The notes under the pieces were generated by a model that saw only the letters and a program-made list of their open reading frames with translations, was not told the origin of the DNA and did no database searches. DNA of 64,000 nt from Pseudomonadota bacterium (GTDB lineage Bacteria > Pseudomonadota > Alphaproteobacteria > Rhizobiales > Beijerinckiaceae), in the NCBI GenBank assembly GCA_023386155.1, contig JAEWKH010000066.1, positions 94,719 through 158,718 of the forward strand, given 5' to 3'. How positions within the stretch are numbered: the first letter of the stretch is position 1; the number at the start of each line of letters is the position of its first letter. A program made the position numbers and the translations under genes. This document shows, in pieces, positions 1 to 64,000 of the stretch.

Positions 1-790
1 CGTACAGCCAGCGTTCGATCCCAAATGCGACGCAACCAGTAAAGGCAGGAGTGTGATCGGAAGTGGTGATGTTGCAGCGCTCACCGAAGAAATTTCGATG
101 GAAGTTCAGCGACGCGATCGCTAGGCCCGACCCATAGACGAACTCCTCCTTCGTTGGGAACAACTTCGCCATGAGCGCGCGCGCACCAGTAACCTTGTCA
201 GCCTCACCAGTCGGCTGGAAGAATGGATCGGCTGCGGTCTCGATTTTCAAGTCAAGTTGAAGCGCGGCTGAGAAATCCAGGACTTTCTTCTTGAAAGACG
301 CGAGGTGCTCGACAACTGCGGAGTGCTCTCCGATGCAAACGATCTCACGCATAGAAAATCCTCGCATACGTGAGAGGCCAGAATACTCGCGCTCGTTCCG
401 AAAACAGGTCGCAACGGTGGTGACATACTTTGCCGCATCGAGTCTGGAGTTCTTGAGATGCAGATAAATCGAATAGCAAGCTGCCGAAGGTAACATATAT
501 TCGGAATCGACCAGGTGTGTCGAAGGAACCGAACAGGTACATCCGGGCGCTTGATACTCAGAGAGGTGGTTGGGATTGATCTGACTCGTAACTGTCGCGA
601 GATGAGGGAAATTCTGAAAGTAGTCGAAGCGGCCGAGATCGCTGATGCGTAAGAGAGGGGGGAAGAGCATATGAGCCGCGCCAATCTCTGAAGCCCACCG
701 CAAGAAGCGCTCTTCGAGCAGCGTTCGCACTTCAACGAGCTCCGCGCCTAGGGTCGCGAGTCCACCGTCCACGTGAAGTAACTCAGTCAC
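1..790 (-). CDS. amino acid--[carrier protein] ligase-like protein (truncated class II, SerRS-type aminoacyl-tRNA synthetase catalytic core); the 3' end runs off the window
   Basis: Absent from the supplied ORF track because it is edge-truncated. My translation of the reverse strand from GTG at 790 (GGAGGA just upstream) stays open to position 1: VTELLHVDGGLATLG...FPPLLRISDLGRFDYFQNFPHL...AACYSIYLHL...TCFRNEREYSGLSRMRGFSMREIVCIG...FTGCVAFGIERWLY. FRNE fits class II motif 2 and GIERW fits motif 3. Cys/Glu/Cys fall where the Zn ligands of methanogen-type SerRS lie. No tRNA-binding arm is present. Confidence 0.6.
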   Translation of the reverse strand, partial: MTELLHVDGGLATLGAELVEVRTLLEERFLRWASEIGAAHMLFPPLLRISDLGRFDYFQNFPHLATVTSQINPNHLSEYQAPGCTCSVPSTHLVDSEYMLPSAACYSIYLHLKNSRLDAAKYVTTVATCFRNEREYSGLSRMRGFSMREIVCIGEHSAVVEHLASFKKKVLDFSAALQLDLKIETAADPFFQPTGEADKVTGARALMAKLFPTKEEFVYGSGLAIASLNFHRNFFGERCNITTSDHTPAFTGCVAFGIERWLY

Positions 791-832
791 TGGATTCCTC
801 CATCTATGGCTCGAGGGAGCTGGAAAAAACTA

Positions 833-1789
833 TCAGCCCCGCACGACGAGTGGCTCGCTGACTTCACGAAAATTTCGGAAGCGAAGCACCAATTCCTGAT
901 ACGAGTTGATTCCTTCAGCGCCGAATCGTGCGCGGAACATTAGATCATACATTTCGAGTTCGTCGGAACTGAGCTGGTGGGCATGGTCATCCAGGTTTAC
1001 CTTGCTAACGCCCTCGCCGTCGCCGAAGGTCAACGGGTCAAAGCGGTTGCCCACTGCCATCGCCTCCTTCGAAGTCTTTTGCGCGATTCCGGCTACGACA
1101 GTTTCATCGACCTCGATTCCAAGCCAGCGAGCTAAGCTTCGAACCGTTGCCTCCTTCTTCTTCGTCAAGTCGTCGTACGTCAGAAAGAAGATGTTGTCGT
1201 TGCCCGCCTTCATCTGCGAATAAACGAACCAAAGCTCATCGATATGGAACCGAGCCGATTTCTTAAGTGCTCGGCGCTTAAACACGTTCCAATCGAGGTG
1301 GCGTTGATACCATCGCTGCCAGCGCACCCGTGGCACGAACTCCCGCGCCCAAGCAAACCATGATCGAAAATAGCCCGGGAAATCACGCGACATCCAGATT
1401 TGGCGCGTAATCCCGGCCTCTCGTAACGACTGCTCGATGTCAAGAAGCCGCCCGTTGACCTTGTAGAGCTGATATTCTCCGTCCTGCCGTGCATTGAAAT
1501 TCTGCGCGATCTGCCTCGCCGGAAACGAGAGCATCGGTACAAGGTCGAAATCGTTGCGGAAGTTTTGAATCGTGTTGCGCGTGTTAACCAGCGCGGTCAC
1601 ATAGCAGAGGAGAGTCGAGCCGCACTTCGGCAGCGTCACAATCGCGACGCATTCCTTATCGAGCTTCGACACACGAAGCGTGCGGAGATGTAGCTTCGCT
1701 ATACCCGAGTCCCATCGCGGTGTCGCAAGCATGTCAATTCTGCTCTGCGGGAGGGCCCGCGTCATTAGTGTAGAAAAGATTTTACTCAC
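833..1789 (-). CDS. PAPS-dependent sulfotransferase family protein
   Basis: 318-aa ORF. VTLPKCGSTLL matches the 5'-phosphosulfate-binding loop (PKxG-S/T-T) of sulfotransferases. FFLTYDDL and the overall length fit the family. It lies about 40 nt upstream of, and co-directional with, the ligase-like gene. Confidence 0.7.
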   Translation of the reverse strand: MSKIFSTLMTRALPQSRIDMLATPRWDSGIAKLHLRTLRVSKLDKECVAIVTLPKCGSTLLCYVTALVNTRNTIQNFRNDFDLVPMLSFPARQIAQNFNARQDGEYQLYKVNGRLLDIEQSLREAGITRQIWMSRDFPGYFRSWFAWAREFVPRVRWQRWYQRHLDWNVFKRRALKKSARFHIDELWFVYSQMKAGNDNIFFLTYDDLTKKKEATVRSLARWLGIEVDETVVAGIAQKTSKEAMAVGNRFDPLTFGDGEGVSKVNLDDHAHQLSSDELEMYDLMFRARFGAEGINSYQELVLRFRNFREVSEPLVVRG

Positions 1790-2043
1790 GGGTCACTCAC
1801 CAAGAAACACTATATTCTATCATTAGCCTAGGGACATTTTCTTAGATCGTCAACGATGCATGATTTCGGCGGGCAGCTTACGAAAATCCCCTTCGCCCTA
1901 GGCGCTTTGCTGGAGAGTGTTCGATTTTCCCGAGTAGCTTGACCGGTGATGATGCTGGCTTGGGGCAAGCTACAGAAGCTATTGGCATGGTGATCTAGGC
2001 AATGTTATAACCAAAGTTAGCTTTGAGACCTCAGGCTATTGGC

Positions 2044-2886
2044 ATGGAAAACCACGACGGATCCACAATTGGGCGGGCAGCGCTGCTTATGGCGTTGTCT
2101 GAAACGTGCGTTCGCGCAGGCGAAGCTATTATGGGCATCTACCGGGCGCAGTTTGCCGTAACCAGCAAAAGTGATGCCTCGCCCGTGACGGAGGCGGATA
2201 CAGCGGCTGAGGCGTTAATTTTGACGGCGCTCGCCACGTTCGCGCCGAATGTGCCTATAGTGGCTGAAGAGGAAGTCGCGTCCGGGCGCATACCCAAGAC
2301 AGCCGGTAGTTTCTTCTTGGTTGATCCGCTCGATGGCACCAAAGAATTCATCGAGCAGCGCGGCGATTTTACTGTTAATATAGCATTGATCGAGAACTAT
2401 ATTCCCAGCTTAGGTGTGGTTTATGCGCCAGCTGAGCGACGGCTATTCGTAGGTGACGTGGCGATCGGGAAAGCATGGAGCGCAAGGGTTGCGGCAGATG
2501 GCACGATTGGCGTTCAAGCTCCACTCCGCATCCGCGCAGCACCGAAAGGCGGGATCACGGCGGTTGCCTCACGCTCCCATAGTTCAGGCCCAACCTACGA
2601 GTATTTGGCGCAATATCCCGTACTGGAATGCGTTTCGCGAGGTTCCAGCCTAAAAATATGCATGGTGGCAGCCGGAGAGGCCGATTTATATCCAAGACTT
2701 ACCCCTACGTGCGAATGGGATATCGCCGCTGGCGATGCTGTGCTGCGTGCGGCGGGCGGAACCCTCAAGGCGTTAGACGGAGAGGATATGCTCTATGGCA
2801 AGGAGAAGTTTTTCAATCCTGGCTTCGTCGCCGTCGGTGATGTGGCAATGCTGCCGATCACATCCTTCGTGAAAGCCTGCCCCTGA
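2044..2886 (+). CDS. cysQ: 3'(2'),5'-bisphosphate nucleotidase (PAP phosphatase), inositol monophosphatase family
   Basis: FFLVDPLDGTKEFI and WDIAAGDAVLRAAGG are the IMPase/CysQ metal-binding and C-terminal motifs. ATG at 2044 is preferred over the TTG at 2023 used by the ORF track. Confidence 0.85.
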   Translation: MENHDGSTIGRAALLMALSETCVRAGEAIMGIYRAQFAVTSKSDASPVTEADTAAEALILTALATFAPNVPIVAEEEVASGRIPKTAGSFFLVDPLDGTKEFIEQRGDFTVNIALIENYIPSLGVVYAPAERRLFVGDVAIGKAWSARVAADGTIGVQAPLRIRAAPKGGITAVASRSHSSGPTYEYLAQYPVLECVSRGSSLKICMVAAGEADLYPRLTPTCEWDIAAGDAVLRAAGGTLKALDGEDMLYGKEKFFNPGFVAVGDVAMLPITSFVKACP

Positions 2887-3478
2887 GGGGAGGCAAAAAG
2901 ACTCATTTCAAAAAAAGCAATTTGCCTTTGGCGTATGAGGGCAACATAAAGACAGCGCCCACCGATTTCCAGCGAGCTGCGGCAACAGATTGGACCGCAA
3001 TGGCACCAACATCAGGGAAGCCGCCTCAGCTATCGATTCTTGCAAATATGTCTCGGCTGTGTACGTACCGCTCGGTACAGTTCGAGACGGCTTTGTCAAT
3101 GGAAGCCCTTAGCTCCCGGCGCAGCAAAATGCGCGTAAACGATCTGACGTCCTGCATTGAATGATATAAAGTATTATTGCAAAACAACGACAATTATCCT
3201 ACGTTGCCACTGAGTTTAGGCGGGTAACATACGGCTTGTCCCAGCTTCTGGCAGAACCCCGGGCAGGTACGGCAATATGTTCAAGTTGGGAATTGTGTTG
3301 TCTCGGTGCCAAGAGGGCTGCTCCTAAAATTCGGGCAATGAAATAACGTTATATTAGGCGCTGCCCAGCGGTTCTATCAGTACGATCCCCTTACCCAACT
3401 GATTGGCTTAGGTGACCGACACATGGTGAGAACTGGAGCCACGAATTGGATCGTAGTCGGTGAATAGGAGGCGCTGAG

Positions 3479-4933
3479 GTGGGCATCAACCTAGGCATAT
3501 GGGCTCTTCATAGTGGCGAAGAGAACGCAGCGGCCATTGAAGACCCGAGTAAATGTTGCTCATACAAGGAGGCGCGCGCAAGAGCAGCGCGCATCGCGGC
3601 AGGCCTTTATGCTGCTGGAGTGCGTCCGGGAGACAGTGTTGCTCTCCTTGTCTCGAATTCAGTGCGGGCCGCTTTGAGTGTCCTCGGAATATGGACTGCA
3701 GGAGCTTCGATCATATCCTTCCGGACCGATCTTACGAGCTCCGAGATCGCGCTCTGCCTTGATCTTTGGCCAGCCAAATGGGTCCTGACGTCGACACACT
3801 ATGCTGATCGTTTCGCAAAATCACCAAGTCATATTTGCGTGCTCGACATCGACGAAGTGGAAATGGGAGGAGACAGCTTTATTAGCCCGACGGTGCCTCT
3901 CGATACACCTGCGATAGTGCTTTTTACCTCAGGAAGCACCGGAGAGCCGAAAGCTGTGATCCATTCAGCAAGATCTATGGCATCACAAACCGTTCGAAGA
4001 GAGCCCTATAGAGCGGCGACCATCGCATCCATTGGTTCTGCATTCAACAACGTTCTTCAAACGCTGCAAGCAGGTGGCACCCATATTTTTCTCGAGGAAT
4101 CTGTAACAGGAAGCCAGCTTGCGAAGGCGCTGCTGCATCATCGCGCGGAGCAGGCGCGGCTGTCTACCAATGCTGTTATGTCGCTTGTTGAGGCCGGTCA
4201 GCGATTGGGACCATCCGTGCGTCGACTCATTTGTGGTGGGGACTTCGTGTCGGCCAAATTTCAGCAGCGTGCAAGCGATGCATTGGGGCTTCATGTCATA
4301 CAGGCCTATGGGGCTACCGAGGCCTTCGCCATGACCAGAGGAAATGAAGAGACTCCGCCAGGATCAATCGGTCGGACGCTTCCACAAGTCGAGCTGCAGC
4401 TGCGGTCAGAAGAGGATGGCTCTGTGGTCTCCGGAGTAGGGCAGGGCCTAGCATGGGTTCGCTCACCTAAACTGTTCATGGGGTACGGCAATCGTGGAGC
4501 GATAGAGAGGCCGTTCGACCAAGATGGCTGGTTCAAGACGGGCGACGTGCTCCGCCGGGATAATGATCAAAACTATTACTTCTTGTCGCGTGTGACGAAT
4601 TATTTGAAAATTAAAAACGAGAAAGTGAGCTCTCACGAGATCGAAGACGTTCTTCGTCGGGACGCCGTTGTCAGGAATGCTTATGCGACCTGCCTGAAGC
4701 TTTCAGGCGAACGAGATACAGTCGTGGCCGTTTTGGAATTGGATCAGTTTGACGATCATCTTGCTGCGCGATTGAGATCGCTCATGGATACAAACCTATC
4801 CACATTCAAGCATCCAGAGATTGTCTACACGACGAGTTCATTTCCCTATTCCGCAGCGGGAAAAATTGATGCACGAGCACTGGAAGTCCTGATTCAGTCG
4901 GGGCGTCTGCGTCAGATCATTCCTGCCTCCTGA
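3479..4933 (+). CDS. stand-alone adenylate-forming enzyme (AMP-dependent ligase / acyl-CoA or acyl-carrier ligase family)
   Basis: LFTSGSTGEPKAV (A3), QAYGATEA (A5), GWFKTGDV (A7) and PYSAAGKIDARAL (A10). GTG start preceded by AGGAGG. Confidence 0.85.
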   Translation: MGINLGIWALHSGEENAAAIEDPSKCCSYKEARARAARIAAGLYAAGVRPGDSVALLVSNSVRAALSVLGIWTAGASIISFRTDLTSSEIALCLDLWPAKWVLTSTHYADRFAKSPSHICVLDIDEVEMGGDSFISPTVPLDTPAIVLFTSGSTGEPKAVIHSARSMASQTVRREPYRAATIASIGSAFNNVLQTLQAGGTHIFLEESVTGSQLAKALLHHRAEQARLSTNAVMSLVEAGQRLGPSVRRLICGGDFVSAKFQQRASDALGLHVIQAYGATEAFAMTRGNEETPPGSIGRTLPQVELQLRSEEDGSVVSGVGQGLAWVRSPKLFMGYGNRGAIERPFDQDGWFKTGDVLRRDNDQNYYFLSRVTNYLKIKNEKVSSHEIEDVLRRDAVVRNAYATCLKLSGERDTVVAVLELDQFDDHLAARLRSLMDTNLSTFKHPEIVYTTSSFPYSAAGKIDARALEVLIQSGRLRQIIPAS

Positions 4934-4974
4934 TATGTATTCCGATTCCTTCCAACGCTGAGTATGTCCGAGTC

Positions 4975-6648
4975 ATGACTGCAGAATTGATGGTACGTAA
5001 CGAGGCTCTCGATCATATCCGAGCTTGGCTCCGGAAGAGACATCCCAAGCTTCGCGAAGCCGATCTTGATCTTGACCGAGATCTCATCGAATACAGAGTG
5101 ATCGACTCGCTATCCTTCATGGAATTCATCTTATACATTGAGGAGCTTCGCGGTCGTGAAATTGATCCTACAGCGGTTACAGCCGCTAGCGTTCGTACCC
5201 TGCGGTCCATCTGTGACACGTTCTTTGCCGAGCTTCCGGCCGTGGACCTAAGAGGCTCTCGCAGCCTCGAAGATCCCGCTGCGATGCCGCCCGAAGATGG
5301 GCAGGCGGACCAGCCGCTCACCCACTCGCAAGCGAACTGGTATTATTACGACCTTGATCATCCTGAGACGACTTCTTGGATGATGCCTACCCTTCTGCGA
5401 ATCCGGGGAAAACTTGATACTTCGCGACTAACGAAAGCGATCGAAGAACTCGTATGTCGGCACGACGGACTGAGGATACGGCTCAAGATCGACGGTGGCG
5501 CTCCGCGACAATCCCTCGTGCCTCCTTTCGTTCCAGATCTACCCGTGACAGTCCTCGAGAACCAACTTGATAAAGACCTGTGGACTGCGGCGCTCGAGGT
5601 AGTCTCCCAAGAATGCGCTCGACCTGCTGATCCAGAAGCTGGGCCTCCTTGGCGGGCACGACTTATACGCCTAGACATGGATGACCATCTTTTGGTCATC
5701 ACACTGGCTCACATCTTGGTCGATTTAGAAGCGTTGATTGCAATCCCGAACCAGGTAGCATTGTTCTATGCAGCGCTTGGAGATGAGTCTTCGCTCGCAT
5801 CGGTGCCCTATCCGCCAATGCAGTACTCCCAATTCGCGGCATGGCATCGTGCTTGGCTCACGAGTCCCGAAGGACTGTCTCAGATCCAACATCGTCGCGA
5901 GCAGCTCGCAGGAGCCGACGAGTTTAACCTCGGAGCACCATTCAGAACGCGCAATACAAAAGAAGAGGACCGCCGTCTTATTCCTTTGCCTGTTGCAAAC
6001 CAGGCAGAGAGTCTTGCGGCCGAGGAGCGAGCAACATCTGTTGTGGTGGGCCTCTCAGCCTATGTGGCGATGCTCAATCGCACCTTTGGCCACCGTGACA
6101 TGACCGTCTCTCTAAATCTCGGCTTTCGAACTAAAGAAGCCGGCAGAGCAACAACGGGGGTCATCGGCTGCTTTACGAACCAACAGCCGTTGCGAATTTC
6201 GGTTGATCCGAAGCTGTCATTTCGGGAGCTTGTACGCGAAGTCCGACCGATCGTCCTCGACGCATTCAAACATCGCTATGTCCCCACGCGCCTCATTCTG
6301 GATGCGCAAAATCCCCTTGATAGCCCCCTCGCAGCTGTGACCTTCAACTGGATGAATCTTACGGACTATGACGATGAAGCCGCAGAGGTTCAGAGTAGTG
6401 AAGTCGCAATGAAGCCCATCATCTTGGGGCTCGACGAACCGACACGGTCGCTTTATGGCGGAATCGCAAAGCACACGGCGCTAACCATTCGAGCGGTTCG
6501 GACTAAACGGGGTGTCGAGACGTTCTTGGCGACCACAGTCGAGGTGCTCGGGGCTGGTGCGGCAGCGCGCTTGGGCGGTGACTACGAGCGCTGGTTCTAT
6601 GCGACTACAACGAGTCCTGATCGGGCACTAGAAGAGCTTGAGGTCTGA
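4975..6648 (+). CDS. NRPS-like didomain protein: N-terminal carrier (PCP/ACP) domain plus condensation domain
   Basis: The N-terminus has a phosphopantetheine-site-like VIDSLSFMEFILYIEEL. Downstream are LTHSQANWYYY (C1-like), LVCRHDGLRIRL (C2-like) and ITLAHILVDLEA (HHxxxD-type C3 with His and Asp retained). Confidence 0.7.
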   Translation: MTAELMVRNEALDHIRAWLRKRHPKLREADLDLDRDLIEYRVIDSLSFMEFILYIEELRGREIDPTAVTAASVRTLRSICDTFFAELPAVDLRGSRSLEDPAAMPPEDGQADQPLTHSQANWYYYDLDHPETTSWMMPTLLRIRGKLDTSRLTKAIEELVCRHDGLRIRLKIDGGAPRQSLVPPFVPDLPVTVLENQLDKDLWTAALEVVSQECARPADPEAGPPWRARLIRLDMDDHLLVITLAHILVDLEALIAIPNQVALFYAALGDESSLASVPYPPMQYSQFAAWHRAWLTSPEGLSQIQHRREQLAGADEFNLGAPFRTRNTKEEDRRLIPLPVANQAESLAAEERATSVVVGLSAYVAMLNRTFGHRDMTVSLNLGFRTKEAGRATTGVIGCFTNQQPLRISVDPKLSFRELVREVRPIVLDAFKHRYVPTRLILDAQNPLDSPLAAVTFNWMNLTDYDDEAAEVQSSEVAMKPIILGLDEPTRSLYGGIAKHTALTIRAVRTKRGVETFLATTVEVLGAGAAARLGGDYERWFYATTTSPDRALEELEV

Positions 6649-6817
6649 GATAGAGAATCTCGACGAGATGCTTAATGATCGGCGCAGGTCCGGCATTTCA
6701 GTGACAGCTGCAACTTATTCAAGGTCGAGTTGTCAAGCGAGGGGACAGTCAAGCTGTCAAGGATTGGGTGAGGTCCTTTCCCACGCTATTGCATCAGCTC
6801 CCAATTGAGCAGTCTGT

Positions 6818-7444
6818 TCATTGCTTCAAGTTTGTACGGATCAGACCTCTGAGGGAGTTCCCGACAAATAGAGTTCCCATCTTGATATCATCAAGGTTGA
6901 TATAGGCGACCTTAGCTTTGCACTGACGAATGAGATCGGCACGTAGAACACCAGCAAGAAGGCCGCAAGAAATGGGTGGGGTGCGGAGCACCCCAGATCC
7001 ATCATCCAGGAATACTGAGGTAATAGTGCCTTCACATATCTCGCCTCTTTCGTTTAGCATTATTACCTCATCTGCCTCCTGCAATGTGTACTCCGCACGT
7101 GCCTGTTCATAAACTGCTCGACGTGTAGTCTTAATGCGCAGCAACCTATCGGCCGACAACAGGCGAGTTGTGGCGATCCTAGCAGTCCAAGTAACGTCAG
7201 GGGACATAGGCATTAGCGAAGCTGTTGTAATGTCGACCTGACCCTTTGCATTGAACGCAACGCGTACGCGGAGGCACTCAGATGCGTTGCGAACGGCTTC
7301 GGAAAGGAGTGAAGAGACCTGCTCTGTACCTGGAAATCCGATGAGCCGCGCTGAGCGTGCAATTCGGGTAAGATGCAGGTTCAACCGAATAAATCCGACA
7401 TTGGGTTCGTAACGGAGTGTTTCGATCAAAGAGAATTCTGACAT
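6818..7444 (-). CDS. short class IV aminotransferase-fold protein, aminodeoxychorismate lyase (PabC)-like
   Basis: 208 aa. LIETLRYEPNVGFIRLNLHLTRIARSARLIGFP resembles the N-terminus of short PabC-type proteins. A fused PabAB gene lies nearby. Confidence 0.6.
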   Translation of the reverse strand: MSEFSLIETLRYEPNVGFIRLNLHLTRIARSARLIGFPGTEQVSSLLSEAVRNASECLRVRVAFNAKGQVDITTASLMPMSPDVTWTARIATTRLLSADRLLRIKTTRRAVYEQARAEYTLQEADEVIMLNERGEICEGTITSVFLDDGSGVLRTPPISCGLLAGVLRADLIRQCKAKVAYINLDDIKMGTLFVGNSLRGLIRTNLKQ

Positions 7445-8035
7445 TTGAGATGCTCACCTATAATCTTATCGTAATGCCAATGAGGTGATCCTGGCACAAT
7501 CTGAGTGCGTCTAGTACCCGACTGCTACCTGTCGCCTAGGGCGGAGACGAGAATTCCCAGTCGCAACCTCCTTGACGTGGTCCACCTGATCATCCTTTTT
7601 GACAGCAGGAGATGATCCGCGATTTCCTCATATCTCTAGAATGGGCTGCCTCTACGACTGGCATGATCTACGTTTTCTGCACGTTGACCTTGTGAAGTTG
7701 TGAGGCGATCGATGCCGCTTCGCTTTTTCCTCGCCCATTTGATGTCCTTCTTAGGCTCGCAGGTCCTTCCTCGATAAGTATCACTTTTAGGATGCCTGTA
7801 CCCTTAAGGAAGATTCCTGCGCATGCTGATAGTTCTGTTATAACCGAGCATTGACAATTGCCAACGACAACGTCAGCATAAAGTCCTAAGGGATTGCCGA
7901 CATGTTTCTAAGGTCGGCAACAGATCGAGTTCATGGATTCATGAATAACCTCGTTAGTGCCGATCACTTACGCAAATATAGGCAAGCGTATAACCCAGAA
8001 GCTTGCCAGTATCCCCTCTGGCATCCGGACCTTGC

Positions 8036-8962
8036 ATGCTGCCAGTAGTATCAATTACCAATCTCTCAAAGACATATGAGGCGGGTTCTCAAGCCCTCAA
8101 GCGCGTCAACCTCGATATTCGCCGCGGCGAGATTTTGGCCTTACTTGGTCCCAATGGGGCGGGAAAGACCACTCTCATTAGCATCGTGTGCGGTATCGTT
8201 AAACCTTCCGAAGGAACGGTGGCGGTTGGCGGTCACGACATTGTCAAGCAGTCCCGTGCGGCACGTACGAAAATCGGCCTCGTACCCCAGGAGCTCGCCA
8301 CCGACGCATTTGAGAAAGTGTGGAATGCCGTGGCGTTCTCGCGTCGCTTGTTTGGTATGCGTGCTGACCCCGACTACTTGGCCAAGGTGCTCAAAGACCT
8401 TTCACTGTGGGACAAGCGAAACAGCCGCATCATGACGCTCTCGGGAGGTATGAAGCGACGATTGATGATTGCCAAGGCACTGGCACACGAACCGGAAATC
8501 TTATTTCTCGACGAGCCAACCGCTGGTGTGGATGTGGAGTTGCGCAAGGACATGTGGGAAATCCTGCGTACGCTGCAGGCAAAGGGTGTCACCATCATTC
8601 TCACCACACACTATATTGAAGAGGCCGAGAACCTAGCCGATCGAGTCTGCGTCATCCATCGCGGTGAGATCCTGTTGGTGGAGGAGAAAGCCGAGCTCAT
8701 GTCAAAGTTGGGCAAGAAACAGATGAAAATGCATCTGCTCAACAAGCTCGATACAATCCCTAGAGAACTCAACGGCTATCCATTGGCGTTGAGCGCAGAT
8801 GGTCATGAGCTCGTCTTCACATATGATAGCCAAAGCGAACAGGCCGGAATCACGGCGCTATTTGATGATTTGAAAGCCGTTGGGATCGCGTTTGCCGACT
8901 TGAGCACAAATAAAAGCTCGCTTGAGGAAATTTTTGTTGATTTGGTAAGGCAGCAATCGTGA
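8036..8962 (+). CDS. ABC transporter ATP-binding protein (ABC-2 exporter type)
   Basis: Walker [10 protein letters not shown], signature LSGGMKRR, Walker [16 protein letters not shown] at 8036 is preferred over the upstream TTG. Confidence 0.9.
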
Positions 8963-9726
8963 GCTTCAACTATCGGGCCGTCTACGCTATTTTCATGTTT
9001 GAGCTGTCCCGTTCGCGGCGTACTCTGCTGCAGAGGCTCGTCTCGCCAGTGATTTCGACTGCGCTTTACATTGTTGTGTTCGGCGCAGCGATCGGCTCTC
9101 GGATCAGCGATATTGATGGCGTGGAGTATGGCGCTTTTATCGTGCCAGGACTGGTCATGCTGATACTGCTGACCCAGAGTGTCGCCCACGCCTCGTTCGG
9201 AATATATTTTCCGCGATTCACCGGAACCATCTACGAAATCCTGTCTGCACCGGTGTCCTACGTTGAGCTTGTCATCGGCTATGTAGGATTTGCTGCCAGC
9301 AAGGCGATTTTCCTTGGAATCCTGATCCTCGCCACCGCTGCCCTCTTCGTGCCGCTACGCATCGCCCATCCAATATGGATGGTATCGTTTTTGGTGCTGA
9401 CCGCAATCGCATTCAGCTTGCTTGGTTTCATCATTGGGCTCTGGGCGGACGGATTTGAGAAGCTCCAGGTTATCCCTATGCTGGTGATAACACCGCTTAC
9501 GTTCCTGGGAGGAGCATTCTACTCTACGAGCGTACTGCCGCCGGTTTGGCAAACGATGACGCGGCTCAATCCGATCTTCTACCTAATCAGCGGCTTGCGG
9601 TGGAGCTTTTTCGAGATTGCTGACGTCGGCGTCGGCGTGAGCCTAGCAATGACGCTACTGTTTCTCCTTATATGCCTTGTGGTGGTATGGTGGATATTCA
9701 AGACCGGGTATCGACTGCGGGCGTGA
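8959..9726 (+). CDS. ABC-2 type transporter permease
   Basis: 255-aa polytopic membrane protein. Its GTG start overlaps the ATPase stop by 4 nt (GTGA). Six hydrophobic segments, as is typical of the YadH/NodJ-like ABC-2 family. Confidence 0.8.
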
Positions 9727-9952
9727 GGGCAGCATTGCCCGTAGTCCTCCGAGCGCCCTTCACACGTGATGACGGCGCCCAGTATCGTGCAAGGACCGAT
9801 ATGACATCTAATAGATGTCTGATCTTAGGCAGAGGTGATGATGTCCGTTGCCTTGAGCCTATAGGTAAACTTGGCTGGTTCTGACGGTTTAAGACAAGCG
9901 GCGCCATCGTGTTCAATATTGAAATCACGCTCATACAACTAGGTCACCGACA

Positions 9953-12040
9953 ATGCGTACATTGATCATAGATAACTACGACTCGTTCACGCACAATCTC
10001 GTCCACCTAGTTTCTGTCGTGAACAAAGATGTCCCGATTGTCGTGCGTAATGACGAACTCGACTGGAGGGCTCTTGAGGAACTTAACTTTGATAATGCAA
10101 TCATATCTCCGGGCCCTGGCCACCCAGCTCGTGAAGCTGACTTCGGCATTTGTGCGCGATTTCTGAAAGAGACGTCAAAGCCGACACTTGGCGTGTGTCT
10201 TGGCCATCAAGGGATTGCAACGGTCATGGGCGGGCTAGTCGAGCGCGCACCGCAACCGGTTCATGGCAAGGCCGCTTCGGTTCGCCATAATGGAATTGGC
10301 ATATTAAAGGGGGTTCCGTCGCCGTTCTTAGCAGCCCGTTACCACTCATTAATAGTCAAACGCCCTTTGCCGTCAGAGCTTCTAGAGTTTGCCTGGACCG
10401 CCGACGATCTCGTAATGGGATTGATGCACCGAACGCGGCCACTCTGGGGCCTTCAGTTTCACCCCGAGTCAATTATATCGGAACATGGAGATCGAATTCT
10501 TCGCAATTTCCGCGATATGACCACTGAGCTTAGCCCCCGACCGGTATCGGGATACTCGAAGATACCAGATGGAGGAGGCCATACGAAGTCTCGGGTCCGG
10601 CTGGTCTGGAGAGAAATTCCGGCCCCTCCATCGGTGGCGTCTGCTTATGCGCAACTGTTCGCCAAGAATCTTTGCTCCTTTTGGCTGGATAGCAGCCTGG
10701 CAGAGCGCGGACGATCCCGCTGGTCGTATTTTGGAGCCGCATCGGATGGCGGAACATCGCTAGATACTTACGACAGTGGATCTAAGAAGACCGTACATTA
10801 TCGGGGCTCGATACGTCATGAGGGCGGCAAAAGCATCCTGGATTATCTTTCTCCGCAGCTACGCTGTGATATCGAGAATCCCCCACCATGCCCATTTGTC
10901 GGCGGCTGGGTCGGGTATCTTGGTTATGAACTTGGTCGAGAATTCGGTGGCGCTACACGTGGTCAGAGCTCCTTGCCTGACGTAGTACTGCAGCTCGTTG
11001 ATCGTTTCATCGCATTCGATCATGAAGAGGAGCGAATGTACGCTATTTGCGTGGAAGACGTGCCAGAGAGTGGCTCTGCGCAACAATGGCTCTCATCGAT
11101 AGAGGTAGCCCTGCAGGAGATCGGTGACCAGTTAGACCAGCCACAGCCGTTAGGTTTGAAGACGCCTATTCGATTTCGGCTCGATCGTGATCGCGAAACC
11201 TATATCGCGGATGTCAAGCAATGTTTGGATTGGATCAACGCCGGAGAAACATATCAAGTTTGTCTGACAAACGAGATCCGCACGGACACGGTTATCGATT
11301 CTCTTGCGCTTTATCGTGTGTTGAGATCAGTCAATCCTGCGCCTTTCGGAGCGTATTTCTGCTGGCCAGGAGGTGCCGTACTAAGCGCATCTCCAGAGCG
11401 TTTTCTAACAGTTGACAATAAGGGCTTCGTGGAAGCGAAGCCTATCAAGGGGACAATTAGGCGCGATGCCGATTCGTTTGTTGATGCGAAATTAGCGGAG
11501 GAACTCTCTAGCAGTGACAAGGATCGGTCCGAGAATATCATGATTGTCGATTTGCTTCGCAATGATCTGTCTCGAGTGTGCAAGCCTGGTTCAGTAGTTG
11601 TTCCAAAGCTATGCGATGTCGAATCCTATGCTACGGTGCATCAGTTGGTAAGCACGGTGCGCGGCGAGCTCCAGCCAGACATGACGATCATCGATCTTCT
11701 TCGTGCGTCCTTCCCTGGTGGCTCAATGACCGGCGCTCCAAAAATTCGTACACTCGAGCTCATCGACCAGCTTGAGCAACGCGCACGCGGTGTTTATTCC
11801 GGCGCCATGGGGTGGTTCGGATTTGATGGGGCTGCGGATCTTAGTATTGTGATCCGGACTATCGTACAGAGTGGACAAGAACTCTCTTTCGGTGTCGGCG
11901 GTGGTGTAGTCGCTCAATCAACGCCAGATGGAGAATTCGAGGAGATGTTGTTGAAGGCGAAGGCTTCTATTCGCGCCATTGTTATAGCTGCTTCAGGTTC
12001 TTTCAACGAAAACCTATTCGAAATCGAGGGTATCGAGTGA
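9953..12040 (+). CDS. pabAB: fused aminodeoxychorismate synthase (glutamine amidotransferase PabA domain plus PabB chorismate-binding domain)
   Basis: N-terminal GATase triad region LGVCLGHQGIA ... LQFHPES. C-terminal chorismate-utilising motifs SASPERFL, GAPKIRTLELIDQLE and GGGVVAQSTPDGEFEE. Confidence 0.9.
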   Translation: MRTLIIDNYDSFTHNLVHLVSVVNKDVPIVVRNDELDWRALEELNFDNAIISPGPGHPAREADFGICARFLKETSKPTLGVCLGHQGIATVMGGLVERAPQPVHGKAASVRHNGIGILKGVPSPFLAARYHSLIVKRPLPSELLEFAWTADDLVMGLMHRTRPLWGLQFHPESIISEHGDRILRNFRDMTTELSPRPVSGYSKIPDGGGHTKSRVRLVWREIPAPPSVASAYAQLFAKNLCSFWLDSSLAERGRSRWSYFGAASDGGTSLDTYDSGSKKTVHYRGSIRHEGGKSILDYLSPQLRCDIENPPPCPFVGGWVGYLGYELGREFGGATRGQSSLPDVVLQLVDRFIAFDHEEERMYAICVEDVPESGSAQQWLSSIEVALQEIGDQLDQPQPLGLKTPIRFRLDRDRETYIADVKQCLDWINAGETYQVCLTNEIRTDTVIDSLALYRVLRSVNPAPFGAYFCWPGGAVLSASPERFLTVDNKGFVEAKPIKGTIRRDADSFVDAKLAEELSSSDKDRSENIMIVDLLRNDLSRVCKPGSVVVPKLCDVESYATVHQLVSTVRGELQPDMTIIDLLRASFPGGSMTGAPKIRTLELIDQLEQRARGVYSGAMGWFGFDGAADLSIVIRTIVQSGQELSFGVGGGVVAQSTPDGEFEEMLLKAKASIRAIVIAASGSFNENLFEIEGIE

Positions 12041-12093
12041 TGTTCACTCGACGGCACCGTCAAATTGACGGCGAAGGATTCGTCAGCCCCGGC

Positions 12094-12375
12094 TCAGTAA
12101 ATCGTATCCCGAGTCCATAGCGGATGATCAGTGGCGCCGTACATTGCAGCCTTCCTGGCGGCCGCATAGCTCGCCAGGTTGTTTATGTTCATCATATATG
12201 GGGCTGTACCCTGGTTCTTGAGTAGTTTACGGGACAGACGCTCGGCGGCTTTCATGTTACGTCGATTCTGGGTCAGGAGATTTAGCACGTGGCTGATGAC
12301 TCCATGGAAGCGGCGACGATCGTAGAGAGCGTAATGAATGTTCTCCACTTACTATGATTTCGTCTGGTCACCCTT
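12094..12375 (-). pseudogene. IS6-family transposase remnant (internal fragment, truncated at both ends)
   Basis: The reverse-strand translation PDEIIVSGENIHYALYDRRRFHGVISHVLNLLTQNRRNMKAAERLSRKLLKNQGTAPYMMNINNLASYAAARKA parallels IS26-type DETYVKVNG-W-YLYRAVD--G--VDF-LS-RRN-KAA--FL-K-L...TDK-ASY. A stop lies immediately upstream, and similarity is lost before the C-terminal catalytic region. Confidence 0.45.
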
Positions 12376-12731
12376 CTGCTAATTTGACGACGCCATTGAA
12401 GAAGATCCAATGGATGCACTGCTAGTGGCCGCCAGCACAATCGACGGCATATCCAGCGCTGGCCTCGTGCGGCTGGATTGTTCAAAGCTGGCCATCCATC
12501 CCGTTTTAAATCAGGGTGCAGTCAGGGAAGAGAACAACTAGCGCGGTAAAAACAAGTCAAGCCTACCGTTTTAGCTGTGGGAATATGGTCCGATACAACC
12601 TTGCATATTTTGGGGAAGCCGTTAGCCTTCGTAAAGTGAATTGACTGACGGAGGTAGCTTATGACTGACGGGAAGTTCGAAGAAAAGGTCTTCGGAAATC
12701 CGCAGGCCATAGCTGAATTAGAAGGTGCCCG

Positions 12732-13910
12732 ATGAAGGGTGCTTACTTCCTCAAAGACATTGTTCGGGGTTCGCCTGAGTACGAATGCCATCTGTTCAGT
12801 AAGCAGGCTTCTGCTCAAGCAAGATCTTTCCTGTCGAGGCTTCCCGGTTACAAGCCGACGCCTTTGCTCGATCTTTCATCCGAATCCAGAAAGTTCGGAG
12901 TTGGTCGACTTTATTACAAAGATGAGGCGCAGCGTTTTGAGGTGGGGAGCTTCAAAGCATTGGGCGGCGCGTATGGCGTGTATAGGGCGATAGAGCGACT
13001 AGCGAATGCTGAAGGTTTCGAAAACCTGCATGTTGACGATATTCTTGATGGCCGAGTTCGGCACCTGACAAAATCCCTCACGGTGGTATGCGCGACTGAC
13101 GGAAACTATGGCCGCGCCGTCGCTTGGGCAGCAAAACTGTTGGGGTGCCGGTCGCGCGTGTACGTTAATGCAGCAACGAGCACTAATAGAGCGGACGCCA
13201 TCCTTCAGTACGGAGCAGATGTTGTTCGAGTGTCTGGTGTCTACGAAGACGCATTGGAGCAGGCGGAATACGACGCGCGATTGCATGGCTGGACGATGGT
13301 CTCTGACACAGCGTACGACGGATGCAACGATTCTCCTGAGGACGTTATGGCGGGCTATGCCACGCTAGTTCACGAGATCGGGCAACAGTGGGACGCTGAT
13401 GTGCCGCCAACCCATGTCTTTCTTCAGGTTGGGGTCGGAGGTCTTGCCGCGTCTGTCATAGCACAGTGTTTGAGAATTTGGACTGCGCGGCCGCCGACTT
13501 TCATTGTTGTTGAGCCTGTTGAAGCCGACTGCGCTTTTCAAAGTGGAATGGCTGGCGTTAGCACCTCGGCAGCAGGCAATCTAAAAACCCTTTCCGTTGG
13601 CTTGGCTTGTGGTCGCTTATCCACGCAAGCCTGGCCTGTTTTGAGAGACAACGTATCTGCTTATATGCTGATTGACGATAGTGATGTGACTGCTGCCATG
13701 CGGTTGCTATCACGCTGTGAGTCCGGCGGCGTGGTTGCGGGCGAATCAGGTTGTGCCGGTTTCGCAGCGTTCCGCCGCGCTTGTTTGTATGAGCCGTTGA
13801 AGCAGGCGTTGGGGTTAGGGGAGAATAGCCACGTGTTAACGATCGGCACGGAAGGGGCCACAGACGCTGAAATATATAGATCTATAGTTTTTGGCACCGC
13901 CCGGTCTTAA
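12732..13910 (+). CDS. PLP-dependent enzyme, diaminopropionate ammonia-lyase-like (tryptophan synthase beta superfamily)
   Basis: RFEVGSFKALGGAYGV (PLP-lysine motif as in DpaL/YgeX) and the glycine-rich loop QVGVGGLAASV. 392 aa. Confidence 0.7.
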   Translation: MKGAYFLKDIVRGSPEYECHLFSKQASAQARSFLSRLPGYKPTPLLDLSSESRKFGVGRLYYKDEAQRFEVGSFKALGGAYGVYRAIERLANAEGFENLHVDDILDGRVRHLTKSLTVVCATDGNYGRAVAWAAKLLGCRSRVYVNAATSTNRADAILQYGADVVRVSGVYEDALEQAEYDARLHGWTMVSDTAYDGCNDSPEDVMAGYATLVHEIGQQWDADVPPTHVFLQVGVGGLAASVIAQCLRIWTARPPTFIVVEPVEADCAFQSGMAGVSTSAAGNLKTLSVGLACGRLSTQAWPVLRDNVSAYMLIDDSDVTAAMRLLSRCESGGVVAGESGCAGFAAFRRACLYEPLKQALGLGENSHVLTIGTEGATDAEIYRSIVFGTARS

Positions 13911-13922
13911 TAGAGGAATTTC

Positions 13923-15281
13923 ATGTTGCCGATGTCGTTGAGCTGGGAGGATACAGTTAAATTACTGAGTAGGTATTCTCCAGAGGTTGCAAACGATATA
14001 TGTCAGAATGCAGAAAGGCCCTTATATTCATACGCGAGTGAGATATTTACTCCTCCCGACCCGCTTAATCTGTTTAACGATGCGGAGGTAAAACTCCGCA
14101 CAGCTCTTAGGCAGTATTTGGAGCAGTCGCCTTCATGCGGAATTCATGAGGATGAATTTGAAGCTATAATTGATGAATTTTTCTTACAGAGAGTGGTGCT
14201 GACCGGACCGCATCTTCAATTGTTGTTTGACCCTGAACCATTTTACGGACTCATCCTCTCCGCCCTCGGTGCAAGCAAGTCTGATAGACGCTACGTATTT
14301 TGGCATGCGAATACTACTGGTCGATTAAATTTAGCAAACCGAATAGGACCAGGGTGGCTCACTCTAGAAGATGCTAAGGTCAATTTATTTGATCTCTCAG
14401 TCAGGCAGATGAACCAGTTAACCCCGTTTGGGGCGACAGGAAGGTATAAGTTTCGTCCGAAAGTGGATGGCGTAATTCCTGTGAATAGATACAAAGGTGT
14501 TTTAGAAGATATCTCGAACATAAGCCCTCAAAGTATTCGCGGGCTATTTCATGCCGCAAACGATAAAGTATGGAATGTTTGCAACAAAGATCTTCAAAAA
14601 ATTGTCGTACTCGACGACAAACTGAATTCACTTCTAATAAGCTTGTATGTTCAGGATAGAACAAGTGTTCTAACTGGTATGCTCTTCGAGAAAGGCATAC
14701 TGGATCTTCAGTTGAGATTGTTTCAAGAGGCAATGCTTGCTGATACAACTAAAATGTTGCCATTCGGAACAGATTTTTTCTGGCATAACCGAGGTGATCG
14801 CTTTATCCCCATGAGGCTCAATTCGGAGCAAAGCCATCTCGTAAGTGCGTGTGGGCAAAGCGCATGTGCTATAGCGTGGAACTCTAACGATATTGTCACT
14901 GCGCTGCAGGAAAACATCATTGTTCCTAATGTTTATTTGATGATGCTCACGTTTTCTATATTGCCTTCGGTGAGGGCGAACGGTGGACCGAGGCAAATTA
15001 TTTATATGCCTGTTATTCACCGCATAGCTCGTCAGGTATTGAGGAGTCTTTTAGGGAAAGACATACCTTTAGACACTCAAAGGCTGCACGGCTTGGGATC
15101 TGACGTTATTTACCCGGTTCCGGGTCTTATCCCAGATGTGGTGGCCTCACGGGATTATAACGGCATAACTTTGTACGTTGAAAATTTGAAACGAGATTCA
15201 TCTAGTCTAGTCGATCATGCAAAACATCTCCGCACGATAAGAGAATATAGTGCTTGGCACTATATGGCGCGCAATCAATAA
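13923..15281 (+). CDS. hypothetical protein (452 aa, AT-rich, no motif recognised)
   Basis: Long uninterrupted ORF. GAGGA lies 6 nt upstream of the ATG, which is 12 nt after the PLP-enzyme stop. No TM segments or catalytic signatures recognised. Confidence 0.5.
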   Translation: MLPMSLSWEDTVKLLSRYSPEVANDICQNAERPLYSYASEIFTPPDPLNLFNDAEVKLRTALRQYLEQSPSCGIHEDEFEAIIDEFFLQRVVLTGPHLQLLFDPEPFYGLILSALGASKSDRRYVFWHANTTGRLNLANRIGPGWLTLEDAKVNLFDLSVRQMNQLTPFGATGRYKFRPKVDGVIPVNRYKGVLEDISNISPQSIRGLFHAANDKVWNVCNKDLQKIVVLDDKLNSLLISLYVQDRTSVLTGMLFEKGILDLQLRLFQEAMLADTTKMLPFGTDFFWHNRGDRFIPMRLNSEQSHLVSACGQSACAIAWNSNDIVTALQENIIVPNVYLMMLTFSILPSVRANGGPRQIIYMPVIHRIARQVLRSLLGKDIPLDTQRLHGLGSDVIYPVPGLIPDVVASRDYNGITLYVENLKRDSSSLVDHAKHLRTIREYSAWHYMARNQ

Positions 15282-15566
15282 ACAAATACTGCGGTCGAAC
15301 GGGGAGCTGCATCCGAGCATCCTTTCGTTGGAAGCTGAGAAAGCGCAGAAAGAACCATGCATTTTTCCTCGGCATGCAGGAAGCGCATTGTCTTTCGGAT
15401 ATGCTGACAAAATACAAATGGCTACATGTGCCCTGTTTGTGGTGCTAACTTGGCTTGGGGCCTGCACAAACGTGAGTGTGTGGCGGAGAGCAGGTTATCC
15501 GCATAGCGAGCTCTAAGTAATGCCGCTGCAAACAAACCCGGCACCAGCTGATTATAAGAGGCGCTC

Positions 15567-16046
15567 TTAGATGGCTCTGTTCGTTGATGAGGGCAGAAGC
15601 CCCGCCTGAGAACTCGGCCAGAAGAGAATGCACCCGGTGAACCATCTGATGAAGGTAATGCCTCCTAAGAGAAGCACCATGATCCCGCCGAGTTTGAGAG
15701 TCTGATCTCCGGTTGTGAGTAGGAGGAGGCCAAAGAACAGAGGTCCGAAAGTCCAGAACATGCACGTGAGCCATGTATTCAGGATGAGGCTGTAATCGGT
15801 GGCGATACCTCCGTCATGCTCCAGGGCGTAGATGAAAAGCCGGCCTTTGCAGTGCAGCTTGATCTTTCGATCGTCCTGCTCGATCAAACGTTCCAATTCC
15901 GCGACGACATTAGTGAAAGCAATGATGTTGGCCAGATTGGTGATCTGACCATTGTTATGCCTGATACGGATATAGGAATACCGCATTCCGCCTAATGCTT
16001 CGACGGAGGCGCCATAGCTTTCCAGCGTTCCCTCAATTGTGCGCAT
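15567..16046 (-). CDS. hypothetical membrane protein (soluble N-terminal half, two or three C-terminal TM segments)
   Basis: 159-aa ORF, 36 nt downstream of the preceding minus-strand ORF. Hydrophobic stretches WLTCMFWTFGPLFFGLLLL and GGIMVLLLGGITFIRWF. Confidence 0.4.
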   Translation of the reverse strand: MRTIEGTLESYGASVEALGGMRYSYIRIRHNNGQITNLANIIAFTNVVAELERLIEQDDRKIKLHCKGRLFIYALEHDGGIATDYSLILNTWLTCMFWTFGPLFFGLLLLTTGDQTLKLGGIMVLLLGGITFIRWFTGCILFWPSSQAGLLPSSTNRAI

Positions 16047-16082
16047 GTCTTCTTCCCTTAGGTTATATGAACTTGTCGGAGA

Positions 16083-16568
16083 TCAGTCGCCGATGAAGCT
16101 GGCCGTACCCGAGGCATAGATGCCTCCGCAGAGTCCCAACCGGGCCTGTTCGATGGTCAGGTCACCGCCGGAGGCGCGCCGGATGTAGAGGCCATGAGTT
16201 CCTGGTTGGACGATGAAGAGGGTGCCATCTGGCCGAACCTCGCCGGCACCAGAGACCGTGCAAAGGATGGCCGCAGCGTTCATGCGGTCGGCGACGGTGA
16301 AGACGACCTTGTACTGCCGCTTGGCCTTTGAGATTGGGGAGATCTCGTACCAGCACTGAACACCCTTCAGGTCGCAGGCGATCGAGTACTGTCCGGCGAA
16401 GGCATCACGCTTCGGGGCCGCAACGGCAGGGCGGGAGATGCACAAAGCCACCGTGCCGACGATCAAAAGCAGCCGAAAGGATATCTGTGCTAGCGACGGT
16501 CGTGTCCGTTTTGGCTCGTGTGCCGCCAGAGGTCGATGGATCAAACCGGGGAAGGTGAGGGACATCAT
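16083..16568 (-). CDS. hypothetical exported protein
   Basis: 161-aa ORF with a signal-peptide-like FRLLLIVGTVALCISRPAVAAP. Four Cys in the mature part. Confidence 0.4.
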   Translation of the reverse strand: MMSLTFPGLIHRPLAAHEPKRTRPSLAQISFRLLLIVGTVALCISRPAVAAPKRDAFAGQYSIACDLKGVQCWYEISPISKAKRQYKVVFTVADRMNAAAILCTVSGAGEVRPDGTLFIVQPGTHGLYIRRASGGDLTIEQARLGLCGGIYASGTASFIGD

Positions 16569-16771
16569 GTCTATGGGAATCCTTGAACGATCATCCTTGG
16601 CGGGTGCGTCCCAGGACTAAGTCATCAGCTTCACCGGAACGCTTTCTACTACATGCAGACGGGACATTGGGGGGCTCAGCCACAAGGGAGAGCCCTTCAA
16701 CGTATCGTTGTATGTCGAATATGGATTATTGTCCATATGTTGAGTTGGCAAGATCCGTTTCGAGTGGCTGG

Positions 16772-17011
16772 ATGGATATCCAGCGAATCCTTGCCCAAAA
16801 CGTGCGCCGCTACCGCCTCGCCGCAGGCCTGTCGCAATGGCAGCTTGTGGAGAGGCTGGAGGCCCTAGATGCTGACCTAGGGGTTGATCAAGCATACCTC
16901 TCACATCTTGAGAACGGTCGGAAGAACCCGACCCTGACGATGCTGGCGCATCTCGCCCAGGCGCTAGGGGTAACGGTGGCGCAGTTGGTCGAGGAGCCAA
17001 ACTCTCGTTAG
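16772..17011 (+). CDS. XRE-family helix-turn-helix transcriptional regulator
   Basis: LAQNVRRYRLAAGLSQWQLVERL...YLSHLENGRKNPTLTMLAHLAQALGVTVAQL is a canonical HTH_3/XRE domain. The start is uncertain: ATG at 16772, or at 16712/16721 further upstream in the same frame. Confidence 0.7.
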   Translation: MDIQRILAQNVRRYRLAAGLSQWQLVERLEALDADLGVDQAYLSHLENGRKNPTLTMLAHLAQALGVTVAQLVEEPNSR

Positions 17012-17192
17012 ATCCCTTGGTGATGAAAGTTTGAGGATCCACCGGCTGGCATGCTAGCCAAAGCGAAACTCGCTGCGGGGGAACTATATTGGGAGCCCTG
17101 AATCGAGAGTGACCAACCTGCCTAGGGCGCCGACTCATTAACGCGCAACCATAACCTGATTGACGCAAGCTGGACGAGGGCAAGATAATCCC

Positions 17193-17873
17193 ATGGTTTT
17201 CTGGATAGCGAGTGTGGCTGGTCTGGCTGCCGCATATCTTTTCGGTTCAACGCCTACGGGCTTTCTGGCGGGGAAGCTGCTCAAGGGCATTGATATCCGA
17301 GAGCACGGCTCCAAATCCACCGGGGCAACGAACGCATTACGCACCTTGGGAGCAGGGCCTGCGTTGGTGGTGCTCCTGGTAGACGTGCTGAAAGGTGCGG
17401 CGGCAATCGTCTTTGTCTGCTGGTTTTATCCTTGGTTCTCTACATTGCCGTCCGTCACGCCACTGCTTGATCTGCAAACCTGGGTGCCTTGGGCCGTTTG
17501 CTTCGCCGGACTTGCCGTGTTGTTGGGGCATAGCCGTTCGATTTGGTTGAATTTTACAGGCGGCAAATCCGTTGCGACGGGGCTAGGCGTGTTGCTGGCG
17601 CTGTCTTGGCCAGTCGGTTTAGGTGCTGTGGCGGTTTTTGGCGTTGTGCTAGCCATTTCTCGGATTGTTTCCCTGAGTTCGATGCTAGCGGCGGTGACTG
17701 CGATCGCCCTTATCTGCGGCTTGGAGCAACCGTTGCCCTATCGGTTACTGGTGATTGCAGGCAGCATTTACGTGATTGTGCGCCATCGTGCCAACATTCA
17801 GCGGCTACTGGCTGGGGCAGAGCCGCGCCTGGGGCAAAGTAGCCCAGAATTGAAAACGGAATCGCAAATTTAG
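17193..17873 (+). CDS. plsY: glycerol-3-phosphate acyltransferase PlsY (acyl-phosphate dependent)
   Basis: FGSTPTGFLAGKLLKGIDIREHGSKSTGATNALRTLG is the PlsY signature. Multi-pass membrane protein. ATG at 17193 is preferred. Confidence 0.85.
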   Translation: MVFWIASVAGLAAAYLFGSTPTGFLAGKLLKGIDIREHGSKSTGATNALRTLGAGPALVVLLVDVLKGAAAIVFVCWFYPWFSTLPSVTPLLDLQTWVPWAVCFAGLAVLLGHSRSIWLNFTGGKSVATGLGVLLALSWPVGLGAVAVFGVVLAISRIVSLSSMLAAVTAIALICGLEQPLPYRLLVIAGSIYVIVRHRANIQRLLAGAEPRLGQSSPELKTESQI

Positions 17874-18220
17874 TGCGTGTACTCTGGGACTGGCGAGATC
17901 GCCAACATGGGCTGCTTGTTGCTCATCGCGACATGCTGAGTCACCGCAAGATTTCGGTCGCTTTCGGCGCGGGGCGGACCTCCCGAAATTTATGAGTACG
18001 CGCCCTAAGCGCCCATAGTGGATCCCACCCAGTGCCGTGCAATTCGGAGGTTGATCTCAAAAAAAGTCCAAATCCTGCCGTTTCACAGAAACCTCTGATC
18101 CGAATTGCCGAAAAGCCTCTCACGAAGAACTCATCGTTTCTGACGGAATGTCGAACGCAAAGAAATGGAAGGTCGCCGGCGGAGAGAGAGGTTATCCTGA
18201 ACGAAACAGGGGCCCCAGCG

Positions 18221-18691
18221 ATGCGCAGTCTCGATAAGGCAATTCTCGATGAAATCCTTACGAAGAGAGATACCCTCGGCGGTATTGATGCCGCATCCTG
18301 TGTGGATGATCTCTGTCGGTGGTGGAACGCGAACGCCCCGTCCGAGCGGACGGGAGCCACGCATATCGGCGTTTACATTGAGACCGATAGCGTCTGCCGG
18401 AATGTCGACCAGCAGGATCGCACGTTCAGGTTCGCGCATCAATTCGAATCCGCCGGATCTTCGGCCCGGTGCGGCGACATCGTCCTTGAATTCAGGCGTG
18501 CCGAGGAATGCGGCCCAAATGACTACGTATCCTTCGATCTCGCAGGGAATGCTATCGAGTCCAACAGACACGGTTCTGAGCGGTTCAGGCAATGGTCCGA
18601 CCAGGCTATGGAATGCCTGGTGTTGCTACGTGGCCGGTTCGGGAGACACGACAAGGAAGGTTGCAAGGCGTACATCCCGCACGTGGAATAG
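18221..18691 (+). CDS. hypothetical protein (coding strand uncertain)
   Basis: The plus-frame product from ATG 18221 (MRSLDKAILDEILTKRDTLGG...) has a balanced composition. Over 18362-18590 I counted GC3 of about 67% for this frame against about 58% for the codon-aligned antisense ORF 18131..18592. No family recognised. Confidence 0.3.
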   Translation: MRSLDKAILDEILTKRDTLGGIDAASCVDDLCRWWNANAPSERTGATHIGVYIETDSVCRNVDQQDRTFRFAHQFESAGSSARCGDIVLEFRRAEECGPNDYVSFDLAGNAIESNRHGSERFRQWSDQAMECLVLLRGRFGRHDKEGCKAYIPHVE

Positions 18692-19537
18692 CATTGGGTT
18701 TCCGGCATCCTGCTCTCCGAGAAAGAACAGATGCACACGTTCGGCACGGTTCGCATTCACGAGCTCACGTTGCACGGCCAGCATGCGCTTGAGCTCGTTC
18801 ACGAACCCTATCCGGCGTCGTGGCGACCATTCCGATATGTGGAACAGCACCCGGTAGCTCTCCGCTGGCATCATCCGCCCGGTTTCGGCATTGCGTTCCC
18901 AACGGACCGCATTGAGGTCCATCTCTGCCGCGAGAGGATCGTCTATAGGCTCCATCCGCGGTCTGCGGAAGGAGATCTCCGAGTGATACACCTTGCAGGA
19001 TAGTGGAACCGGACGGGACAGGTTTGCAAGTTTCCCAAAGCAGGTATTGTAGGTAGTTCCGTCGCATCCCGGTATGTTCAGTGGCCTCTCCCTGCCGTCC
19101 GGGAATGATACGTAGCATTCGGCGATCCTGTGGAGAGTCGTAGCAGTCTGGTCACGCTCAGGGGTATCATTCGACCCCTGTCGATTGCGCCGTTGTACTC
19201 CTTCCGGGTCAAGTTCTGGGATCCGGATCTGCGGAATACCTTGAGGCCTATGCTCGATGAGCCGAAGACGTGTCGGTTGAAGCGCGGCGTGATGCCTTTG
19301 GATTCCAGGTCTACCAGACTGGAGCCCTATCACGATCTCGCATTCGGGGCCATGGCTCCCTTCGATCCGGAAGTGGGGCGCAACCCGGTAGACACGGGCT
19401 CCGTCGGCAGCCACTGCAGTCATCTGGACACCACAATCCGGGCATTCCCAGTCTGCATTCCGCAATTCCGGAGATGCCGGCAATTCCAAGATGGAGTGAC
19501 AATCCCTTGTTTCTTGGTTCCGTGCGATGTCAGGCAC
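18626..19537 (-). CDS. hypothetical protein with N-terminal Zn-ribbon-like motif
   Basis: 303-aa ORF. A hand count over 19081-19140 gives the highest GC (about 75%) at its third codon positions. The pattern WECPDCGVQMTAV...APHFRIEGSHGPEC resembles CxxC...H...C zinc ribbons. It lies 157 nt downstream of, and co-directional with, the cNMP/TIR-like gene. Confidence 0.45.
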   Translation of the reverse strand: MPDIARNQETRDCHSILELPASPELRNADWECPDCGVQMTAVAADGARVYRVAPHFRIEGSHGPECEIVIGLQSGRPGIQRHHAALQPTRLRLIEHRPQGIPQIRIPELDPEGVQRRNRQGSNDTPERDQTATTLHRIAECYVSFPDGRERPLNIPGCDGTTYNTCFGKLANLSRPVPLSCKVYHSEISFRRPRMEPIDDPLAAEMDLNAVRWERNAETGRMMPAESYRVLFHISEWSPRRRIGFVNELKRMLAVQRELVNANRAERVHLFFLGEQDAGNPMLFHVRDVRLATFLVVSPEPAT

Positions 19538-19694
19538 TTACGTCTTTCCCTCGGGCTTTCTCTTGTGCTGTCAACTGTATGCTCTGTCCTGTCACGTGTG
19601 GGTCACGGCGACATGAAGCTGGTGTTCAGCGGAGCGCGGATCATGCAAGCGGGTCCCTGAGACTTTCTCCAACAGTCCGTCAAAGACCCCTCTG

Positions 19695-20606
19695 CTAGAT
19701 GTTTCTGCCAAGCGCCATGATGTGATCCCGGAGCTCATTGCACGCTGGACTGATGAGTGCAGCAACATTTTGCCCCTTTTCATAGCGGTAACGGATCGAG
19801 GTAATCCCAGCCAAGTCACTGGGGAGTTTCACCTTGGTCCCTTGCGGTTCCATGAGGATGGCGCGCTGCCGTCCGAGCCGCCCCATGAAAAATCCCAGCT
19901 CGAAGATCACATTGTCCCGTGGGGTCGGCCAGTCCTCGTCCCGGATGTTCGTCGTATCGTCAGGGTGAGCCACTGCCACCGCGAAGTCGGACTGTTCCAA
20001 CTCCTGTTCGAGGCTCTCAAGGGTGTAGTTGGTAACCCGAAATACGCCATTGCTCCACACCATCGTCAGAAAAGGATCATGGGCGAAGGCGTTGTCGATA
20101 GCTCTGGCGATATGCAAGGACTCCACTGACGAAATCACAAAAACCCTGATCTTCTCGTTGGGAGGCCTGATTAGGGCGTTGCGCTGCTCGAGTCGGCGGG
20201 ACAGCTCCTGGGCGATGCGTCTCCAGATTTCCGGGTAGCGCGTTGCGATTTCCGAGAACTTTTCCTCGCCGACCTTGAGGACCAGGGCATCGCCATCGGC
20301 AACCAGGGTCGCGGAGCGTTTTTGGGTCGGCGAAATGGCAGCCATCTCCCCGACGTGATCGCTCGGATACCGGGTAGCAATCCTCTTGCCGTTGACCACG
20401 ACGCCGAACGTGCCGGAGATGATGAAGTACACGTCATTATCGGAGGCTGCCTGCTCGATGAGAGCCTCCCCCTGCCGCACCGCGCTTAGAGTGCCAACCT
20501 CGACCAGTGCCTCAGCCGCACCAGGTATGCCGAGAACGATCTTCTGCTTGCGCACCTCGTCAAATAGCAGACTTTTTCCGCGGTCGCCTGAAAATCTATC
20601 GATCAT
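19695..20606 (-). CDS. cyclic-nucleotide-binding domain fused to a TIR-like (CAP12 / pfam10137-type) effector domain; Pycsar PycTIR-like
   Basis: The N-terminal CAP_ED has YFIISGTFGVVVNGKRIA...HVGEMAAISPTQKRSATLVA. The C-terminal half has KIRVFVISS...NVIFELGFFMGRLGRQRAILM, typical of the predicted nucleotide-binding TIR-like family. Its ATG overlaps the upstream stop (ATGA). Confidence 0.8.
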   Translation of the reverse strand: MIDRFSGDRGKSLLFDEVRKQKIVLGIPGAAEALVEVGTLSAVRQGEALIEQAASDNDVYFIISGTFGVVVNGKRIATRYPSDHVGEMAAISPTQKRSATLVADGDALVLKVGEEKFSEIATRYPEIWRRIAQELSRRLEQRNALIRPPNEKIRVFVISSVESLHIARAIDNAFAHDPFLTMVWSNGVFRVTNYTLESLEQELEQSDFAVAVAHPDDTTNIRDEDWPTPRDNVIFELGFFMGRLGRQRAILMEPQGTKVKLPSDLAGITSIRYRYEKGQNVAALISPACNELRDHIMALGRNI

Positions 20607-21409
20607 GATACTCTTCCGTTTTTCGCGGCGTCAGCGGCGGCCCGTGTCCCGGCGGACATGCCTTCCGAACCAACGCTTAGTGGACATTTGCGCATAGAGC
20701 CGCAGCAGGGTGTTCTCGAGACCAGATGCGACTTCCAGTATTCGGCCTCGGCCTTCCGGCGTGCGCGCTCGGATACCACCAAGGTCACGATAGCAGACTT
20801 GTTGCAACAGGAGCGGCGAAGGATCAGGCGGCCGCGACGGTCGGTGCATCCCTTGGGACAACAGGCACGGCCGTTCACGAGGCGTGAGCCGTCTCTGCTG
20901 GCTCGGATGGCCCCGGCGCTGAACCAGTGCTTCTCGCCCTCGATCATGCGCTGGTAGCTCTCCTCGAGACCAAGCTCTTTCGCTGCAGCCAATGCAGATA
21001 CGTGATGGGGTCCTGCGGACCCGTGTGACAGGGCCTGAAGCGGAGGCCAGAGGCGGGTGCGGGCGGCGACTCGTTGTAGCTTGAGGAATTCGAACAGAAG
21101 TCCCCACCACACATGAGCGGAGTCGATATCGGAGACGAGTTTCTCCGCGCCTAGAGTGAGACAGAAGCTGCTATCATCGTTGACGTGACGTTCTGGACAG
21201 AAGCCCGGGAATGCGGTTCCGGGAATCGTCTCACGAATGACAAGTCCCCGAGGCTCCTCCGACAGTGTCAGGGCAACACTGAAATTCCTGGATGCCCCGG
21301 GGATTTCGATTTCCGCAACGCCTGAGACGCTGCGATCGTCCTGCCCGGTTATGATAAACCAGGCCGGCACGACCGAATGAACCAGTGCCAAACGTTGCGG
21401 ATCGGTCAT
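20603..21409 (-). CDS. E2/UBC-like protein with Cys-rich C-terminal domain (functional call tentative)
   Basis: Coding is well supported: ATGA overlaps at both ends tie it into the operon. LVIRETIPGTAFPGFCPERHVNDDSSFCLTLG resembles the E2 HPN...Cys-Leu active-site strip. The C-terminal roughly 90 aa hold nine Cys (CCPKGC, SCCNKS, TPCCGSMRKCP). Confidence 0.45.
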   Translation of the reverse strand: MTDPQRLALVHSVVPAWFIITGQDDRSVSGVAEIEIPGASRNFSVALTLSEEPRGLVIRETIPGTAFPGFCPERHVNDDSSFCLTLGAEKLVSDIDSAHVWWGLLFEFLKLQRVAARTRLWPPLQALSHGSAGPHHVSALAAAKELGLEESYQRMIEGEKHWFSAGAIRASRDGSRLVNGRACCPKGCTDRRGRLILRRSCCNKSAIVTLVVSERARRKAEAEYWKSHLVSRTPCCGSMRKCPLSVGSEGMSAGTRAAADAAKNGRVS

Positions 21410-23043
21410 CGAGCGTAGGCCTTGGCTTCGACCGCAAGCTCACCGCTCTTGACGACAAGCGGAGCCGCAAGGTGTGCGGTAACAGCATCGTAATCGAGGC
21501 CGTGGGCTTTGCCGTCGTCGACAAAGAGTCGCTTGATCCCGGGCGGGGCGCTATTCAGGGCGCGCGGGCCGAGCGCCGTCTCGTCACCCTCGCAGGTGGA
21601 CTGCAATGCCTCGGACGCACTGATTGCCTTGCTAACCGAGCACCTCACGCTTTTATCACCTCGAATGCCGAGGCGCGTGATGGGAGTGGTTCCGTACTCG
21701 ATGCCGATAGCGAGGCCGAGTTCCTTCACGTTGGGCAGTTCGTCCTGACACAGCTCGAAGCTCGATCGCATTCCGGCAGCTGCCTCGACGGCCGCGGTCA
21801 CTGTCGCCGACGCTTCCGTATTGTCCCGCGTTCCTTTGGCGAGAAGACCGTGGACGCAATCGCCGATGAAGCGTACCTTGCGGCCCGAAAAGTCTTCCTT
21901 CAGCGTCGCGGCGAGTTCGTTCCTGATCACATGCAGGTTCGCGACCATTTCCGCGACGCGCCCGGTGCGAATGCAGTCGGTCACGTAGTTGGTGAAGCCG
22001 GCAATGTCCGCAAAGATGGATGTCAGCTCCATTCGTACCGAGTGTGACGGCGACAGTTCTCGGAAATCGATCGTCTTGAGCGGCGGCGTGTGGCGATGAA
22101 ACGTGAAGGTCGGCAAGGAGCCATCGGTGACGCTCAGACGCTTCTCGACGGCTTCGGCAAAGCGTGCGACGGCTTCGTCGCTTGCCCGGCTGCTTCCGGA
22201 AAGTCCGAGGATGGGTACAGCGCCGTAAGCAAAGGAATGCATCCGCTCGTTGACAAGTCCACCTACCGCACCGAGCCCGAGGTCTCTTCGAACTTGATCG
22301 CTGGGGTAAATGCCCTCCACGTCGCCTTCTGCGAGCTTCGCGGCATAATTTGCCGGATTGCCCAGGAACAGGGGCTCCGGCTCGTTGCTCCGTCCACTGT
22401 TCACAGCGACAGCCGTTCCAGCATCCATCCCGATGCGCACCCGGGTTCTATAGAGGCCGCCGCCGACGCTCCGGCTGGTTTCCTCAATGGTCCGCTTCAA
22501 GGCGTCGGCGAACTCAAGCGCACGGACAGCCCGCTCCTTTGCCTTGTCTGGGCCTGCAGGGGACACAATGACCGCATGCATCCTAGCGCCATGGTAGTCG
22601 ACACGCTGGGCTTCGTACTCTTCAGCGACGCGATCGCACCCGGAGTAATGGAGGTGCAACATCGACAGGGCGCGCGCGTGGCTTGCCTCGGTCTCGCGTT
22701 CTTGCTCCAGCATTGTCGTCGCAAAATCGAGGAGTTGAACATAGACGTGAACGCCCTCGACAATGACAGCCTCGCTGGGCCGGACGCTGAAAATGAGGTC
22801 CTCTCTGGCTCCGCCCTTCGCGTGGAGGGATGCAATTTCCGAGCGACGGCGGACCATGTCCGCCGTCGAGAATGTCCGGACGTTAACCAGCCCCTGAGGG
22901 ACTGTGCCCTTGAACTGACGGATCCGTGCAAGGCTCTTCTGTCGTGACCAGCTCATTAGTGACCTCAAGGTAGCAAGCTGTTGGCTCTGATCCGTCGCGG
23001 GGTTCGTTTCGGCATCGGAGATTGCTCCATAGGCTTTCTTCAA
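21406..23043 (-). CDS. class III nucleotidyl cyclase with two tandem cyclase-homology domains (Pycsar PycC-like)
   Basis: The C-terminal domain has SIFADIAGFTNYV...VRFIGDCVHGLLA...AIGIEYGTTPITRLG. The N-terminal domain is a degenerate copy: VHVYVQLLDFATTM...YHGARMHAVIV...RIGMDAGTAVAVNSG. TTG start at 23043, with GGAG 9 nt upstream. Confidence 0.8.
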   Translation of the reverse strand: MKKAYGAISDAETNPATDQSQQLATLRSLMSWSRQKSLARIRQFKGTVPQGLVNVRTFSTADMVRRRSEIASLHAKGGAREDLIFSVRPSEAVIVEGVHVYVQLLDFATTMLEQERETEASHARALSMLHLHYSGCDRVAEEYEAQRVDYHGARMHAVIVSPAGPDKAKERAVRALEFADALKRTIEETSRSVGGGLYRTRVRIGMDAGTAVAVNSGRSNEPEPLFLGNPANYAAKLAEGDVEGIYPSDQVRRDLGLGAVGGLVNERMHSFAYGAVPILGLSGSSRASDEAVARFAEAVEKRLSVTDGSLPTFTFHRHTPPLKTIDFRELSPSHSVRMELTSIFADIAGFTNYVTDCIRTGRVAEMVANLHVIRNELAATLKEDFSGRKVRFIGDCVHGLLAKGTRDNTEASATVTAAVEAAAGMRSSFELCQDELPNVKELGLAIGIEYGTTPITRLGIRGDKSVRCSVSKAISASEALQSTCEGDETALGPRALNSAPPGIKRLFVDDGKAHGLDYDAVTAHLAAPLVVKSGELAVEAKAYAR

Positions 23044-23172
23044 GTTCGCCTACTCCGAACAAAATCTGGGAGCAGTTGATATCGCTGTCAAGTAACGTAG
23101 AATGCGTCTATAGCGAACGCTGGGTAGAGCGGGTATGTTATCCACAGTTGTTCCCGCAGGGGTGGAAAATCC
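23044..23172. promoter_or_regulatory. divergent promoter/operator region between the cyclase operon and the XRE-ImmA pair
   Basis: 129-bp gap between two divergently oriented start codons. I could not identify unambiguous -35/-10 boxes or a long palindrome by eye. Confidence 0.4.
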
Positions 23173-23493
23173 ATGGTTGCATTATTCGGAGAACGGATCC
23201 GGGAGTTGAGAAAGAAAAAGGGCATGACCCTTGATCAACTCGCCGTCGCGACCGATTCCAGCAAAAGCTACATCTGGGAACTGGAAAACAAGGACCCGCC
23301 ACGTCCTTCGGCGGACAAGATTGCCAGGATCGCGACCGCGCTTGATGTCACCGGGGATTACCTGATGGGTACTGCTGACGTGGACCTGCAATCGGCCGAA
23401 GATGAGGCCTTCTTCCGAAAGTATAGTCAAATGACGCCGGAGGCCCGTGCTAGGCTCCGGAAGCTCGCAAAGGCACTCGACGAGGATGATTGA
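23173..23493 (+). CDS. XRE-family HTH regulator (CapH-like position)
   Basis: FGERIRELRKKKGMTLDQLAVATDSSKSYIWELENKDPPRPSADKIARIATALDV is a canonical XRE HTH. Its stop overlaps the start of the ImmA/IrrE gene. Confidence 0.85.
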   Translation: MVALFGERIRELRKKKGMTLDQLAVATDSSKSYIWELENKDPPRPSADKIARIATALDVTGDYLMGTADVDLQSAEDEAFFRKYSQMTPEARARLRKLAKALDEDD

Positions 23494-24389
23494 TGGATGC
23501 GGGGCAGGGGCCTGAAGGTTGGGCGATCAAGCTCACCAAGATGCTGGATTTCGTCTATGGAGACGGTCCGGAGCGCTATCCCGTCAAGGTCGACCAGTTG
23601 GCTCTGGAATACTCCGCCCGCGCATACCCCGATGCTCCAATCAAAAAGGTCCTTGCCGACGATCTTGATGGGTTCGAAGGCGCCCTGGTTTCGGCGCAAA
23701 AGTCAGGAGCTTGGGGTATTCTTTACGACAAACGCCAACGTCCCGAGAGGGCCCGGTTCACGATTGCTCACGAATTCGGTCACTATCTCCTACACCGCCA
23801 CATGAGCCGTGAGGGCTTCCGGTGTGGAGAGGAGCAGGTGAGCAGACGCGAAGGCGTTGGCATTGAAAAAGAGGCCGATACGTTTGCGGCCTACCTCCTG
23901 ATGCCGTTCCACGATTTCCGGGCTCGCATCCCACCCAACAGCAAACCGACGCTTGAGGAGCTTGGAGCCTGTGCTCAGTGTTATGGTGTCTCTCTTACGG
24001 CTGCGATCCTGCGCTGGCTCGAATATACGGAGCGCCGTTCGCTGTTTGTTGTTTCGCGGGAAGGGTTCGCGCTGTGGGCTAAGGCAAGTGACTCGGCTTT
24101 CAAGTCCGGCCGCTTCATCAGGACGCGCAATACGACCTATGAACTTCCACCCTCGGCCCGTTGTGTACTTGGCCCTTTGAATACCGAGGCCCGCAGTGGC
24201 ATATCCCATCCGGCCGGCGTGTGGTTCGACGAGCCAGTAGAAGAGATTTCCATAGCGTCTGAGGAACTGGATATGGTTCTAACGCTTCTTCACCTTGGTC
24301 CGCCGCCAGAGAAGCGCTGGGAACGGAGAGAGGACGGCGAAGGCGTTGAGAGCGGTCTCACTTCCAGCCGTAGGCGTCCGTTCCGTTGA
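23493..24389 (+). CDS. ImmA/IrrE-family zinc metallopeptidase (CapP-like position)
   Basis: FTIAHEFGHYLLH (HExxH), followed by EKEADTFAAYLLMP, is typical of pfam06114 (DUF955). The ATG at 23493 shares one nucleotide with the upstream TGA. Confidence 0.85.
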   Translation: MDAGQGPEGWAIKLTKMLDFVYGDGPERYPVKVDQLALEYSARAYPDAPIKKVLADDLDGFEGALVSAQKSGAWGILYDKRQRPERARFTIAHEFGHYLLHRHMSREGFRCGEEQVSRREGVGIEKEADTFAAYLLMPFHDFRARIPPNSKPTLEELGACAQCYGVSLTAAILRWLEYTERRSLFVVSREGFALWAKASDSAFKSGRFIRTRNTTYELPPSARCVLGPLNTEARSGISHPAGVWFDEPVEEISIASEELDMVLTLLHLGPPPEKRWERREDGEGVESGLTSSRRRPFR

Positions 24390-24614
24390 TCGGGTCCTTG
24401 GGAGCCGAATTCTGACGTGCATTCGGCCACCTGATCGGAAAACCACGCGATGGCCCGCTGCGATCTTGAGTTTATCAAAGCGGCCGCGCTATTTTGTTAA
24501 TACATCTGATCTGCAAAGCCAATCCGACCGCCGTTCACTTTGAGCCATCTCTTTTTGGACTCCTCAATAGGCTAGAGCGTCACTTCATAATCGCCTATTC
24601 AAAGAAAGAAGGAA

Positions 24615-25514
24615 ATGTCGGAAACGCTTTATATAATCGGGAATGGTTTCGACCTGCACCATGGTATTCGTTCCTCGTACAAGGAATTCGGCGCCTATCT
24701 GAAAGCCCGTGACCGGGAAACCTACAATGTCATGGAGCGCTATTTCGACGTTGACACGGACTTTTGGGCTGAATTTGAGGGCAGACTCGCCTCCTTCGAT
24801 AGCGATACGCTGATAGAGGACACGTCCTGTTTTCTAGTGAGCTATAGCGCAGAGGACTGGAGCGATTCGTTCCATCATGACTACCAGTATGAGATCGACG
24901 AGACTATCAAAGCGATATCGACGACGCTTCGAGCGCGGTTCGCCGAATGGATCCGGCAGCTCCGCATTCCTGATAGATCAGAGATCGCGAGCCTGCGGGT
25001 GCCTTTGGATCCGTCTGCAACCTTTCTGAACTTCAACTACACGCCATCGCTACAGCAACTCTATGGCATCCCTGATGCTCGTATCCGACATATTCACGGG
25101 GCGGCGAGTGATCCGGACGCACAGCTTGTCCTAGGACACGGTTGGGAGCCGGAGCCTCAGCCTGATCCCTATCGCTTCTCAGGCGATCCTGAGGACGCAG
25201 ATACACGGGTCGTCGAAGGTCAAAGAATTATCGACAGCTACTTCAGAGACACCTTCAAGCCGACTGCAAATATTATTCAAGCCAACGCCGCCTTCTTTGC
25301 AAGCCTGTCGCAGGTTGAAAGGATCTTTGTGATGGGGCACTCGATTTCCAGCGTTGATCATCCATATTTTAACGAGATAATACGCAACATCGATGCCACC
25401 CGCGTACGGTGGAAGATCAGCTACCGTGATGGCATCGCGGAACTTCAAGAGCGCGTGAAGATGGTCGGCATCGCTCTAAATCAAGCCGAGTTCGCGCATC
25501 TTCCGGATTTTTGA
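24615..25514 (+). CDS. AbiH-like abortive-infection family protein
   Basis: The N-terminus MSETLYIIGNGFDLHHGIRSSYKEF matches the AbiH family signature (IIGNGFDL-HGL-T-Y-F). 299 aa. Confidence 0.65.
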   Translation: MSETLYIIGNGFDLHHGIRSSYKEFGAYLKARDRETYNVMERYFDVDTDFWAEFEGRLASFDSDTLIEDTSCFLVSYSAEDWSDSFHHDYQYEIDETIKAISTTLRARFAEWIRQLRIPDRSEIASLRVPLDPSATFLNFNYTPSLQQLYGIPDARIRHIHGAASDPDAQLVLGHGWEPEPQPDPYRFSGDPEDADTRVVEGQRIIDSYFRDTFKPTANIIQANAAFFASLSQVERIFVMGHSISSVDHPYFNEIIRNIDATRVRWKISYRDGIAELQERVKMVGIALNQAEFAHLPDF

Positions 25515-25587
25515 GAACAAAGCTCGGTACACCAATGACGTGGCGCCGCACATAACTGGTGCGTAGAATTTATTAAGACCAGAGACA

Positions 25588-26631
25588 ATGGCGAAACATC
25601 CTCCGAAGATCTTTCTAGACGCCAACATTGTCATCGGTGGCGGCAAGCCGCCGGGCGGCCCTGAGCTCGCGCGGGTGATCGACTTGGTCGAGGCAGGTCT
25701 CGTAACGGTATTGACGACTGATCTCACCATTACCGAGGTTGCAAAAAAACACGTGCAGAATGACCTTGATCTGATCCGAGATATTTGCCAGCCGCACTTC
25801 CGCAAAACAGTGGAGTTCGCAACAGGAGCCAAACTTCCGGAGATCAAACGGGCAGAGTTGAAGCGAAGGCTAAGTGAAGCCTATGAGGCTTCGACCAAGT
25901 CCATGTTCAGGAATTTAAGAGCGAAGACGCTAGCGATCGATAACGTCAAGCCGTCTGTCGTGTTCGACGCCTATGCTGCTGGCGAGGGGTTTTTCTCAAG
26001 CGAGGGAAAGAAAAACCAGTTTCCGGATGCATTCACATTCGAGTGCTTGAAGCAGGAGGCCTCAGAAGAGCCGGTCATCATTGTCACACAAGATGGTGAC
26101 TTCGTGAAGCCGGCCCGAGCCGAGAAGAACATCACGCTGGTGAAGTCGCTGCCTGAGTTATTCGAAAAGCTCGGCCTGGAAATGCAGGTGCCGGAGATAG
26201 ATGCTTTTCTAGAGGATCACAAGGACGAACTCATCGAAGAAGTCGACCGAGAGCTTTCGAATTGGACATTGCAGGGCGATGTCGAAGACTCAGAGATCGA
26301 TGAAACGATAGTGACCGAAGTAGAAGTTCAAAACCTAACAGCCTTTAGGCCGACGGCAAAGGGAGACCCGATCTTGGTTATAGGGAGGCTAGCCGTGAAG
26401 GCGAACGTTTCCTACACGCATCCGAATTGGGATGAAGCCATATACGACTCTGAGGACAAGGTCCTCGTCCCCTTTGAAGACGTAAATGGTGAGACTGAGG
26501 TCGATTTGGAGATTGACGTGTCGATGTCGCTCTTGGTCGGCGATGATGGAGAGCCGGAGCAAATTGACGAACTACGTTTTCGAAACGACAATTTCGTCTA
26601 TGTCACGCTCCACCCATACGACTACGACTAG
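25588..26631 (+). CDS. PIN-like domain protein (DUF4935-type) with an acidic C-terminal domain of unknown function
   Basis: KIFLDANIVI (first acidic residue), LTTDLTITEV and VIIVTQDGDF (distal acidic residues) follow PIN-fold spacing. The C-terminal half is highly acidic and unassigned. Confidence 0.55.
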   Translation: MAKHPPKIFLDANIVIGGGKPPGGPELARVIDLVEAGLVTVLTTDLTITEVAKKHVQNDLDLIRDICQPHFRKTVEFATGAKLPEIKRAELKRRLSEAYEASTKSMFRNLRAKTLAIDNVKPSVVFDAYAAGEGFFSSEGKKNQFPDAFTFECLKQEASEEPVIIVTQDGDFVKPARAEKNITLVKSLPELFEKLGLEMQVPEIDAFLEDHKDELIEEVDRELSNWTLQGDVEDSEIDETIVTEVEVQNLTAFRPTAKGDPILVIGRLAVKANVSYTHPNWDEAIYDSEDKVLVPFEDVNGETEVDLEIDVSMSLLVGDDGEPEQIDELRFRNDNFVYVTLHPYDYD

Positions 26632-26918
26632 GTCTGTCACAATCAAGACCTTCGGATCTGCGCCGACAGGAAGAAGCAGGATATCAAGTCGCGCATATGC
26701 GTAGAGAAAATACATAACACGGCAGAATTGTACGTTCAGTCTAAGTATCTCCTTCTGTAGCGTTCTCAGTGGATTGATGTATCACACTCCTCTCGGGACT
26801 CTCTTGGCTGATCGCCAGCACTTGCCAGCGTCCAAGTCTGTTACTGACATGATCCCTAGATCAGTAAGCGCGAGACCATTAAGTTCGCATTCTCAATCAT
26901 ACAATATGATAAGTTCAT

Positions 26919-27497
26919 CTATGCATCGAGGAATGAACTCAATCTTTGAAAGGTCAAGCCATCGGGGGCCGCATCGAGAAATGTGCGCATCTCGCCCGTG
27001 CTCAATGACCGTTTAAGCATCTCTCTGTGCTCAAGATCCTTATGTAGTACCAAGGTCGACAATCTTGGATCAGAAAGCCAGCCGCGCTCAACCTCGGCTG
27101 CCTTTTCGTTCTTAACCCGACTGTAGAAGTACACGTGACCATTCTTTGCCACATGGTCGAGAATCAAGACTTGACCTCTCGGATTAATATCGGGTCGCTC
27201 GGTCTGCGATAGTGTTAAGTCGACCTTTCGCCCACGGTATTCCAGCCAGGCATGCGATATTTGGATCTCATCAGTCCCGTCATTGATGTATCCCACAATC
27301 GGCTCAGTTAGGATGCCCTTTTCGGCGAAGTACAGATGAAGAAAAAACGTCATCCGATAACACATGCCCGTGGACCCACTTGGGCTCAGAAATTTGAGAA
27401 GTAGCCCCTCCGAGGCTTCGGCAATTGTTTTTTCCTCATCATTCAGAGCTTCCTTCCACTGCTCTTGCTTGCGAGCTCTCTGCTTTGCCTGCCCCAT
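26919..27497 (-). CDS. transglutaminase-like / papain-fold cysteine peptidase core protein (tentative)
   Basis: GMCYRMTFFLHLYFAEKGILTEPIVGYIN...ISHAWLEYRGRKVDLT follows the transglutaminase-core pattern G-C-x-x-F...G-I...V-x-G-Y...HAW-x-E...D (Cys-His-Asp). It starts 19 nt after the ABC ATPase stop, with GAGGGAAGG upstream. Confidence 0.45.
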   Translation of the reverse strand: MGQAKQRARKQEQWKEALNDEEKTIAEASEGLLLKFLSPSGSTGMCYRMTFFLHLYFAEKGILTEPIVGYINDGTDEIQISHAWLEYRGRKVDLTLSQTERPDINPRGQVLILDHVAKNGHVYFYSRVKNEKAAEVERGWLSDPRLSTLVLHKDLEHREMLKRSLSTGEMRTFLDAAPDGLTFQRLSSFLDA

Positions 27498-27516
27498 CTG
27501 GCGTGAACCTTCCCTC

Positions 27517-29412
27517 CTAAACGTTCGCGAGAGTTTTGTTTTGTCTCGAGTACTTAGGGCCGACTAAATATTCGCTGTCTTCAAGCTCTGGCGCCAACAT
27601 AGAAGTCGTGAAAATTATTTGATGAGGAAATTTCGCCCTCTTTGATTCCTCGATGACCAATCTTTGATAATTGTGGCTGCGGGCTGGTTCCATTCCCTTA
27701 TCTTCAATGTTGTCCATCAAAAGAAATTTGGGATGCCAGAACTCCGCATCGTAGCAGGCTGCTATCAAGAGGGAGAGGATCGCTGTGTTTTTTAGGATGA
27801 CGTTGCTACTCTCCGCGAAATTCATCTTCCCATCGACAAGCATCGCATCATCGCCGAAATTTACAGAGAATGTTGATGGGCGCTCAAAAACGTCCTCTCG
27901 GCTCAAATCCTTCGTTAACAAGCGCCTGCCGATAATACTTACGGATCCCATCGCTTTGTTAGTGCGCGCCATCGAGGCCTCCTCCAGACGCTTCAGGCGC
28001 GCCTCGAGCCTCTCAATTTCATCGTTTAATGTCGCGCGAGACCGTGAGAGTTCGTCAAGCTTCTCGATAGCAGCCCTCAGCTCCTCCAAGTAAGCCGCCT
28101 CGCGCTCCAATCCGCCCAGACGCTTGTACCGTTCCGCAAGGAAGCTCTCGCGTGGCGAATTGCTAATATCATATCGGCTGGAGAACTCTGTAATTGCTGA
28201 TGCGTACTCACGTCGGAGTCCGCGAATGTCGCTTTGAAGATCTTCGAACTCCGCGGCCTTCGATTTGAGAAGCTGTCGTGACTCCCGAATTTGCAACTCG
28301 TTATCTATCTTGATCTCAAAGTATTTCGACTTCGCCGCTTCTTCATCGATCACCTCATGACAAACCACGCAGTGCTTGGCATCGACATCCGAGAGAGGTT
28401 TCAGGCAAGCAGGGCAATATTGAAATTCGATACTTCCCAGCTTCTCAGATAGCTCGTCGGCAGCATTCAATGATTCGAGCTGTCTTTCCAAATGATCGAT
28501 GAACCCCTCAATCTCAGCCCGCTCATCGGTGAGATCCGTCGCGAGCTGCTCCTTTTCCTGCATGACATTGGCCAACTTTCGTACTCGGGCCTGCATCGAG
28601 CGGCGCTCAGAGATGAACTTTTGGGTCTGTTCTTCTCCTACGTAGGCATCAATATCTGAAACCTCAGCGATGATTGCATTTTTCTGCTGCGCAAGGCTAG
28701 ACATTCGTACGTCGAGGGCTGCAACGGACGTCAAGCCGTCTGCCGATGGCAGCGCCATCAATGCGGCGTTGTATAGCTTATCCGTATCAGTATATTTTGA
28801 TTTCAGCTCACGTAACCTGATTAGGCCTTCATATAGCTCATAGCCATTCACGCCAATCAATAGCTGGCCAACCGCCTCGCGAATATCCCTCGTATCAAAC
28901 CCCTCAAATCGGAACAGCTTTCCGGCCGGGGTCTGCTGATCTGCGTAAAGCAGGCGCAAAATCTGATGCATTGTGATATTAGAATTGGCGACGTTCGGCG
29001 CCTCAGGAATACCCGCCGCGCGAAACAGAACCTGGGTAAATGAGAGATCCCTCCCACCTTGAGGACGCCGTATTGGCACCATCTGCCAATGATCGATGCC
29101 TTTGTTCTGCGACTCCTCTAGGTTGCCGTAGTAAACGAATATTGGCTCCTGTTTTGTGCCGACATTACGATGAACAGTCAGAGTGGCTTGATTGGTCTCA
29201 ATCTCAAGACGGACTGCCGTGCATTTCTTAGCCGCATCCTTCCATCTGTCGAACTCTCCGCCTAAGCCGAAGAATACAAAATCTGATATGGTCGATTTTC
29301 CCGAGCTATTCTCACCGCGAATGATATTCACACCGCGATGAAAACGCTCGTCGTATGCGATCTCACGACCTCGCGTCACTTGAACCCGCTTTAGCGCAAA
29401 AAAGGTAACCAC
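27517..29412 (-). CDS. SMC/Rad50-like ABC ATPase with coiled-coil insert (ABC-3C system ATPase)
   Basis: Walker A NIIRGENSSGKST. Long heptad-rich middle region with the pattern CPACLKPL...CVVCH. Walker B-like FLLMDNIEDKG. GTG start 3 nt after the upstream stop. Confidence 0.8.
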   Translation of the reverse strand: MVTFFALKRVQVTRGREIAYDERFHRGVNIIRGENSSGKSTISDFVFFGLGGEFDRWKDAAKKCTAVRLEIETNQATLTVHRNVGTKQEPIFVYYGNLEESQNKGIDHWQMVPIRRPQGGRDLSFTQVLFRAAGIPEAPNVANSNITMHQILRLLYADQQTPAGKLFRFEGFDTRDIREAVGQLLIGVNGYELYEGLIRLRELKSKYTDTDKLYNAALMALPSADGLTSVAALDVRMSSLAQQKNAIIAEVSDIDAYVGEEQTQKFISERRSMQARVRKLANVMQEKEQLATDLTDERAEIEGFIDHLERQLESLNAADELSEKLGSIEFQYCPACLKPLSDVDAKHCVVCHEVIDEEAAKSKYFEIKIDNELQIRESRQLLKSKAAEFEDLQSDIRGLRREYASAITEFSSRYDISNSPRESFLAERYKRLGGLEREAAYLEELRAAIEKLDELSRSRATLNDEIERLEARLKRLEEASMARTNKAMGSVSIIGRRLLTKDLSREDVFERPSTFSVNFGDDAMLVDGKMNFAESSNVILKNTAILSLLIAACYDAEFWHPKFLLMDNIEDKGMEPARSHNYQRLVIEESKRAKFPHQIIFTTSMLAPELEDSEYLVGPKYSRQNKTLANV

Positions 29413-29415
29413 TTG

Positions 29416-29922
29416 TTACGTCCCCATTCTTCTCAATCCGGTGACCGAACGCAGGCCGCCCTTCCCGTTGCCAATTGTGTTGAATGCGGTTGTAAGAAAT
29501 TCCAAGACTGGCCCCTCCCCGGGCAAAATTAGTTGGGAGCCAAGCTCAGACACGATCCGTTGACCCTCAAGGCTCAGCTGATATTGATCCCTATCGACAA
29601 GAGCAATTTTGAATAACCCTTTGCCGACGAGGTTGTGCAATGCCTGAACTTGTATGCCACCCATCCTGCTGTAGAGAATTGGCGGGGATGGGTATTTCAG
29701 AAAACAATCGTTAGGCTTTGGGACTTTCAACTCATTGAATGCACGTCGAACGTCCGCGCTCATATGGGTCTGATGTAAAAGGCTTGGATTTGCGAGGTAA
29801 AAGTCGGATACAAAGAGTCGATCTCGATCCGGTGCTTCCATTGACCAGCGACTAAGTATTGCTAAGTACCGCCTAGCAGTGTCAAAAACATCAAGCTGCG
29901 AATACCAAAGACGATAGCTCAT
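29416..29922 (-). CDS. ABC-3C middle-component-like small protein
   Basis: 168 aa. ATGA overlap with the upstream hydrolase gene, and directly followed by the ABC ATPase. Position and size match the middle component of ABC three-component systems. No catalytic motif seen. Confidence 0.5.
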   Translation of the reverse strand: MSYRLWYSQLDVFDTARRYLAILSRWSMEAPDRDRLFVSDFYLANPSLLHQTHMSADVRRAFNELKVPKPNDCFLKYPSPPILYSRMGGIQVQALHNLVGKGLFKIALVDRDQYQLSLEGQRIVSELGSQLILPGEGPVLEFLTTAFNTIGNGKGGLRSVTGLRRMGT

Positions 29923-31118
29923 GGCTTATCCCAACGCACGTGGCACCGCTCTGTCAGAAAATACAGTGCGTTCATGATTGTCTTCGCGGTCGCTTTTTGG
30001 GCAGAATATTTCTGCGATAGTGGTTCGACGATATGGGTCTGGATCGCGAGGGAGACAGCTGCATCATCGGCACCATTGCAAATGAGCGGGTGGTATATCA
30101 GCGCTTGAAAGCGCTGTTCGATATCCGCAAGAAGGCTGTTGTAGTGCCCATTCGGACCAGATTTAAGGCCCGTTTGAATGAAACTACGAGCAAACCTGTT
30201 TTGCGACTCGTTCGCGAACGGATATTCGTGTTCGCGTCCAGCAGCTACCATCTTTGTCAGCAGGTCTCGTCGATCTCCAGCACTTTCGACTCCAAGATCG
30301 TCCTCATCAAAAAGCCCCGCCTCCTCGTCTGCCCCAAAAGACTGCGGAGGCAATAGGTTTTTGAGACGACGTTTGATGCTGAGATAAACTACGCTGCTTC
30401 GATCCGTAGGTTTACATATGGTGATGTGGTCAGCATCAATTCCGATTGGCATTACAGCGTTTACGCCTGGGTCGGCACTTGATGGATCGACGACCAGCGC
30501 AACTTTCGCCGTCTTGTGCATTTCGTGGTAGACAGTGACCGCGATTGCCCCCCGCTGGCAGTGCGTTCTGAAGCTTGCGTTTAATTCATCTAGCTCTGAG
30601 CTATCTTTTATTAGCTTCGTGACGTGATGTGACGCGAAGCAGCCAGAAAACATTTTCAGTAGATCGGCTAAGCTCGATCCGCTGTGAGGTGTCGCCAGAA
30701 AAAAGATCCCCGCACAGCTATCGGCTACTCTATTCCAATTCTCATCTGGCGACTCCTTCGCCGTTCTGAGAATTTGCTTCACTAGAAGCCCACCAAGGCT
30801 GTGGCATATGAAGACAAGGGGCTTAGTCCCCAACTCATAGGCGGCCATTGTTTCGAGAACGTTCTTCGCTCGGTCGTAGAGATTCATTTCTTTCTTCGCC
30901 CATTTGGCGAAGATGCTGGCTGGATACCCAAGCGTGTAAAAATTAAGGTGAGGCAGATCAACGGCCAACCATTTAGGCCAGTAGGGTCCTTCGGGCTCCG
31001 ACGTCTTATCCGAAGACCACGTGGTCAAGGGGTCCCCTGTCAAACCATGTACGAAGATCACATCCGCGCAGCCGCAATTAGCTGCAATGGTGGCAAAAAG
31101 GGTTGACGGCGTCGACAA
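29919..31118 (-). CDS. alpha/beta-hydrolase (serine esterase/lipase-like) effector with C-terminal helical domain
   Basis: VIFVHGLTGDPLTTW (oxyanion region), FICHSLGGLLV (GxSxG-type nucleophile elbow) and FLATPHSGS. The C-terminal roughly 150 aa are unassigned. Confidence 0.75.
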   Translation of the reverse strand: MSTPSTLFATIAANCGCADVIFVHGLTGDPLTTWSSDKTSEPEGPYWPKWLAVDLPHLNFYTLGYPASIFAKWAKKEMNLYDRAKNVLETMAAYELGTKPLVFICHSLGGLLVKQILRTAKESPDENWNRVADSCAGIFFLATPHSGSSLADLLKMFSGCFASHHVTKLIKDSSELDELNASFRTHCQRGAIAVTVYHEMHKTAKVALVVDPSSADPGVNAVMPIGIDADHITICKPTDRSSVVYLSIKRRLKNLLPPQSFGADEEAGLFDEDDLGVESAGDRRDLLTKMVAAGREHEYPFANESQNRFARSFIQTGLKSGPNGHYNSLLADIEQRFQALIYHPLICNGADDAAVSLAIQTHIVEPLSQKYSAQKATAKTIMNALYFLTERCHVRWDKP

Positions 31119-31724
31119 GGATGGCTCGTTCTATCGGGACAGGAACACAACCCTAGATGATTAACACCTGATTTCAAGCTGGTCTCACCCGGACAATTAA
31201 CTCCTCAACAGCCTAGGTATACTTACGATGGTCGAGAACGGCTAAGCTATCACTGTTGTCATCGCTAGCGGGTTTCTCCCAGTCGTGTGCATCGGTTACC
31301 GTTTCCAGTGCCCGAGACGATTTCGGCCTCTGTCGTGCCTTTTCTAATCAATGCCTCCGCCGACTTCCGAGCGATGGGCCCTGCTATGAGAAACAGTCAG
31401 ATCGAGCACGCCATCCAGTTCAATGCGGTTCCCATTCCCGAGCGGACATACCTTAAACAGACGCAATAGAGCCGTTCACGTCATCTCTGATGTTTCAGCA
31501 TACCGCATCGCAGGGAGTCCACCAAATGCCAAGCGTAACAACCCACAGTTTCCCATCGACTTTTTTAAGACGCTCGCATTAGAGGCAATATGTGTCCTCT
31601 TAGAGCGTATTTTTACGTATAAGAGGACAACATTGGCCTGTTAGCGAGCCATCGCATTTCACAAAAATCCTTGCTTCTGAGCCTTCAGAACACCTGCGAG
31701 GGATTTTCGCTGTTTCGACAAGAG

Positions 31725-33254
31725 TCAGTGGTTCACGTTACGTAAGTTCAACGCAGCCTCAATCATCCTCCTCAATGTCCGCAATGAACCACCTTGCCAT
31801 GTTTCCTGGATGGCCTCGGTTTCGGAGGGGTCGAGGGGAATGAGCCAGCGCTGGTCCAATCCCTGCTCGGCAAGCATATCGATCATGATCTGACGGCTCA
31901 GCATCGGCAGATCCTCCTGCCGCGGCTCGGGAAAGTTGAGGACCCGGCAGCGGTCGCGCAATGGACGGGAAACGCCGTCGAGCGAATTGGCTGTCATCAG
32001 CCACGAAACATGGGAGATGTCGCAGGGCGCCTGAATATAAGGGTCGTGATAGCGGCACGCCGTCTCCCGCTCGAGAAACGACAGCAAGGCGTCATGGGCA
32101 TTTCCGTTGTGCCGGGAGCTTCCGACCTTCTCGATCTCGTCTAGAATAATGCCAGGCCCCGCGTTCTTGCATCGGCCGATCAGCGCAACAGGAAGCGACG
32201 GCTCCCCTGTGCTCCAGCGGCGAGGCGTCCCGGCAAACGTGCCATCCGACAGACCGCCGCAAGAGATCACGTCGTGCGGCATGCCAATCAATGTCAGGAG
32301 CCTGCGAGCGAACCGCGACTTCCCGCATCCAGGCGGGCCGACCAGGATCGTTGGGCGGAGTTGGATATGGGGTTGGACTGGAATGTCCGCGAGGATGCGA
32401 TTGATCACTTGCTCCGCATACGGAAACTCGGACCTCAATGCAGTTCGAATGCCCGCGATGTCCGGCATCGGCACGAGCGGCAGCGGCTCTTTGAGAAGCG
32501 CCTTGTACTCCTCCGCAACTTTCTTGCCTTCTCCCGTATTCCCATTGCCTACCTGCTGAAACACGACAGCCGCAGGACCTATCGTGAGCGGCGCCGGTAG
32601 AGTTGGAGGTTGCGCTTCCGCCTTTGGAGGCGACAGCGGATCGCGCTTGATCATGCCCAGGAGGCTGCGGCTTCGATCGTCCACCCCATGGAGGGAAGCC
32701 CAGAAAACATCGCGTCGGACAGGGGCAAGGTAGGTGAATGCCGGGTTGGCAGCGGCAAACGACAGCCAGCCGAGTGCGGCACCAATCAGTTCCACCGCCT
32801 CGTTCCGTGACCCTTCGATGATCTCCGGCGCCGTCGCCATCGTGATCACGTCCTGCGCCAACGCCAGCGCAGCCTGGTGATCGTACATGTGAGCGAGGTA
32901 GATCCGGCATCGCAGCTGCCAGGACTTGGAGTCGGATGGCAGATTGTCCGAAGCGGCGGCGAGCGCATCCGCCAGCTCCCGAACCTCTTCGATCCCGGCA
33001 TTGCCGACCAGACGCTCCAGGGCCCGCACAACGCGCGCCTTGGCTCGATAGCCCGGCTTGCCACGCATCTGCGGCAGCAACCGTTCGGCGAAGGTCTGCA
33101 TGTCTTGCTGAATGCTGTCGGCGCAGAACGGCATCCCATGGATGAGCTCATCCACCATCGGCAGGTGACGCCCCTCCAGAGCGGCGCGGGACCGCCGCTC
33201 GAAGTGACGGCGGTCAGCCTCATTCCAGCGCCTCTTGAACCTTGGCGACGACAT
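31725..33254 (-). CDS. AAA+ ATPase (Lon-type AAA module without protease domain)
   Basis: Walker A LVGPPGCGKSRF, Walker B GIILDEIEKV and the sensor region PLRDRCRVLNFPEP, resembling the Lon AAA+ module. The long N-terminal domain is unassigned. Confidence 0.8.
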   Translation of the reverse strand: MSSPRFKRRWNEADRRHFERRSRAALEGRHLPMVDELIHGMPFCADSIQQDMQTFAERLLPQMRGKPGYRAKARVVRALERLVGNAGIEEVRELADALAAASDNLPSDSKSWQLRCRIYLAHMYDHQAALALAQDVITMATAPEIIEGSRNEAVELIGAALGWLSFAAANPAFTYLAPVRRDVFWASLHGVDDRSRSLLGMIKRDPLSPPKAEAQPPTLPAPLTIGPAAVVFQQVGNGNTGEGKKVAEEYKALLKEPLPLVPMPDIAGIRTALRSEFPYAEQVINRILADIPVQPHIQLRPTILVGPPGCGKSRFARRLLTLIGMPHDVISCGGLSDGTFAGTPRRWSTGEPSLPVALIGRCKNAGPGIILDEIEKVGSSRHNGNAHDALLSFLERETACRYHDPYIQAPCDISHVSWLMTANSLDGVSRPLRDRCRVLNFPEPRQEDLPMLSRQIMIDMLAEQGLDQRWLIPLDPSETEAIQETWQGGSLRTLRRMIEAALNLRNVNH

Positions 33255-33269
33255 ACGGCGTCACCCGCC

Positions 33270-33611
33270 TCAGGATGCAGGTGTAACGGACAGCGGCCGT
33301 CCGAGGCGGTACCATCGGGAGATGGTCCGAGCCCATCCCTGCTCTTCGTTCAGCACCCACAGGTCCGAGGTCATGACTGGCTGACCCACTCCCGTCAGGC
33401 GCGGATGCCCGAAGGCGTGGCCCACCAAGCAGAAGGCTGGCCGGCGCTCGCGGCTCCAGCCTTCGAGAAAGGGCGCATCGGCGAGGTCGGCATCGGTCGG
33501 TCCGCGTCCGTCCCGGATGCTCGTCAGATCAACGGCGAGCCGTTGCAGCCGTTCGATCTCGAGGGTGGCATCCGCCAGGTTCAAGGGTCTGGCTGCGGTG
33601 ATCGTGAACAT
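33270..33611 (-). CDS. small conserved hypothetical protein (possibly DUF6634; family name is from memory and unverified)
   Basis: 113-aa ORF between the ParA-like and AAA+ genes on the same strand. It contains LVGHAFGHPRL...TSDLWVLNEEQGWARTISRWYRLGRP. Confidence 0.5.
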   Translation of the reverse strand: MFTITAARPLNLADATLEIERLQRLAVDLTSIRDGRGPTDADLADAPFLEGWSRERRPAFCLVGHAFGHPRLTGVGQPVMTSDLWVLNEEQGWARTISRWYRLGRPLSVTPAS

Positions 33612-33737
33612 GGATTCCTCGGAAGTTATGTGATCTGTGTCAAAGGCATTGAGTGCATTGGTGGGAGTGAAGCGTCGGTCGGAAATGCGCCTTCGGGAAG
33701 GGCGATGGAGATCGGGAGAAGCGAAGGACCCGTCGCC

Positions 33738-34463
33738 TCACTCCGATGTCGATCCGGCGACCGAGCTGTCGTAGGGGAAGTGTATCGAGGGTGCTTCACC
33801 GTTGGCGCGCAGAACAGACTCCGCGAGCCTTGTTGCGGCATCCTGCTGCTGCTCGGTCAGGGCGAAGCGGTTCGCATCATCCCGGAAATCGAGATCGAGC
33901 GGGTCGAGGCTGGGAACTCCCGGATGGATGACGGACAGTGCCGGCACATATCCCGGCTTGAGGCCCCGCCGGGACAGGATGTCAGTGTAATCCTTGGCCC
34001 TCAGGCTCGAGGGCCAGCCAACAGGAAGGATCCAGACTTTCGGAAAGGGATCGTCGGACGTACTCGCTTCCTCCTGGATCACGTGCAGATCATAAATGAA
34101 CCGCTCGATCTCCTGCACGCCGTCGCGCATCGGAAGAAGGATTCGTGCTTTTGCGCCCATGGCGTAGGCGAGCACCTTCCGGATCGGCTGCGCAGGGGTG
34201 TCGATGATGATGTGAGAGTGTGCGGCACCACGGGACGAGCTTGCGTCGAGAACAGCCTCGACCGCCTTCATAGTGCCGCTGTGCGTCCAGACGACTGCGA
34301 ACGGAAGCCCTTCGATCCTGCTGAGGGAAGGCGGCGTGCCGTCTGGAACGAGCTGGACGTGAACCGGGGAGAAGCCCAGTTCGCGGAGCCCTGCCACCAG
34401 GAGAATGCTCGAAACCGTGCGGGCGCTTCCGCCCTTGGATCCTGCAAAGATGAAGACACTCAT
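33738..34463 (-). CDS. ParA/MinD-like protein with a variant P-loop
   Basis: The N-terminus MSVFIFAGSKGGSARTVSS aligns with the deviant Walker A KGGxGK(T/S), but has Arg in place of the second Lys. 241 aa. Confidence 0.55.
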   Translation of the reverse strand: MSVFIFAGSKGGSARTVSSILLVAGLRELGFSPVHVQLVPDGTPPSLSRIEGLPFAVVWTHSGTMKAVEAVLDASSSRGAAHSHIIIDTPAQPIRKVLAYAMGAKARILLPMRDGVQEIERFIYDLHVIQEEASTSDDPFPKVWILPVGWPSSLRAKDYTDILSRRGLKPGYVPALSVIHPGVPSLDPLDLDFRDDANRFALTEQQQDAATRLAESVLRANGEAPSIHFPYDSSVAGSTSE

Positions 34464-34626
34464 AACGTTCCCAGATTGGAGCGCGGCGGGCCGCTGATTC
34501 GCTCCAGGCTTATCGCAGTCGAGGATTCCTTGCTAGCTTTTTGGCCCTCTTCGGGCCATTTATTTGCCAATAGGGGCCAAATGTTGACAAGCTGGCTTTC
34601 CCGCTTAGCGCGTGCACATTCGCGCT

Positions 34627-34860
34627 ATGAGCCCCAATCCTAATCTCCTGAAAGCAGCACGAATTGCGCTTGGACTGAACCGGGAAGAATTGGCTGCAAT
34701 CGCAGGAGTCGGTGAGCGTTCCATTAAGCGAATGGAGGCCGGGCCGCCTGATCAGGCCCTGCGGACACAGAGGGCCGTCCAGAAAGCTCTCGAGGGGATG
34801 GGAGTTTTGTTTCTGGGCTCAGATGAGAACTACGGCCCTGGCTTTAGAATCCCAAAGTGA
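34627..34860 (+). CDS. small HTH (XRE-like) DNA-binding protein
   Basis: LLKAARIALGLNREELAAIAGVGERSIKRMEAG is an HTH. Divergent from the ParA-like gene. ATG at 34627 is preferred. Confidence 0.65.
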   Translation: MSPNPNLLKAARIALGLNREELAAIAGVGERSIKRMEAGPPDQALRTQRAVQKALEGMGVLFLGSDENYGPGFRIPK

Positions 34861-35164
34861 CTTATTAGTGAACCAGGGATAGAACCCCTGTCCCAAAGCC
34901 AAAACATTCAACTCGTCGGCAACGACGAACGGCGCTGTTGAGTCCAGCCATCTTGATCCGGACCTGTACACAGGAGCAGGCCGGCTACAGCGCTATTGAG
35001 GGGCGCGCCGGCCTGCTCCTATGCACAGCTCCTAGCGCCCGAGGGTCTCGGAAGACAGCTTACAGGGTAAGCCGAAACTTCCAAGATCCCTATCTGGCAT
35101 TGGCGTCTGAAGCTGTTTCGTGCCTGTTGCACCCGAGATAAACTCAAGCGCAATACCTGCGAAA

Positions 35165-35440
35165 CTAGCCGGCCATCCCAAGAGCCTGCATGTAAAGCTC
35201 GAGAATAGCTTCCTGCTCCTGCCGTTCCGCAAAATCCTGCTTGCGAATGCGTAGGATCTGCCTGATGGCCTTGGCGTCGAAGCCCCGCCCCTTCAACTCG
35301 GCGAAAACTTCCTTGATATCGCCGGCGACCCCGGCCTTCTCCTCTTCAAGCCTTTCAAGCCGCTCGATAAACTGCTTGAGTTCGTCCGCAGCGACGCTGC
35401 TCGTGTCGATTTCAGCATTTGGCATCGCATGCTGGTTCAT
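35165..35440 (-). CDS. gapR: GapR / DUF2312 nucleoid-associated protein (island-borne, full length)
   Basis: [69 protein letters not shown] matches the GapR/DUF2312 family along its whole length. AGGAGA RBS upstream. Confidence 0.85.
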   Translation of the reverse strand: MNQHAMPNAEIDTSSVAADELKQFIERLERLEEEKAGVAGDIKEVFAELKGRGFDAKAIRQILRIRKQDFAERQEQEAILELYMQALGMAG

Positions 35441-35451
35441 TGGTCTGTCTC

Positions 35452-35655
35452 CTAGCGGTTCGGTGTCACTGTCTGGAATATTCTCAAGGACCCATCAGGG
35501 TTCTTTCCGGGCTCCAGGCAACGTCCAATAAATTGATGCTCAAGTGGTCTATAGGCCACGTCAAGCCTGTGCTCCGACTCATTTCTGATTCGAATACGAA
35601 TCCCTTCAGGAACATCGTACAGAGCGTGTGATGAAGTCGAATTTGCCTTGTGCAC
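35452..35655 (-). CDS. hypothetical small protein
   Basis: 67-aa ORF ending 11 nt before the island gapR start. An AT-rich putative promoter lies upstream. No family recognised. Confidence 0.3.
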   Translation of the reverse strand: MHKANSTSSHALYDVPEGIRIRIRNESEHRLDVAYRPLEHQFIGRCLEPGKNPDGSLRIFQTVTPNR

Positions 35656-35764
35656 CTTATTTTTTTGCTAACGAGTCATGGTGATGTACACCAAGTCTCT
35701 AGTGAAAGGGACTTAACTTTTAACTTATTGAAAATAAAGCCTCAAAACCATTTTATAAAAATAT

Positions 35765-35956
35765 ATTGAAAGCCTGGAAGAGGAAAAGGCCGGCATCGCG
35801 GGCGACATCAAGGACGTCTATGCCGAGGCCAAGGGCAACGGCTTCGACACCAAGGTCCTGCGCAAGATCATCTCCCTGCGCAAGCGCGACTACGCCGAGC
35901 GCCAGGAGGAGGAGGCGATCCTCGAACTCTACATGCAGGCCCTCGGTATGGTCTGA
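35765..35956 (+). pseudogene. gapR: 5'-truncated resident gapR (DUF2312) remnant
   Basis: My translation in the frame starting at 35768: [62 protein letters not shown]. This corresponds to about residues 27-89 of Caulobacter GapR. An in-frame TAA sits at 35756-35758, and no start codon or N-terminal roughly 26 residues are present. The ORF track reads this region in a different frame. Confidence 0.75.
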
Positions 35957-35980
35957 TCCGTTCCTGCCTTGCGCAGATCA

Positions 35981-36010
35981 AAGGCCCGGCAGGTCGACCT
36001 GCGGGGCCTT
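35981..36010 (+). terminator. hairpin downstream of the gapR remnant (possible intrinsic terminator)
   Basis: AAGGCCCGGCAGG-TCGA-CCTGCGGGGCCTT (one mismatch) followed by TCTC. The T-tract is weak. Confidence 0.4.
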
Positions 36011-36089
36011 TCTCATGTCTGGGGATCCGGCATGCATCCTTCCCGCTCGCCTGCGGCGATCGGGTTTCCTATAAGGAACCAGTCACGAA

Positions 36090-36965
36090 ATGCTGGAGAG
36101 ATGCATGAAGCTCGCCCGGGACCAAGTGTCCGAACCTCTCGACGCGCAGGCGCGTCGGAAAATCGCTCCCGTCATCTGCTACCCGGTCGACACCCTGCCA
36201 CGGCCCGACCTCGCGGCCTATCAGGCGGCTCGCGAAGGCTGGCAGAAGGTCGACGAGGTGATCGTGCCGCCCCGCGATGCGCGCTGCTTCAGCGTGCCGG
36301 CCGGCTGCTTCTTCCGCATCGTCAGCATCGAGGGCCCGCAGGTGGGCGATCTCAACCTCTGGTCGGCGGACGATCTCGACGAGCGCTTCTTCTCCGGCAA
36401 GACCAGGGCTCTCAACGGCACGCATGTGTCGACCGGGGACCAGCTCTGGTCGTCCCTGCCGCATCTGCGGCCGATGGCGACGATTACGCACGACACCCTC
36501 GACTGGTACGGCTTCGACGAGTTCGGCGGTTCCGTCCATGACGTGATCGGCACCCGCTGCGATCCCTACACGCACCGTCTGCTCTCGGGGCACGATTATC
36601 ACCATTGCTGCCACTCGAACCTGACCCGCGCCCTGGCCCACCGGCTGGGTCGCCCCAAGGAGGAGGTCGAGCCGGCCGTGCACGACGTGCTCAACGTCTT
36701 CATGTGCACCGGCTTCACCCGCGACACCGGGCAGTACTTCATGAAGGCGAGCCCGGTCAGGCCGGGCGACCATCTCGAGTTCTTTGCCGAGATCGATCTT
36801 CTGGGCGCGCTCTCCGCCTGTCCGGGCGGCGATTGCAGCGCCGAGCATTCGAGCGATGCGGCGGTCTGCCATCCCCTGCTGGTGGAGGTCTACAGGCCGA
36901 AGGCGCCGCCGCGAGGATGGGCCTCTCCGGCGCGCAATCCTTACGGCCGGCAGCACGGCGAGTAA
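36090..36965 (+). CDS. DUF1989 / urea-carboxylase-associated family protein
   Basis: FFRIVSIEGPQVGDLNLWSADDLDERFFSGKTRALNGTHVSTGDQLWS and VIGTRCDPYT fit DUF1989. An alternative ATG at 36105 has GGAGAG 4 nt upstream. Confidence 0.7.
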   Translation: MLERCMKLARDQVSEPLDAQARRKIAPVICYPVDTLPRPDLAAYQAAREGWQKVDEVIVPPRDARCFSVPAGCFFRIVSIEGPQVGDLNLWSADDLDERFFSGKTRALNGTHVSTGDQLWSSLPHLRPMATITHDTLDWYGFDEFGGSVHDVIGTRCDPYTHRLLSGHDYHHCCHSNLTRALAHRLGRPKEEVEPAVHDVLNVFMCTGFTRDTGQYFMKASPVRPGDHLEFFAEIDLLGALSACPGGDCSAEHSSDAAVCHPLLVEVYRPKAPPRGWASPARNPYGRQHGE

Positions 36966-36997
36966 GCCTTTTTTCTGGAAGGGAACAGGCTGAAATG

Positions 36998-37025
36998 CAA
37001 AAGGGCTCCGAAAGGAGCCCTTTTT
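36998..37025. terminator. bidirectional intrinsic terminator
   Basis: CAAAAGGGCTCC-GAAA-GGAGCCCTTTTT between convergent genes. Confidence 0.7.
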
Positions 37026-37026
37026 C

Positions 37027-38679
37027 TTATCGCACGACGGGGAGCGGCTTGACCGCCGGTCCCGTGAAGCGGTTCGTTGCCAGATCGCCCACGGGCTTGC
37101 TCGAGAAGCCCATATGCAGGCTGGGCTCCGCCGACATGAGCGCACTGAGGGCCGTGGTCGGAGGCTTCTTCGCCGCCGGGGGTGCCTTGGCCTCGGGGGC
37201 GGCTGCGGGCGTTGCCTTGGCCGGCGCCTTGGGGGTCGATCCGGTGACGGGAATATCGACCGGGCTTGCGGCGGCGACCACGATGGGGCGCAGGTTCGGC
37301 CGCGGCGGCGGCAAGGGGTGCTGGACCGCCGCCACCTCGACAGGGCCGCGCAGCTCGGGAAGGCCGGGGATCGGGTTCGAGGCCGCGAGCGAGCCCGGGC
37401 GGGCCGGCGGAAGCGGAGCATAGGCGAGGGCGACGGGTCCGGCGTCGGGCTCGAGGCCCGTGTCATCCGCATCGGGCCGCCGCGGCGGCACGGGCGCGAA
37501 GGCCATTCCCTTGGCGATGGACATCGCGGGCTGCGCCTCCGGCCCCTGCTGCCAGGCCAGGGCCGGTCCGGATGCGGTCTGCACGGTGCCGGGGGCGCCG
37601 TTGATCCGGGTCGGCGGCAGCGGCGCGGAGGCCGGCGGCGTCAGGTCCTCACGCAGGGCCGGGGCCATGGCGGCGACGACCGCAGGAGCGGGCGGCTCGG
37701 GCCGCGGCTGGATCGCCACCGGGGCCCGGCGCGCCGGCTCGGGAGCCTGGCCCGGCTGGAGGGCGGCGTAGACCGAGGAACTGGAATCGCTGGCATAATA
37801 GTTCTGCGCCGGCGGCTGCTGGCGGGAGGCGACGAGCGCCCGGCCCGGCCGCGAGGCGACGCGGATCTCCTCCGCATCCTCGTTCTCGTCCTCGTCGAGA
37901 CCGAACAGGGTGGCCCAGAAGCTCTTGCGGCGCGGCTGGTTGGCGATGGCCTCCTCGGCATCCGCATAGGCCGTGTAGCCGGCCACCGTGCCTCCCTTGG
38001 CGAGCACCTCGGCGCGGGCCGCGTCATAGCCTGGAAGGGGCCGGCCGTCGGCGGGGATGTGGACGGTCTTGCCGTCGGGGAAGATGCTCGCGAGCTGGGT
38101 GCGGGTCATGCGCGGCCAGGCGCGCACGCTGCCCACATCGAGGTGGACGAAAGGCGTGTAGGCATTGGGGTAATAGCCGACGCCGCCGTTCTGCAACCGC
38201 ATGCCGATGGCGCGCAGGCGTGCCGTGGACACGTCCGGAAGGTAGAAGTCCATGGCCTTGCCCTGCATGTGCTGGCTGTTCTTGGCCACGGCGCTGGAGC
38301 GCCGACGGAGCATGGAATTGGTCCCAGGGGAGCGGTAGCCCGAGTTCACATGGACCGGCTGGCTCGATCCGGATTCGCGATAGACCTCCCATACCGTATC
38401 GAACAGGCGCGGATCCATACGGGTGGGCTCGTCGCGGCGCCAGTCGCGCAGGAACCAGTTGAGCTGCTGGAGAGCGCCGGAATCGTACTGGCCGTTGCGC
38501 CGGAAGGTGACGGTGAGGCTTTCCTTGGTGTTGTTGTTGTAGAGGCTCAGCGTGCGGGTGTCGCCGTTCGCAACCGCGTCCTGCGTGCCGCGCGCCCCGC
38601 CTATCATGACGGCCAGAAAGGCCGCGAGACCGATGCCGGCACGGCGCGCTGAAACACCGGACCCGAAAGTGGTTTCCAC
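37027..38679 (-). CDS. DUF882 / peptidase M15A family peptidoglycan endopeptidase (MepK-like) with Tat-type signal and a long Pro/Ala-rich C-terminal tail
   Basis: YRSPGTNSML...SQHMQGKAMDFYLPDV...GGVGYYP...FVHLDVGSVRAW (H-x6-D...H zinc site) and the twin-arginine SARRAGIGLAAFLAV. The start is uncertain. The in-frame GTG at 38679 is preferred, because the ATG at 38790 would translate the intergenic repeat element. Confidence 0.8.
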   Translation of the reverse strand: METTFGSGVSARRAGIGLAAFLAVMIGGARGTQDAVANGDTRTLSLYNNNTKESLTVTFRRNGQYDSGALQQLNWFLRDWRRDEPTRMDPRLFDTVWEVYRESGSSQPVHVNSGYRSPGTNSMLRRRSSAVAKNSQHMQGKAMDFYLPDVSTARLRAIGMRLQNGGVGYYPNAYTPFVHLDVGSVRAWPRMTRTQLASIFPDGKTVHIPADGRPLPGYDAARAEVLAKGGTVAGYTAYADAEEAIANQPRRKSFWATLFGLDEDENEDAEEIRVASRPGRALVASRQQPPAQNYYASDSSSSVYAALQPGQAPEPARRAPVAIQPRPEPPAPAVVAAMAPALREDLTPPASAPLPPTRINGAPGTVQTASGPALAWQQGPEAQPAMSIAKGMAFAPVPPRRPDADDTGLEPDAGPVALAYAPLPPARPGSLAASNPIPGLPELRGPVEVAAVQHPLPPPRPNLRPIVVAAASPVDIPVTGSTPKAPAKATPAAAPEAKAPPAAKKPPTTALSALMSAEPSLHMGFSSKPVGDLATNRFTGPAVKPLPVVR

Positions 38680-38763
38680 TCTCGGGATGGATCCGATGCT
38701 CCGCTCCTCGAAAGGCGCGTCGCCCGGCGCAAAAAACCGGATCCACTTTTTCGCGCGATGCGC
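38655..38763 (-). repeat. about 110-bp structured intergenic repeat, copy A
   Basis: The reverse complement reads GCGCATCGCGCGAAAAAGTGGATCCGGTTTTTTGCG...GAGCATCGGATCCATCCCGAGAGTGGAAACCACTTTCGGGTCCGGTG. It aligns along its full length with copies B and C. Confidence 0.8.
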
Positions 38764-38924
38764 CAAGCGGTCCGTACGCAATACTCTCACTGTGACACTC
38801 GTCTTTACTCGGCTGCACCCGCGGATGCAGAAACCCTTATGGTGAAAGGATATTTGCCGAAGACGGTTACCTTCCCGTTAAGTGAGGGAAAGAAATTGGC
38901 CGAAAAAGTCCAGGTAGGAGGAGG

Positions 38925-40706
38925 CTATTCGGACAGGCTCAGGGCGGCGCGGACCTTGCGGTCGAGCCCGTAGAGATCCTCGAATCGCTTCACCTCGCCC
39001 TTCTCGTCGATGGTGAGCGTGAAGTAGGTCAGGTGCACGGGCAGGGGGGTGGCCAGATTAACGTAGCGCTCGCCCTTGCCGATGAGCCCACGCAGCTTCT
39101 GACCGGACCACTTGCCGTCCTTGCCCATGATCACGTCCGCAAGCTCGAAGGGCTTGTCCACGCGCACGCAGCCATGGCTGAGGGCACGCTTGCTGGCCGA
39201 GAAGAGATTGCGGTTCGGCGTGTCGTGCAGGTAGACCGCATGCTGGTTCGGGAACATGAACTTCACGAAGCCCAGCGCATTGCGCTCGCCGGGCGGCTGC
39301 TGCACCGTGATCCGGTCGCCCCTGCGGATGATCTTGTAGCCCTTCTTCGCGGCGTAATACGGATCGTTGGCCAGGGCGGGAAGGATCTCCTTCTTCATGA
39401 TCGACGGCGGGATCGTCCAGGACGGATTCACCACGAGATACTTCATGGTATCGGAGAAGATCGGGGTCTGCGACTTCTCCTTGCCGACGATCACGCGGGC
39501 CTGGTGGACGACGCTGCCGTCCTCGATCACCTGCAGGCGGAATTCGGGCACGTTCACCATGATGTGCCGCTGCCCCAGATCGGCCGGCAGCCAGCGCCAG
39601 CGCTCCATGTTGGCGATCAGGTCCGATTGCCGCTGCGCCACCGACGGGCCGGAGAGGGCGGCCACCGTCTGGGCATTGAGAACGCCCGTGGTCGGCAGGC
39701 CCTTCTCCTTCTGGAAGGCGGCCACGGCCGAGGCCAGGCGCTCGTCGTAGACCGTCTGATTGTCCGCGTCCCTCGTGAGGTTGAACCGCGCGCGGATCAG
39801 AGGCACGCGCGGATCCTTCATGCCCACGCGCAGGATCGGTCCTCTGGGCAGGCGCACGCTCGGCTGCGAGGGATGGTTCTCGCGCAAACTCGCCAGCCGC
39901 TCCTTCAACGCCCTGTAGCCGGGATGAGGCGGGTTGTAGGCCTCGAGGGCTCCGCCCGCATCCCCGGCGGACGAGATCCTGCCCAGCACCTCGTCAACCT
40001 CCGGGATGGCGAGCTTCGGGGTCACCAGCGGCGAGAGGCGGGCGAGGTCGATTCGCGCCCCGCGGGCATCGCGGGCATAGCGGATCACGGACAGCGAGAG
40101 CTTCACATCGGCCTTGGCCCATTGCGCCGGCGTCGCATTCTTGCGCAGGCCCCTGTCGGGCAGGGGGTAATCGGCAGGGTCGAGGCCATCCTCGTCGGCG
40201 GCCCTCAGGCGCTCCATCGCGCCCTGCGCGGCGGGAGACCAGATGCCGTCCTGCGCCCAGACGAGAGGGCGCTCGGCCTGTGCGTAATAGGCGGACAGAG
40301 CCTCCCGGTCCTTGCCGCTCACGCGCAACTCGCGCATGGCGGCGTCGTCCGCGAACAGGCCCTCCACGGCGATGCGGACGAGATCCGCCTGCATCAGGGC
40401 CGTCACGGGGGCAGCCTCGGGCAGCGGAATGTCGATGGCAGGAGCGGGCTTCAGATCGACCGATTCGATGACGACCGGCGCAGGCTCGGGCGCTGTGACG
40501 GGCTGCGAGACCGCATCCTTCTGCCCGGGAGCCCCCTGGACGGCAACGTCGTGGAAGGAGGGCTCCGCAGGAGCGGGCTGAACGATACCGTCCTGGCGGC
40601 CGCCTGCGTCTTCCGCCAGGACGGAAAGGGGAAGGAGGGAGACGGATCCGATGAGACCAAGCCAAAATGCGGTCTTGCGCAGGTCACGCATGATCTTGCT
40701 CCTCAT
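38925..40706 (-). CDS. L,D-transpeptidase with peptidoglycan-binding domain (YcbB/LdtD-like)
   Basis: YkuD catalytic motif HDTPNRNLFSASKRALSHGCVRV. PG_binding_1 motif AVAAFQKEKGLPTTGVLNAQTVAAL. N-terminal signal peptide. Confidence 0.85.
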   Translation of the reverse strand: MRSKIMRDLRKTAFWLGLIGSVSLLPLSVLAEDAGGRQDGIVQPAPAEPSFHDVAVQGAPGQKDAVSQPVTAPEPAPVVIESVDLKPAPAIDIPLPEAAPVTALMQADLVRIAVEGLFADDAAMRELRVSGKDREALSAYYAQAERPLVWAQDGIWSPAAQGAMERLRAADEDGLDPADYPLPDRGLRKNATPAQWAKADVKLSLSVIRYARDARGARIDLARLSPLVTPKLAIPEVDEVLGRISSAGDAGGALEAYNPPHPGYRALKERLASLRENHPSQPSVRLPRGPILRVGMKDPRVPLIRARFNLTRDADNQTVYDERLASAVAAFQKEKGLPTTGVLNAQTVAALSGPSVAQRQSDLIANMERWRWLPADLGQRHIMVNVPEFRLQVIEDGSVVHQARVIVGKEKSQTPIFSDTMKYLVVNPSWTIPPSIMKKEILPALANDPYYAAKKGYKIIRRGDRITVQQPPGERNALGFVKFMFPNQHAVYLHDTPNRNLFSASKRALSHGCVRVDKPFELADVIMGKDGKWSGQKLRGLIGKGERYVNLATPLPVHLTYFTLTIDEKGEVKRFEDLYGLDRKVRAALSLSE

Positions 40707-40984
40707 CGCAATGAAGGTGGAGACCGGAACAGTCTCCCGTCAAATGGATTTCGTCAGTGTTCCCGCACACGTTCTGTTACGCTTAACGCGCGAAACGCCG
40801 TGCGGCTTCATCGTCTAGGCCAAGTTCTTTCAATTTTCTGTAAAGGGCCGCAGGGCGCATGCGCCCGTACCGCCGTGCAGCGGCGACCCGCGGCCCTCCG
40901 CCGATATGGGTTGATCCGGAGAGCGCGACGGCCAATATGTGTGCAGGACCATTTCCTTAGACCCTCCCAGGCAGGCCATCGCCC

Positions 40985-42838
40985 GTGACCTCTCAGAACG
41001 TTTCTCCCTTGCACCACCCGTCCACCGCCGGCGCCGCACAGGCCGAACTCGGGTCGCTGCCGGAATGGGACCTGTCCCATCTCTATCCCGGCATGGACAG
41101 CGAGGCCTTCAGGCGCGACCTCGCCAGGGCGGAAGCCGAGTGCAAGGCCTTCGCCGCTGCCTATCGCGGCAAGCTCGATGAGATGGCGCGGGGCGACAAG
41201 GCCTCTGGACGGCTGGACGAGGTTGTGAGGCGCTACGAGGCGATCGAGGACCTTCTCGGCCGCCTCATGTCCTATGCGGGCCTCATCTATTCCGGCGACA
41301 CCACCGATCCGGTCCGGGCGAAGTTCTATGGCGATACCCAGGAACGCCTGACCGCCGCCTCGACGGAGCTCCTCTTCTTCGCGCTCGAACTCAACCGCAT
41401 CGACGACGCGGTTCTCGACAAGGCCATGAGCGAGGAGCCGCTGAAGCATTACAGGCCCTGGATCGAGGACCTGCGCAAGGACAAGCCGTTCCAGCTCGAG
41501 GACAAGATCGAGCAGCTCTTCCACGAGAAGTCGGTGACCGGCCGCTCGGCCTGGAACCGCCTGTTCGACGAGACCATCGCGTCCCTGCGCTTCACGGTGC
41601 GAGGCGAGGAACTGCCCATCGAGCCGACCCTGAACAAGCTTCAGGATCCGGACGAGAGCGTGCGCAAGGACGCGTCCGACGCCCTGGCCAAGACCTTCAA
41701 GGCCAATCTTCGCACCTTCACCCTCATCACCAACACGCTCGCCAAGGACAAGGAAATATCCGACCGCTGGCGCGGCTTCGAGGACGTGGCCGATTCCCGC
41801 CATCTGGCGAACCGGGTCGAGCGCGAGGTCGTGGAGGCGATGGTCTCGGCCGTGCGCGAGGCCTATCCGCGCCTGTCGCACCGCTACTACGCCCTGAAGG
41901 CCAAGTGGTTCGGCAAGGACAAACTCGACCATTGGGACCGCAACGCCCCCCTGCCGAAGGTCGAGCAGCGCACCATTCCCTGGAACGACGCGAAGGACAC
42001 CGTGCTCTCGGCCTATTCGGCCTTCTCGCCGCGCATGGCCGACATTGCGAAGCGCTTCTTCGACGAGGGCTGGATCGATGCGCCGACCCGTCCGGGCAAG
42101 GCGCCCGGCGCCTTCGCCCATCCGACGGTGCCCTCCGCCCATCCCTACGTGCTCCTGAACTACCAGGGCAAGCCGCGGGACGTGATGACGCTGGCCCACG
42201 AGCTGGGTCACGGGGTGCATCAGGTCATGGCCAGCCCCAACGGCGCCCTCATGGCGCCCACACCCTTGACGCTCGCCGAGACGGCATCCGTCTTCGGCGA
42301 GATGCTCACCTTCCGCCGCCTCCTCGACCAGACAACCAACCCGGTGCAGCGCAAGGCGATGCTGGCGGCGAAAGTCGAGGACATGCTCAACACGGTGGTG
42401 CGCCAGATCGCGTTCTATTCCTTCGAGCGCAAGGTGCATGTGGAGCGCCGCAACGGCGAGCTCACGGCGGACAAGCTGTGCGAGCTCTGGATGTCGGTGC
42501 AGGACGAATCGCTGGGTCCGGCGATACGCCTGGGTCCGGGCTACGAGAGCTTCTGGACCTATATCCCGCACTTCATCCACTCGCCGTTCTATGTCTACGC
42601 CTATGCCTTCGGCGACTGCCTCGTGAACTCGCTCTACGGCGTCTATGAACGCTCCAACGAAGGCTTCGTGGACCGCTATTTCGCGCTTCTCTCGGCGGGC
42701 GGCACCAAGCACTACTCGGAACTCCTCGCGCCCTTCGGCCTTAATGCCGGCGACCCGTCCTTCTGGCAGATCGGTCTGTCGATGATCGAGCGCCTGATCG
42801 GCGAGCTGGAGACGATGGAAAGGGACACGCCGCGATGA
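40985..42838 (+). CDS. pepF: oligoendopeptidase F family (M3B) metallopeptidase
   Basis: 617 aa. LAHELGHGVH (HExxH), and overall length typical of PepF. Confidence 0.85.
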   Translation: MTSQNVSPLHHPSTAGAAQAELGSLPEWDLSHLYPGMDSEAFRRDLARAEAECKAFAAAYRGKLDEMARGDKASGRLDEVVRRYEAIEDLLGRLMSYAGLIYSGDTTDPVRAKFYGDTQERLTAASTELLFFALELNRIDDAVLDKAMSEEPLKHYRPWIEDLRKDKPFQLEDKIEQLFHEKSVTGRSAWNRLFDETIASLRFTVRGEELPIEPTLNKLQDPDESVRKDASDALAKTFKANLRTFTLITNTLAKDKEISDRWRGFEDVADSRHLANRVEREVVEAMVSAVREAYPRLSHRYYALKAKWFGKDKLDHWDRNAPLPKVEQRTIPWNDAKDTVLSAYSAFSPRMADIAKRFFDEGWIDAPTRPGKAPGAFAHPTVPSAHPYVLLNYQGKPRDVMTLAHELGHGVHQVMASPNGALMAPTPLTLAETASVFGEMLTFRRLLDQTTNPVQRKAMLAAKVEDMLNTVVRQIAFYSFERKVHVERRNGELTADKLCELWMSVQDESLGPAIRLGPGYESFWTYIPHFIHSPFYVYAYAFGDCLVNSLYGVYERSNEGFVDRYFALLSAGGTKHYSELLAPFGLNAGDPSFWQIGLSMIERLIGELETMERDTPR

Positions 42839-42958
42839 GTCCTCAGGGCGCCTGCGCCTGAACCGCCAGCATGGTTGCGCCTGCACAATGTCGAGGCGAT
42901 CTGTTCCGTGACAGATCGCCGGCAATCTGGTTTTCGATTTTCGGGAAGAGCCCTCCGC

Positions 42959-44326
42959 ATGGCCGATCGTGACAACGAAGCAAACCGCTTCTCCGCCCGC
43001 GCCGCCCGCTATGCCCGCGTGGGCGCCAATATGGGCGGGGTCGCGGCCCGCATGGCCGGTTCGCGGCTGTTCGGGGGCGATGCGCGCGATGCGTCCAACG
43101 CGGCGGTGCTGGCGCAGGCGCTCGGCGGGCTGAAAGGCCCGATCATGAAGGTGGCGCAGCTTCTGGCCACCATCCCGGACCTCATCCCGCCGGAATATGC
43201 CGCCGAGCTGCAGAAGCTCCAGAGCGAGGCCCCGCCCATGGGGGCGGCCTTCGTGAAGCGGCGCATGCAGGCGGAGCTGGGGCCGCAATGGCAGGGCCGG
43301 TTCGGCTCCTTCGACCTCAATCCCGCGGCGGCCGCCTCGCTCGGCCAGGTCCATCGCGCGACCACGAAGGACGGCGAGAAGCTCGCCTGCAAGCTGCAAT
43401 ATCCCGACATGCAGTCGGCCGTGGAGGCGGACCTGCAACAGCTCGAATGGGTCTTCGCCGTGCATCGCCGCATGGATCCCGCCATCGACACCCGGGAGAT
43501 CGCCAAGGAGATCGGCGAGCGGGTGCGCGAGGAGCTCGATTACGAGCGCGAGGCGAAGCACGCAGCGCTCTATGCCCAGACCCTCGCGGACGTGGAGGAG
43601 GTCCGGGTCCCGCGGGTCCATCCCGAATTGTCCACTCGGCGGCTCCTATCGCTCGAATGGCTGGAGGGCGAGAAGATCCTCGGGTTCACCGAGGCCCCGG
43701 TCGAGATCCGCAACCGGCTGGCGGTGGCCATGTTCAAGGCCTGGTGGCACCCCTTCAGCCACGCGGCCGTCATCCATGGGGATCCGCATCTGGGCAATTA
43801 CACGGTCTTCTCCGAGGACGGGGAGGCGAGGGGCATCAATCTCCTCGACTACGGCTGCATCCGCATCTTCCATCCGCGCTTCGTCGGCGGCGTGGTCGAC
43901 CTCTACCGCGGGCTCCAGACCGACGACCGGGCCCGCGTCGTCCACGCCTACGAGACCTGGGGCTTCAAGAGCCTGTCGAACGAGCTGATCGACATCCTCA
44001 ACATCTGGGCCCGCTTCATCTATGCCCCGCTCCTCGACGACCGGGTCCGCACGGTGGCCGACGGCGTGAAGCCCGGCGAATACGGACGCCGCCAGGCCTT
44101 CGAGGTCCACAGGGCCCTGAAGGAGAAGGGCCCCGTCACCGTCCCGCGCGAGTTCGTGTTCATGGACCGGGCCGCCGTGGGACTGGGGGCGGTCTTCCTG
44201 CACCTCAAGGCCGAGCTGAACTACCACCGGCTGTTCGAAGACGAGATCGAGCGCTTCTCCCTGGAGACCCTGGAGCAGAAGCAGAAAGAGGCGCTGGAAG
44301 CTTCCGGTTTACCAAATCCTGTGTAA
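42959..44326 (+). CDS. ABC1/UbiB-family atypical kinase-like protein
   Basis: GPIMKVAQLLATIPDLIPPEYAAELQKLQ, AASLGQVHRATTKDGEKLACKLQYP and VIHGDPHLGNY. ATG at 42959 is preferred. Confidence 0.8.
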   Translation: MADRDNEANRFSARAARYARVGANMGGVAARMAGSRLFGGDARDASNAAVLAQALGGLKGPIMKVAQLLATIPDLIPPEYAAELQKLQSEAPPMGAAFVKRRMQAELGPQWQGRFGSFDLNPAAAASLGQVHRATTKDGEKLACKLQYPDMQSAVEADLQQLEWVFAVHRRMDPAIDTREIAKEIGERVREELDYEREAKHAALYAQTLADVEEVRVPRVHPELSTRRLLSLEWLEGEKILGFTEAPVEIRNRLAVAMFKAWWHPFSHAAVIHGDPHLGNYTVFSEDGEARGINLLDYGCIRIFHPRFVGGVVDLYRGLQTDDRARVVHAYETWGFKSLSNELIDILNIWARFIYAPLLDDRVRTVADGVKPGEYGRRQAFEVHRALKEKGPVTVPREFVFMDRAAVGLGAVFLHLKAELNYHRLFEDEIERFSLETLEQKQKEALEASGLPNPV

Positions 44327-44374
44327 TGAGGTTGCATCTTTCGCCGTTCGGCCTTAGGGCATGACCAAGCGTCA

Positions 44375-44486
44375 GTGCATCGTGCGGAAAAGTGGGTCCG
44401 GTTTTCCGTGAAGAACGATGCGCTCATCAAAAGAGAAAGCATCGGATGGATCCCAAAAGTGGATTCCACTTTTGGGTCCGATGCTC
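44375..44486 (+). repeat. about 110-bp structured intergenic repeat, copy B
   Basis: GTGCATCGTGCGGAAAAGTGGGTCCGGTTTTCCG...AGCATCGGATGGATCCCAAAAGTGGATTCCACTTTTGGGTCCGATGCTC. It ends 12 nt before the glycosyltransferase ATG. Confidence 0.8.
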
Positions 44487-44498
44487 GAGGGGCAGCCG

Positions 44499-45716
44499 AT
44501 GAAAATTGCTTTCGTTCACCAGAACTTTCCAGGTCAATTCCTTCGACTGGCCAGGACCTTCGTGGCCGAGGGGCACGAGGTCGTGGGCCTCGGGATGGTC
44601 AAGCAATGCGCCATTCCGGGCGTGAAGTATTTCCCCTACGACGCGGTCCCCGGTCCGGACGACGCGCCCTATCAGAACCGCTTTTCCCCCGTCGTTCCGC
44701 GCCTGCGCCGCGCCTATGGGGTCGCCCACAAGGCCCGGGCCCTCGCCCGGCAGGGCTTCGAGCCGGACGTGGTGGTGGTCAATACGGGCTGGGGCGAGAA
44801 CCTGTTCCTGAAGGACATCTGGCCCAAGGCCCGCCACGTGGCCTATTTCGAGTATTATTATCACGCCAAGGGTCAGGATCTCGACTTCGATCCCGAGTTC
44901 CCGGTCACCAACGAGGAGGTGATCTGGCGCCTGCGCCTGAAGAATTCGATGCAGCTCGGCGCCCTCGATGCCGCCGACGTGGCCGTGGCGCCGACCCGCT
45001 ACCAGCGGGACACCTTCCCGGCCTACCTGCACGACCGGCTCGCCATCATTCATGACGGCATCGACACCCATAAGCTCCTGCCCGACCCGAACGTCCGGAT
45101 CCAGCTCGGGGAGGGCGGGCCGCAGCTCACCCGCGAGAAGCCCGTGGTCACCTACGTGACCCGCAACATCGAGCCGATGCGCGGTGCTCACATCGTCTTC
45201 AAGAGCCTGCCCTACCTGCTCGACATCGACCCCGAACTCCGGGTCGTCATCATCGGCGGCAAGGGCCAGAGCTATTCCGGCTCCGCGCCGGCCGGGCAGT
45301 CCTGGTTCGACGTCTTCAAGGCCAAGATCGAGCGGCCCGTCGACTGGTCGCGGGTCCATTTCGTCGGAAACCTGCCCTACGACCAGTTCGTGAAGGTCCT
45401 GCAGGTCTCCTCGGCCCATGTCTACATGACCTATCCCTTCGTCCTGTCCTGGTCCTCCATCGAGGCGATGGCGCTCGAATGCCGGATCGTCGCCTCGGAC
45501 ACCGAGCCGGTGCGGGAGGTCATCCAGGACGGGGTGAACGGGCGCCTCTTCCCCTTCTTCGACGAGAAGGCGCTGGCCGAGCGGGTGCGCGAGACCCTGG
45601 CGGACGGGGAGAGGTCCGCCGCCATGGCGGCGGAAGCTCGCCGAATCGCCGTCGCGAAATATGATTACGAGACCGTCTGCCTGCCCCAGTGGCGCGAGTT
45701 TCTGGGGGTCAGATAG
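44499..45716 (+). CDS. glycosyltransferase (GT-B fold, family 4-like)
   Basis: The C-terminal region PFVLSWSSIEAMALECRIVASDTEPVREVIQDGVNGRLFPFFD matches the GT1/GT4 nucleotide-sugar binding motif. ATG at 44499 is preferred. Confidence 0.8.
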   Translation: MKIAFVHQNFPGQFLRLARTFVAEGHEVVGLGMVKQCAIPGVKYFPYDAVPGPDDAPYQNRFSPVVPRLRRAYGVAHKARALARQGFEPDVVVVNTGWGENLFLKDIWPKARHVAYFEYYYHAKGQDLDFDPEFPVTNEEVIWRLRLKNSMQLGALDAADVAVAPTRYQRDTFPAYLHDRLAIIHDGIDTHKLLPDPNVRIQLGEGGPQLTREKPVVTYVTRNIEPMRGAHIVFKSLPYLLDIDPELRVVIIGGKGQSYSGSAPAGQSWFDVFKAKIERPVDWSRVHFVGNLPYDQFVKVLQVSSAHVYMTYPFVLSWSSIEAMALECRIVASDTEPVREVIQDGVNGRLFPFFDEKALAERVRETLADGERSAAMAAEARRIAVAKYDYETVCLPQWREFLGVR

Positions 45717-45828
45717 GGGAAAAAGCATTCATAAAGTTTTCGTTTGGAGCCATTCGAAAGATTGCAGCTCCTCACCGCATGCGTTAAACGCAGCAGTTAA
45801 CAAGTGACGCTGAACAGGGCTTGGAATT

Positions 45829-46122
45829 ATGGCCGATACAAAACATGCGCCGCACGGGGGCTACAGTCCGGATATGGACAGCCGCGCCCATGAGGCGACC
45901 TATCAGGGATTCGTCCAGTTTGCCGAGATCGGCACCGCCGTCGTCATCTGCCACGTGCTGGCGCTCGCGGTCGGCGGCATCAAGCACGCCTGGCTGACGG
46001 CGATCTTCGGCGTGATCCTCTCGCTCGTCGCGGGCGGCATCGGCGCCATGGCCCCCTCCGTCGGGGTGCGCGCTCCGGCTGCCGTCGGGGGTCTCCTTCT
46101 GCTGGCGCTCATCTTCTACTGA
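45829..46122 (+). CDS. aa3-type cytochrome c oxidase subunit IV-like small membrane protein
   Basis: PDMDSRAHEATYQGFVQFAEIGTAVVICHVLALAV resembles the COX4_pro_2 motif (MD---H--T---F), followed by TM segments. Confidence 0.55.
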   Translation: MADTKHAPHGGYSPDMDSRAHEATYQGFVQFAEIGTAVVICHVLALAVGGIKHAWLTAIFGVILSLVAGGIGAMAPSVGVRAPAAVGGLLLLALIFY

Positions 46123-46198
46123 GCAGGGCGGGTGGCCGTTTGACGGAAGTGACAAGAGCTTGATTTCAAGCCGTTGAGCAGATCGCAGGGGGGCTAAA

Positions 46199-47335
46199 AT
46201 GCGGATCGCCGTTCTCTCCGAAACCGATAGAGCGGAGACACGCGTTTCCGCCACCCCTGAGACCGTCAAGAAATACAAGAACCTCGGCGCGGACGTGGTC
46301 GTCCAGGCCAAGGCGGGCGCGAAGGCCGGCATCCCCGATGCCGAGTTCGAGGCCGCCGGCGCTTCGATCGCCAAGACGGCCAAGGAGGCCCTGAAGGATG
46401 CCGATGTCATCCTCAAGGTCCGCCGCCCCGCGGAGGGCGAACTGAAGGGCGCCAAGCCCGGCGCGCTGGTCATCGCCATCATGGATCCCTACGGCCAGGA
46501 CGCTGCCCTCAAGGCCCTGGCCGATGCCCAGGTTTCCGCCTTCGCCATGGAGCTGATGCCCCGCATCACCCGTGCGCAGGTGATGGACGTGCTGTCCTCC
46601 CAGGCCAATCTCGCCGGCTACCGGGCCGTCATCGACGCCACCGCCGAATACGGCCGCGCCCTGCCCATGATGATGACCGCCGCCGGCACGGTGCCCGCGG
46701 CCCGCATCTTCGTCATGGGAGCCGGCGTCGCCGGCCTTCAGGCCATCGCCACCGCCCGCCGCCTCGGCGCCGTGGTGACCGCCACCGACGTGCGCCCCGC
46801 CGCCAAGGAGCAGGTGGAGAGCCTGGGCGCCAAGTTCATCGCCGTGGAGGACGAGGAGTTCAAGCAGGCGGAGACCGCCGGCGGCTACGCCAAGGAGATG
46901 TCGGCGGAGTACAAGGCCAAGCAGGCGGAGCTCGTCGCCTCCCACATCGCCAAGCAGGACATCGTCATCACCACGGCCCTGATCCCGGGCCGCCCGGCGC
47001 CGAAGCTCGTGTCCCGCGCCATGGTCGAATCCATGAAGCCCGGCTCGGTGGTGGTCGATCTGGCCGTGGAGCGCGGCGGCAATTGCGAGCTGGCCCAGCC
47101 GGGCCAGGTGGTGGAGCACAACGGCGTGAAGATCGTGGGCCACCTCAACGTGCCCGGACGCCTCGCCGCCACGGCATCCAGCCTCTACGCGAAGAACCTC
47201 TACGCCTTCGTCGAGACGCTGGTGGACAAGGAAACCAAGGCTCTGGCCGTGAAGTGGGACGACGATCTGGTCAAGGCCACCTGCCTGACCCGTGACGGCG
47301 CCATCGTCCACACCGCCTTCCAGCCGACCGCTTAA
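46199..47335 (+). CDS. pntAA: NAD(P) transhydrogenase subunit alpha, part 1 (dI)
   Basis: [26 protein letters not shown] and the Rossmann motif [20 protein letters not shown]. Followed by pntAB and pntB. Confidence 0.9.
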
Positions 47336-47355
47336 ACCGTCCAGGGGAGGACACC

Positions 47356-47805
47356 ATGGCAACGCTTACGCCCGAACAGGCCGTCGAGCAGGCCCGAGCG
47401 GCGGCAGAGGCTGCCCGACGCTCGGCCGAGGCGGCCCAGACCATCGCCGACCAGGTCGCGGACGCGGCAGGCGCCGCCGCCGCCGCCGTCACCCACGGGG
47501 CCGTCGACCCGACGGTGTTCCGCCTCGCCATCTTCGTCCTGGCGATCTTCGTCGGCTATTACGTGGTCTGGCAGGTCACTCCGGCCCTGCACACGCCGCT
47601 GATGTCGGTCACCAACGCCATCTCGTCGGTGATCGTGGTCGGCGCCGTGCTGGCGGTGGGCGTCGATGTGGCCCCGGGCCTCGGCGAGGGGCCGGTCTGG
47701 GCCCGGGCGCTCGGCTTCATCGGCCTCGTCCTGGCGTCCATCAACATCTTCGGCGGCTTCCTGGTGACCCAGCGCATGCTCGCCATGTACCGCAAGAAGG
47801 GGTGA
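47356..47805 (+). CDS. pntAB: NAD(P) transhydrogenase subunit alpha, part 2 (membrane dII-alpha)
   Basis: After an Ala-rich N-terminal extension come hydrophobic segments with [16 protein letters not shown]. Confidence 0.85.
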
Positions 47806-47809
47806 GGCG

Positions 47810-49207
47810 ATGTCGGCCAATCTAGCCTCGATCCTCTACCTCGTCTCCGGCGTCCTGTTCATCCTGGCCCTCCGGGGCCTGTCGCACCCTACAACCTCCC
47901 GGCAGGGCAACCTCTACGGCATGGTGGGCATGGGGATCGCCATCCTCACCACCCTGTTCGTGTCCCCGCCGAACGGCTTCGGCGGCTGGGCCCTGGTGGT
48001 GCTGGGCCTCGCCATCGGCGGCGGCATCGGCGCCGTGGTCGCCAAGCGGGTGCCGATGACGGCCATGCCCCAGCTGGTGGCCGCCTTCCACTCCCTGGTG
48101 GGCCTCGCGGCGGTTCTGGTGGCGGCTGGCGCCCTTTATGCGCCGCAGGCCTTCGGCATCGGCTCGGTCGGCACCATCCATGGCGGCTCGCTGTTCGAGA
48201 TGGCGCTCGGCGTCGCCATCGGGGCCATCACCTTCACCGGCTCCGTGATCGCGTTCCTGAAGCTTGACGGGCGCATGTCCGGCAAGCCGATCCTGCTGCC
48301 GAGCCGGCACCTGATCAACATCGCACTCGGCGTCCTGCTGCTGGTTCTGCTCGTCGCCTTCATCCGCACCGAGAGCCACGCGGCCTTCTGGCTGATCGTG
48401 CTCGTGTCCTTCGTGCTCGGCGTGACGCTCATCATCCCCATCGGCGGCTCCGACATGCCGGAGGTGGTGTCGATGCTCAACTCCTATTCGGGCTGGGCGG
48501 CGGCGGGCATCGGCTTCACGCTCGGCAACCTCGCGCTCATCATCACCGGCGCGCTGGTCGGCTCCTCGGGCGCGATCCTGTCCTACATCATGTGCAAGGG
48601 CATGAACCGGAGCTTCATCTCCGTGATTCTCGGCGGCTTCGGCGGCGAGACCTCGGCCGCCGCAAGTGGCGCGGTGGAGACACGGCCCGTGAAGCAGGGC
48701 TCGGCGGACGACGCCGCCTTCATCATGAAGAACGCGTCCAAGGTCATCATCGTGCCGGGCTACGGCATGGCGGTCGCCCAGGCGCAGCATGCGTTGCGCG
48801 AGATGGCCGACGAGCTGAAGGCCGAGGGCGTCGAGGTCAAATACGCCATCCACCCGGTGGCGGGCCGCATGCCCGGCCACATGAACGTGCTGCTGGCGGA
48901 AGCCAATGTGCCCTACGACGAGGTGTTCGAGCTCGAGGACATCAACGGCGAGTTCGCGCAGGCCGACGTCGCCTTCGTCATCGGCGCCAACGACGTGACG
49001 AATCCGGCCGCCAAGACCGATCCGGCCTCGCCGATCTTCGGCATGCCGATCCTCGACGTGGAGCGCGCCAAGACCGTGCTGTTCATCAAGCGCGGCATGG
49101 GCTCCGGCTATGCGGGCGTCGAGAACGAGCTGTTCTTCCGCGACAACACCATGATGCTCTTCGGCGACGCCAAGAAGGTGGTCGACGAGATCCTGAAGAA
49201 CCTCTGA
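47810..49207 (+). CDS. pntB: NAD(P) transhydrogenase subunit beta
   Basis: 465 aa. Membrane N-terminal part plus the dIII domain with IIVPGYGMAVAQAQH and VKYAIHPVAGRMPGHMNVLLAEA. Confidence 0.95.
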   Translation: MSANLASILYLVSGVLFILALRGLSHPTTSRQGNLYGMVGMGIAILTTLFVSPPNGFGGWALVVLGLAIGGGIGAVVAKRVPMTAMPQLVAAFHSLVGLAAVLVAAGALYAPQAFGIGSVGTIHGGSLFEMALGVAIGAITFTGSVIAFLKLDGRMSGKPILLPSRHLINIALGVLLLVLLVAFIRTESHAAFWLIVLVSFVLGVTLIIPIGGSDMPEVVSMLNSYSGWAAAGIGFTLGNLALIITGALVGSSGAILSYIMCKGMNRSFISVILGGFGGETSAAASGAVETRPVKQGSADDAAFIMKNASKVIIVPGYGMAVAQAQHALREMADELKAEGVEVKYAIHPVAGRMPGHMNVLLAEANVPYDEVFELEDINGEFAQADVAFVIGANDVTNPAAKTDPASPIFGMPILDVERAKTVLFIKRGMGSGYAGVENELFFRDNTMMLFGDAKKVVDEILKNL

Positions 49208-49229
49208 TCCGTCCATCAGATCACGCTTC

Positions 49230-49256
49230 ATGCCCGGCCTCGCGCCGGGCATTTTG
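49230..49256 (+). terminator. intrinsic terminator after pntB
   Basis: TGCCCGGC-CTCGC-GCCGGGCA followed by TTTT. Confidence 0.7.
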
Positions 49257-49448
49257 CTTCCCGCCTCGTCATCACCTCCCCGGACTTGATCCGGAGACCA
49301 GTGCCGGTGATCCCGATTGTGAGAGTGCCGCGCTCCTCCGATCGAGATGGCCGGGATGAGTGTTCAGCCTGGAGCCATGACGTGAGATGGAATGACGGCG
49401 CGAGTAAAAGCTGATTTAAGAGGCCATCTCCTGTTCCGGAAATGCCTC

Positions 49449-49928
49449 ATGCCCCCCATTACCCTTCGCACCGCCCTTCCTGCCGACCGGGATGCCGTCA
49501 TCGAGCTGATCCACCAGCTCAACGTCTTCGAGGCCGATCTCGTCGGCGACCGGCGGCGCGATTACGGGGCTGCGGCGGAGTATTACGACGAGCTGATGCA
49601 GCGCCTCTCCCGGCGCAACGGCCGTGTCGTGCTGGCGGTGGCGGAAGGGATGACGGTCGGCGCCATGGGCTTTTCGCTCGATCAGGATGCGGCCTATGTG
49701 GCCGATAGCTTCCGCAATCACGGCACGGTGACGGATCTCATCGTGCACAACGACTGGCGCGGGCAGGGCATCGGCCAGATACTCCTCAAGGAGGCGGAGC
49801 GGCTGACGAGGGAGGCCGGCCTGAAGCGCCTCTTCATCGGCGTGCTCGTCGCCAATGAACGGGCCGAGCGCACCTACCGCGCCTTCGGCTTCGAGCCTTA
49901 TGTGTCGATCATGTCGAAAGAAGTGTGA
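49449..49928 (+). CDS. GNAT-family N-acetyltransferase
   Basis: VHNDWRGQGIGQILLKEAERL (acetyl-CoA motif A) and YRAFGFEP. ATG at 49449 is preferred. Confidence 0.8.
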   Translation: MPPITLRTALPADRDAVIELIHQLNVFEADLVGDRRRDYGAAAEYYDELMQRLSRRNGRVVLAVAEGMTVGAMGFSLDQDAAYVADSFRNHGTVTDLIVHNDWRGQGIGQILLKEAERLTREAGLKRLFIGVLVANERAERTYRAFGFEPYVSIMSKEV

Positions 49929-49978
49929 GGGAGAAAGCTCTCAGTCTGGGCTTTCGCTCGTCGTGGATATGAAATATC

Positions 49979-50491
49979 GTGTCTAATGACGATGTGGTTG
50001 CGACTAGGGATTGTTCTTTGAGACCCCTCCGGAAGCTAGGAATCGGATTGATTGCGGCTGCGACGCTTCTCCTTGCACAGGGGCAGGACGGGCTCGAAGC
50101 GGAAGAGAGAATTACCGAGGCCATGGCCCATGAGATGAGAGCGCTTGCCCTGGAAAATCTTCATTCCCTGATGTGCTCCGAAGGCACACTCTGCGTGCCT
50201 GCAACAGAGAGTGAGTTAAAGCATCCTCCCATCTCGATTGAAGATACGCGCAGAGCGATGTCGATAGGCATCATATCGGGCGTAGCTGAGAAGTGCGGTG
50301 TCGAATGGACTAAGAATTTCTTTGCTCCACTCATGAGGCACTTTCGTCATCAAGCGCGCATGAATGAGCGACAACTTGCCCTGATCGCTTTCGTCCATGG
50401 TGTTCAGCAATCAAGAGCTTTTAAATCGGCAACGAAAGATATCTGCACTCCCGCCATGAAAGAGCGCTTATCCAATCCCGTGGTTCGTTAG
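49979..50491 (+). CDS. hypothetical exported protein (low-GC orphan)
   Basis: 170-aa ORF with a GTG start. Signal-like GIGLIAAATLLLAQG. Visibly lower GC than its neighbours. Confidence 0.35.
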   Translation: MSNDDVVATRDCSLRPLRKLGIGLIAAATLLLAQGQDGLEAEERITEAMAHEMRALALENLHSLMCSEGTLCVPATESELKHPPISIEDTRRAMSIGIISGVAEKCGVEWTKNFFAPLMRHFRHQARMNERQLALIAFVHGVQQSRAFKSATKDICTPAMKERLSNPVVR

Positions 50492-50530
50492 ATTTCACGA
50501 TGGCGACAAAGGCTGAACACATATTTTATC

Positions 50531-51154
50531 CTACGTGTCGATCCTGTCGAAGGAGTTGTGAGGTTCCGGGTAGGCCTCCTCCCAGCTCATCAGCGTGGTC
50601 AGCTTCGGCCAGCAGGCCCACCAGTTCTTGGCCGTGACCCGCTCGCGATAGACATCCATCTTGTGCGCGAAGGCCGGAGCCGGTCGCACGATCAGGCTCA
50701 GGAGGTCCTCGACGCCGTGAGGCGCCATCACCTCGACCTTGCCGTGGATCGTGCGGGCTGCAATGGCGGTCGCGGTTTCGGCCCAGTGAGCGACGGCATC
50801 GCGCGTGTCGCGGTAGGGCGCATCCCCATTGCGACGATGCATGCGGGCCTGGTTCTTCACCGACCAGTTCACGCGGGAAGCGCGCTCGCACAGCTGGCGC
50901 TCGAGTGCGGCCTCCCGGTCCTTTCGCATATCGATAGGATCGAAGAAGATCACATCCACGTCGTCGAGACGGGACACGTCGATCCTACGCCCGTGCATCG
51001 CGTCCCAGACATTGTTGCGGATGAAGCCGGCCCCGATCCAGCTGTCGGGAAGCCCGAGGCTCTCCACATGCGAAAGAAGCGCATGCAGGTCCGCATGCGC
51101 TTCGAGAAGTCCTGCAATATCGGCGATGCTCCGAAGGGAAGGGCCGGGGCTCAT
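50531..51154 (-). CDS. nucleotidyltransferase family protein (DUF925 / NTP_transf_6-like)
   Basis: SWIGAGFIRNNVWDAMHG...DDVDVIFFDP...VNWSVKNQARMH matches what I recall of the NTP_transf_6 family. Confidence 0.6.
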   Translation of the reverse strand: MSPGPSLRSIADIAGLLEAHADLHALLSHVESLGLPDSWIGAGFIRNNVWDAMHGRRIDVSRLDDVDVIFFDPIDMRKDREAALERQLCERASRVNWSVKNQARMHRRNGDAPYRDTRDAVAHWAETATAIAARTIHGKVEVMAPHGVEDLLSLIVRPAPAFAHKMDVYRERVTAKNWWACWPKLTTLMSWEEAYPEPHNSFDRIDT

Positions 51155-51175
51155 GCCGCCTTCCTCTCGGCTCTC

Positions 51176-52039
51176 TCAGGAGCGGAACAGGCCTGCGACG
51201 CCGCCCTGCAGCCTGGAGCTGCCCTGGCGGGCGATGGTGTTGCTGTTGTCGACGGCGAGCGCGCGCTGGTAGCTCTCGATGGCCTGCGTGCGATCGCCCT
51301 TGCGCTCGAAGGCCACGCCGCGCCACGCCCAGGAATCCGCGTCCTTGTTGTTGACGTTGAGGGCCGCGTTGAAGTCCTCGATGGCCTTGTCGTACTGGTT
51401 CGTCGCCACGAAGCTCTGGCCGCGGGCGGCATAGGGAGCGCCGACGAAGGGGTTGCGGTCGATGGTGGCGTCGAAGTCGAGGATCGCCTGCTGGTGCATG
51501 CCCTGGCGCTGGTAGAGCAGGCCGCGCGAGTGGAGCGCCTCGGCCGATTCGGGCAAGAGGCGGGTGGCCATGTTCAGGTCGCTGAGGGCTTCCTGGTACT
51601 GGTTCTGGGCGCGGTAGAGATTGGCGCGGCCGATATAGGCCGGGCCGTAATTCGGATCAGCCTGGATCGCGCGGGTGAAATCGGAGAGAGCCTGATCGTT
51701 GCGGTTCGTCTGCCGCAGGGCCAGAGCGCGGTTGGTATAGGCCGGCGCGTAATTGGGATCGAGCTGCACGGCCTTGGAGAAGTCGGCGATGGCGTTGCTG
51801 TAGTTCCCCACGCGGGCATAGGCCGCGCCGCGGGTGTTATAGGCGCTCGGATCGTTCGGGTTGCGCTGGATCACGTCCGACAGGGAGGAGATGTTGACCG
51901 TGCTCGTGCCCTGCGTGTCCTCCTCCACGACGGCGATGCGCTGGGTCGGGCCACCGCCCGTGGTGCTGCAGGCGGCGAGGCCGAGGGCAACAAGGGTCAG
52001 GCTCACAGGGGCCAAATGGCGAATCGATGGGGCGAACAC
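51176..52039 (-). CDS. TPR-repeat lipoprotein
   Basis: Lipobox LGLAAC, then six to seven repeats of the A-Y-x-RG-x-Y...A-I-x-DF-x-A-I-x-DPN type. Confidence 0.8.
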   Translation of the reverse strand: MFAPSIRHLAPVSLTLVALGLAACSTTGGGPTQRIAVVEEDTQGTSTVNISSLSDVIQRNPNDPSAYNTRGAAYARVGNYSNAIADFSKAVQLDPNYAPAYTNRALALRQTNRNDQALSDFTRAIQADPNYGPAYIGRANLYRAQNQYQEALSDLNMATRLLPESAEALHSRGLLYQRQGMHQQAILDFDATIDRNPFVGAPYAARGQSFVATNQYDKAIEDFNAALNVNNKDADSWAWRGVAFERKGDRTQAIESYQRALAVDNSNTIARQGSSRLQGGVAGLFRS

Positions 52040-52271
52040 CTTCGTCTCCAGCTTTTTTACTCACGGTACCAGGAAGCGGCACTCTGGCGGGAAATCCTTA
52101 ACAGCCGTGAAACAAGGCATCAAAAAGGCGTCGGCGCAAGAGAAATTGCAACTTAGTTCGGAGGGCTGGCCTAGGAATATTGGGCCCTGACATGCAAACA
52201 GCGCCCCGCTTGCGCGACGGGCGCTGGTTCACAACCGATCAGTCAGGCCCTTTCGGGCCCGCTCGAAGAGC

Positions 52272-52502
52272 TTAGCGGGTCGGACGGGGCTTGGAAGGCA
52301 GCAGGCCTTCGCGCTGCATCCGCTTGCGGATCAGCTTACGAGCGCGGCGGACGGCTTCAGCCTTCTCGCGGGCCTTCTTCTCAGACGGCTTCTCGTAGTG
52401 ACCGCGAAGCTTCATCTCGCGGAAGATGCCCTCACGCTGCATCTTCTTCTTGAGAGCGCGGAGCGCCTGATCGACGTTGTTATCCCGGACAAGAACCTGC
52501 AC
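52272..52502 (-). CDS. rpsU: 30S ribosomal protein S21
   Basis: (V)[49 protein letters not shown] at 52502 with GAGGA upstream. The ORF track extends it artificially to 52547. Confidence 0.9.
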
Positions 52503-52670
52503 GCGAATTCCTCGTATTTGAAGCGTTTCGATTGTGATAAAAAGCAACGAGGCGCGTCATGCGCACCTCTATCTGGTCGGCGTCGATACCAGAAGAAGCC
52601 TTGCCTGTCCAGGGTTGCTTCTCAAGAAAAGCGCCGGTCCAGAGGGACAACGGCTGCGGTTCCGAAAGGT

Positions 52671-53750
52671 TCAGGCGCTTTCCGGAAAAACCCGGGTGAC
52701 ATGGCCCATCTTGCGGCCCGCCCGGGCCTCGGTCTTGCCGTAGAGGTGCAGTTGCGCGCCCGGCTCGGCCAGGATCTCCTCCCAGGCATCGGCATCGTGG
52801 CCGATCAAGTTTCTCATCTCGACCCGGCCGAGGCGGGCGGCCTCGCCCAGGGGCCAGCCGCAGACCGCCCTGACATGCTGCTCGAACTGCGAGGTCGTGG
52901 CGCCGCCCAGCGTCCAATGGCCGGAATTGTGCACCCGGGGGGCGATCTCGTTCACCACGAGGCGCTCCGAACCGTCCCCGGTGACCAGAAACAGCTCGAC
53001 CGCGAGCACGCCCACGTAATCCAGGGCCTCGGCGATGGAGCGGGCAATCCGGACGGCCTGTTCCTCCGTCTCGGGGGAGACGCCAGCCGGAACCCGGGTC
53101 GTGTCGAGGATGTGGTTGCGGTGCTCGTTGGCGCACAGGTCGTAGGCCGCGAACGCTCCCGTGGCGGTCCGGGCCGCGACCACCGAGACCTCCCGCTCGA
53201 AGGGCACGAAGCCCTCCAGGATGGAGGCGGCGCGGCCGATCTCCTCCCAGGCCGCGACAGGGTCGGTCCCGGGTGCGATCTTCACCTGCCCCTTGCCGTC
53301 ATAGCCGAAGCGGCGGGTCTTGAGCACGGCGGGCCTGCCGATGCGCTCGAGGGCCTCGGCCAGCTCGGCCTCGCTGGAGACGGGCGCGAAGGGGGCGACC
53401 GCGATGCCGAGGCCCGCGATGAAGCTCTTCTCGAGAAAGCGGTCCTGCGACACGGCCAGGGCCTGCGCGTTGGGGGCGAGCAGGGCATGGGCGCTCAAGG
53501 TGGCGGCTGTCTCGCTCGGCACGTTCTCGAACTCGTAGGTCACCACATCCACGGCCTTGGCGAAGCGGACCAGGTTCGCTTCGTCCTCGTAGGCCGCCAC
53601 AGTGTATTCGGTCGCCACCTCGAAGGCCGGGCTGTTCTCCTCCGGCGCGTAGACATGAGTCCTCAGGCCGAGCTGCGCCGCCGCCATGGCGATCATGCGG
53701 CCGAGCTGGCCGCCGCCGAGAATGCCGAGGGTGCAGCCGGGGCGGATCAT
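52671..53750 (-). CDS. purK: N5-carboxyaminoimidazole ribonucleotide synthase
   Basis: MIRPGCTLGILGGGQLGRM, ATP-grasp motifs, and a position 7 nt after purE. Confidence 0.9.
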   Translation of the reverse strand: MIRPGCTLGILGGGQLGRMIAMAAAQLGLRTHVYAPEENSPAFEVATEYTVAAYEDEANLVRFAKAVDVVTYEFENVPSETAATLSAHALLAPNAQALAVSQDRFLEKSFIAGLGIAVAPFAPVSSEAELAEALERIGRPAVLKTRRFGYDGKGQVKIAPGTDPVAAWEEIGRAASILEGFVPFEREVSVVAARTATGAFAAYDLCANEHRNHILDTTRVPAGVSPETEEQAVRIARSIAEALDYVGVLAVELFLVTGDGSERLVVNEIAPRVHNSGHWTLGGATTSQFEQHVRAVCGWPLGEAARLGRVEMRNLIGHDADAWEEILAEPGAQLHLYGKTEARAGRKMGHVTRVFPESA

Positions 53751-53757
53751 GAGGTTC

Positions 53758-54249
53758 TCAGCCTTCGTTGGAGGGGCGTTCGGCCACGCTCTCGCTCTGG
53801 CGCTGGCGCCAGGCGTCGAGGCGGGCGCCCAGGGCGGGATCGTGCAGGGCCAGCACGGCGGCCGCGAGCAGGGCCGCATTCACCGCGCCGGCGCGGCCGA
53901 TGGCGAGCGTCCCCACGGGGATGCCGGCCGGCATCTGGACGATGGAGAGCAGGCTGTCCTGCCCCGACAGGGCCTTGGATTCCACCGGGACGCCGAAGAC
54001 GGGCAGGGGGGTCATGGCGGCCGCCATGCCGGGCAGGTGGGCGGCCCCGCCGGCGCCCGCGATGATGACCTGAAAGCCTTCCGCCTTGGCGCCCTTGGCG
54101 AAGGCGTAGAGCCGGTCCGGCGTGCGATGGGCCGAGACGATGCGGGCGTCGTAGGCGATCCCCAGCGCGTCGAGGGTCTCGGCGGCATGGCGCATGGTAG
54201 CCCAGTCGGACTGGCTGCCCATGATGATGGCAACGGGAGGATGCGCCAT
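53758..54249 (-). CDS. purE: N5-carboxyaminoimidazole ribonucleotide mutase
   Basis: [14 protein letters not shown]...[12 protein letters not shown]...[14 protein letters not shown]. Confidence 0.95.
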
Positions 54250-54322
54250 GGCGTGGCTCCGGCTTCAAGGCCTTGGGGTCTCAGCGGGAATAGCGAAGCC
54301 GCCCCGCACAGGCAAGGCTTTC

Positions 54323-54523
54323 TCAGGCGATGATGTCGGGAGTCAGCTGATCTTCGAGGCGGATGATCTGGTCCTTGAGGGCGAGCTTGCGCTTCTTCAG
54401 GCGCTGGACCTGCAGCTGGTCCCCGGCGACCATGCTCTCCAGGGCGTCGATGGCGAAGTCGAGATCACGGTGTTCCTGCTTGAGACGGGCCAATTCCGCT
54501 TCCAGTTCAGCCAATTCGGTCAT
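54323..54523 (-). CDS. DUF465 (YdcH-like) small coiled-coil protein
   Basis: MTELAELEAELARLKQEHRDLDFAI...LQVQRLKKRKLALKDQIIRLE. Confidence 0.75.
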   Translation of the reverse strand: MTELAELEAELARLKQEHRDLDFAIDALESMVAGDQLQVQRLKKRKLALKDQIIRLEDQLTPDIIA

Positions 54524-54535
54524 AGAAATTACCCA

Positions 54536-54647
54536 GAGCCTCGGACCCAAAAGTGGTCTCCACCTTTGGGATCGATCCGATGCTCAATCCCCTAAGCGGC
54601 GCAGCGTCGGACGCGGAAAAACGGGTCCACTTTTCCGCACGATGCGC
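54536..54647 (-). repeat. about 110-bp structured intergenic repeat, copy C
   Basis: The reverse complement reads GCGCATCGTGCGGAAAAGTGGACCCGTTTTTCCG...GAGCATCGGATCGATCCCAAAGGTGGAGACCACTTTTGGGTCCGAGGCTC. It ends 12 nt before the minus-strand DUF465 ATG. Confidence 0.8.
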
Positions 54648-54824
54648 TAAATGCCAGGCTGCCTTCGGCGCCGGCCAAGAGGGGCGGAAGTATGCTCTTG
54701 CGGCCTGTGGAGAGCAAGATCGCTCAAGCATCTTCTCTTCTCGATTCTTCGCATTTCGCCTTCGACTCGCCACACTCTATCTGCCACAATCGGCCGGTCA
54801 GTAGATCGAATAGGAGGAACTGAC

Positions 54825-55007
54825 ATGCCGCTGCAGAATCACCTGACGGAACTGGAACGGAAGCACCGCGCCCTCGAGCGCGAGATCCAGGACACGCTCA
54901 ACAGACCGTCGGCAGATGACATGAGGCTGGCAGAACTCAAGCGAAAGAAGCTTCAGCTTAAGGATGAGATTACAAGGCTGAGAAGCTCCGAATCGGCGTT
55001 GCACTAG
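54825..55007 (+). CDS. DUF465 (YdcH-like) small coiled-coil protein
   Basis: MPLQNHLTELERKHRALEREI...RLAELKRKKLQLKDEITRL. AGGAGG lies 7 nt upstream. Confidence 0.75.
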   Translation: MPLQNHLTELERKHRALEREIQDTLNRPSADDMRLAELKRKKLQLKDEITRLRSSESALH

Positions 55008-55084
55008 CCGAACGGTTCCTGAACATTTCCCACCTGAAGAAGCCGTCGCTTCCTCCCGGAAGTGGCGGCTTTTTCACGGGAATG

Positions 55085-55843
55085 TCAGAAAAGCGCGACC
55101 GCGCCGTCGTAGATGAGCTTGGCCCCGACGAGGACGAGCAGGACATAGACCACCGTGTAGAAGCTCTGGCCTGAGACGCGCCGCACGAGCAGGACGCCGG
55201 CCCAGGTCGACGCGATGGCCACCGGGAACAGGGCCCCGGCGGTCGCCATGTTCTCGGCCGTGAACTGCCCGAGCGCCAGATAAGGCGGCACCTTGATCCA
55301 ATTGACGAGCGCGAAGAGCACGGCGCCCGTACCGACGAAGATATCCCGCGGCAGCCGCTGGGGCATGACGTAGATCTGGAAGGGTGGCCCGCCCGCATGG
55401 GCGACCATGCTGGTGAAGCCCGTCACCCAGCCCCAGAAGATGCCGCGCGGCACATCGGCCGGGGCAGGCTTCGGCGGGGTTGCCCGGCGCTCCACCACCA
55501 TGCGGCGGATGGCGAAGGCCACGGAGATGATCCCGACTGCCAGCTTGACCGCCGCATCGGAAACCTGAGCCGCCAGCAGATAGCCCGTCACGATGCCCGA
55601 GACGGCGCCGGCCAGAAGGATGACCACGTTGCGCCGGTCCCAGGTGTGGCGATAGGCCCAGACCGACACCACGTCCTGGACGATCAGGATCGGCAGGGTG
55701 ATGGCGGCCGCCTGCACGGGCGAGGCCACGAGCGCCATCAGGGGCAGGGAGAGGGCGCCCAGGCCCGAGAAGCCGCCCTTGGCGAGCCCGAGCAGGATCA
55801 CCGCGGGAATGGCGGCGGCATAGAAGAGAGGGTCGGTAATCAC
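55085..55843 (-). CDS. TauE/SafE-family anion exporter membrane protein
   Basis: Polytopic. LGLAKGGFSGLGALSLPLM and VAHAGGPPFQIYV are typical of TauE/SafE. The start is uncertain (GTG at 55843, or GTG 27 nt upstream). Confidence 0.75.
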   Translation of the reverse strand: MITDPLFYAAAIPAVILLGLAKGGFSGLGALSLPLMALVASPVQAAAITLPILIVQDVVSVWAYRHTWDRRNVVILLAGAVSGIVTGYLLAAQVSDAAVKLAVGIISVAFAIRRMVVERRATPPKPAPADVPRGIFWGWVTGFTSMVAHAGGPPFQIYVMPQRLPRDIFVGTGAVLFALVNWIKVPPYLALGQFTAENMATAGALFPVAIASTWAGVLLVRRVSGQSFYTVVYVLLVLVGAKLIYDGAVALF

Positions 55844-55956
55844 GGAAGCACTCGCCGAAAGTCGACTCACCGAAAGTCGCCCCTGACCACGGCTTGGTGG
55901 CCTGCTACCACAGCAGGCGCTTGAAGTCTCATGCACGGAACGCAACGGGGAACGCC

Positions 55957-57870
55957 ATGCCATCAACCCAGAGCCGCTATCATGAGGTCTATGCCGGCTG
56001 GAAATCCGATCCTGTTCGCTTCTGGGAGACGGCGGCGCAGGAGATCGACTGGATCAAGCCCGCCGGGAATGTGTTCGATCCGGAAGCCGGCATCTACGGT
56101 CGCTGGTTCGTCGGCGCCGACTGCAACACCTGCTACAACGCCGTCGATCGGCACGTGGCCACCCGGGGCGACCAGGCGGCGATCATCTACGACAGCCCCG
56201 TCACGAACACGAAGCGCCGCATCACCTATGCGGAGCTGCAGGACGAGGTGGCGGCGCTCGCCGCCGTGCTGCAGGACATGGGGGTCACGAAGGGCGACCG
56301 CGTCGTCATCTACATGCCGATGATCCCCGAGACGAGCTTCGCGATGCTGGCCTGCGCCCGCATCGGGGCGATCCATTCGGTGGTCTTCGGCGGCTTCGCC
56401 GCGAAGGAACTCGCAACCCGCATCGACGACGCCAAGCCGAAGATCATCCTGTCCGCCTCCTGCGGCATCGAAGGGTCTCGCGTCATCCCCTACAAGAACC
56501 TGCTGGACGAGGCGATCGCGCTCTCCACGGCCAAGCCCGAGGCCTGCCTCCTCTTCCAGCGGCCGCAGCTCACCTGCGACCTCGGCGAGGGCCGCGACCG
56601 GGACTGGGCGAGCGCCGTCGCCGAGGCGAAAGCGCAAGGCCGCAAGGCGGAATGCGTGCCGGTGGCGGCGACCGATCCACTCTACGTGCTCTACACGTCC
56701 GGCACCACCGGCATCCCCAAGGGCGTGGTGCGCGACAATGGCGGCCATATGGTCGCGCTCAAATGGTCCATGGGCCATTTCTTCGGCGTGAAGCCGGGGG
56801 AAGTGTTCTGGGCGGCCTCCGACGTGGGCTGGGTGGTCGGCCATTCCTACATCGTCTACGCGCCGCTGCTGCACGGCTGCACGACCATCCTCTACGAGGG
56901 CAAGCCGGTGGGCACGCCCGATGCGGGCGCCTATTGGCGGGTGATCTCCGACCATGGGGTCGTGACCCTCTTCACGGCGCCCACGGCCTTCCGGGCCATC
57001 AAGAAGGAGGATCCGAAGGCAGAGCTCTTGAAGAAATATGACCTTTCCTCCTTCCGCGCCCTGTTCCTGGCGGGCGAGCGGGCCGATCCCGACACGGTCA
57101 AATGGGCCGAGGACATCCTCCGCGTGCCCGTCATCGACCATTGGTGGCAGACCGAGACCGGCTGGCCCGTGGCCGGCAACCCGCTCGGCCTCGGCGCGCT
57201 TCCCGTCAAGCATGGCTCGCCCACGGTGCCGATGCCGGGCTACACCCTCGAGGTGCTGGACGAGGGCGGCAAGCCGGTCGCTCCCAACACGATGGGGGCC
57301 ATCGTCATCAAGCTGCCGCTGCCGCCCGGGGCCCTGCCGACCCTGTGGCAGGCGGACGAGCGCTTCCGGGAATCGTACCTGTCCGTCTATCCCGGCTACT
57401 ACAACACCTCGGATGCAGGATATCTCGACGAGGACGGCTATATCTGGGTCATGGGCCGCACGGACGACATCATCAACGTCGCGGGCCATCGCCTCTCGAC
57501 GGGCGGCATGGAGGAGGTCCTGGCCTCGCACCCGGCGGTGGCGGAATGCGCCGTCATCGGCATGAAGGATTCGCTCAAGGGCGAGGTGCCGTGCGGCTTC
57601 GTGGTGCTCAAATCCGGCATCGACCGGCTGCCGGAGGAGATCGAGGCGGAACTCGTGGCCCTGGTGCGCGAGAAGATCGGCCCCGTGGCGGCCTTCAAGC
57701 TGGCGATCACCGTCGCCCGCCTGCCCAAGACCCGCTCGGGCAAGATCCTGCGCGGCACCATGAAGAAGATCGCCGACGGCGATCCATGGTCGACGCCCGC
57801 CACCATCGACGATCCTGTGATCCTGTCCGAAATCGGAGACGTGCTGCGGACGAGGGGGCTTTCCGGCTGA
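55957..57870 (+). CDS. prpE: propionate--CoA ligase-like acyl-CoA synthetase (ACS/PrpE family)
   Basis: YHEVYAGWKSDPVRFWETAAQEIDWIKP...CYNAVDRHV, YTSGTTGIPKGV, YYNTSDAGYLDEDGY and PKTRSGKILR. ATG at 55957 is preferred. Confidence 0.75.
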   Translation: MPSTQSRYHEVYAGWKSDPVRFWETAAQEIDWIKPAGNVFDPEAGIYGRWFVGADCNTCYNAVDRHVATRGDQAAIIYDSPVTNTKRRITYAELQDEVAALAAVLQDMGVTKGDRVVIYMPMIPETSFAMLACARIGAIHSVVFGGFAAKELATRIDDAKPKIILSASCGIEGSRVIPYKNLLDEAIALSTAKPEACLLFQRPQLTCDLGEGRDRDWASAVAEAKAQGRKAECVPVAATDPLYVLYTSGTTGIPKGVVRDNGGHMVALKWSMGHFFGVKPGEVFWAASDVGWVVGHSYIVYAPLLHGCTTILYEGKPVGTPDAGAYWRVISDHGVVTLFTAPTAFRAIKKEDPKAELLKKYDLSSFRALFLAGERADPDTVKWAEDILRVPVIDHWWQTETGWPVAGNPLGLGALPVKHGSPTVPMPGYTLEVLDEGGKPVAPNTMGAIVIKLPLPPGALPTLWQADERFRESYLSVYPGYYNTSDAGYLDEDGYIWVMGRTDDIINVAGHRLSTGGMEEVLASHPAVAECAVIGMKDSLKGEVPCGFVVLKSGIDRLPEEIEAELVALVREKIGPVAAFKLAITVARLPKTRSGKILRGTMKKIADGDPWSTPATIDDPVILSEIGDVLRTRGLSG

Positions 57871-57953
57871 AAAAGGGCTCAACGAAGCCCGAAGAGGACG
57901 CGCAGGCCCGCAAGCCACGCTGGCGACAGACGTGAGTCCGCGGCCGTTGAAGC

Positions 57954-57983
57954 AAAAAGGCCCGGAGCGATCCGGGCCTTTTC
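57954..57983. terminator. bidirectional intrinsic terminator
   Basis: AAAAAGGCCCGGA-GCGA-TCCGGGCCTTTT between convergent genes. Confidence 0.7.
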
Positions 57984-57992
57984 TCGTAAAAC

Positions 57993-58709
57993 TTATTCCT
58001 CGTCTTCGTCGTCGCGCTTGAGCTGCTTGAGCTTGGCGAAGACCGAGTTGACGTCGATGTTCTCTTCCTGGGCCGGCTTCGGGCGGCTCATGTCGGCGAA
58101 GGGATCGACCGGCTCGGAAGCCGTGGAGATTTCCGCCGGCATCAGGGTGCCGCCGTGCTCCTGCGGCTCGACCTGCGGACGGTCCTTGGCGGCGCGCTGC
58201 ACCTCGAAATCGAGATCGATCTGCGAGCACAGGCCGAGCGTCACCGGGTCCATGGGCGAAAGGCTGGCGGAGTTCCAGTGCGTGCGGTCGCGGACCTGCT
58301 GGATCGTCGTCTTGGTGGTGCCGACCAGGCGCATGATCTGCGCGTCCTTCAGCTCGGGATGGTTGCGCACGAGCCAGAGGATCGCGTTCGGGCGGTCGTG
58401 GCGGCGCGACACCGGGGTATAGCGCGGCCCCTTCTTGACCCGCTTCTGCTCCGGCAGCTTCACCCGCGACTCGGCGAGCCGGAGGTGATGGCTCGGATCC
58501 TTCTGGGCCTTCTCGATCTCCTCACGGGTCAGCTGGCCCGTGGTCACCGGGTCGAGGCCCTTGATGCCGGCCGCGACCTCGCCGTCGGCAATGCCCTTCA
58601 CCTCGAGCGGGTGCAGCTTGCAGAAATCGGCGATCTGGTCGAACGACAGCGATGTATTCTCGACAAGCCAGACGGCTGTCGCCTTCGGCATCAATGGTCC
58701 CTGGGACAT
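57993..58709 (-). CDS. DUF1013 protein (Caulobacter TrcR-like cell-cycle regulator family)
   Basis: PLMPKATAVWLVENTSLSFDQIADFCKLHPLEVKGIADGEVAAGIKGLDP...GQLTREEIE. Confidence 0.8.
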   Translation of the reverse strand: MSQGPLMPKATAVWLVENTSLSFDQIADFCKLHPLEVKGIADGEVAAGIKGLDPVTTGQLTREEIEKAQKDPSHHLRLAESRVKLPEQKRVKKGPRYTPVSRRHDRPNAILWLVRNHPELKDAQIMRLVGTTKTTIQQVRDRTHWNSASLSPMDPVTLGLCSQIDLDFEVQRAAKDRPQVEPQEHGGTLMPAEISTASEPVDPFADMSRPKPAQEENIDVNSVFAKLKQLKRDDEDEE

Positions 58710-58866
58710 GTAGGTGAACCTCCTTCAGGCCGGGCGCCGGAAGCTCGGCGCCGCACGGCAAAACTCTCTCGCGCTCCGAACCGGCCCGGACCGGAGCATC
58801 TCGTCTCACGATGTGAGGGAAACGAGATGATTATAGGGATCGTGCCGGGATGTTGCAAATTTTAGA

Positions 58867-58907
58867 GCGTCGAACCCGAAAGTGCTGCCCAGTTTCAGGT
58901 TCGACGC
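58867..58907 (-). terminator. hairpin just downstream of the oxidoreductase gene; its loop sequence resembles module 2 of the 110-bp repeat
   Basis: GCGTCGAACC-CGAAAGTGCTGCCCAGTTTCAG-GGTTCGACGC. On the minus strand it is followed by an A/T-rich stretch. It shares CCCGAAAGTG with repeat copy A. Confidence 0.4.
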
Positions 58908-58913
58908 GATGGG

Positions 58914-59912
58914 TTACAGGGTGAGAACGATCTTGCCGACATGCTGGCCGCCGTCCATGCGGGCATGGGCCTTGGCCACGTCCTCGAAGGCGAAGGTCGA
59001 ATCCATCACCGGCCGGCACCGGCCCTGCTCCAGCAGCGGCCAGACCTTTTCTTCGAGCGCCTCGGCGATCTCGGCCTTCTCGGCCGGCGAGCGCGGGCGC
59101 AGGGTCGAACCCGTATGGGTGAGCCGCTTGACCATCAGGCGGCGGAAGTCGACCTCGGCCTTCGGGCCCTGGAGGAAGGCGATCTGCACGATCCTGCCGT
59201 CCTGGGCGGCCGCGTCGTAGTTGCGGGCGATGTAGTCACCGCCGACCATGTCGAGGATCAAGTCCACGCCCCGGCCGCCGGTGGCCTCCTTGGCGGCCGC
59301 CACGAAGTCCTGGTTCCGGTAATTGATCGCGACATCGGCGCCGAGCCGTAGGCAGGCGTCGCATTTCCCGTCGGATCCGGCCGTGGCGATCACCGTGGCG
59401 CCGAAGGCCTTGGCGAGCTGGATCGCCGTGGTGCCGATGCCGGAGGTTCCCCCATGGACGAGGAACGTCTCGCCCGGCTGGAGGCGCCCCCGGTCGAACA
59501 CGTTGGTCCAGACGGTGAAATAGGTTTCCGGGATCGCGCCCGCCTCCTCGAAGGACAGGCCTGCGGGAATGGGAAGGGCGTTGCTTTCATGGGCGACGGC
59601 GTAATCCGCGTAGCCGCCGCCCGGCACCAGGGCCATGACCGGCGTGCCGATGGAGAATCGTGTGGCGTTCGGCCCGGCGGCCGCCACCTCGCCGGCGATC
59701 TCGAGACCGAGGATGTCCGGGGCGCCGGGCGGCGGCGGATAGCCGCCCTGCCGCTGGATCACGTCCGGGCGGTTCACGCCCGCGACCTTCACCTTGACCA
59801 GGATCTCGCCCTCCCTGGGCGTGGGAATCGGGCGCTGGACGAGCTTGAGAACCTCCGGCCCGCCGCTTCCCTCGGCAACGACGGCGCGCATCATGTCCGG
59901 GCTCTGCCCCAT
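58914..59912 (-). CDS. NAD(P)H:quinone oxidoreductase (medium-chain dehydrogenase/reductase, Qor-like)
   Basis: VKVKVAGVNRPDVIQRQGGYPPPPGAPDILGLEIAGEV and the Rossmann motif LVHGGTSGIGTTAIQLAK. Confidence 0.85.
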   Translation of the reverse strand: MGQSPDMMRAVVAEGSGGPEVLKLVQRPIPTPREGEILVKVKVAGVNRPDVIQRQGGYPPPPGAPDILGLEIAGEVAAAGPNATRFSIGTPVMALVPGGGYADYAVAHESNALPIPAGLSFEEAGAIPETYFTVWTNVFDRGRLQPGETFLVHGGTSGIGTTAIQLAKAFGATVIATAGSDGKCDACLRLGADVAINYRNQDFVAAAKEATGGRGVDLILDMVGGDYIARNYDAAAQDGRIVQIAFLQGPKAEVDFRRLMVKRLTHTGSTLRPRSPAEKAEIAEALEEKVWPLLEQGRCRPVMDSTFAFEDVAKAHARMDGGQHVGKIVLTL

Positions 59913-60013
59913 TTTTCCCTCCTTTGGTCAACAAGTTCAGGAGATATAGGCTCCGTTGGCAAGGAATACATGCCGGAATAACCTTGATGACCACCCGTTG
60001 AGAGGAGAATGCC

Positions 60014-60220
60014 ATGGCCCTCGATCCCTTTACCGATGAACCGCGCCAGATCATGAGCAGGCACGAGATCGGCCAGGATCTCTCGATGCTGTCCATCGAC
60101 GAGCTCGATGAGCGCATCGACATGCTGGAACAGGAGATCGCCCGCCTCAAGGAGGCGAGGGCCCGGAAGGAGAACTCCCGCGCGGCCGCGAGCGCCTTCT
60201 TCAAGCTCGGCCAGGGCTGA
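60014..60220 (+). CDS. DUF1192 small protein
   Basis: DLSMLSIDELDERIDMLEQEIARLKEARARKENSRAAASAFF. Confidence 0.7.
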   Translation: MALDPFTDEPRQIMSRHEIGQDLSMLSIDELDERIDMLEQEIARLKEARARKENSRAAASAFFKLGQG

Positions 60221-60499
60221 CGCGACTGTAACGAAGAAACGTTCTTAACGGTGTGTTTACCATTCTCCGATAGAAGCGAGGGCATCCGGGCTTCTCCCTG
60301 GATGCCGAGTGGCTTTGGAGCCCACTCTGTTTGACGCTTCCCTGTTAGACTTGAAGAGCCGCCTCGCGCGGCTCGATTTTTATCGATTTCGGCTTAACCT
60401 TAAGAAGAGGTTACCGAGGCAAGTCCGGACGGACCGTCTATAATCCTCTCAACAGTTCAAGCCTCCGCCGTTTCCGCGCGGGGGCCGGTTTTTTGGGAG

Positions 60500-61036
60500 A
60501 TGTGCGTGAGCGAACCCGACGTGATCCAGCTCGATGTCGATCCTGTCCGGTTCGGGCAGAGCTTCGTGGGGTCCGAGGCCTTCAGGGCCCTCTTCCAGGA
60601 GGGCATGGAGCTCATCGAGGAGACGGCCGCCTATCTCGACGGGCCGGGCCGCGAGGAATCCCGCACCCTGCCGCGTCAGACAAGCCTCGTCTATGCCAGC
60701 GAGAGCATGCGGCTCACCACCCGGCTGATGCAGATCGCCTCCTGGCTGCTGCTGCAGCGGGCCGTGGCGGAGGGGGAGATATCCTCCGATCAGGCGCAGC
60801 TGGAGAAGAACCGCGTCCGCCTGAACTCGGCGGATTCCGCGACGACGATTGCGGAATACGAGTCGCTTCCCGCCCGCCTGCGGGAGCTGATGGGCCTCGC
60901 AACCCGGCTCCACGCCCGGATCCTGCATCTCGAGCGCCTCATCTCCGAGGCAGGCCTGCCGGATCGCCCCTCGTCTCCCAACCCGGTCGCCACCCAGCTC
61001 GGCATGCTGCAACGGGCTTTCGGGGCCGCCGAGTAA
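60500..61036 (+). CDS. DUF1465 protein (Caulobacter RcdA-like protease adaptor family)
   Basis: FRALFQEGMELIEETAAYLDGPGREESRTL...MRLTTRLMQIASWLLLQRAV. Confidence 0.7.
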   Translation: MCVSEPDVIQLDVDPVRFGQSFVGSEAFRALFQEGMELIEETAAYLDGPGREESRTLPRQTSLVYASESMRLTTRLMQIASWLLLQRAVAEGEISSDQAQLEKNRVRLNSADSATTIAEYESLPARLRELMGLATRLHARILHLERLISEAGLPDRPSSPNPVATQLGMLQRAFGAAE

Positions 61037-61083
61037 GGAGTGTTCCGTGGCATCCCGGCATCGCCGGGATGCGCGCGAGCAGC

Positions 61084-61110
61084 AAAAAGCCCCGCCGAAG
61101 CGGGGCTTTT
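61084..61110. terminator. bidirectional intrinsic terminator
   Basis: AAAAAGCCCCGC-CGAA-GCGGGGCTTTT between convergent genes. Confidence 0.75.
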
Positions 61111-61143
61111 GCATTCCGTCAGAAATAACCGGCGCAGCGCCGA

Positions 61144-61383
61144 TTACTTCTTGCCGCCGAGGCCCAGGCCGCCGAACTTCGAGTTGAAGCGCGACACGCG
61201 GCCGCCGCGGTCGAGCAGCTGCTGCGAACCGCCGGTCCAGGCCGGGTGGGTGTTCGGATCGATGTCGAGGTTGAGGGTGTCGCCCTCTTTGCCGTAGGTC
61301 GAGCGGGTGGTGTACTCGGTGCCGTTGGTCATGACCACTTTGATGAAGTGGTAATCGGGGTGATCGGTTTCTTTGCGAGCCAT
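61144..61383 (-). CDS. rpmE: 50S ribosomal protein L31
   Basis: [65 protein letters not shown]. The ATG at 61383 has GAAGGA 8 nt upstream. Confidence 0.9.
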
Positions 61384-61640
61384 TGCCATAGTCCTTCTTG
61401 CGGCCAGCCAAGTCTGGGCAGCCCGCAATGTTGAGATCGAGCCTGAATTGATGAATGCGCGCCTATACCTCACTTAAGGCCTTGAAACAAGACGGGGCAA
61501 AGGTGCTAAACCGCTCCGGAGCGCTTTTCGGCAGAGTGAGGCCGTTTCGCCGTTGAAAATTGAGGCAGCTCAAAAGAAAAAGGCTGTTTCCATGTCAATG
61601 GAGACAGCTCGATCCGTGGTTTCCGTCAACGAAGGCTGAC

Positions 61641-63440
61641 ATGGCCGAATTGCCCTCTGCCCACCCCCGCCCCAAGGCTGCGCTCAGCGCCCTGAAGCCG
61701 CTCATTCCCTACGGCCTGGCCTACAAGGGCCGGATCGCGGCGGCGCTGCTGGCCCTGGGGCTGGCATCCGCGGCCACGCTCGTCGTGCCCATCGCCGTGC
61801 GCCGGGTCATCGATTTCGGCTTCTCGGAGCAGGGCAGGACCTACATCAACGCCTATTTCGTCCTCCTGATCGTGGTGGTGGGCGTGCTGGCCCTGGCGAG
61901 CGCCCTTCGCTATTACTGCGTCATCACGCTCGGGGAGCGGGTGGTGGCGGATCTGCGCTCCGCTGTGTTCCGGCACCTGACCACCCTCGATCCGGCCTTC
62001 TTCGACCAGACGAGGAGCGGCGAGATCGTCTCCCGGCTGACCGCCGACACCACCCAGGTCAAGGCGGCCTTCGGGGTCAGTATCTCGATCGCCCTGCGCA
62101 ACCTCTTTCTTTTCGTGGGCGCGACGGTTCTGATGATCATCACGAGTCCGAAGCTCTCGGCCCTCGTGCTCCTCGCCATTCCGGTCATCGTCCTGCCCCT
62201 GGTCTTTTCCGGCCGCGCCGTGCGGCGCCGCTCCCGGGCGGCGCAGGACAGGCTCGCCGACGCCTCGGCCTATGCGGCGGAGGCCGTCGGGGCGGTGCGG
62301 ACCATGCAGGCCTTCGGCATGGAAAGCCTCACCGCCTCCCACTTCGCCGCGGCCGCGGAGGAGGCCTTCGGCGCAGCCCGGCTCTCCACCATCATGCGGG
62401 CCTTCCTGACCGGCGCGGGCATCTTCCTGGTCTCGGCGAGCGTGGTGGGAGTTCTCTGGTACGGCGCGCAGGACGTCCTCGCCGGGGAGATGACCGGCGG
62501 GCGCCTGTCGCAGTTCGTCCTCTACGCGGTCTTCGCCGCAAGCTCGCTCGGCCAGCTCTCGGAGGTCTACGGCGAACTCGCCCAGGCGGCGGGTGCGGCG
62601 GAGCGCCTGGGCGAGATCCTCGCGGCCAAGCCCGCCGTGGAGCGGCCGCGCAACCCCACGCCGCTGCCGGAGCCGCCGCTCGGGACAATGGCCTTCGAGG
62701 GCGTGCATTTCTCCTATCCGACCCGCGCCGACCAGCGCGCGGTCCACGGTCTCAGCTTCGCGGTGAGATCCGGCGAGCGGGTCGCCATCGTCGGGCCCTC
62801 GGGGGCCGGCAAGAGCACGATCCTGCAGCTGCTGCTGCGCTTCTACGATCCGCAGAGCGGCACGATCCGGGTCGATGGGATCGCCATCCAGGAGGCGGAT
62901 CCCTTCGCCCTGCGGGCCCGCATGGCCCTCGTGCCCCAGGAGCCGACGATCTTCGCGGCATCCGTCCTCGACAACATCCGCTACGGCCGTCCGGAGGCCG
63001 GCGAGGACGAGGTGCGCCGCGCCGCCGAGCTCGCCTCCGCGGACGGCTTCATCCAGGCCCTGCCGGAGGGCTACCGGACGATGATCGGCGAGCGTGGCGT
63101 GACCCTCTCGGGCGGCCAGCGCCAGCGCCTGGCCATTGCCCGGGCCATCCTGAAGGATGCCCCGATCCTGCTCCTCGACGAGGCGACCTCGGCGCTGGAC
63201 GCGGAAAGCGAGCGCAAGGTCCAGGCCGCCCTCGACCACCTGATGGAAGGCCGCACCACCCTGGTCATCGCCCATCGCCTCGCCACCGTGCGCTCCGCCG
63301 ACCGCATCCTGGTCATGGACAAGGGCGTCATCGCGGAGGAGGGCACGCACGAATCCCTGCTCGCCCAGGGCGGCCTCTACGCCCGCCTCGCTCGCCTGCA
63401 GTTCACGAGCGCCCAGGAGCACAGCGAGGCAGCGGAGTAA
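61641..63440 (+). CDS. ABC exporter, fused six-TM permease and ATP-binding domain (MsbA/ATM1-like)
   Basis: Walker A GPSGAGKST, signature LSGGQRQRLAIARA, Walker B ILLLDEATSALD. ATG at 61641 is preferred. Confidence 0.9.
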   Translation: MAELPSAHPRPKAALSALKPLIPYGLAYKGRIAAALLALGLASAATLVVPIAVRRVIDFGFSEQGRTYINAYFVLLIVVVGVLALASALRYYCVITLGERVVADLRSAVFRHLTTLDPAFFDQTRSGEIVSRLTADTTQVKAAFGVSISIALRNLFLFVGATVLMIITSPKLSALVLLAIPVIVLPLVFSGRAVRRRSRAAQDRLADASAYAAEAVGAVRTMQAFGMESLTASHFAAAAEEAFGAARLSTIMRAFLTGAGIFLVSASVVGVLWYGAQDVLAGEMTGGRLSQFVLYAVFAASSLGQLSEVYGELAQAAGAAERLGEILAAKPAVERPRNPTPLPEPPLGTMAFEGVHFSYPTRADQRAVHGLSFAVRSGERVAIVGPSGAGKSTILQLLLRFYDPQSGTIRVDGIAIQEADPFALRARMALVPQEPTIFAASVLDNIRYGRPEAGEDEVRRAAELASADGFIQALPEGYRTMIGERGVTLSGGQRQRLAIARAILKDAPILLLDEATSALDAESERKVQAALDHLMEGRTTLVIAHRLATVRSADRILVMDKGVIAEEGTHESLLAQGGLYARLARLQFTSAQEHSEAAE

Positions 63441-63490
63441 GTTCTCCGGCCGACCCATGTTTGCCACGCTTTCGTGAGAGACAGGACGGG

Positions 63491-63694
63491 ATGGACGATT
63501 CGCCCCGCCGGGAGGAGGGCATGGTGGTCAGCAGGCGGCATCCTCAGGATTCCCCGCGCATCAACATCCTTGAGCCGTGGGATCTCCAGTACTGGTCGGA
63601 CCGCTGGAACGTGCCGCGCCAGCAGGTCGTGAACGCCATCCGCCGCGTCGGCGATCAGGTCCAGGATGTCGCGCAGGCCCTGGGGAAGGGCTGA
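63491..63694 (+). CDS. DUF3606 small protein
   Basis: INILEPWDLQYWSDRWNVPRQQVVNAIRRVGDQVQDVAQAL. Confidence 0.6.
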   Translation: MDDSPRREEGMVVSRRHPQDSPRINILEPWDLQYWSDRWNVPRQQVVNAIRRVGDQVQDVAQALGKG

Positions 63695-63754
63695 GCGGAA
63701 AACCCTGCCGCTTGCCGTTCGGTCATGCCTGGCATGGCAGAGTCCTTGTGATAG

Positions 63755-64000
<246 letters not shown>

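Follow-up and report, generated by a model that had tools for sequence, protein, structure and literature searches.

What could be made by a locus in which an aminoacyl-tRNA synthetase-like ligase stands beside a carrier-condensation protein, p-aminobenzoate (pABA) genes, a sulfotransferase and an exporter, and do these genes belong to one pathway? The first-pass annotation had suggested a small sulfated aminoacyl/aminobenzoyl amide. All genes that it named in the window (the whole stretch of DNA analysed, 64,000 nucleotides) were found where it had placed them, with significant family matches. About 20 kb in length, the locus is a biosynthetic gene cluster that is orphan and was acquired horizontally. 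On the source contig it reaches about 6 kb beyond the left window edge, and it lies in a mosaic, low-GC island that adjoins a defence island. Left of the window, the contig carries a PobA-like gene, an AurF-like gene, CysD and CysNC. Sequence comparison shows that the core of the cluster is a widespread cassette of an AurF-family di-iron oxygenase, a carrier protein of ~80 aa and a SerRS-derived amino acid:carrier-protein ligase. Combined with this cassette are a pABA supply, a PobA-type hydroxylase, an adenylating enzyme, a sulfotransferase with PAPS supply and PAP removal, and an ABC-2 exporter.

Recurrence and extent of the cluster

The earlier proposal that these genes form one neighbourhood was tested by co-conservation. 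The gene set recurs, in shuffled order, in three other clusters: two from metagenomes (L085-87; L088/L093) and one in cultured Pseudovibrio denitrificans. The sulfotransferase, ligase, carrier-condensation protein and PabAB are found in all three, while the adenylating enzyme, the PobA-like hydroxylase, CysQ/CysD and an exporter each occur in one or two of them. Because of this co-conservation, a chance grouping of folate pABA, sulfur-assimilation (CysDNC, CysQ), transporter and NRPS-like genes in an island, with no pathway behind it, appears largely refuted and is very improbable, although PabAB, CysD, CysNC and CysQ can each serve in housekeeping and the region is a low-GC mosaic beside a defence island. 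Fused carrier-condensation proteins of the window type are, moreover, very rare (six among 5.8 billion proteins), and in each of the five contexts read, out of six, their genes adjoin those of the ligase and oxygenase. The cluster is both real and rare.

Two flanking genes on the plus strand are of uncertain membership, encoding a diaminopropionate-ammonia-lyase-family PLP enzyme (12732-13910; NF006058, 406 bits) and a 452-aa protein with no match in Pfam or NCBIfam (13923-15281). Since tblastn returned no match to them in the two metagenome clusters and neither is listed at the Pseudovibrio locus, they are probably not core to the cluster.

The aminoacyl-tRNA synthetase-like ligase

The ligase gene, encoding a class II aaRS catalytic core, lies at 1..790 on the minus strand, begins at 790 with a GTG codon and is cut by the left window edge, so that the first 263 of its 286 codons are inside. 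Its truncation, as annotated earlier, is real, yet costs just the C-terminal 23 residues (minus strand, 790..1); the remainder was recovered by leftward extension in the 286-aa protein P0001, which is 100% identical to the window part. The full-length protein confirms the absence of a tRNA-binding domain, and its N-terminus, the expected site of the SerRS arm, lies within the window. Matches were obtained to Pfam tRNA-synt_2b (31.7 bits) and to the NCBIfam amino acid--[ACP] ligase model NF005479 (124 bits, E 6.5e-36). The suggested kinship to SerRS-derived ligases was borne out by the closest solved relative, the Bll0957 amino acid:carrier-protein ligase (3mey, E 3e-22), with methanogen-type SerRS at E 1e-5. 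Likewise, the Zn-ligand-like Cys/Glu/Cys corresponds to C105, E149 and C253, which are invariant among 29 homologues and align with identical residues of Bll0957. As the score of 124 bits falls below the 357-bit NCBI equivalog cut-off for amino acid--[ACP] ligases, the enzyme belongs to a separate subfamily, and its substrate may not be that of the characterised relatives, which use Gly or Ala.

A genuine tRNA-charging SerRS paralogue, at which a weak match to methanogen-type serine--tRNA ligase models might hint (51 bits against a cut-off of 611), was rejected. The 286-aa protein has no N-terminal tRNA-binding arm, Bll0957 is a far better match than SerRS, and the ligase family is fused to or adjoins carrier proteins; we regard this reading as next to impossible.

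A conserved oxygenase–carrier–ligase cassette

A survey of 80 ligase-subfamily loci from GTDB species genomes, spanning several phyla, placed the oxygenase in 75/80 and a carrier in 74/80, with the order oxygenase→carrier→ligase on one strand in about 70/80. The association also holds in a second, deeper clade (Achromobacter, Salinarimonas), and natural carrier-ligase fusions occur (P0049, P0115). PPTase genes lie just downstream of the cassette in 10 cases, and A-PCP or NRPS genes just upstream in 18/73 loci. The conserved partner of the ligase subfamily is thus an AurF-family di-iron oxygenase; a literature search found no paper describing this cassette.

In the window, the annotated carrier-condensation didomain (4975-6648, plus strand) was matched by PP-binding (aa 28-81) and Condensation (aa 110-479, E 6e-45). 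Its carrier domain (4975..5259), with the phosphopantetheine Ser45 in IDSLSF, is homologous to the stand-alone carriers beside the ligase family: it is 36-62% identical to the ligase-adjacent carriers of the 74/80 loci, and D44/S45 are invariant in the alignment. It is the ligase's own cognate carrier, that of the cassette, here joined to a condensation domain. The L085 and P0266 contigs, with oxygenase→carrier-condensation→(sulfotransferase→)ligase, keep the ancestral layout. A stand-alone small carrier protein and a PPTase were also sought, and neither was found within the cluster, leftward contig extension included. The NRPS-type condensation domain (5302..6648, plus strand) carries the active-site motif AHILVDL, in which the second His and the Asp of HHxxxDG are retained and the first His and the Gly are lost. 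This motif is conserved across the four clusters and aligns with that of the best PDB matches, the Txo1/Txo2 C domains.

Aryl unit and substrate of the oxygenase

The fused PabA-PabB aminodeoxychorismate synthase (9953..12040, plus strand; GATase and Chorismate_bind) scores 363 bits against TIGR00553 pabB, above the cut-off of 328, and is present in L085, L088 and L090. The annotated PabC-like enzyme held up in part. The short protein at 6818..7444 (minus strand) has the class-IV aminotransferase fold (Aminotran_4, E 4e-31) and is a candidate aminodeoxychorismate lyase, but reaches only 32 bits against the pabC model TIGR03461; its 313 bits to NF005731 exceed the cut-off of 189 for a family named only 'hypothetical protein'. 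Aminotran_4 genes also occur in L085 and L088. The PobA-like hydroxylase (NF006091, 563 bits; 453 bits to the best solved 4-hydroxybenzoate 3-monooxygenase) keeps all canonical benzoate-contacting residues, equivalent to Tyr201, Ser212, Arg214, Tyr222, Pro293, Thr294 and Tyr385. The free-standing adenylating enzyme of the ANL superfamily (3479..4933, plus strand; AMP-binding, E 3e-49) was upheld as annotated, as was PabAB. It has no carrier domain and no obvious carrier of its own in the cluster, and falls between NRPS A domains (LgrA, 1.9e-38) and acyl/benzoate-CoA ligases. Its L088 orthologue (67% identical) adjoins the carrier-condensation gene, and another is found in L090.

The di-iron oxygenase gene sits just left of the window, beside the PobA-like gene. 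The protein is assigned to the Pfam AurF family (PF11583, 83 bits), and all six metal ligands are invariant, together with the extra His typical of N-oxygenases (PMC13061610). Its AF2 model (pLDDT 95) is closest in fold to the arylamine oxygenases CmlI and AurF (TM 0.57-0.69), with R2lox and RNR at about 0.4. The window enzyme is only 35% identical to the L085 oxygenase, though the L085 cluster is otherwise 81%-similar, and its gene has a GC content of 41-47%; these values may point to a replacement whose role has shifted.

AurF-homologous di-iron N-oxygenases such as PvfB/HamC act on an NRPS-tethered amino acid thioester, valine (PMC11659414), and a comparable carrier-bound substrate is proposed here. 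An arylamine is a possible substrate because the oxygenase and PobA-like genes are co-oriented neighbours in 3/4 clusters (window contig, L088, L090) and the cluster makes pABA. The enzyme would then oxidise pABA to p-hydroxylamino- or p-nitrobenzoate, as in aureothin and cystobactamid, and the carrier-bound amino acid would be condensed unmodified with the aryl acid. The family assignment and the closest folds fit this alternative as well, although a profile of the family finds AurF itself at no better than E 0.02, and identity is 10-15%. Against it, the oxygenase accompanies carrier and ligase in 75/80 loci, only 4 of which hold a PabAB-like gene. The oxygenase's own closer clade (Achromobacter, Salinarimonas) is again found beside a carrier and a ligase-like gene in loci that lack pABA genes, and the carrier gene directly follows the oxygenase gene in the L085 and P0266 contigs. 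Arylamine oxidation is therefore considered unlikely, though a serious contender.

Sulfation and export genes

The PAPS-type sulfotransferase (833..1789, minus strand; Sulfotransfer_1, E 5e-9; gene callers start at 1732 or 1765) displays a 5'-PSB-like motif, LPKCGSTLL, and is encoded on the ligase strand, 42 nt ahead of the ligase gene. It is 77-82% identical in L085 and L088. CysQ, a 3'(2'),5'-bisphosphate nucleotidase (2023..2886, plus strand; TIGR01331, 264 bits above the cut-off of 228.8), would remove PAP, the by-product of sulfation; an Inositol_P gene is also present in the Pseudovibrio cluster. The annotated pairing of sulfotransferase and CysQ therefore stands, and the PAPS synthesis genes sought to the left were found as CysD and CysNC, the predicted PAPS supply. 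The ABC-2 exporter was likewise recovered, as a DrrA/NodI-type ATPase (8003..8962, plus strand; ABC_tran, E 5e-35; TIGR01188, 250 bits) and a permease (8959..9726, plus strand; ABC2_membrane, E 1e-29) whose genes overlap by 4 nt. Such a pair also occurs in the Pseudovibrio cluster.

Some biosynthetic pathways use sulfate as a leaving group: this is so for curacin, for the formation of aziridines and ahead of ring closure in sulfazecin. Here too, an N-O-sulfate or O-sulfate on a carrier-bound intermediate could be transient, its loss driving rearrangement, elimination, or N-N/N-C bond formation with the aryl amine. The gene arrangement would suit such a role: the sulfotransferase lies immediately 5' of the ligase in 4/4 clusters, overlapping it in Pseudovibrio, and in L085 falls inside the oxygenase→carrier-condensation→ligase operon. 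However, no sequence feature separates transient from retained sulfate, the exporter, CysQ and CysDNC equally fit a stoichiometrically sulfated product, and the PobA-like enzyme provides an ordinary phenolic acceptor. Transient sulfation is thus held to be decidedly improbable.

Proposed pathway

The preferred reading, to which we give an even chance of being correct, is that the ligase loads the carrier, the tethered amino acid is N-oxygenated and joined to a hydroxylated pABA unit, and the product is sulfated and exported. The ligase would adenylate an amino acid and thioesterify the phosphopantetheine of the carrier-condensation protein, and the aminoacyl group, while tethered, would be N-oxygenated by the di-iron oxygenase in the way that valine is by PvfB/HamC. 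PabAB and the PabC-like protein would supply pABA, the free acid being hydroxylated at C3 by the PobA-like enzyme. The fused C domain, which has neither a downstream carrier nor a thioesterase, would free the modified aminoacyl group by coupling it to the aryl amine as an amide; in another version, this domain might N-acylate the tethered amino acid with a benzoate activated by the adenylating enzyme. Finally, the sulfotransferase would sulfate a hydroxyl, either the ring 3-OH or the N-OH, and the ABC-2 pump would export the product. Counted against this reading are the degenerate C-domain motif, the carrier-less adenylating enzyme, the lack of a PPTase in the cluster, the ligase score below cut-off and the divergent, low-GC oxygenase.

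The sulfated amide first suggested is supported overall, but not as a plain aminoacyl/aminobenzoyl amide: given the AurF-family oxygenase, the PobA-like hydroxylase and the cognate carrier, the product is probably N-oxygenated and ring-hydroxylated. The cluster renders the role of aaRS-like amino acid:carrier-protein ligases testable.

Comparison with known systems

With AurF and CmlI (aureothin, chloramphenicol), the oxygenase shares PF11583 and two ExxH motifs with two Glu and the extra His, and it is closest to them in fold; as for aureothin, pABA is made by the cluster itself. In contrast to those enzymes, the conserved partners here are a carrier and an amino acid:carrier-protein ligase, not arylamine-forming genes. 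NRPS carrier-condensation units can release their cargo as an amide with a free amine, as in VibH-type logic. The window system resembles such units, and the albicidin and cystobactamid pABA pathways, in its LCL-like C domain and in drawing pABA from within the cluster. It differs in that the donor amino acid would be loaded by an aaRS-like enzyme rather than an A domain, and in being a single module with no TE and a degenerate motif.

In the Pvf, Ham and Mgo systems, an AurF-homologous di-iron N-oxygenase acts on a carrier-held amino acid thioester, a step likewise proposed for the window cluster. There the loader is an A-T-R NRPS (PvfC/HamD), whereas here an aaRS-like ligase would load a carrier that is free or C-fused. 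The window cluster has no reductase domain and adds pABA, sulfation and a C domain; family searches among the cluster proteins revealed no haem-oxygenase-like or cupin partner.

The amino acid:[carrier protein] ligases Bll0957/Bll6282 (Bradyrhizobium) and Atu2573 (Agrobacterium) were reportedly characterised by Mocibob et al. in 2010 and 2013. The window ligase shares with them a truncated methanogen-type SerRS catalytic core without a tRNA-binding domain, the Cys/Glu/Cys zinc triad and a dedicated small carrier protein encoded alongside, although identity is only about 30%. According to the note added in proof to PMC2922099, the Bll0957/Atu2573 type is linked to lipopolysaccharide genes, a glycosidase and a Rossmann-fold oxidoreductase. 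In the window subfamily an AurF-family di-iron oxygenase takes their place, and the carrier in the window is fused to a condensation domain.

Gene content of the biosynthetic cluster

Every gene that the first-pass annotation had listed for the first 12 kb of the window was recovered, position for position, with Pfam and NCBIfam models. Significant matches were obtained for the sulfotransferase (833–1789, minus strand), the AMP-binding, adenylating enzyme (3479–4933, plus strand), the carrier-condensation protein with its PP-binding and Condensation domains (4975–6648, plus strand), the class-IV aminotransferase-fold protein (6818–7444, minus strand) and the ABC ATPase with its ABC-2 permease (8003–9726, plus strand), and CysQ (2023–2886, plus strand) scored above its NCBI equivalog cut-off. 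The fused PabA-PabB (9953–12040, plus strand) exceeded the pabB cut-off (TIGR00553, 363 bits against 328.4; GATase E 8e-44). The supposed PabC-like enzyme at 6818–7444 does have the class-IV fold, but it reached 32 bits with the curated pabC model TIGR03461, below the 176.85 cut-off, and falls instead into NF005731, a class-IV-aminotransferase-fold family whose only name is 'hypothetical protein'.

The carrier-condensation protein is also recorded on a 230-kb metagenome scaffold (ENA ERZ28603343, scaffold_10), in which window position 1 corresponds to record position 54471. To the left of the window follow, in order, a PobA-like FAD monooxygenase, an AurF-family protein, CysD, a CysN-CysC fusion above curated cut-offs, a PRPP synthetase and a transposase fragment. 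Leftward extension, which had been proposed as a way to look for the rest of the ligase, PAPS synthesis genes, a stand-alone carrier and a PPTase, thus supplied the first two, whereas neither a stand-alone carrier nor a PPTase was found there. Within the window, the ORFs of at least 40 aa at 1–16000 included none that looked like a stand-alone carrier bearing a DSL-type motif. The PRPP synthetase (18562–19497 of L004, the locus carrying the extension) lies at the left border of the cluster, as a possible member, and has near-host GC.

A 257-aa ORF left of CysN-CysC had no family match and is probably spurious. An exact database look-up of the 318-aa sulfotransferase ORF gave no match because gene callers place the start later. 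Consensus scanning for promoters and terminators returned counts equal to the shuffled background and is therefore uninformative on operons.

The ligase

A plus-strand reading of 1–790 was rejected, as it has stops in all three frames; on the minus strand the gene begins at 790 and continues past the left edge of the window. The edge truncation noted earlier is real and small: a database match that is full-length and identical, P0001 (286 aa), indicates that the window lacks only the C-terminal 23 residues. The N-terminus, where SerRS carries its tRNA-binding arm, lies inside the window, and the arm is absent, in agreement with the earlier reading that no tRNA-binding region is present. The tRNA-synt_2b model of Pfam was matched at 31.7 bits (cut-off 29.3). 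The best solved structure was 3mey (E 3e-22), which is Bll0957, a ligase that joins an amino acid to a carrier protein (aa:CP ligase), while the type-2, methanogen-type SerRS 3w3s reached only E 1.4e-5. Taken together, the missing arm and the far better match to Bll0957 argue against a bona fide SerRS or other aminoacyl-tRNA synthetase, and the earlier view of a class II, SerRS-derived, aa:CP-ligase-like core holds.

Twenty-nine homologues, 272–300 aa long, could be aligned over their whole length, and column identity averaged 59%. The Cys/Glu/Cys set that had been likened to Zn ligands was found to be invariant in all 29 sequences as C105, E149 and C253, and aligns with identical Bll0957 residues, which Mocibob reportedly identified in 2010 as the Zn ligands of Bll0957-type ligases. 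With the aa--[ACP] ligase equivalog NF005479, the protein scored 124 bits over 266 of 286 residues, below the 357-bit cut-off, and its NCBI name is only 'aminoacyl--tRNA ligase-related protein'. By this score it is therefore placed in a distinct subfamily of aa:CP ligases, under the curated equivalog cut-off.

An oxygenase-carrier-ligase cassette across genomes

The ligase alignment was used to scan GTDB genomes, one for each species, and returned at least 562 loci, which span Acidobacteriota, Elusimicrobiota, Actinomycetota (many Streptomyces), Bacillota, Chloroflexota, Melainabacteria and Pseudomonadota. Eighty were fetched and searched by tblastn with every cluster protein. An AurF-family oxygenase was present in 75 of the 80, and a carrier, homologous to residues 1–95 of the window carrier-condensation protein, lay adjacent to the ligase in 74. 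PabAB-like proteins occurred in four loci, and sulfotransferase, CysQ or CysD/NC in none. The order oxygenase, carrier, ligase, on a single strand and tightly packed, was kept in about 70 of the 80. The oxygenase of the window cluster falls into a second clade, proteobacterial in the main (45–64% identity), whose members in Achromobacter xylosoxidans and Salinarimonas ramus adjoin a carrier of about 84 aa and a ligase-like protein of 261–267 aa that is 32–37% identical to P0001.

Immediately downstream of the cassette lie PPTases (10), halogenase-like flavoenzymes, hydrolases, methyltransferases, C domains, nitronate-monooxygenase-family proteins and MOSC proteins; immediately upstream, an AMP-binding or PP-binding protein was found in 18 of 73 loci. 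The cassette therefore looks like a portable building-block module feeding varied, often NRPS-like, pathways. Neighbours of the nitronate-monooxygenase and MOSC kinds may point to intermediates that carry a nitro or N-hydroxy group.

Several variants were also observed. Two proteins, P0049 (374 aa) and P0115 (386 aa), are natural fusions with a carrier of about 90 aa at the ligase N-terminus; the attachment site of P0049 reads Thr-Ser in place of the usual Asp-Ser. A compact variant in Achromobacter xylosoxidans (locus L091, 8710–13585) comprises an O-methyltransferase, an 84-aa carrier, the oxygenase, a nitronate-monooxygenase-family protein, a 261-aa ligase-like protein and a 4HBT thioesterase; its oxygenase falls in a sequence cluster of 119 members, so the variant is evidently common in this species. 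In Streptomyces sulfonofaciens JCM 5069 (locus L089, 6879–17060), an NRPS surrounds the cassette, in the layout A-PCP, oxygenase, 77-aa carrier, ligase, C-A-PCP-TE (1804 aa) and methyltransferase that is common to about a dozen Streptomyces loci.

Sister clusters and the carrier-condensation fusion

The gene set recurs, rearranged, in three sister clusters. That of the Logan runs (L085-87) carries CysD, the oxygenase, the carrier-condensation protein (82% identical), the sulfotransferase (82%), the ligase (81%), the class-IV aminotransferase and PabAB. In the metagenome JGI 3300032132 (L088/L093), PabAB, the class-IV aminotransferase, the AMP-ligase (67%), the carrier-condensation protein (83%) and the ligase (78%) are accompanied by a MatE exporter, a PRPP synthetase, the sulfotransferase (77%), the oxygenase (78%) and the PobA-like enzyme (83%). 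Here the PRPP synthetase (12967–13938) sits inside the cluster, between ligase and MatE exporter, and is only 50% identical to that of the window cluster. Pseudovibrio denitrificans GCA_047444875.1 (L090; JBLGCU010000002.1, about 344–358 kb) holds on a single strand the AMP-ligase, carrier-condensation protein, DUF1611, sulfotransferase and ligase, and further the oxygenase, PobA-like enzyme, ABC, ABC-2, PabAB and CysQ. Gene order differs among the clusters, with the sulfotransferase directly upstream of the ligase in all of them. Since the set recurs with shuffled order, the genes are co-conserved, and the lack of co-conservation that was named as a refutation of the original proposal does not apply.

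The N-terminal domain of the protein at 4975–6648 aligns with the stand-alone cassette carriers and shares their invariant Asp-Ser (IDSLSF). In the C domain, the HHxxxDG site reads (A/S)HILVDL in all four clusters, so that the second, catalytic His and the Asp are retained and the first His and the Gly are gone. Fused carrier-condensation proteins of this type are very rare, numbering six among 5.8 billion proteins; context was read for five of these, and ligase and oxygenase stood alongside in all five. The order oxygenase, carrier-condensation protein, (sulfotransferase,) ligase in L085 and in the P0266 contigs, a further context of the fused type, preserves the ancestral cassette layout.

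Oxygenase, hydroxylase and the proposed pathway

The cluster oxygenase scored 83 bits with Pfam AurF, and the profile of its own family reaches AurF itself at E 0.02 only. Among the six metal ligands, both alignments show E107-x-x-H110, E154 and E185-x-x-H188 without variation; the first Glu ligand is either E65 (invariant in both) or E79 (invariant in the first alignment only). Invariant too is H181, four residues before E185, which aligns with the His of AurF LHLRDETAH (H223 in our own numbering); an extra, seventh His is characteristic of N-oxygenases (PMC13061610). An AF2 model (pLDDT 95) predicts a ferritin-like four-helix bundle, for which the top Foldseek matches were 5hyh/5hyg and 2jcd; in this modelled comparison CmlI and AurF came closest (TM 0.57–0.69), with R2lox, desaturases and RNR R2 behind.

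The PobA-like enzyme exceeded the subfamily cut-off of NF006091 (563 bits against 351), fell below that of the equivalog TIGR02360 (491 against 538.7), and matched the best solved 4-hydroxybenzoate 3-monooxygenase at 453 bits. Equivalents of Tyr201, Ser212, Arg214, Tyr222, Pro293, Thr294 and Tyr385 are all present. In PHBH, Tyr201 and Tyr385 form a pair and Ser212, Arg214 and Tyr222 bind the carboxylate; the wild-type enzyme also hydroxylates 4-aminobenzoate. As the benzoate-contacting residues are kept, the PobA-like enzyme should act on a free para-substituted benzoate.

The oxygenase gene beside the window (L004 12829–13731, about 2.0–2.9 kb left of window position 1) has 41–47% GC against about 53% for the rest of the cluster, and although the L085 cluster is otherwise 81% similar, its copy shares only 35% identity with this one. 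The gene has the look of a xenologous replacement, with the family's proteobacterial clade as its source.

From the established gene content, homologies, cassette association, carrier fusion and co-conservation, we infer the route that seems likeliest. The ligase would place an amino acid on the fused carrier, and the oxygenase would N-oxygenate the tethered amino acid. pABA would be produced and hydroxylated at C3. The C domain, which has neither a downstream carrier nor a TE, would join both parts, most simply through aryl-amine aminolysis, and the adenylating enzyme would activate the benzoate carboxyl, either for a further step or as acyl donor. Sulfation and ABC-2 export would follow.

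The main rival takes pABA, and not the tethered amino acid, as the oxygenase substrate. The oxygenase gene adjoins the PobA-like gene in three clusters, and the low GC and divergence of the copy beside the window likewise favour this reading; across the family, however, the oxygenase is associated with carrier and ligase and not with pABA genes. Such linkage speaks for an aminoacyl substrate bound to the carrier, not an arylamine, and because of it N-oxygenation of the tethered amino acid is judged roughly twice as probable as oxidation of pABA.

A bolder version of the tethered route, which we consider quite improbable, would make the cassette the long-sought physiological setting of aa:CP ligases, a portable device in hundreds of genomes of several phyla for making N-oxygenated aminoacyl thioesters; here the N-OH would be O-sulfonated by the co-operonic sulfotransferase, and the sulfate would serve as leaving group for attack by the pABA aryl amine. 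If true, this would be a sulfate-driven formation of an N-N (hydrazide or hydrazine) or N-C bond with no known counterpart.

Genomic island and host context

GC content is about 53% in the cluster, which spans about 20 kb, and 62–70% in the window from 36 kb onward; a defence island lies between the cluster and the host-like DNA. Given the low GC relative to the host and the adjoining defence island, the cluster was most likely acquired horizontally. A tRNA scan found no tRNA marking an integration site. Cluster and defence genes together form a low-GC island of about 35 kb (47–60% in 2-kb windows) in the 62–70% GC host. PntB (47810–49207) shares a 90%-identity cluster with Microvirga arsenatis, which makes a Microvirga-like host within the Hyphomicrobiales probable. 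The sole Rfam match, the alphaproteobacterial sRNA BjrC1505 (RF02356; 60238–60381, plus strand; 63 bits against a 50-bit gathering score), lies far from the cluster and fits such a host.

Between the cluster and the defence island, a stretch of 46.5% GC holds three genes (12732–15281 and 15567–16046), encoding a diaminopropionate-ammonia-lyase-family enzyme, a 452-aa protein and a 159-aa membrane-like protein, the latter two without family match. The lyase-like gene and the 452-aa gene (12732–15281) have no conserved counterparts in the sister clusters and are probably not core members. The defence genes include an anti-phage system of Pycsar type that has an E2-like accessory gene (19695–23043, minus strand), made up of a PycC cyclase (21406–23043; PADLOC 598 bits), the E2 gene (20603–21409; 289 bits) and a cNMP-binding TIR effector (19695–20606; 453 bits), all on the minus strand. 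A PD-Lambda-4_B-like gene (18626–19537), a capP-like M78 peptidase (23490–24389), AbiH (24615–25514), a PIN_12 protein (25588–26631), a Lamassu LmuB-like ATPase (27517–29412) and a DUF676/CTD9 protein of ABC-3C type (29919–31118) are also present.

Significance and comparison with known systems

Known since 2010, aa:CP ligases have a role that a 2022 review still described as unknown (PMC9437257). The cluster and its relatives give one large subfamily a defined chemical setting, with a di-iron oxygenase as conserved partner and frequent NRPS neighbours, and the window cluster adds a full pathway setting of aryl-acid supply, sulfation and export. Loading by an aaRS-derived enzyme would join the known routes to N-oxygenated amino-acid building blocks. 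Because the cluster occurs in the cultured Pseudovibrio denitrificans (GCA_047444875.1) and the cassette in many Streptomyces, the role of the ligase is directly testable.

In the literature searched, neither the oxygenase-carrier-ligase cassette nor the window cluster was found described. The lipothrenin lit operon is a possible characterised relative of the cassette. It (GenBank ON169987 for LitK/LitL) contains litK (85 aa, unannotated), litL (a 311-aa hypothetical protein, essential), litM and litN, and LitN is a di-iron N-oxygenase needed for N-hydroxy-threonine (PMC10616846); the comparison is by description only, and the gene order differs. No lit-like genes were found at the S. lavendulae locus L070, where the genes present are Inositol_P, APH, ROK and MOSC.

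The Bll0957/Atu2573-type ligases were described in 2010 in a neighbourhood of ACP, Rossmann-fold oxidoreductase, glycosidase and lipopolysaccharide genes (PMC2922099). The genomic neighbourhood of the window ligase subfamily is different, although a dedicated carrier likewise stands alongside, in the window as the N-terminal domain of 4975–6648. The tethered N-oxygenation proposed here can be likened to that of the Pvf/Ham pathway, in which the AurF homologue PvfB/HamC oxidises NRPS-tethered valine (PMC11659414). In contrast to that pathway, the A-T-R NRPS with reductive release is absent here, and the loader is an aaRS-like ligase. Carrier-tethered amino-acid N-oxygenation feeding an NRPS-like condensation would thus be of a known kind, with the aaRS-derived loader and the addition of pABA and sulfation as the new elements.

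What the first reader, a model, noticed from the sequence alone, without database searches (positions are those of the whole stretch)
19695..23043. Cyclase / E2-like / cNMP-sensor-TIR-like operon: a Pycsar-like system with an extra ubiquitin-conjugation-like gene
Three minus-strand genes are joined by ATGA stop/start overlaps (21406-21409 and 20603-20606), so they very probably form one translationally coupled operon. Gene 1 is a class III nucleotidyl cyclase (SIFADIAGFTNYV ... VRFIGDCVHGL). Gene 3 fuses a CAP-type cyclic-nucleotide-binding domain (HVGEMAAISPTQKRSATLVA) to a TIR-like CAP12/pfam10137-type module (NVIFELGFFMGRLGRQRAILM). Cyclase plus cNMP-sensing TIR effector is the published two-gene Pycsar layout (Tal et al. 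2021). The 268-aa middle gene is not part of that layout. It looks like an E2/UBC-type protein with a Cys-rich tail. E1-E2 (Cap2) and E2-only proteins are known regulators of CD-NTases in type II CBASS. To my knowledge an equivalent attached to a class III cyclase system has not been described. This is my best candidate for an undescribed system in the window.
Basis: partly seen in the sequence, partly recalled or inferred. Interest (0 to 1): 0.85.

Follow-up and report, generated by a model that had tools for sequence, protein, structure and literature searches.

The report
Clade-A Pycsar operon with standalone E2
This is a real anti-phage operon of the known Pycsar family (cyclic-nucleotide cyclase, E2-like regulator and NAD-destroying effector, under a DNA-damage switch); the extra E2 gene is common in this cyclase clade and already catalogued, but nobody appears to have tested what it does.

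Summary
Three minus-strand genes joined by ATGA overlaps encode a tandem-domain PycC cyclase, a UBC-like E2 with a Cys-rich tail, and a cNMP-binding TIR effector. A divergent CapH/CapP regulator pair sits upstream, in a defence island.

The novelty claim is not correct.
- The cyclase is a clade-A PycC (PDB 6YII homolog, E=2e-78).
- The E2 belongs to Pfam families PF20298 and PF20272 and matches a PADLOC E2 model (1e-86).
- 65 of 68 genomic loci with this E2 have a PycC gene directly upstream.
- The P. aeruginosa locus encoding the crystallised PaPycC has the same E2 as an intact ORF that is not listed in the PLSDB gene table.
- E2-associated Pycsar cyclases are already named "Type II Pycsar" and "Pycsar-like-4".

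One thing seems unstudied. Cyclases paired with this E1-less E2 end in [R/A/Q/K]-P-[Y/H]-x plus 1-4 extra residues (163 of 180 tails). Sister cyclases paired with Cap2-like E2-E1 fusions stop at [Y/F/H]-[G/A] (4 of 4 looked up). I infer that the E2 clips and captures the PycC tail without an E1, as in E2-only CBASS. The signal is probably cUMP, because the effector keeps S98, R138 and N143.

Verdict: a new member of a known kind. The E2 mechanism is open and testable.

The parts
23490..24389 (+). capP: M78/IrrE-type metallopeptidase, the regulator half that senses ssDNA/DNA damage
   Evidence: PADLOC capP 2.3e-67; Pfam Peptidase_M78 3.1e-18. Its start overlaps the capH stop. The same gene pair sits beside the same cassette in L069 and in Bradyrhizobium loci L014, L017, L018, L032 and L060.
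23173..23493 (+). capH: HTH (Cro/C1-type) repressor, divergent from the pycC operon
   Evidence: PADLOC capH 7.8e-32; Pfam HTH_31/HTH_3 about 1e-13. CapH+CapP are described as regulators of adjacent immune operons, Pycsar included, in PMC13373217.
23044..23172 (.). Divergent intergenic control region (promoters and presumed CapH operator)
   Evidence: Plus-strand sigma-70-like site TTGATA-16-TAGAAT at 23076-23103, 10 of 12 matches. By eye, a minus-strand TTGACA at 23091-23086 is followed 17 nt later by a weak CAGATT. No inverted repeat of 8 nt or more was found, so the operator is not identified.
21406..23043 (-). pycC: clade-A Pycsar cyclase with two tandem class III cyclase domains (probable true start ATG at 22956)
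   Evidence: PADLOC PycC PDLC00762 3.1e-180. PDB 6YII (PaPycC) E=2e-78 over aa 68-527. Clade A is defined by 'two consecutive nucleotide cyclase domains' (PMC11224242). AlphaFold pLDDT 87.7.
22294..22782 (-). PycC N-terminal cyclase-like domain (aa ~88-250): lacks the second metal-binding Asp but keeps the GNPANYAAKLAE motif (N232, K236)
   Evidence: Short PADLOC PycC models match aa 91-241. Invariant columns N232 and K236 in A4. Motif positions. Its role as the C2-like half of a pseudo-heterodimer is inferred from general class III cyclase knowledge.
21544..22041 (-). PycC C-terminal catalytic cyclase domain (aa ~335-500) with metal-binding D346 (FADIAGFT) and D395 (FIGDC)
   Evidence: Pfam Guanylate_cyc best stretch aa 340-460. 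D346 and D395 are invariant in 62 homologs.
21409..21465 (-). PycC C-terminal tail APLVVKSGELAVEAKAYAR, carrying the family motif [R/A/Q/K]-[P/A]-[Y/H]-x (here K541-A542-Y543-A544) plus a one-residue extension (R545)
   Evidence: 163 of 180 unique clade-A tails have [PAGS][HYF] followed by 2 or more residues within the last 14 aa, against 20% of background windows. All 65 E2-linked genomic loci have it or a near variant. pLDDT falls to 76 and then 60, and the last 5 residues are coil.
20603..21409 (-). Standalone E2 (E2-ntca plus E2-Crich), translationally coupled to pycC
   Evidence: Pfam PF20298 3.4e-20 and PF20272 3.6e-20; PADLOC E2 1.1e-86. AlphaFold pLDDT 93.5. 479 clusters at 50% identity, and the best 150 are all standalone proteins.
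21035..21409 (-). UBC-like domain (aa 1-125); putative catalytic Cys83 (codon 21161-21163) within the invariant loop C71-P-E-R74-H75-V-N-x-D-x-x-F82-C83-L
   Evidence: Invariant columns in 59 homologs. hhalign places C83 on Cys85 of UbcH5b. The top Foldseek PDB hits are UBC E2s, including the Serratia CdnG-E2 chain 8hsb_B, but E is only 0.06-0.1. The same loop, PH-V-E-x-D-G-x-L-C-L, occurs in the Cap2-like E2-E1 proteins of sister loci.
20672..21034 (-). Cys-rich domain (aa 126-246): H129, H135, C184-x3-C188, C201(C202), C235-C236, C242. Probably metal-binding.
   Evidence: Pfam E2-Crich over aa 129-244. Invariant or near-invariant Cys and His columns. Metal binding is an inference.
19695..20606 (-). 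pycTIR: cNMP-binding domain fused to a TIR NADase effector
   Evidence: PDB 8JSJ PycTIR 1.1e-55 over the full length. PADLOC PycTIR 8e-126.
20238..20480 (-). CNBD core (aa 43-123); the uracil-specifying residues S98, R138 and N143 are retained (R138 and N143 lie just beyond it, at 20178-20195)
   Evidence: Gapless alignment 1-147 with the cUMP-bound PsPycTIR CNBD 8JSK. The specificity residues are defined in PMC11224242.
19788..20147 (-). TIR (CAP12/PCTIR) domain with the FELG glutamate (E236)
   Evidence: Pfam PF10137 2.8e-33 over aa 154-273. Motif position. NCBIfam Cap12 NAD(+) hydrolase models match below their cut-off, 6e-32.

Best explanation
This is a CapH/CapP-controlled clade-A Pycsar abortive-infection cassette (capP-capH / pycC-E2-pycTIR) inside a defence island.

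Shown by homology: PycC is a single-chain tandem class III cyclase. PycTIR is a cyclic-nucleotide-gated TIR NADase. CapH is an HTH repressor paired with the CapP metallopeptidase.

Inferred working model:
1. DNA damage or phage-derived ssDNA activates CapP, which cleaves CapH and de-represses the operon.
2. On infection, PycC makes a 3',5'-cyclic mononucleotide, most likely cUMP.
3. cUMP binds the CNBD of PycTIR. PycTIR oligomerises and depletes NAD+, which stops phage replication.
4. The E2 is a dedicated regulator of its own cyclase. Its UBC-like domain (Cys83 in the CPERHVN..FCL loop) recognises the exposed PycC tail ...K-A-Y543-A544-R545. It removes the short extension and captures the new C-terminus as a thioester or isopeptide adduct, on itself, on another PycC or on a target. 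This primes or tunes cyclase activity without any E1 or ATP, as shown for the E2-only CBASS enzyme SmE2.
5. The Cys-rich domain occupies the C-terminal position where the sister systems' Cap2-like proteins carry their E1 (ThiF) domain, and probably binds metal. Its role is not established.

Confidence by step: that this is a clade-A Pycsar cassette with its usual E2 and CapH/CapP, about 0.95; cUMP as the signal, about 0.7; the E2 acting covalently on the PycC tail, about 0.5.
For: Identity of the parts.

The operon is a conserved unit. ATGA overlaps link the genes. 65 of 68 genomic loci with this E2 have PycC directly upstream, usually with a 4-nt overlap or a gap under 20 nt, and 48 of them have the cNMP-TIR. 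L069 keeps capP-capH-pycC-E2-pycTIR at 90-96% identity with different flanks.

The cyclase-side survey gives the same picture. P0156, P0071 and P0173 pair with E2-ntca/E2-Crich.

Tail type and E2 type covary. Extended [P/A/G/S]-[H/Y]-x(2-11) tails occur in 163 of 180 unique tails and in every E2-ntca locus. Tails ending [Y/F/H]-[G/A]-COOH pair with Prok-E2_B+ThiF, with or without Prok-JAB, in 4 of 4 look-ups.

The tail is exposed: pLDDT drops and the last residues are coil.

The E2 active-site loop is invariant and aligns with the UBC catalytic Cys. The fold hits are UBC enzymes, including the CBASS E2 8hsb_B.

Mechanistic precedent: SmE2 uses C101 and H87 to remove the residue after the terminal Gly of the CD-NTase and forms interconvertible thioester and isopeptide links (bioRxiv 10.1101/2022.05.25.493364 and PMC12948482).

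cUMP: clade A-D PycC make cUMP (PMC11224242). RefSeq names the P. aeruginosa ortholog 'uridylate cyclase'. The effector keeps S98, R138 and N143.

CapH/CapP function: PMC13373217.
Against: There is no direct evidence for any covalent PycC-E2 link. The tail has no Gly at the putative junction, which would be unusual for UBC-type chemistry. Foldseek and hhalign support for the UBC fold is statistically weak (E 0.06-0.1 and 0.012), so the assignment rests mainly on the Pfam profile. The conserved His75 also occurs in the E1-containing sister E2s, so it does not mark a protease-type, E1-independent mechanism. A two-gene PsPycC+PsPycTIR construct protected E. coli from T2 when overexpressed (PMC11224242), so if that system is of the same type the E2 is not strictly required. 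bioRxiv 10.64898/2026.08.12.744502 predicts an ATP preference for E2-linked cyclases from AF3 ligand scores, which conflicts with cUMP. No CapH operator palindrome was found.
Confidence: 0.58

Rival explanations
1. The E2 is a brake rather than a primer. It binds the PycC tail, covalently or not, and holds the cyclase inactive to prevent autoimmunity. Infection releases the brake, for example through a phage protein, redox change or metal loss at the Cys-rich domain.
For: The same co-occurrence and tail-covariation data fit this model equally well. In E2-CBASS the isopeptide and thioester states are interconvertible and differ in activity. A two-gene PycC+PycTIR construct without an E2 was active against T2. 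A redox- or metal-sensitive Cys cluster is conserved.
Against: In the characterised CBASS cases conjugation enhances signalling. Nothing here shows inhibition.
Confidence: 0.2
2. The E2 transfers PycC, through its tail, onto other host or phage proteins in the way Cap2 does. This would localise or activate the cyclase, with the Cys-rich domain acting as an E3-like module that selects the target.
For: Sister loci of the same cyclase clade use Cap2-like E2-E1 fusions, with or without JAB, which in CBASS conjugate the cyclase to targets. The two E2 classes share the active-site loop.
Against: There is no E1 to activate a C-terminus and no JAB to reverse the conjugation. The only characterised E1-less precedent links cyclase to E2 and cyclase to cyclase.
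Confidence: 0.12
3. The E2-like protein is catalytically irrelevant. It serves as a scaffold or sensor that binds a phage component or nucleic acid through its Cys-rich, probably Zn-binding, domain and activates PycC allosterically.
For: The Cys-rich domain is as conserved as the UBC loop. UBC-fold similarity is weak. What triggers PycC is unknown.
Against: Cys83 and the CPERH..FC loop are invariant in 59 homologs. The PycC tail motif covaries with E2 class, which points to an enzyme-substrate relationship.
Confidence: 0.08
4. The operon is a housekeeping cyclic-nucleotide signalling module and not a defence system.
For: Class III cyclases and CNBD proteins are common in physiological signalling.
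Against: All parts match defence-specific models at very low E-values. The effector is a PycTIR NADase homolog. The flanks carry AbiH, a PIN_12 protein, a Lamassu-like trio and a PD-Lambda-4_B-like gene. The cassette moves as a unit between different contexts and onto 22 plasmids.
Confidence: 0.02

Closest known systems
Clade-A Pycsar (PaPycC / PaPycTIR of Pseudomonas aeruginosa; PDB 6YII)
   Same: Both have a tandem-domain PycC (E=2e-78 to 6YII), a CNBD-TIR effector and an adjacent E2-ntca/E2-Crich gene. The P. aeruginosa plasmid p382 locus has an intact 257-aa E2 ORF whose start overlaps the pycC stop. The [Q]-P-H tail is also present there (QVQPHSRQKVDGSR).
   Different: The gene order is pycTIR-pycC-E2 in Pseudomonas and pycC-E2-pycTIR here. 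Identity is about 35%. The window cassette has CapH/CapP. The literature I could read treats Pa Pycsar as a two-gene system.
Type II Pycsar / 'Pycsar-like-4' (cyclase plus Cap2-like E2-E1 fusion, with or without a JAB peptidase)
   Same: The cyclase clade is the same (50-59% identity to the window PycC). The effectors are the same kind. The E2 active-site loop is homologous. An aromatic or His residue sits next to the presumed conjugation site in the tail.
   Different: The window E2 has no ThiF/E1 domain and no JAB partner. It belongs to a different Pfam family (PF20298, not PF14461) and carries a Cys-rich domain instead. The cyclase tail extends beyond the [Y/H]-x position instead of ending in Gly or Ala.
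E2-only (type II-short) CBASS, e.g. Serratia marcescens CdnG-E2 (PDB 8HSB)
   Same: Both have a standalone UBC-like E2 encoded next to a nucleotide cyclase whose C-terminus carries a short removable extension. 8hsb_B is among the Foldseek hits. This is the best mechanistic analogue.
   Different: The cyclase there is a CD-NTase (Pol-beta fold), not a class III cyclase. SmE2 is 159 aa with no Cys-rich domain. The junction residue there is Gly. There is no detectable sequence similarity (phmmer against the PDB found nothing).
CapH/CapP-regulated immune operons
   Same: A divergent HTH repressor plus M78 peptidase pair sits directly upstream (capH 8e-32, capP 2e-67). Pycsar is listed among the operons they regulate.
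   Different: No operator palindrome was identified in this intergenic region.

Membership tests
Pycsar | Class III nucleotide cyclase homologous to PycC | tested here: met
   PADLOC PycC 3.1e-180. PDB 6YII PaPycC 2e-78. Metal-binding D346 and D395 are invariant.
Pycsar | Effector with a cyclic-nucleotide-binding domain fused to a TIR (or TM) killing module, encoded in the same operon | tested here: met
   PF00027 plus PF10137. Full-length match to PycTIR 8JSJ, 1e-55. ATGA-coupled operon.
Pycsar | The cyclase makes a cyclic pyrimidine mononucleotide (cUMP or cCMP) | not testable with these tools
   Indirect only. Clade A-D PycC make cUMP (PMC11224242). The effector keeps the uracil-specifying S98, R138 and N143. 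A preprint predicts ATP preference for E2-linked cyclases.
Pycsar | Confers phage resistance | not testable with these tools
   Supported only by defence-island context.
Clade A PycC | Two consecutive cyclase domains in one chain | tested here: met
   Two Guanylate_cyc stretches. Short PycC models hit aa 91-241 and aa 336-457. The AlphaFold model shows two alpha/beta cyclase-like halves. Definition from PMC11224242.
Type II Pycsar (Cap2/Cap3-like) | E2 fused to an E1 (ThiF) adenylation domain | tested here: not met
   The middle protein is 268 aa with only PF20298 and PF20272. Sister loci show what the fusion looks like: 588-611 aa with PF14461 plus PF00899.
Type II Pycsar (Cap2/Cap3-like) | JAB/JAMM peptidase partner | tested here: not met
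   There is no JAB hit among the ORFs from 17 to 26.6 kb.
Type II Pycsar (Cap2/Cap3-like) | The cyclase ends in a free Gly or Ala suitable for adenylation | tested here: not met
   The window PycC ends ...KAYAR. The type II sisters end ...GRHA...GTYG or ...NTFG.
E2-only CBASS | The signalling enzyme is a CD-NTase | tested here: not met
   The cyclase is class III (PF00211). No CD-NTase was found among the annotated genes of the cassette and its immediate neighbours, and every neighbouring signalling enzyme identified in the 68 related loci is a class III cyclase.
E2-only CBASS | Standalone UBC-fold E2 with a catalytic Cys, no E1, no JAB | tested here: met
UBC/E2 superfamily | UBC fold with a catalytic Cys in the loop after an HPN-like motif | tested here: inconclusive
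   The Pfam 'Prokaryotic E2 domain' hit (3.4e-20) and the invariant ERH-V-N...FC83L loop aligned to UbcH5b Cys85 favour it. The top Foldseek hits are UBC enzymes, but only at E 0.06-0.1 and TM 0.38-0.55.
CapH/CapP regulator module | HTH repressor plus M78 metallopeptidase pair, divergent from the regulated operon | tested here: met
   The capH and capP genes overlap and are divergent from pycC.
CapH/CapP regulator module | CapH binds an operator in the shared promoter, and ssDNA-activated CapP cleaves CapH | not testable with these tools
   No palindrome of 8 nt or more in 22940-23190. The biochemistry cannot be tested here.

The most novel reading that the evidence does not exclude
The E2-ntca/E2-Crich proteins are E1-independent transpeptidase-type E2s. 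They recognise a non-glycine tail, [R/A/Q/K]-P-[Y/H]-x, on their cognate class III cyclase, clip off the 1-4 residue extension and capture the new C-terminus. That would be a second, independently evolved (or E1-losing) route to 'ubiquitin-like' self-conjugation of an immune cyclase, and the first with a non-Gly junction. The Cys-rich domain would then have functionally replaced the E1, or act as a metal/redox-gated switch that couples infection to cyclase activation.
Probability: 0.35. Interest if true: 0.7.

Novelty: new member of a known kind. Interest (0 to 1): 0.4.

Why it matters
As a locus it is ordinary: one more clade-A Pycsar cassette in a defence island. It matters in two ways.

First, the survey shows that the 'two-gene' Pycsar picture is incomplete for a whole cyclase clade. 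The E2 is nearly always present next to clade-A PycC, including next to the crystallised PaPycC, where it is not listed in the PLSDB gene table for one P. aeruginosa plasmid.

Second, the strict pairing of tail type with E2 type gives a simple, falsifiable handle on how an E2 can act without an E1. Free [Y/F/H]-[G/A] ends go with E2-E1 fusions. Extended P-[Y/H]-x tails go with the E1-less Cys-rich E2. This bears on the origin of ubiquitin-like conjugation and on how abortive-infection cyclases are kept off until needed.

Tried and rejected
1. Sequence search of the E2 against the PDB found nothing relevant (one chance cupin hit, E=0.15).
2. The search for related loci with the 59-sequence alignment failed because no stretch was conserved enough. 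It worked with a 12-sequence alignment.
3. I tried to read Tal et al. 2021 (PMC9070634 and by DOI), Ledvina et al. 2023 (PMC10292035), Slavik & Kranzusch 2023 (PMC12337107) and Burroughs et al. 2015 (I tried PMC4678834, an id recalled from memory). None is held. I therefore cannot say whether they mention this E2-only arrangement.
4. Full-text searches for E2-ntca, E2-Crich, PF20298, PF20272, 'E2-Pycsar', 'Pycsar E2' and similar terms returned no papers.
5. I attempted AlphaFold docking of the PycC tail onto the E2 with a linker fusion.
6. A search for a CapH operator palindrome found none. Terminator and promoter scans were at background level.
7. I considered the downstream 303-aa ORF (18626-19537, PD-Lambda-4_B-like) as a fourth operon gene. 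I rejected this because it is absent from all 68 related loci and from L069.
8. I considered His75 as a marker of an E1-independent protease-type E2, like H87 of SmE2. I rejected this because the same His is present in the E2-E1 fusions of sister loci.
9. My first strict tail regex, [RKQ][PA][HYF], caught only 49 of 120 tails. I replaced it with an anchored analysis.
10. Many long ORFs in the 65% GC half of the window had no Pfam hit and are probably wrong-frame artefacts. I did not pursue them.

Full report
OBSERVATION. Both junctions read ATGA on the coding strand. Profile searches leave no doubt about the domains. Gene 1 hits Guanylate_cyc (two stretches) and PADLOC PycC (3e-180). Gene 2 hits Pfam E2-ntca 'Prokaryotic E2 domain' (3.4e-20), E2-Crich 'Cysteine-rich domain, C-terminal to E2 domain' (3.6e-20) and PADLOC E2 (1e-86, full length). 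Gene 3 hits cNMP_binding, CAP12-PCTIR_TIR (2.8e-33) and PADLOC PycTIR (about 1e-126 to 1e-137). The start of gene 1 is uncertain. The TTG at 23043 and the ATG at 22956 both have a Shine-Dalgarno-like sequence upstream. Homologs are mostly 515-528 aa and align from residue 29-30, and residues 1-29 are low-confidence in the model, so I favour 22956.

Divergently upstream lie an HTH protein (23173-23493) and an M78 peptidase (23490-24389) that match PADLOC capH (8e-32) and capP (2e-67). [quoted passage not shown] CapP is activated by ssDNA and cleaves the repressor CapH (PMC13373217). A metagenomic contig (L069) carries capP-capH / pycC-E2-pycTIR at 90-96% protein identity but with different flanking genes, which delimits the mobile cassette as about 19695-24389. 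The surroundings are a defence island. They include a PD-Lambda-4_B-like gene (18626-19537), AbiH (24615-25514), a PIN_12 protein (25588-26631) and a Lamassu/ABC-3C-like trio (27517-31118).

THE CYCLASE AND THE EFFECTOR ARE CANONICAL. PycC matches the crystal structure 6YII (PaPycC) at E=2e-78 over aa 68-527. [quoted passage not shown] In a 62-sequence alignment the C-terminal domain keeps both metal-binding aspartates (D346 in FADIAGFT, D395 in FIGDC). The N-terminal domain lacks the second Asp but keeps an invariant GNPANYAAKL motif (N232, K236). By analogy with heterodimeric class III cyclases, this suggests one composite active site (inference). The effector aligns over its full length with the solved PycTIR 8JSJ (1e-55). 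It aligns without gaps to the cUMP-bound PsPycTIR CNBD 8JSK. It retains S98, R138 and N143, the residues shown to specify uracil, and E114 of the filament interface (PMC11224242). I therefore expect cUMP. A 2026 preprint predicts ATP preference for E2-linked cyclases from AF3 ligand confidence, so this point is unresolved.

THE MIDDLE GENE IS AN E2, AND IT IS NOT RARE. There are 59 close homologs, all with the same two Pfam domains. A profile search of 1.84 billion representatives finds 479 clusters at 50% identity, and the best 150 are uniformly standalone proteins of about 150-315 aa. Invariant residues include C71, R74, H75, F82 and C83 in the loop CPERH(V/I)NxDGxFCL, W101-W102, H129, G130, and a Cys cluster (C184, C188, C201, C235, C236, C242). 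The AlphaFold model is confident (pLDDT 93.5). Foldseek against the PDB returns mostly UBC E2 enzymes at the top (CDC34, UBE2Z, UbcH10, a Naegleria E2 and the Serratia CdnG-E2 chain 8hsb_B), but only at E 0.06-0.1 and TM 0.38-0.55. The only hhalign match to UbcH5b is the active-site loop, which places C83 on catalytic Cys85. The UBC assignment is thus well supported by the Pfam profile and consistent with structure, but the fold is divergent.

GENOMIC LINKAGE. Scanning one genome per species gave 68 loci with relatives of this E2, mostly Alpha-, Beta- and Gammaproteobacteria. In 65 of them a PycC homolog ends within a few bases of the E2 start. The three exceptions are a 1.5-kb contig, a fragment and a remnant beside an integrase-like gene. 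In 48 of the 65 a cNMP-TIR lies just after the E2 or just before pycC. Most of the others examined carry a cNMP_binding+Guanylate_cyc fusion or another CNBD protein. From the cyclase side, three PycC homologs with long contigs again have E2-ntca/E2-Crich next door. Homologs occur on 22 plasmids and in no phage record. RefSeq calls them 'E2 domain-containing protein' or 'E2 domain-associated cysteine-rich protein'.

THE TYPE EXAMPLE ALREADY HAS IT. The 6YII sequence is 100% identical to the PycC of loci L033-L035 (Pseudomonas), which read pycTIR-pycC-E2. On P. aeruginosa plasmid p382, RefSeq annotates 'Pycsar phage resistance system uridylate cyclase PycC' and 'effector protein PycTIR'. Immediately after pycC there is an intact 257-aa ORF with a TTG start overlapping the pycC stop. 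It carries FCPERHINYDGTFCL and a CCGSCDSCP tail, and it is absent from the PLSDB gene table. So the extra gene is part of the archetypal clade-A Pycsar locus.

PRIOR DESCRIPTION. [quoted passage not shown] I found exactly such loci among close relatives of the window cyclase (L071, L072, L075, L076). I could not find any text on the E1-less, Cys-rich E2 specifically. I could not read Tal 2021, Ledvina 2023 or Burroughs 2015.

A NEW REGULARITY. The C-termini of clade-A PycC fall into two classes. Of 180 unique tails, 163 have [P/A/G/S]-[H/Y/F] within the last 14 residues followed by 2-11 more residues. The consensus is [R/A/Q/K]-P-[Y/H]-[S/A/L/T/C]-x(1-4). The same loose pattern occurs in 20% of internal 14-residue windows. 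Thirteen tails end exactly at G-x(1-3)-[Y/F/H]-[G/A], and four fit neither class. Every E2-ntca locus examined has the extended type or a near variant. All four terminal-Gly/Ala cyclases looked up sit next to a Prok-E2_B+ThiF (Cap2-like) fusion, two of them with a Prok-JAB. Some tails carry the motif twice (L006, L009, L010, L012, L047). In the window the tail is ...E-A-K-A-Y543-A544-R545. The model shows falling confidence (76 and then 60) and coil for the last five residues. The two E2 classes share the active-site loop (ERH-V-N-x-D-G-x-F-C-L against WPH-V-E-x-D-G-x-L-C-L), so they are homologous.

MECHANISM (inferred). An E1 needs a free C-terminal Gly or Ala to adenylate, and the type II tails provide exactly that. 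Without an E1, the energy for a thioester can come from a peptide bond if the E2 acts as a transpeptidase. That requires a leaving group after the scissile position, which is what the extended tails provide. This is the mechanism shown for the E2-only CBASS enzyme. SmE2 (C101 and H87) removes the single residue after the terminal Gly of the CD-NTase and forms interconvertible thioester and isopeptide links that regulate cyclase activity. I propose that the window E2 does the same to PycC at or next to Y543-A544. My confidence in this step is about 0.5. The direction of regulation (priming or braking), the acceptor (E2, PycC or another protein) and the role of the Cys-rich domain are open. The rest of the pathway rests on strong homology to characterised proteins: CapP/CapH de-repression, cUMP synthesis, and CNBD-driven PycTIR oligomerisation with NAD+ depletion.

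CAVEATS. There is no Gly at the junction. Structural similarity to UBC is weak. His75 is not specific to the E1-less class. A two-gene PsPycC+PsPycTIR construct defended E. coli when overexpressed. No CapH operator was identified.

VERDICT. The locus is a new member of a known kind: a clade-A Pycsar with its usual E2, under CapH/CapP control. The residual interest lies in the uncharacterised E1-less E2 and in the tail/E2 covariation, which makes its mechanism directly testable.

Noticed in passing
window 18626-19537 (-): A 303-aa ORF 158 nt downstream of pycTIR matches PADLOC PD-Lambda-4_B (1.9e-24) but no Pfam or NCBIfam model. No PD-Lambda-4_A partner was found nearby. It never accompanies the PycC-E2 module in related loci, so it is probably a separate, possibly orphan, defence gene.
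   Followed up: partly
window 27517-31118 (-): A Lamassu/ABC-3C-like three-gene system: a DUF676 serine esterase with CTD9 (29919-31118), Middle Component 5 (29416-29922) and an LmuB-like SMC ATPase (27517-29412).
   Followed up: partly
window 24615-26631 (+): An AbiH homolog (6e-73) followed by a PIN_12 protein (2.5e-27), directly beside capP. These are further defence-island cargo.
   Followed up: no
window 8003-8962 (+): A 319-aa ORF hits several defence ATPase models (mad3 1.7e-33, mad8, AriA, AbiLi). I did not examine it further.
   Followed up: no
window 1-64000: There is a composition step. Bases 1-32 kb have about 51-53% GC, the Pycsar cassette has 59%, and 32-64 kb has about 65%. The high-GC half holds ordinary envelope and transport genes (L,D-transpeptidase, DUF882 peptidase, ABC transporter). 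Many long ORFs there have no Pfam hit and look like wrong-frame artefacts.
   Followed up: partly
L014, L016, L051, L073, L075, L077 (genes next to pycC or the E2): In a subset of related loci the only cNMP-binding partner is a fusion of about 370 aa, cNMP_binding plus Guanylate_cyc, instead of a TIR. That would be a cNMP-activated second cyclase with no obvious killing effector in the operon, suggesting a relay or amplification step.
   Followed up: partly
L069 7413-11971: The closest relative contig carries a second cNMP_binding-TIR gene (302 aa) directly beside a 1216-aa AAA_11/AAA_12 helicase. This may be a different cNMP-TIR-containing system.
   Followed up: no
L078 (P. aeruginosa plasmid p382, NZ_CP115292.1) 4438-5211: An intact 257-aa E2-ntca/E2-Crich ORF with a TTG start overlapping the stop of the annotated pycC is not listed in the PLSDB gene table. 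Either it is unannotated or it lacks a protein accession there.
   Followed up: yes
L047 8001-9975; L036 7046-8345; L037 8001-8549: Some related loci carry disrupted E2 genes: split by an insertion of about 1.3 kb in L047, truncated together with pycC in L036, and a remnant beside an integrase-like DUF6538 gene in L037. This indicates occasional decay of the module.
   Followed up: partly
window 20178-20315 (effector residues S98, R138, N143): The effector retains all the uracil-specifying residues of the cUMP-specific PsPycTIR. A 2026 preprint, however, predicts ATP preference for E2-linked 'Pycsar-like-4' cyclases from AF3 ligand scores. The two lines of inference disagree.
   Followed up: partly

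Follow-up and report, generated by a model that had tools for sequence, protein, structure and literature searches.

An E2-like protein with a cysteine-rich module encoded between the cyclase and the TIR effector of a PaPycC-type Pycsar operon

What does an E2-like protein do beside a nucleotide cyclase when no E1 is encoded nearby? The question is raised by an operon on the minus strand of the window, by which we mean the whole 64,000-nucleotide stretch of DNA that was analysed. The operon encodes a 545-aa two-domain class III cyclase, a PycC of the PaPycC (clade A) type (21406..23043), the 268-aa E2 with an ATG start (20603..21409), and the 303-aa effector PycTIR, which combines cNMP-binding and TIR NADase domains (19695..20606). 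Four-nucleotide ATGA overlaps join the cyclase to the E2 start and the E2 stop to PycTIR; the operon, cyclase-E2-PycTIR, is translationally coupled and has the E2 gene in the middle. The cyclase is identified by PADLOC (PycC, 3.1e-180), Pfam (Guanylate_cyc), and the PDB entry for PaPycC (6YII, 2e-78 over residues 68-527), and the effector is identified by Pfam (cNMP_binding and CAP12-PCTIR_TIR), PADLOC (TIR effector, 6e-137), and PycTIR in the PDB (8jsj, 1.1e-55). With a PycC-family cyclase and a cNMP-binding effector in one operon, the locus has the gene set of Pycsar, and homology to PaPycC suggests that the cyclase makes a cyclic pyrimidine product and serves in phage defense. Type II Pycsar has an E2 joined to a ThiF/E1 adenylation domain, together with a JAB peptidase; the 268-aa protein contains no ThiF domain and the window no ThiF or JAB, in contrast to the loci L078, L080, and L081. 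The answer that we propose, and to which we give about an even chance, is that this protein is a stand-alone UBC-fold E2 with a cysteine-rich module, an accessory of PaPycC-type Pycsar that acts covalently on the cyclase tail without an E1.

The open reading frame given in the preliminary description is present on the minus strand and reads as quoted there. The protein matches Pfam PF20298 (E2-ntca) over residues 28-122 (72.9 bits against a gathering cutoff of 27.5; 3.4e-20) and PF20272 (E2-Crich) over residues 129-244 (73.2 bits against a cutoff of 27; 3.6e-20), and the PADLOC E2 model PDLC00875 matches it over its full length (1.1e-86). Both domains are present in all 59 close homologues, and a search of 1.84 billion proteins places the E2-Crich family at 479 representative clusters. 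These Pfam scores, the PADLOC match, the 59 homologues, and the 479 clusters put the E2 and cysteine-rich features of the ORF beyond chance. Proteins with PF20298 and PF20272 carry the NCBI names "E2 domain-containing protein" and "E2 domain-associated cysteine-rich protein," and the literature searched contained no mention of PF20298, PF20272, E2-ntca, or E2-Crich and no experimental function for them. The window protein bears the family residues C71, R74, H75, C83, H129, C184, C201, C235, C236, and C242, which are 97 to 100% conserved in 67 sequences, and its closest database relative is at most 90% identical. Judged from its sequence, it is a member of an already catalogued family and is set apart only by sequence divergence and by the KAY motif in the tail of its cyclase. 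No phage homologues and no near-identical DNA in plasmids were found. There was also no cyclase-E2 fusion among the top 150 of the 479 family representatives, which tells against the covalent model.

The UBC-like core was delimited by AF2 secondary structure and Foldseek to residues 1-160 (20930..21409, minus strand). In the AF2 models (pLDDT, 93.5 and 89.2), helix alpha1 (residues 5-12) is followed by a four-strand meander (18-23, 27-34, 43-52, and 55-60), an active-site loop, and helices alpha2 (95-118), alpha3 (130-145), and alpha4 (149-156), which is the UBC order. The best Foldseek match in the PDB is CDC34 (2ob4; E, 6.7e-3; probability, 0.99; TM, 0.44), E2 enzymes make up most of the top 50, and SmE2, the E2 of the Serratia marcescens CBASS system (8hsb_B), ranks 20. 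The E2 likeness noticed earlier is therefore borne out by a score above the PF20298 gathering threshold, by the predicted UBC topology, and by best structural matches to UBC enzymes, SmE2 among them, and the modeled fold indicates a divergent E2-like (UBC-fold) protein. The likeness is weak, with TM values of 0.39 to 0.46 and E values no better than 7e-3, and this counts against covalent action on the tail, as does a profile search of the PDB sequences with the E2, which found no homologue. The sole match to that profile, a Rieske oxygenase, was discarded as chance (E, 1.1).

The active-site strip quoted in the preliminary description, LVIRETIPGTAFPGFCPERHVNDDSSFCLTLG, corresponds to residues 56-87. 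Its conserved part, delimited in an alignment of 67 diverse sequences reaching down to about 27% identity, runs from residue 68 to 86 (P68 ... C71-P-E-R-H75-V-N77-D-D-S-S-F-C83-L; 21152..21208, minus strand) and contains the codon of the candidate catalytic Cys83 (21161-21163, minus strand). P68, C71, R74, H75, F82, and C83 are invariant in this alignment, E73 is kept in 65 of the 67 sequences, and H129 is near-invariant. The spacing of five residues between HVN and the Cys-Leu pair is as had been described (H75-V-N77, five residues, C83-L84). The proposal of an E2-like active site had been staked in part on conservation of the Cys, His, and Asn, and it survives that test, since H75 and C83 are invariant and position 77 is mostly N; the Asn itself is less strict (N in 59 sequences, or 88%, Q in 7, and E in 1). 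Eukaryotic UBC E2s such as CDC34 and UBE2D2 share alpha1, the four-strand meander, an H-x-N ... C-L loop, and alpha2-alpha4 with the window protein, at a TM of about 0.44. They differ in having seven residues rather than five between Asn and Cys, a count that in human UBE2D2 lies between N77 and C85, and in working with an E1 and a ubiquitin-like partner, neither of which is encoded near the window E2. The window E2 has in addition the invariant C71 and R74, the near-invariant H129, and the C-terminal cysteine-rich module. An hhalign comparison with three human E2s placed C83 on Cys85, although weakly (E, 0.046; probability about 1%), and we take this alignment as a lead only.

The cysteine-rich module, outlined by Cys conservation in the 67 sequences, spans residues 183-243 (20681..20863, minus strand). 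The three motifs singled out earlier all lie in it: CCPKGC at residues 183-188, SCCNKS at 200-205, and TPCCGSMRKCP at 233-243. The module was thought to hold nine cysteines; we count eight (183, 184, 188, 201, 202, 235, 236, and 242), or ten in the whole protein with C71 and C83. Only five or six of the eight are conserved, among them C184 and C201 (65/67 each) and C235, C236, and C242 (66/67 each). A putative first metal site would consist of C184, C188 (C186 in other clades), C201, and C202 (His at +3 or +4 in other clades), and C235, C236, and C242 form a second cluster. Ligands appear to be swapped across clades, C-x3-C for C-x-C and CC for C-x2-3-H, and from this pattern the module probably binds zinc. 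Foldseek returned no structural match to it in the PDB. The preliminary description supposed that the module has no counterpart in Cap2; it is a recognized domain, PF20272, and is missing from the Cap2-like E2-E1 fusions found beside sister cyclases.

The genomic context of the family ties it to the cyclase. Among 76 genome loci from a search with an alignment of 14 sequences as query, 73 have a cyclase directly upstream of the E2-Crich gene, in most cases overlapping it by 4 nt; truncated genes or short contigs account for the other three. The effectors at these loci differ and include PycTIR on either side, PycTM, and a cNMP-binding cyclase. Because the linkage to the cyclase is constant while the effectors vary, E2-Crich tracks the cyclase and not the effector. 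The family probably serves cyclase control. The linkage extends to the reference enzyme: over a fragment of 164 residues, cyclases that precede an E2-Crich gene match PaPycC (6YII) at 100% identity, and on a Pseudomonas aeruginosa plasmid an intact 257-aa E2-Crich ORF overlaps the pycC stop. In Pseudomonas all three genes of the window operon recur, including the tandem-domain cyclase and the cNMP-binding TIR effector, but in the order TIR-cyclase-E2 rather than cyclase-E2-TIR. PaPycC is reported to be a cUMP synthase, and the PaPycC/PycTIR literature consulted describes Pycsar as cyclase plus effector, without E2-Crich (PMC11224242). Pycsar is usually described as two genes; its entire PaPycC-type branch, the crystallized enzyme included, has an obligate third, the E2.

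Homologues of the cyclase that lack E2-Crich carry instead a Prok-E2_B-ThiF fusion, usually with a Prok-JAB. Three such E1E2-type cyclases, 52 to 62% identical to the E2-Crich-type cyclases, nest among them at separate places in the cyclase tree. No ThiF or JAB is present in the window or, within 7 kb, at any of the 76 E2-Crich loci. The E2-Crich and E2-E1/JAB modules are mutually exclusive, a functional displacement. The E2-E1 fusion with JAB is the arrangement of type II Pycsar, or "Pycsar-like-4," and of Cap2-Cap3 in type II CBASS (bioRxiv 10.1101/2024.11.21.623953; 10.64898/2026.08.12.744502). Type II Pycsar shares with the window the cyclase clade and an E2-family Cys enzyme adjoining the cyclase; the sister E2-E1 proteins belong to Prok-E2_B, whereas the window E2 belongs to PF20298. 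The tails differ as well, those of E1E2-type cyclases ending in ...GFS or ...RHA and those of the E2-Crich type in [RKQ]P[YH]-x(2-11). When the E2-Crich family profile was compared by hhalign with the Cap2-like proteins at L078 and L081, nothing was found, which also weighs against the covalent model. As an anecdotal aside that hhalign does not support, the L078 protein has a look-alike strip, PHVEDDGVLCL.

The E2-Crich-linked cyclases share a motif at the C terminus. In the window, the cyclase ends in ...VVKSGELAVEAKAYAR, as reported earlier, and its tail comprises residues 526-545, AAPLVVKSGELAVEAKAYAR (21409..21468, minus strand). Of 75 cyclases adjoining an E2-Crich gene, 74 have a motif [RKQA]-[PAS]-[YHF], or more narrowly [RKQ]-P-[YH], at a distance of 2 to 11 residues from the C terminus; in place of RP[YH], the window has KAY (K541-A-Y543; 21415-21423, minus strand). 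Of 68 distinct tails, 52 contain P[YH], compared with 2.9 ± 1.6 in shuffles. The residues after the motif are variable and 2 to 11 long, which is what would be expected of a leaving group in a system without an E1. A Gly-proximal site, floated earlier for this tail, is not conserved: the "SG" of the window is restricted to its own subclade, and across E2-Crich-linked cyclases the tail has no conserved glycine of the kind that CBASS and ubiquitin chemistry rely on, which speaks against the covalent model. One E1E2-type cyclase has an [RS]-P-Y element at a roughly homologous position in tails aligned by eye, which suggests that the motif may serve docking and not cleavage. APY tails pair with CHERH[LI]Q E2s; this covariation is confounded by phylogeny and was dropped as evidence.

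In the covalent model, the tandem-domain cyclase would make a cyclic mononucleotide that binds the cNMP-binding domain of PycTIR and turns on NAD+ destruction. The E2 would dock on its cognate cyclase at the conserved tail, and Cys83, with His75/Asn77 and possibly His129, would attack the peptide bond at or just after [RKQ]-P-[YH] with no E1 and no ATP activation, freeing the short variable C-terminal peptide and leaving the enzyme acylated. Transfer of the acyl group to an amine, or its hydrolysis, would follow and set the activity state of the cyclase, primed or restrained. E2-Crich would thus be the Pycsar counterpart of E2-only CBASS, in which SmE2 is both a cysteine protease and a ligase on the CdnG tail, and attachment of the E2 to the cyclase C terminus is proposed by that analogy. 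C101 and H87 of SmE2 cut and link the CdnG tail, and cleavage is coupled to ligation (bioRxiv 10.1101/2022.05.25.493364; PMC12948482). The E2-only (type II short) CBASS of S. marcescens (CdnG-E2; PDB 8HSB) resembles the window in having a stand-alone E2 beside a nucleotide-signal synthase without E1 or JAB, a conserved Cys and His, and a synthase whose C-terminal extension carries a conserved motif followed by dispensable residues. The differences are also considerable. The partner of the window E2 is a class III cyclase (PycC) and not a CD-NTase, and the tail motif is [RKQ]P[YH] and not Gly. The window E2 and SmE2 match weakly in fold (TM, 0.39; 17% identity) with no detectable sequence homology, the H-to-C spacing is 8 residues against 14, and the window E2 has a cysteine-rich extension of roughly 110 residues. 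SmE2 has an acceptor, K159, in its C-terminal region, whereas alignments of 59 and 67 sequences contain no invariant or near-invariant lysine in the window family. The isopeptide bond that CBASS makes to an E2 lysine is therefore without an evident equivalent here. A bolder form of the model, which we regard as unlikely, would make E2-Crich a self-contained, ATP- and E1-independent acyltransferase on a non-glycine [RKQ]-P-[Y/H] tail, with the zinc-bound module serving, perhaps through the vicinal cysteines C235-C236, as a built-in E3/RBR-like relay.

The same features can be read differently. The eleven conserved Cys and His positions exceed what one catalytic center needs, and C71-x3-H75-x7-C83 can itself be read as a metal site. 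Both would fit a noncovalent regulatory or sensor subunit whose core is no longer catalytic, whose invariant Cys and His join the C-terminal cysteines in binding one or two metals or forming a redox-sensitive cluster, and which clamps the tail and keeps the cyclase off (or on) until a phage cue releases it, for instance binding of a phage protein, loss of metal, or oxidation. The module without a PDB match, the tail without a conserved Gly, the E2 without an invariant Lys, and the docking-like P[YH] of an E1E2-type cyclase agree with it too. We nevertheless consider it somewhat improbable: C83 sits at the position of the UBC catalytic Cys by secondary-structure order and by the weak hhalign alignment, the CBASS precedent is catalytic, and the other partners taken up by this cyclase clade are E2-E1/JAB modules with a full catalytic apparatus, a sign that the task calls for chemistry on top of binding.

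If chemistry is needed, it could stop at cleavage. A processing peptidase that trims the cyclase tail once by acyl-enzyme hydrolysis, maturing or inactivating the cyclase with no lysine conjugation, would account for the variable 2- to 11-residue extensions past the motif, for the lack of an invariant E2 lysine, and for the lack of a separate JAB peptidase at E2-Crich loci, and the cysteine-protease activity of SmE2 is proven. However, cleavage by SmE2 is tied to ligation, and the E1-E2 ligases of the sister systems serve conjugation, which leaves a pure peptidase quite unlikely in our view. The UBC-like fold and the conserved Cys would suit a conventional E2 that draws on an E1 and a ubiquitin-like protein whose genes lie elsewhere and that, as in Bil systems, modifies phage or host targets instead of the cyclase. 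This we find highly improbable. Neither the window nor, within 7 kb, any of the 76 loci encodes an E1, a Ubl, or a JAB; translational coupling ties the gene strictly to the cyclase; and, truncated genes and short contigs aside, the family is confined to the cyclase context.

In the course of evolution, the E2-Crich gene and E2-E1/JAB modules have been exchangeable. An action of the E2 on the cyclase tail, if real, would explain how PaPycC-type cyclases stay off or primed, would extend the E1-independent chemistry of an E2 as protease-ligase from CBASS to cyclic-mononucleotide signaling, and would define a non-glycine recognition motif. Were the acyltransferase relay also true, ubiquitin-like conjugation without a Gly C terminus or an E1 would govern a cyclic-mononucleotide immune signal. 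Searches for promoters, terminators, and inverted repeats, in the operon and in the intergenic region next to capH, did no better than on shuffled sequence. The window locus represents no new kind of gene and is a clean, complete example of its type with capH/capP control: divergent from the operon, on the plus strand, lie genes for a capH-like HTH regulator (23173..23493; PADLOC capH, 7.8e-32; Pfam HTH_31/HTH_3) and a capP-like M78 metallopeptidase regulator (23490..24389; PADLOC capP, 2.3e-67; Pfam Peptidase_M78).

The gene between the cyclase and the effector (20603-21409, minus strand) is, as the preliminary description had it, a 268-aa ORF with an ATG start, and on its domain matches it is a clear member of a family previously defined in Pfam and PADLOC. 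Residues 28-122 match the "prokaryotic E2 domain" E2-ntca (PF20298; 72.9 bits, cut-off 27.5), residues 129-244 match E2-Crich, the "cysteine-rich domain C-terminal to E2 domain" (PF20272; 73.2 bits, cut-off 27), and the PADLOC model "E2" (PDLC00875) covers the full length of the protein (1.1e-86). Homologues on plasmids bear the NCBI names "E2 domain-containing protein" or "E2 domain-associated cysteine-rich protein." Upstream lies a class III cyclase of 545 aa (21406-23043) that matches PADLOC PycC (3.1e-180) and PaPycC (PDB 6YII; 2e-78), the latter of the tandem-domain clade A type (PMC11224242); downstream lies PycTIR (19695-20606), with cNMP-binding and TIR domains (PDB 8jsj; 1e-55). Judged by sequence, this is a PaPycC-type Pycsar. 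The E2 start codon shares 4 nt (ATGA) with the stop of the cyclase gene, and its stop shares 4 nt (ATGA) with the start of the effector gene, so the three genes are probably translationally coupled.

A homologous cyclase lies directly upstream of E2 in 73 of 76 loci, most commonly with a 4-nt overlap; the other three are truncated genes or short contigs. The effector differs between loci, with PycTIR upstream or downstream in some and, elsewhere, either PycTM or a second cyclase that has a cNMP-binding domain. This constant linkage to the cyclase, combined with changing effectors, argues that E2 goes with the cyclase rather than with the effector. With 479 clusters at 50% identity in a set of 1.84 billion representatives, the family is small; the best 150 of the 479 representatives are all stand-alone proteins of 116-315 aa, and no phage homologues were found. 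Many TIR-less loci encode a second protein, a fusion of a cNMP-binding domain and a cyclase domain, just upstream of the tandem cyclase (among the homologous loci, L078 2387-3490, L002 4247-5419, L005 4233-5423, L019 4381-5493, L021 4156-5463, and L063 3995-5278), which may act as a signal relay or amplifier; in L001, a PycTM effector is found downstream in place of the second cyclase.

The partner gene also accompanies the reference cyclase. Over a stretch of 164 residues, 6YII shares 100% identity with the cyclases of three Pseudomonas loci that have the order TIR-cyclase-E2. On P. aeruginosa plasmid p382 (NZ_CP115292.1, locus L077), pycTIR and pycC are annotated, and there is also an intact 257-aa E2-Crich ORF (4938-5711 of the locus) that starts with TTG and shares 4 nt with the pycC stop; its scores for the two Pfam models are 133.7 and 112.8 bits. 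The reference clade-A Pycsar carries an obligate E2-Crich partner that has been overlooked; Pycsar is presented as a pair of cyclase and effector in PMC11224242 and PMC9117128. The p382 ORF, like several other plasmid matches, has no entry in the PLSDB gene table, a listing known to have gaps.

The stretch that the preliminary description had put forward as an E2-like active-site strip is residues 56-87, in which five residues separate H75-V-N77 from C83-L84. A confident AlphaFold2 model (pLDDT 93.5), based on 59 homologues, predicts alpha1 (5-12), four strands (18-60), a long loop with C71, H75, and C83, alpha2 (95-118), alpha3, and alpha4, an order that in the model is the UBC topology; short beta-bridges, a long helix (204-230), and a CCGxMxxC loop follow. 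Foldseek searches of the PDB with the full model gave weak scores (CDC34 and others at E ~0.06; 8hsb_B, the E2 of the Serratia E2-only CBASS, at rank 10). With residues 1-160, the best match was CDC34 (E 6.7e-3, probability 0.99, TM 0.44) and E2s made up most of the top 50, including 8hsb_B at TM 0.39. In a viral structure library, ranks 2 and 3 were a "Type II CBASS E2 protein domain" and a giant-virus E2. Sequence-only PDB searches with E2 gave no match, nor did Foldseek against the PDB for the cysteine-rich module. Because the predicted topology is that of UBC proteins and the Foldseek list, weak as its scores are, is dominated by E2s, the protein is a strongly divergent UBC-fold protein.

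Conservation was assessed in 59 database homologues and in 67 sequences from 76 genomes, with identity down to about 27%. P68, C71, R74, H75, F82, C83, and Q112 are invariant, so that the E2-like reading withstands the refutation test that it came with; E60, E73, W101, W121, H129, G130, C184, C201, C235, C236, and C242 are at least 97% conserved. Position 77 is N in 59, Q in 7, and E in 1 of the 67 sequences, and neither set contains a conserved lysine. The three cysteine clusters described earlier were confirmed (residues 183-188, 200-205, and 233-243), but the C-terminal module holds eight cysteines, not nine, and the entire protein ten. C183 and C202 are unconserved, C184-x3-C188 interchanges with C-x-C, and C201-C202 interchanges with C-x(2-3)-H. 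This alternation suggests swappable ligands of one site, as is typical of a four-ligand zinc knuckle; C235-C236...C242 forms a second cysteine cluster, and the module may bind metal.

The cyclase ORF ends in ...VVKSGELAVEAKAYAR, as had been reported. The 40-45 residues past the catalytic core are variable except for two elements, AP-x-[IV] and, about 12 residues on, [RKQA]-[PAS]-[YHF], which mostly reads R-P-Y/H and in the window reads K-A-Y. Of 75 tails, 74 contain the second element, and 2-11 unconserved residues, most commonly four, always come after it. P[YH] lies near the end of 52 of 68 distinct tails versus 2.9 +/- 1.6 expected from composition-preserving shuffles, a contrast that kinship inflates, although the flanks vary. 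The suggested Gly-proximal site gave way to this [RKQ]P[YH] motif: no glycine is conserved in the tails, and the "SG" of the window tail is confined to its own subclade. The likely substrate motif of the E2-Crich partner is a non-glycine one.

A homologous cyclase is found in 28 plasmid records; 22 of these have an E2-Crich match, and 1 more has the gene in two pieces, apparently through a frameshift. In L079 (4924-5681, Acinetobacter sp. NEB149 plasmid pMsp65), the annotation divides the gene into two overlapping ORFs, named "E2 domain-containing protein" and "E2 domain-associated cysteine-rich protein," which reflects a frameshift or pseudogene, or else a natural break at the domain boundary. 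Where E2-Crich is missing, the cyclase is followed by a Prok-E2_B-ThiF fusion in Agrobacterium, by a ThiF-domain fusion and a JAB peptidase (Pfam-confirmed) in Mesorhizobium, and by an apparent ThiF-domain fusion and JAB, going by ORF sizes and only a 0.21 tblastn lead, in Cupriavidus. This E2-E1/JAB architecture is that of type II Pycsar, or "Pycsar-like-4" (bioRxiv 10.1101/2024.11.21.623953; 10.64898/2026.08.12.744502); homologues of ThiF and of JAB are absent both from the window and from all 76 E2-Crich loci. In a neighbor-joining tree, the three E1E2-type cyclases fall at three separate places among E2-Crich-type cyclases, one of them as sister to the window's subclade. The two accessory modules have therefore been repeatedly swapped on the same cyclase scaffold, as interchangeable parts. 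The E1E2-type tails end differently from those paired with E2-Crich, in ...AGFS (L080 3537-5117), ...DGFS (L081 3360-4913), and ...TRHA (L078 3501-5102); the GFS ending common to two unrelated genera may be the E1-recognized C-terminus of type II Pycsar. One E1E2-type tail has S-P-Y at a roughly homologous position (alignment by eye), followed by a 16-residue extension.

SmE2, the E2 of the Serratia marcescens E2-only CBASS, works without E1; its C101/H87 pair cleaves the CdnG tail behind the conserved Gly406, removing the residue that follows, makes a thioester, and hands the tail to K159 (bioRxiv 10.1101/2022.05.25.493364; PMC12948482). Without E1 there is no ATP-driven activation, so the sole route to a thioester would be attack on a peptide bond that is already in place. 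Such an attack would require trailing residues as the leaving group, and E2-Crich-type tails always have them. These trailing residues, the invariant Cys and His residues, the tight linkage to the cyclase, and displacement by E2-E1/JAB make covalent action of E2 on the tail of its own cyclase through C83 the best-supported model, to which we give about an even chance of being right. The outcome could be conjugation or mere trimming of the tail, and it could prime the cyclase or restrain it; the cysteine-rich module might provide structural zinc, a tail clamp, a relay cysteine, or a sensor. In the main rival to this model, C71, H75, and C83 are ligands of a non-catalytic, metal-bound clamp or sensor; we consider such a role rather unlikely. 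The earlier conjugation idea was reasonable but needs revision, with the [RKQ]P[YH] motif in place of a Gly site.

Divergent from the operon are capH-like HTH and capP-like M78 peptidase genes (23173-24389, plus strand; PADLOC 7.8e-32 and 2.3e-67) that share a 4-nt overlap; capH/capP pairs also lie upstream of the operon in related loci L002, L019, L022, L023, L038, and L068. The surrounding defense island includes a PD-Lambda-4_B-like gene (1.9e-24), AbiH (Pfam, 6e-73), a PIN_12 protein, and a Lamassu/ABC-3C-like pair, with an LmuB-like SMC/AAA ATPase (7e-37) and a DUF676 esterase with an ABC-3C CTD9 domain; the five genes lie at 18626-19537 (-), 24615-25514 (+), 25588-26631 (+), 27517-29412 (-), and 29919-31118 (-). 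GC content is roughly 50-55% at 1-31 kb versus 62-74% at 32-64 kb, and the operon (~60%) lies in the lower-GC part; the step at about 31000-36000 may mark the edge of an island or reflect a chimeric assembly. A 285-aa ORF antisense within the cyclase gene (22090-22947, plus strand) and further long antisense ORFs in the high-GC half are probably artifacts of GC-rich sequence and not genes. In several alphaproteobacterial genomes, the system is immediately preceded by the gene for a class II (B12-dependent) ribonucleotide reductase (L001 1396-5187, L005 241-4077, L059 1023-4907, and also L062-L064), which suggests that the site downstream of this gene is a recurrent insertion site.
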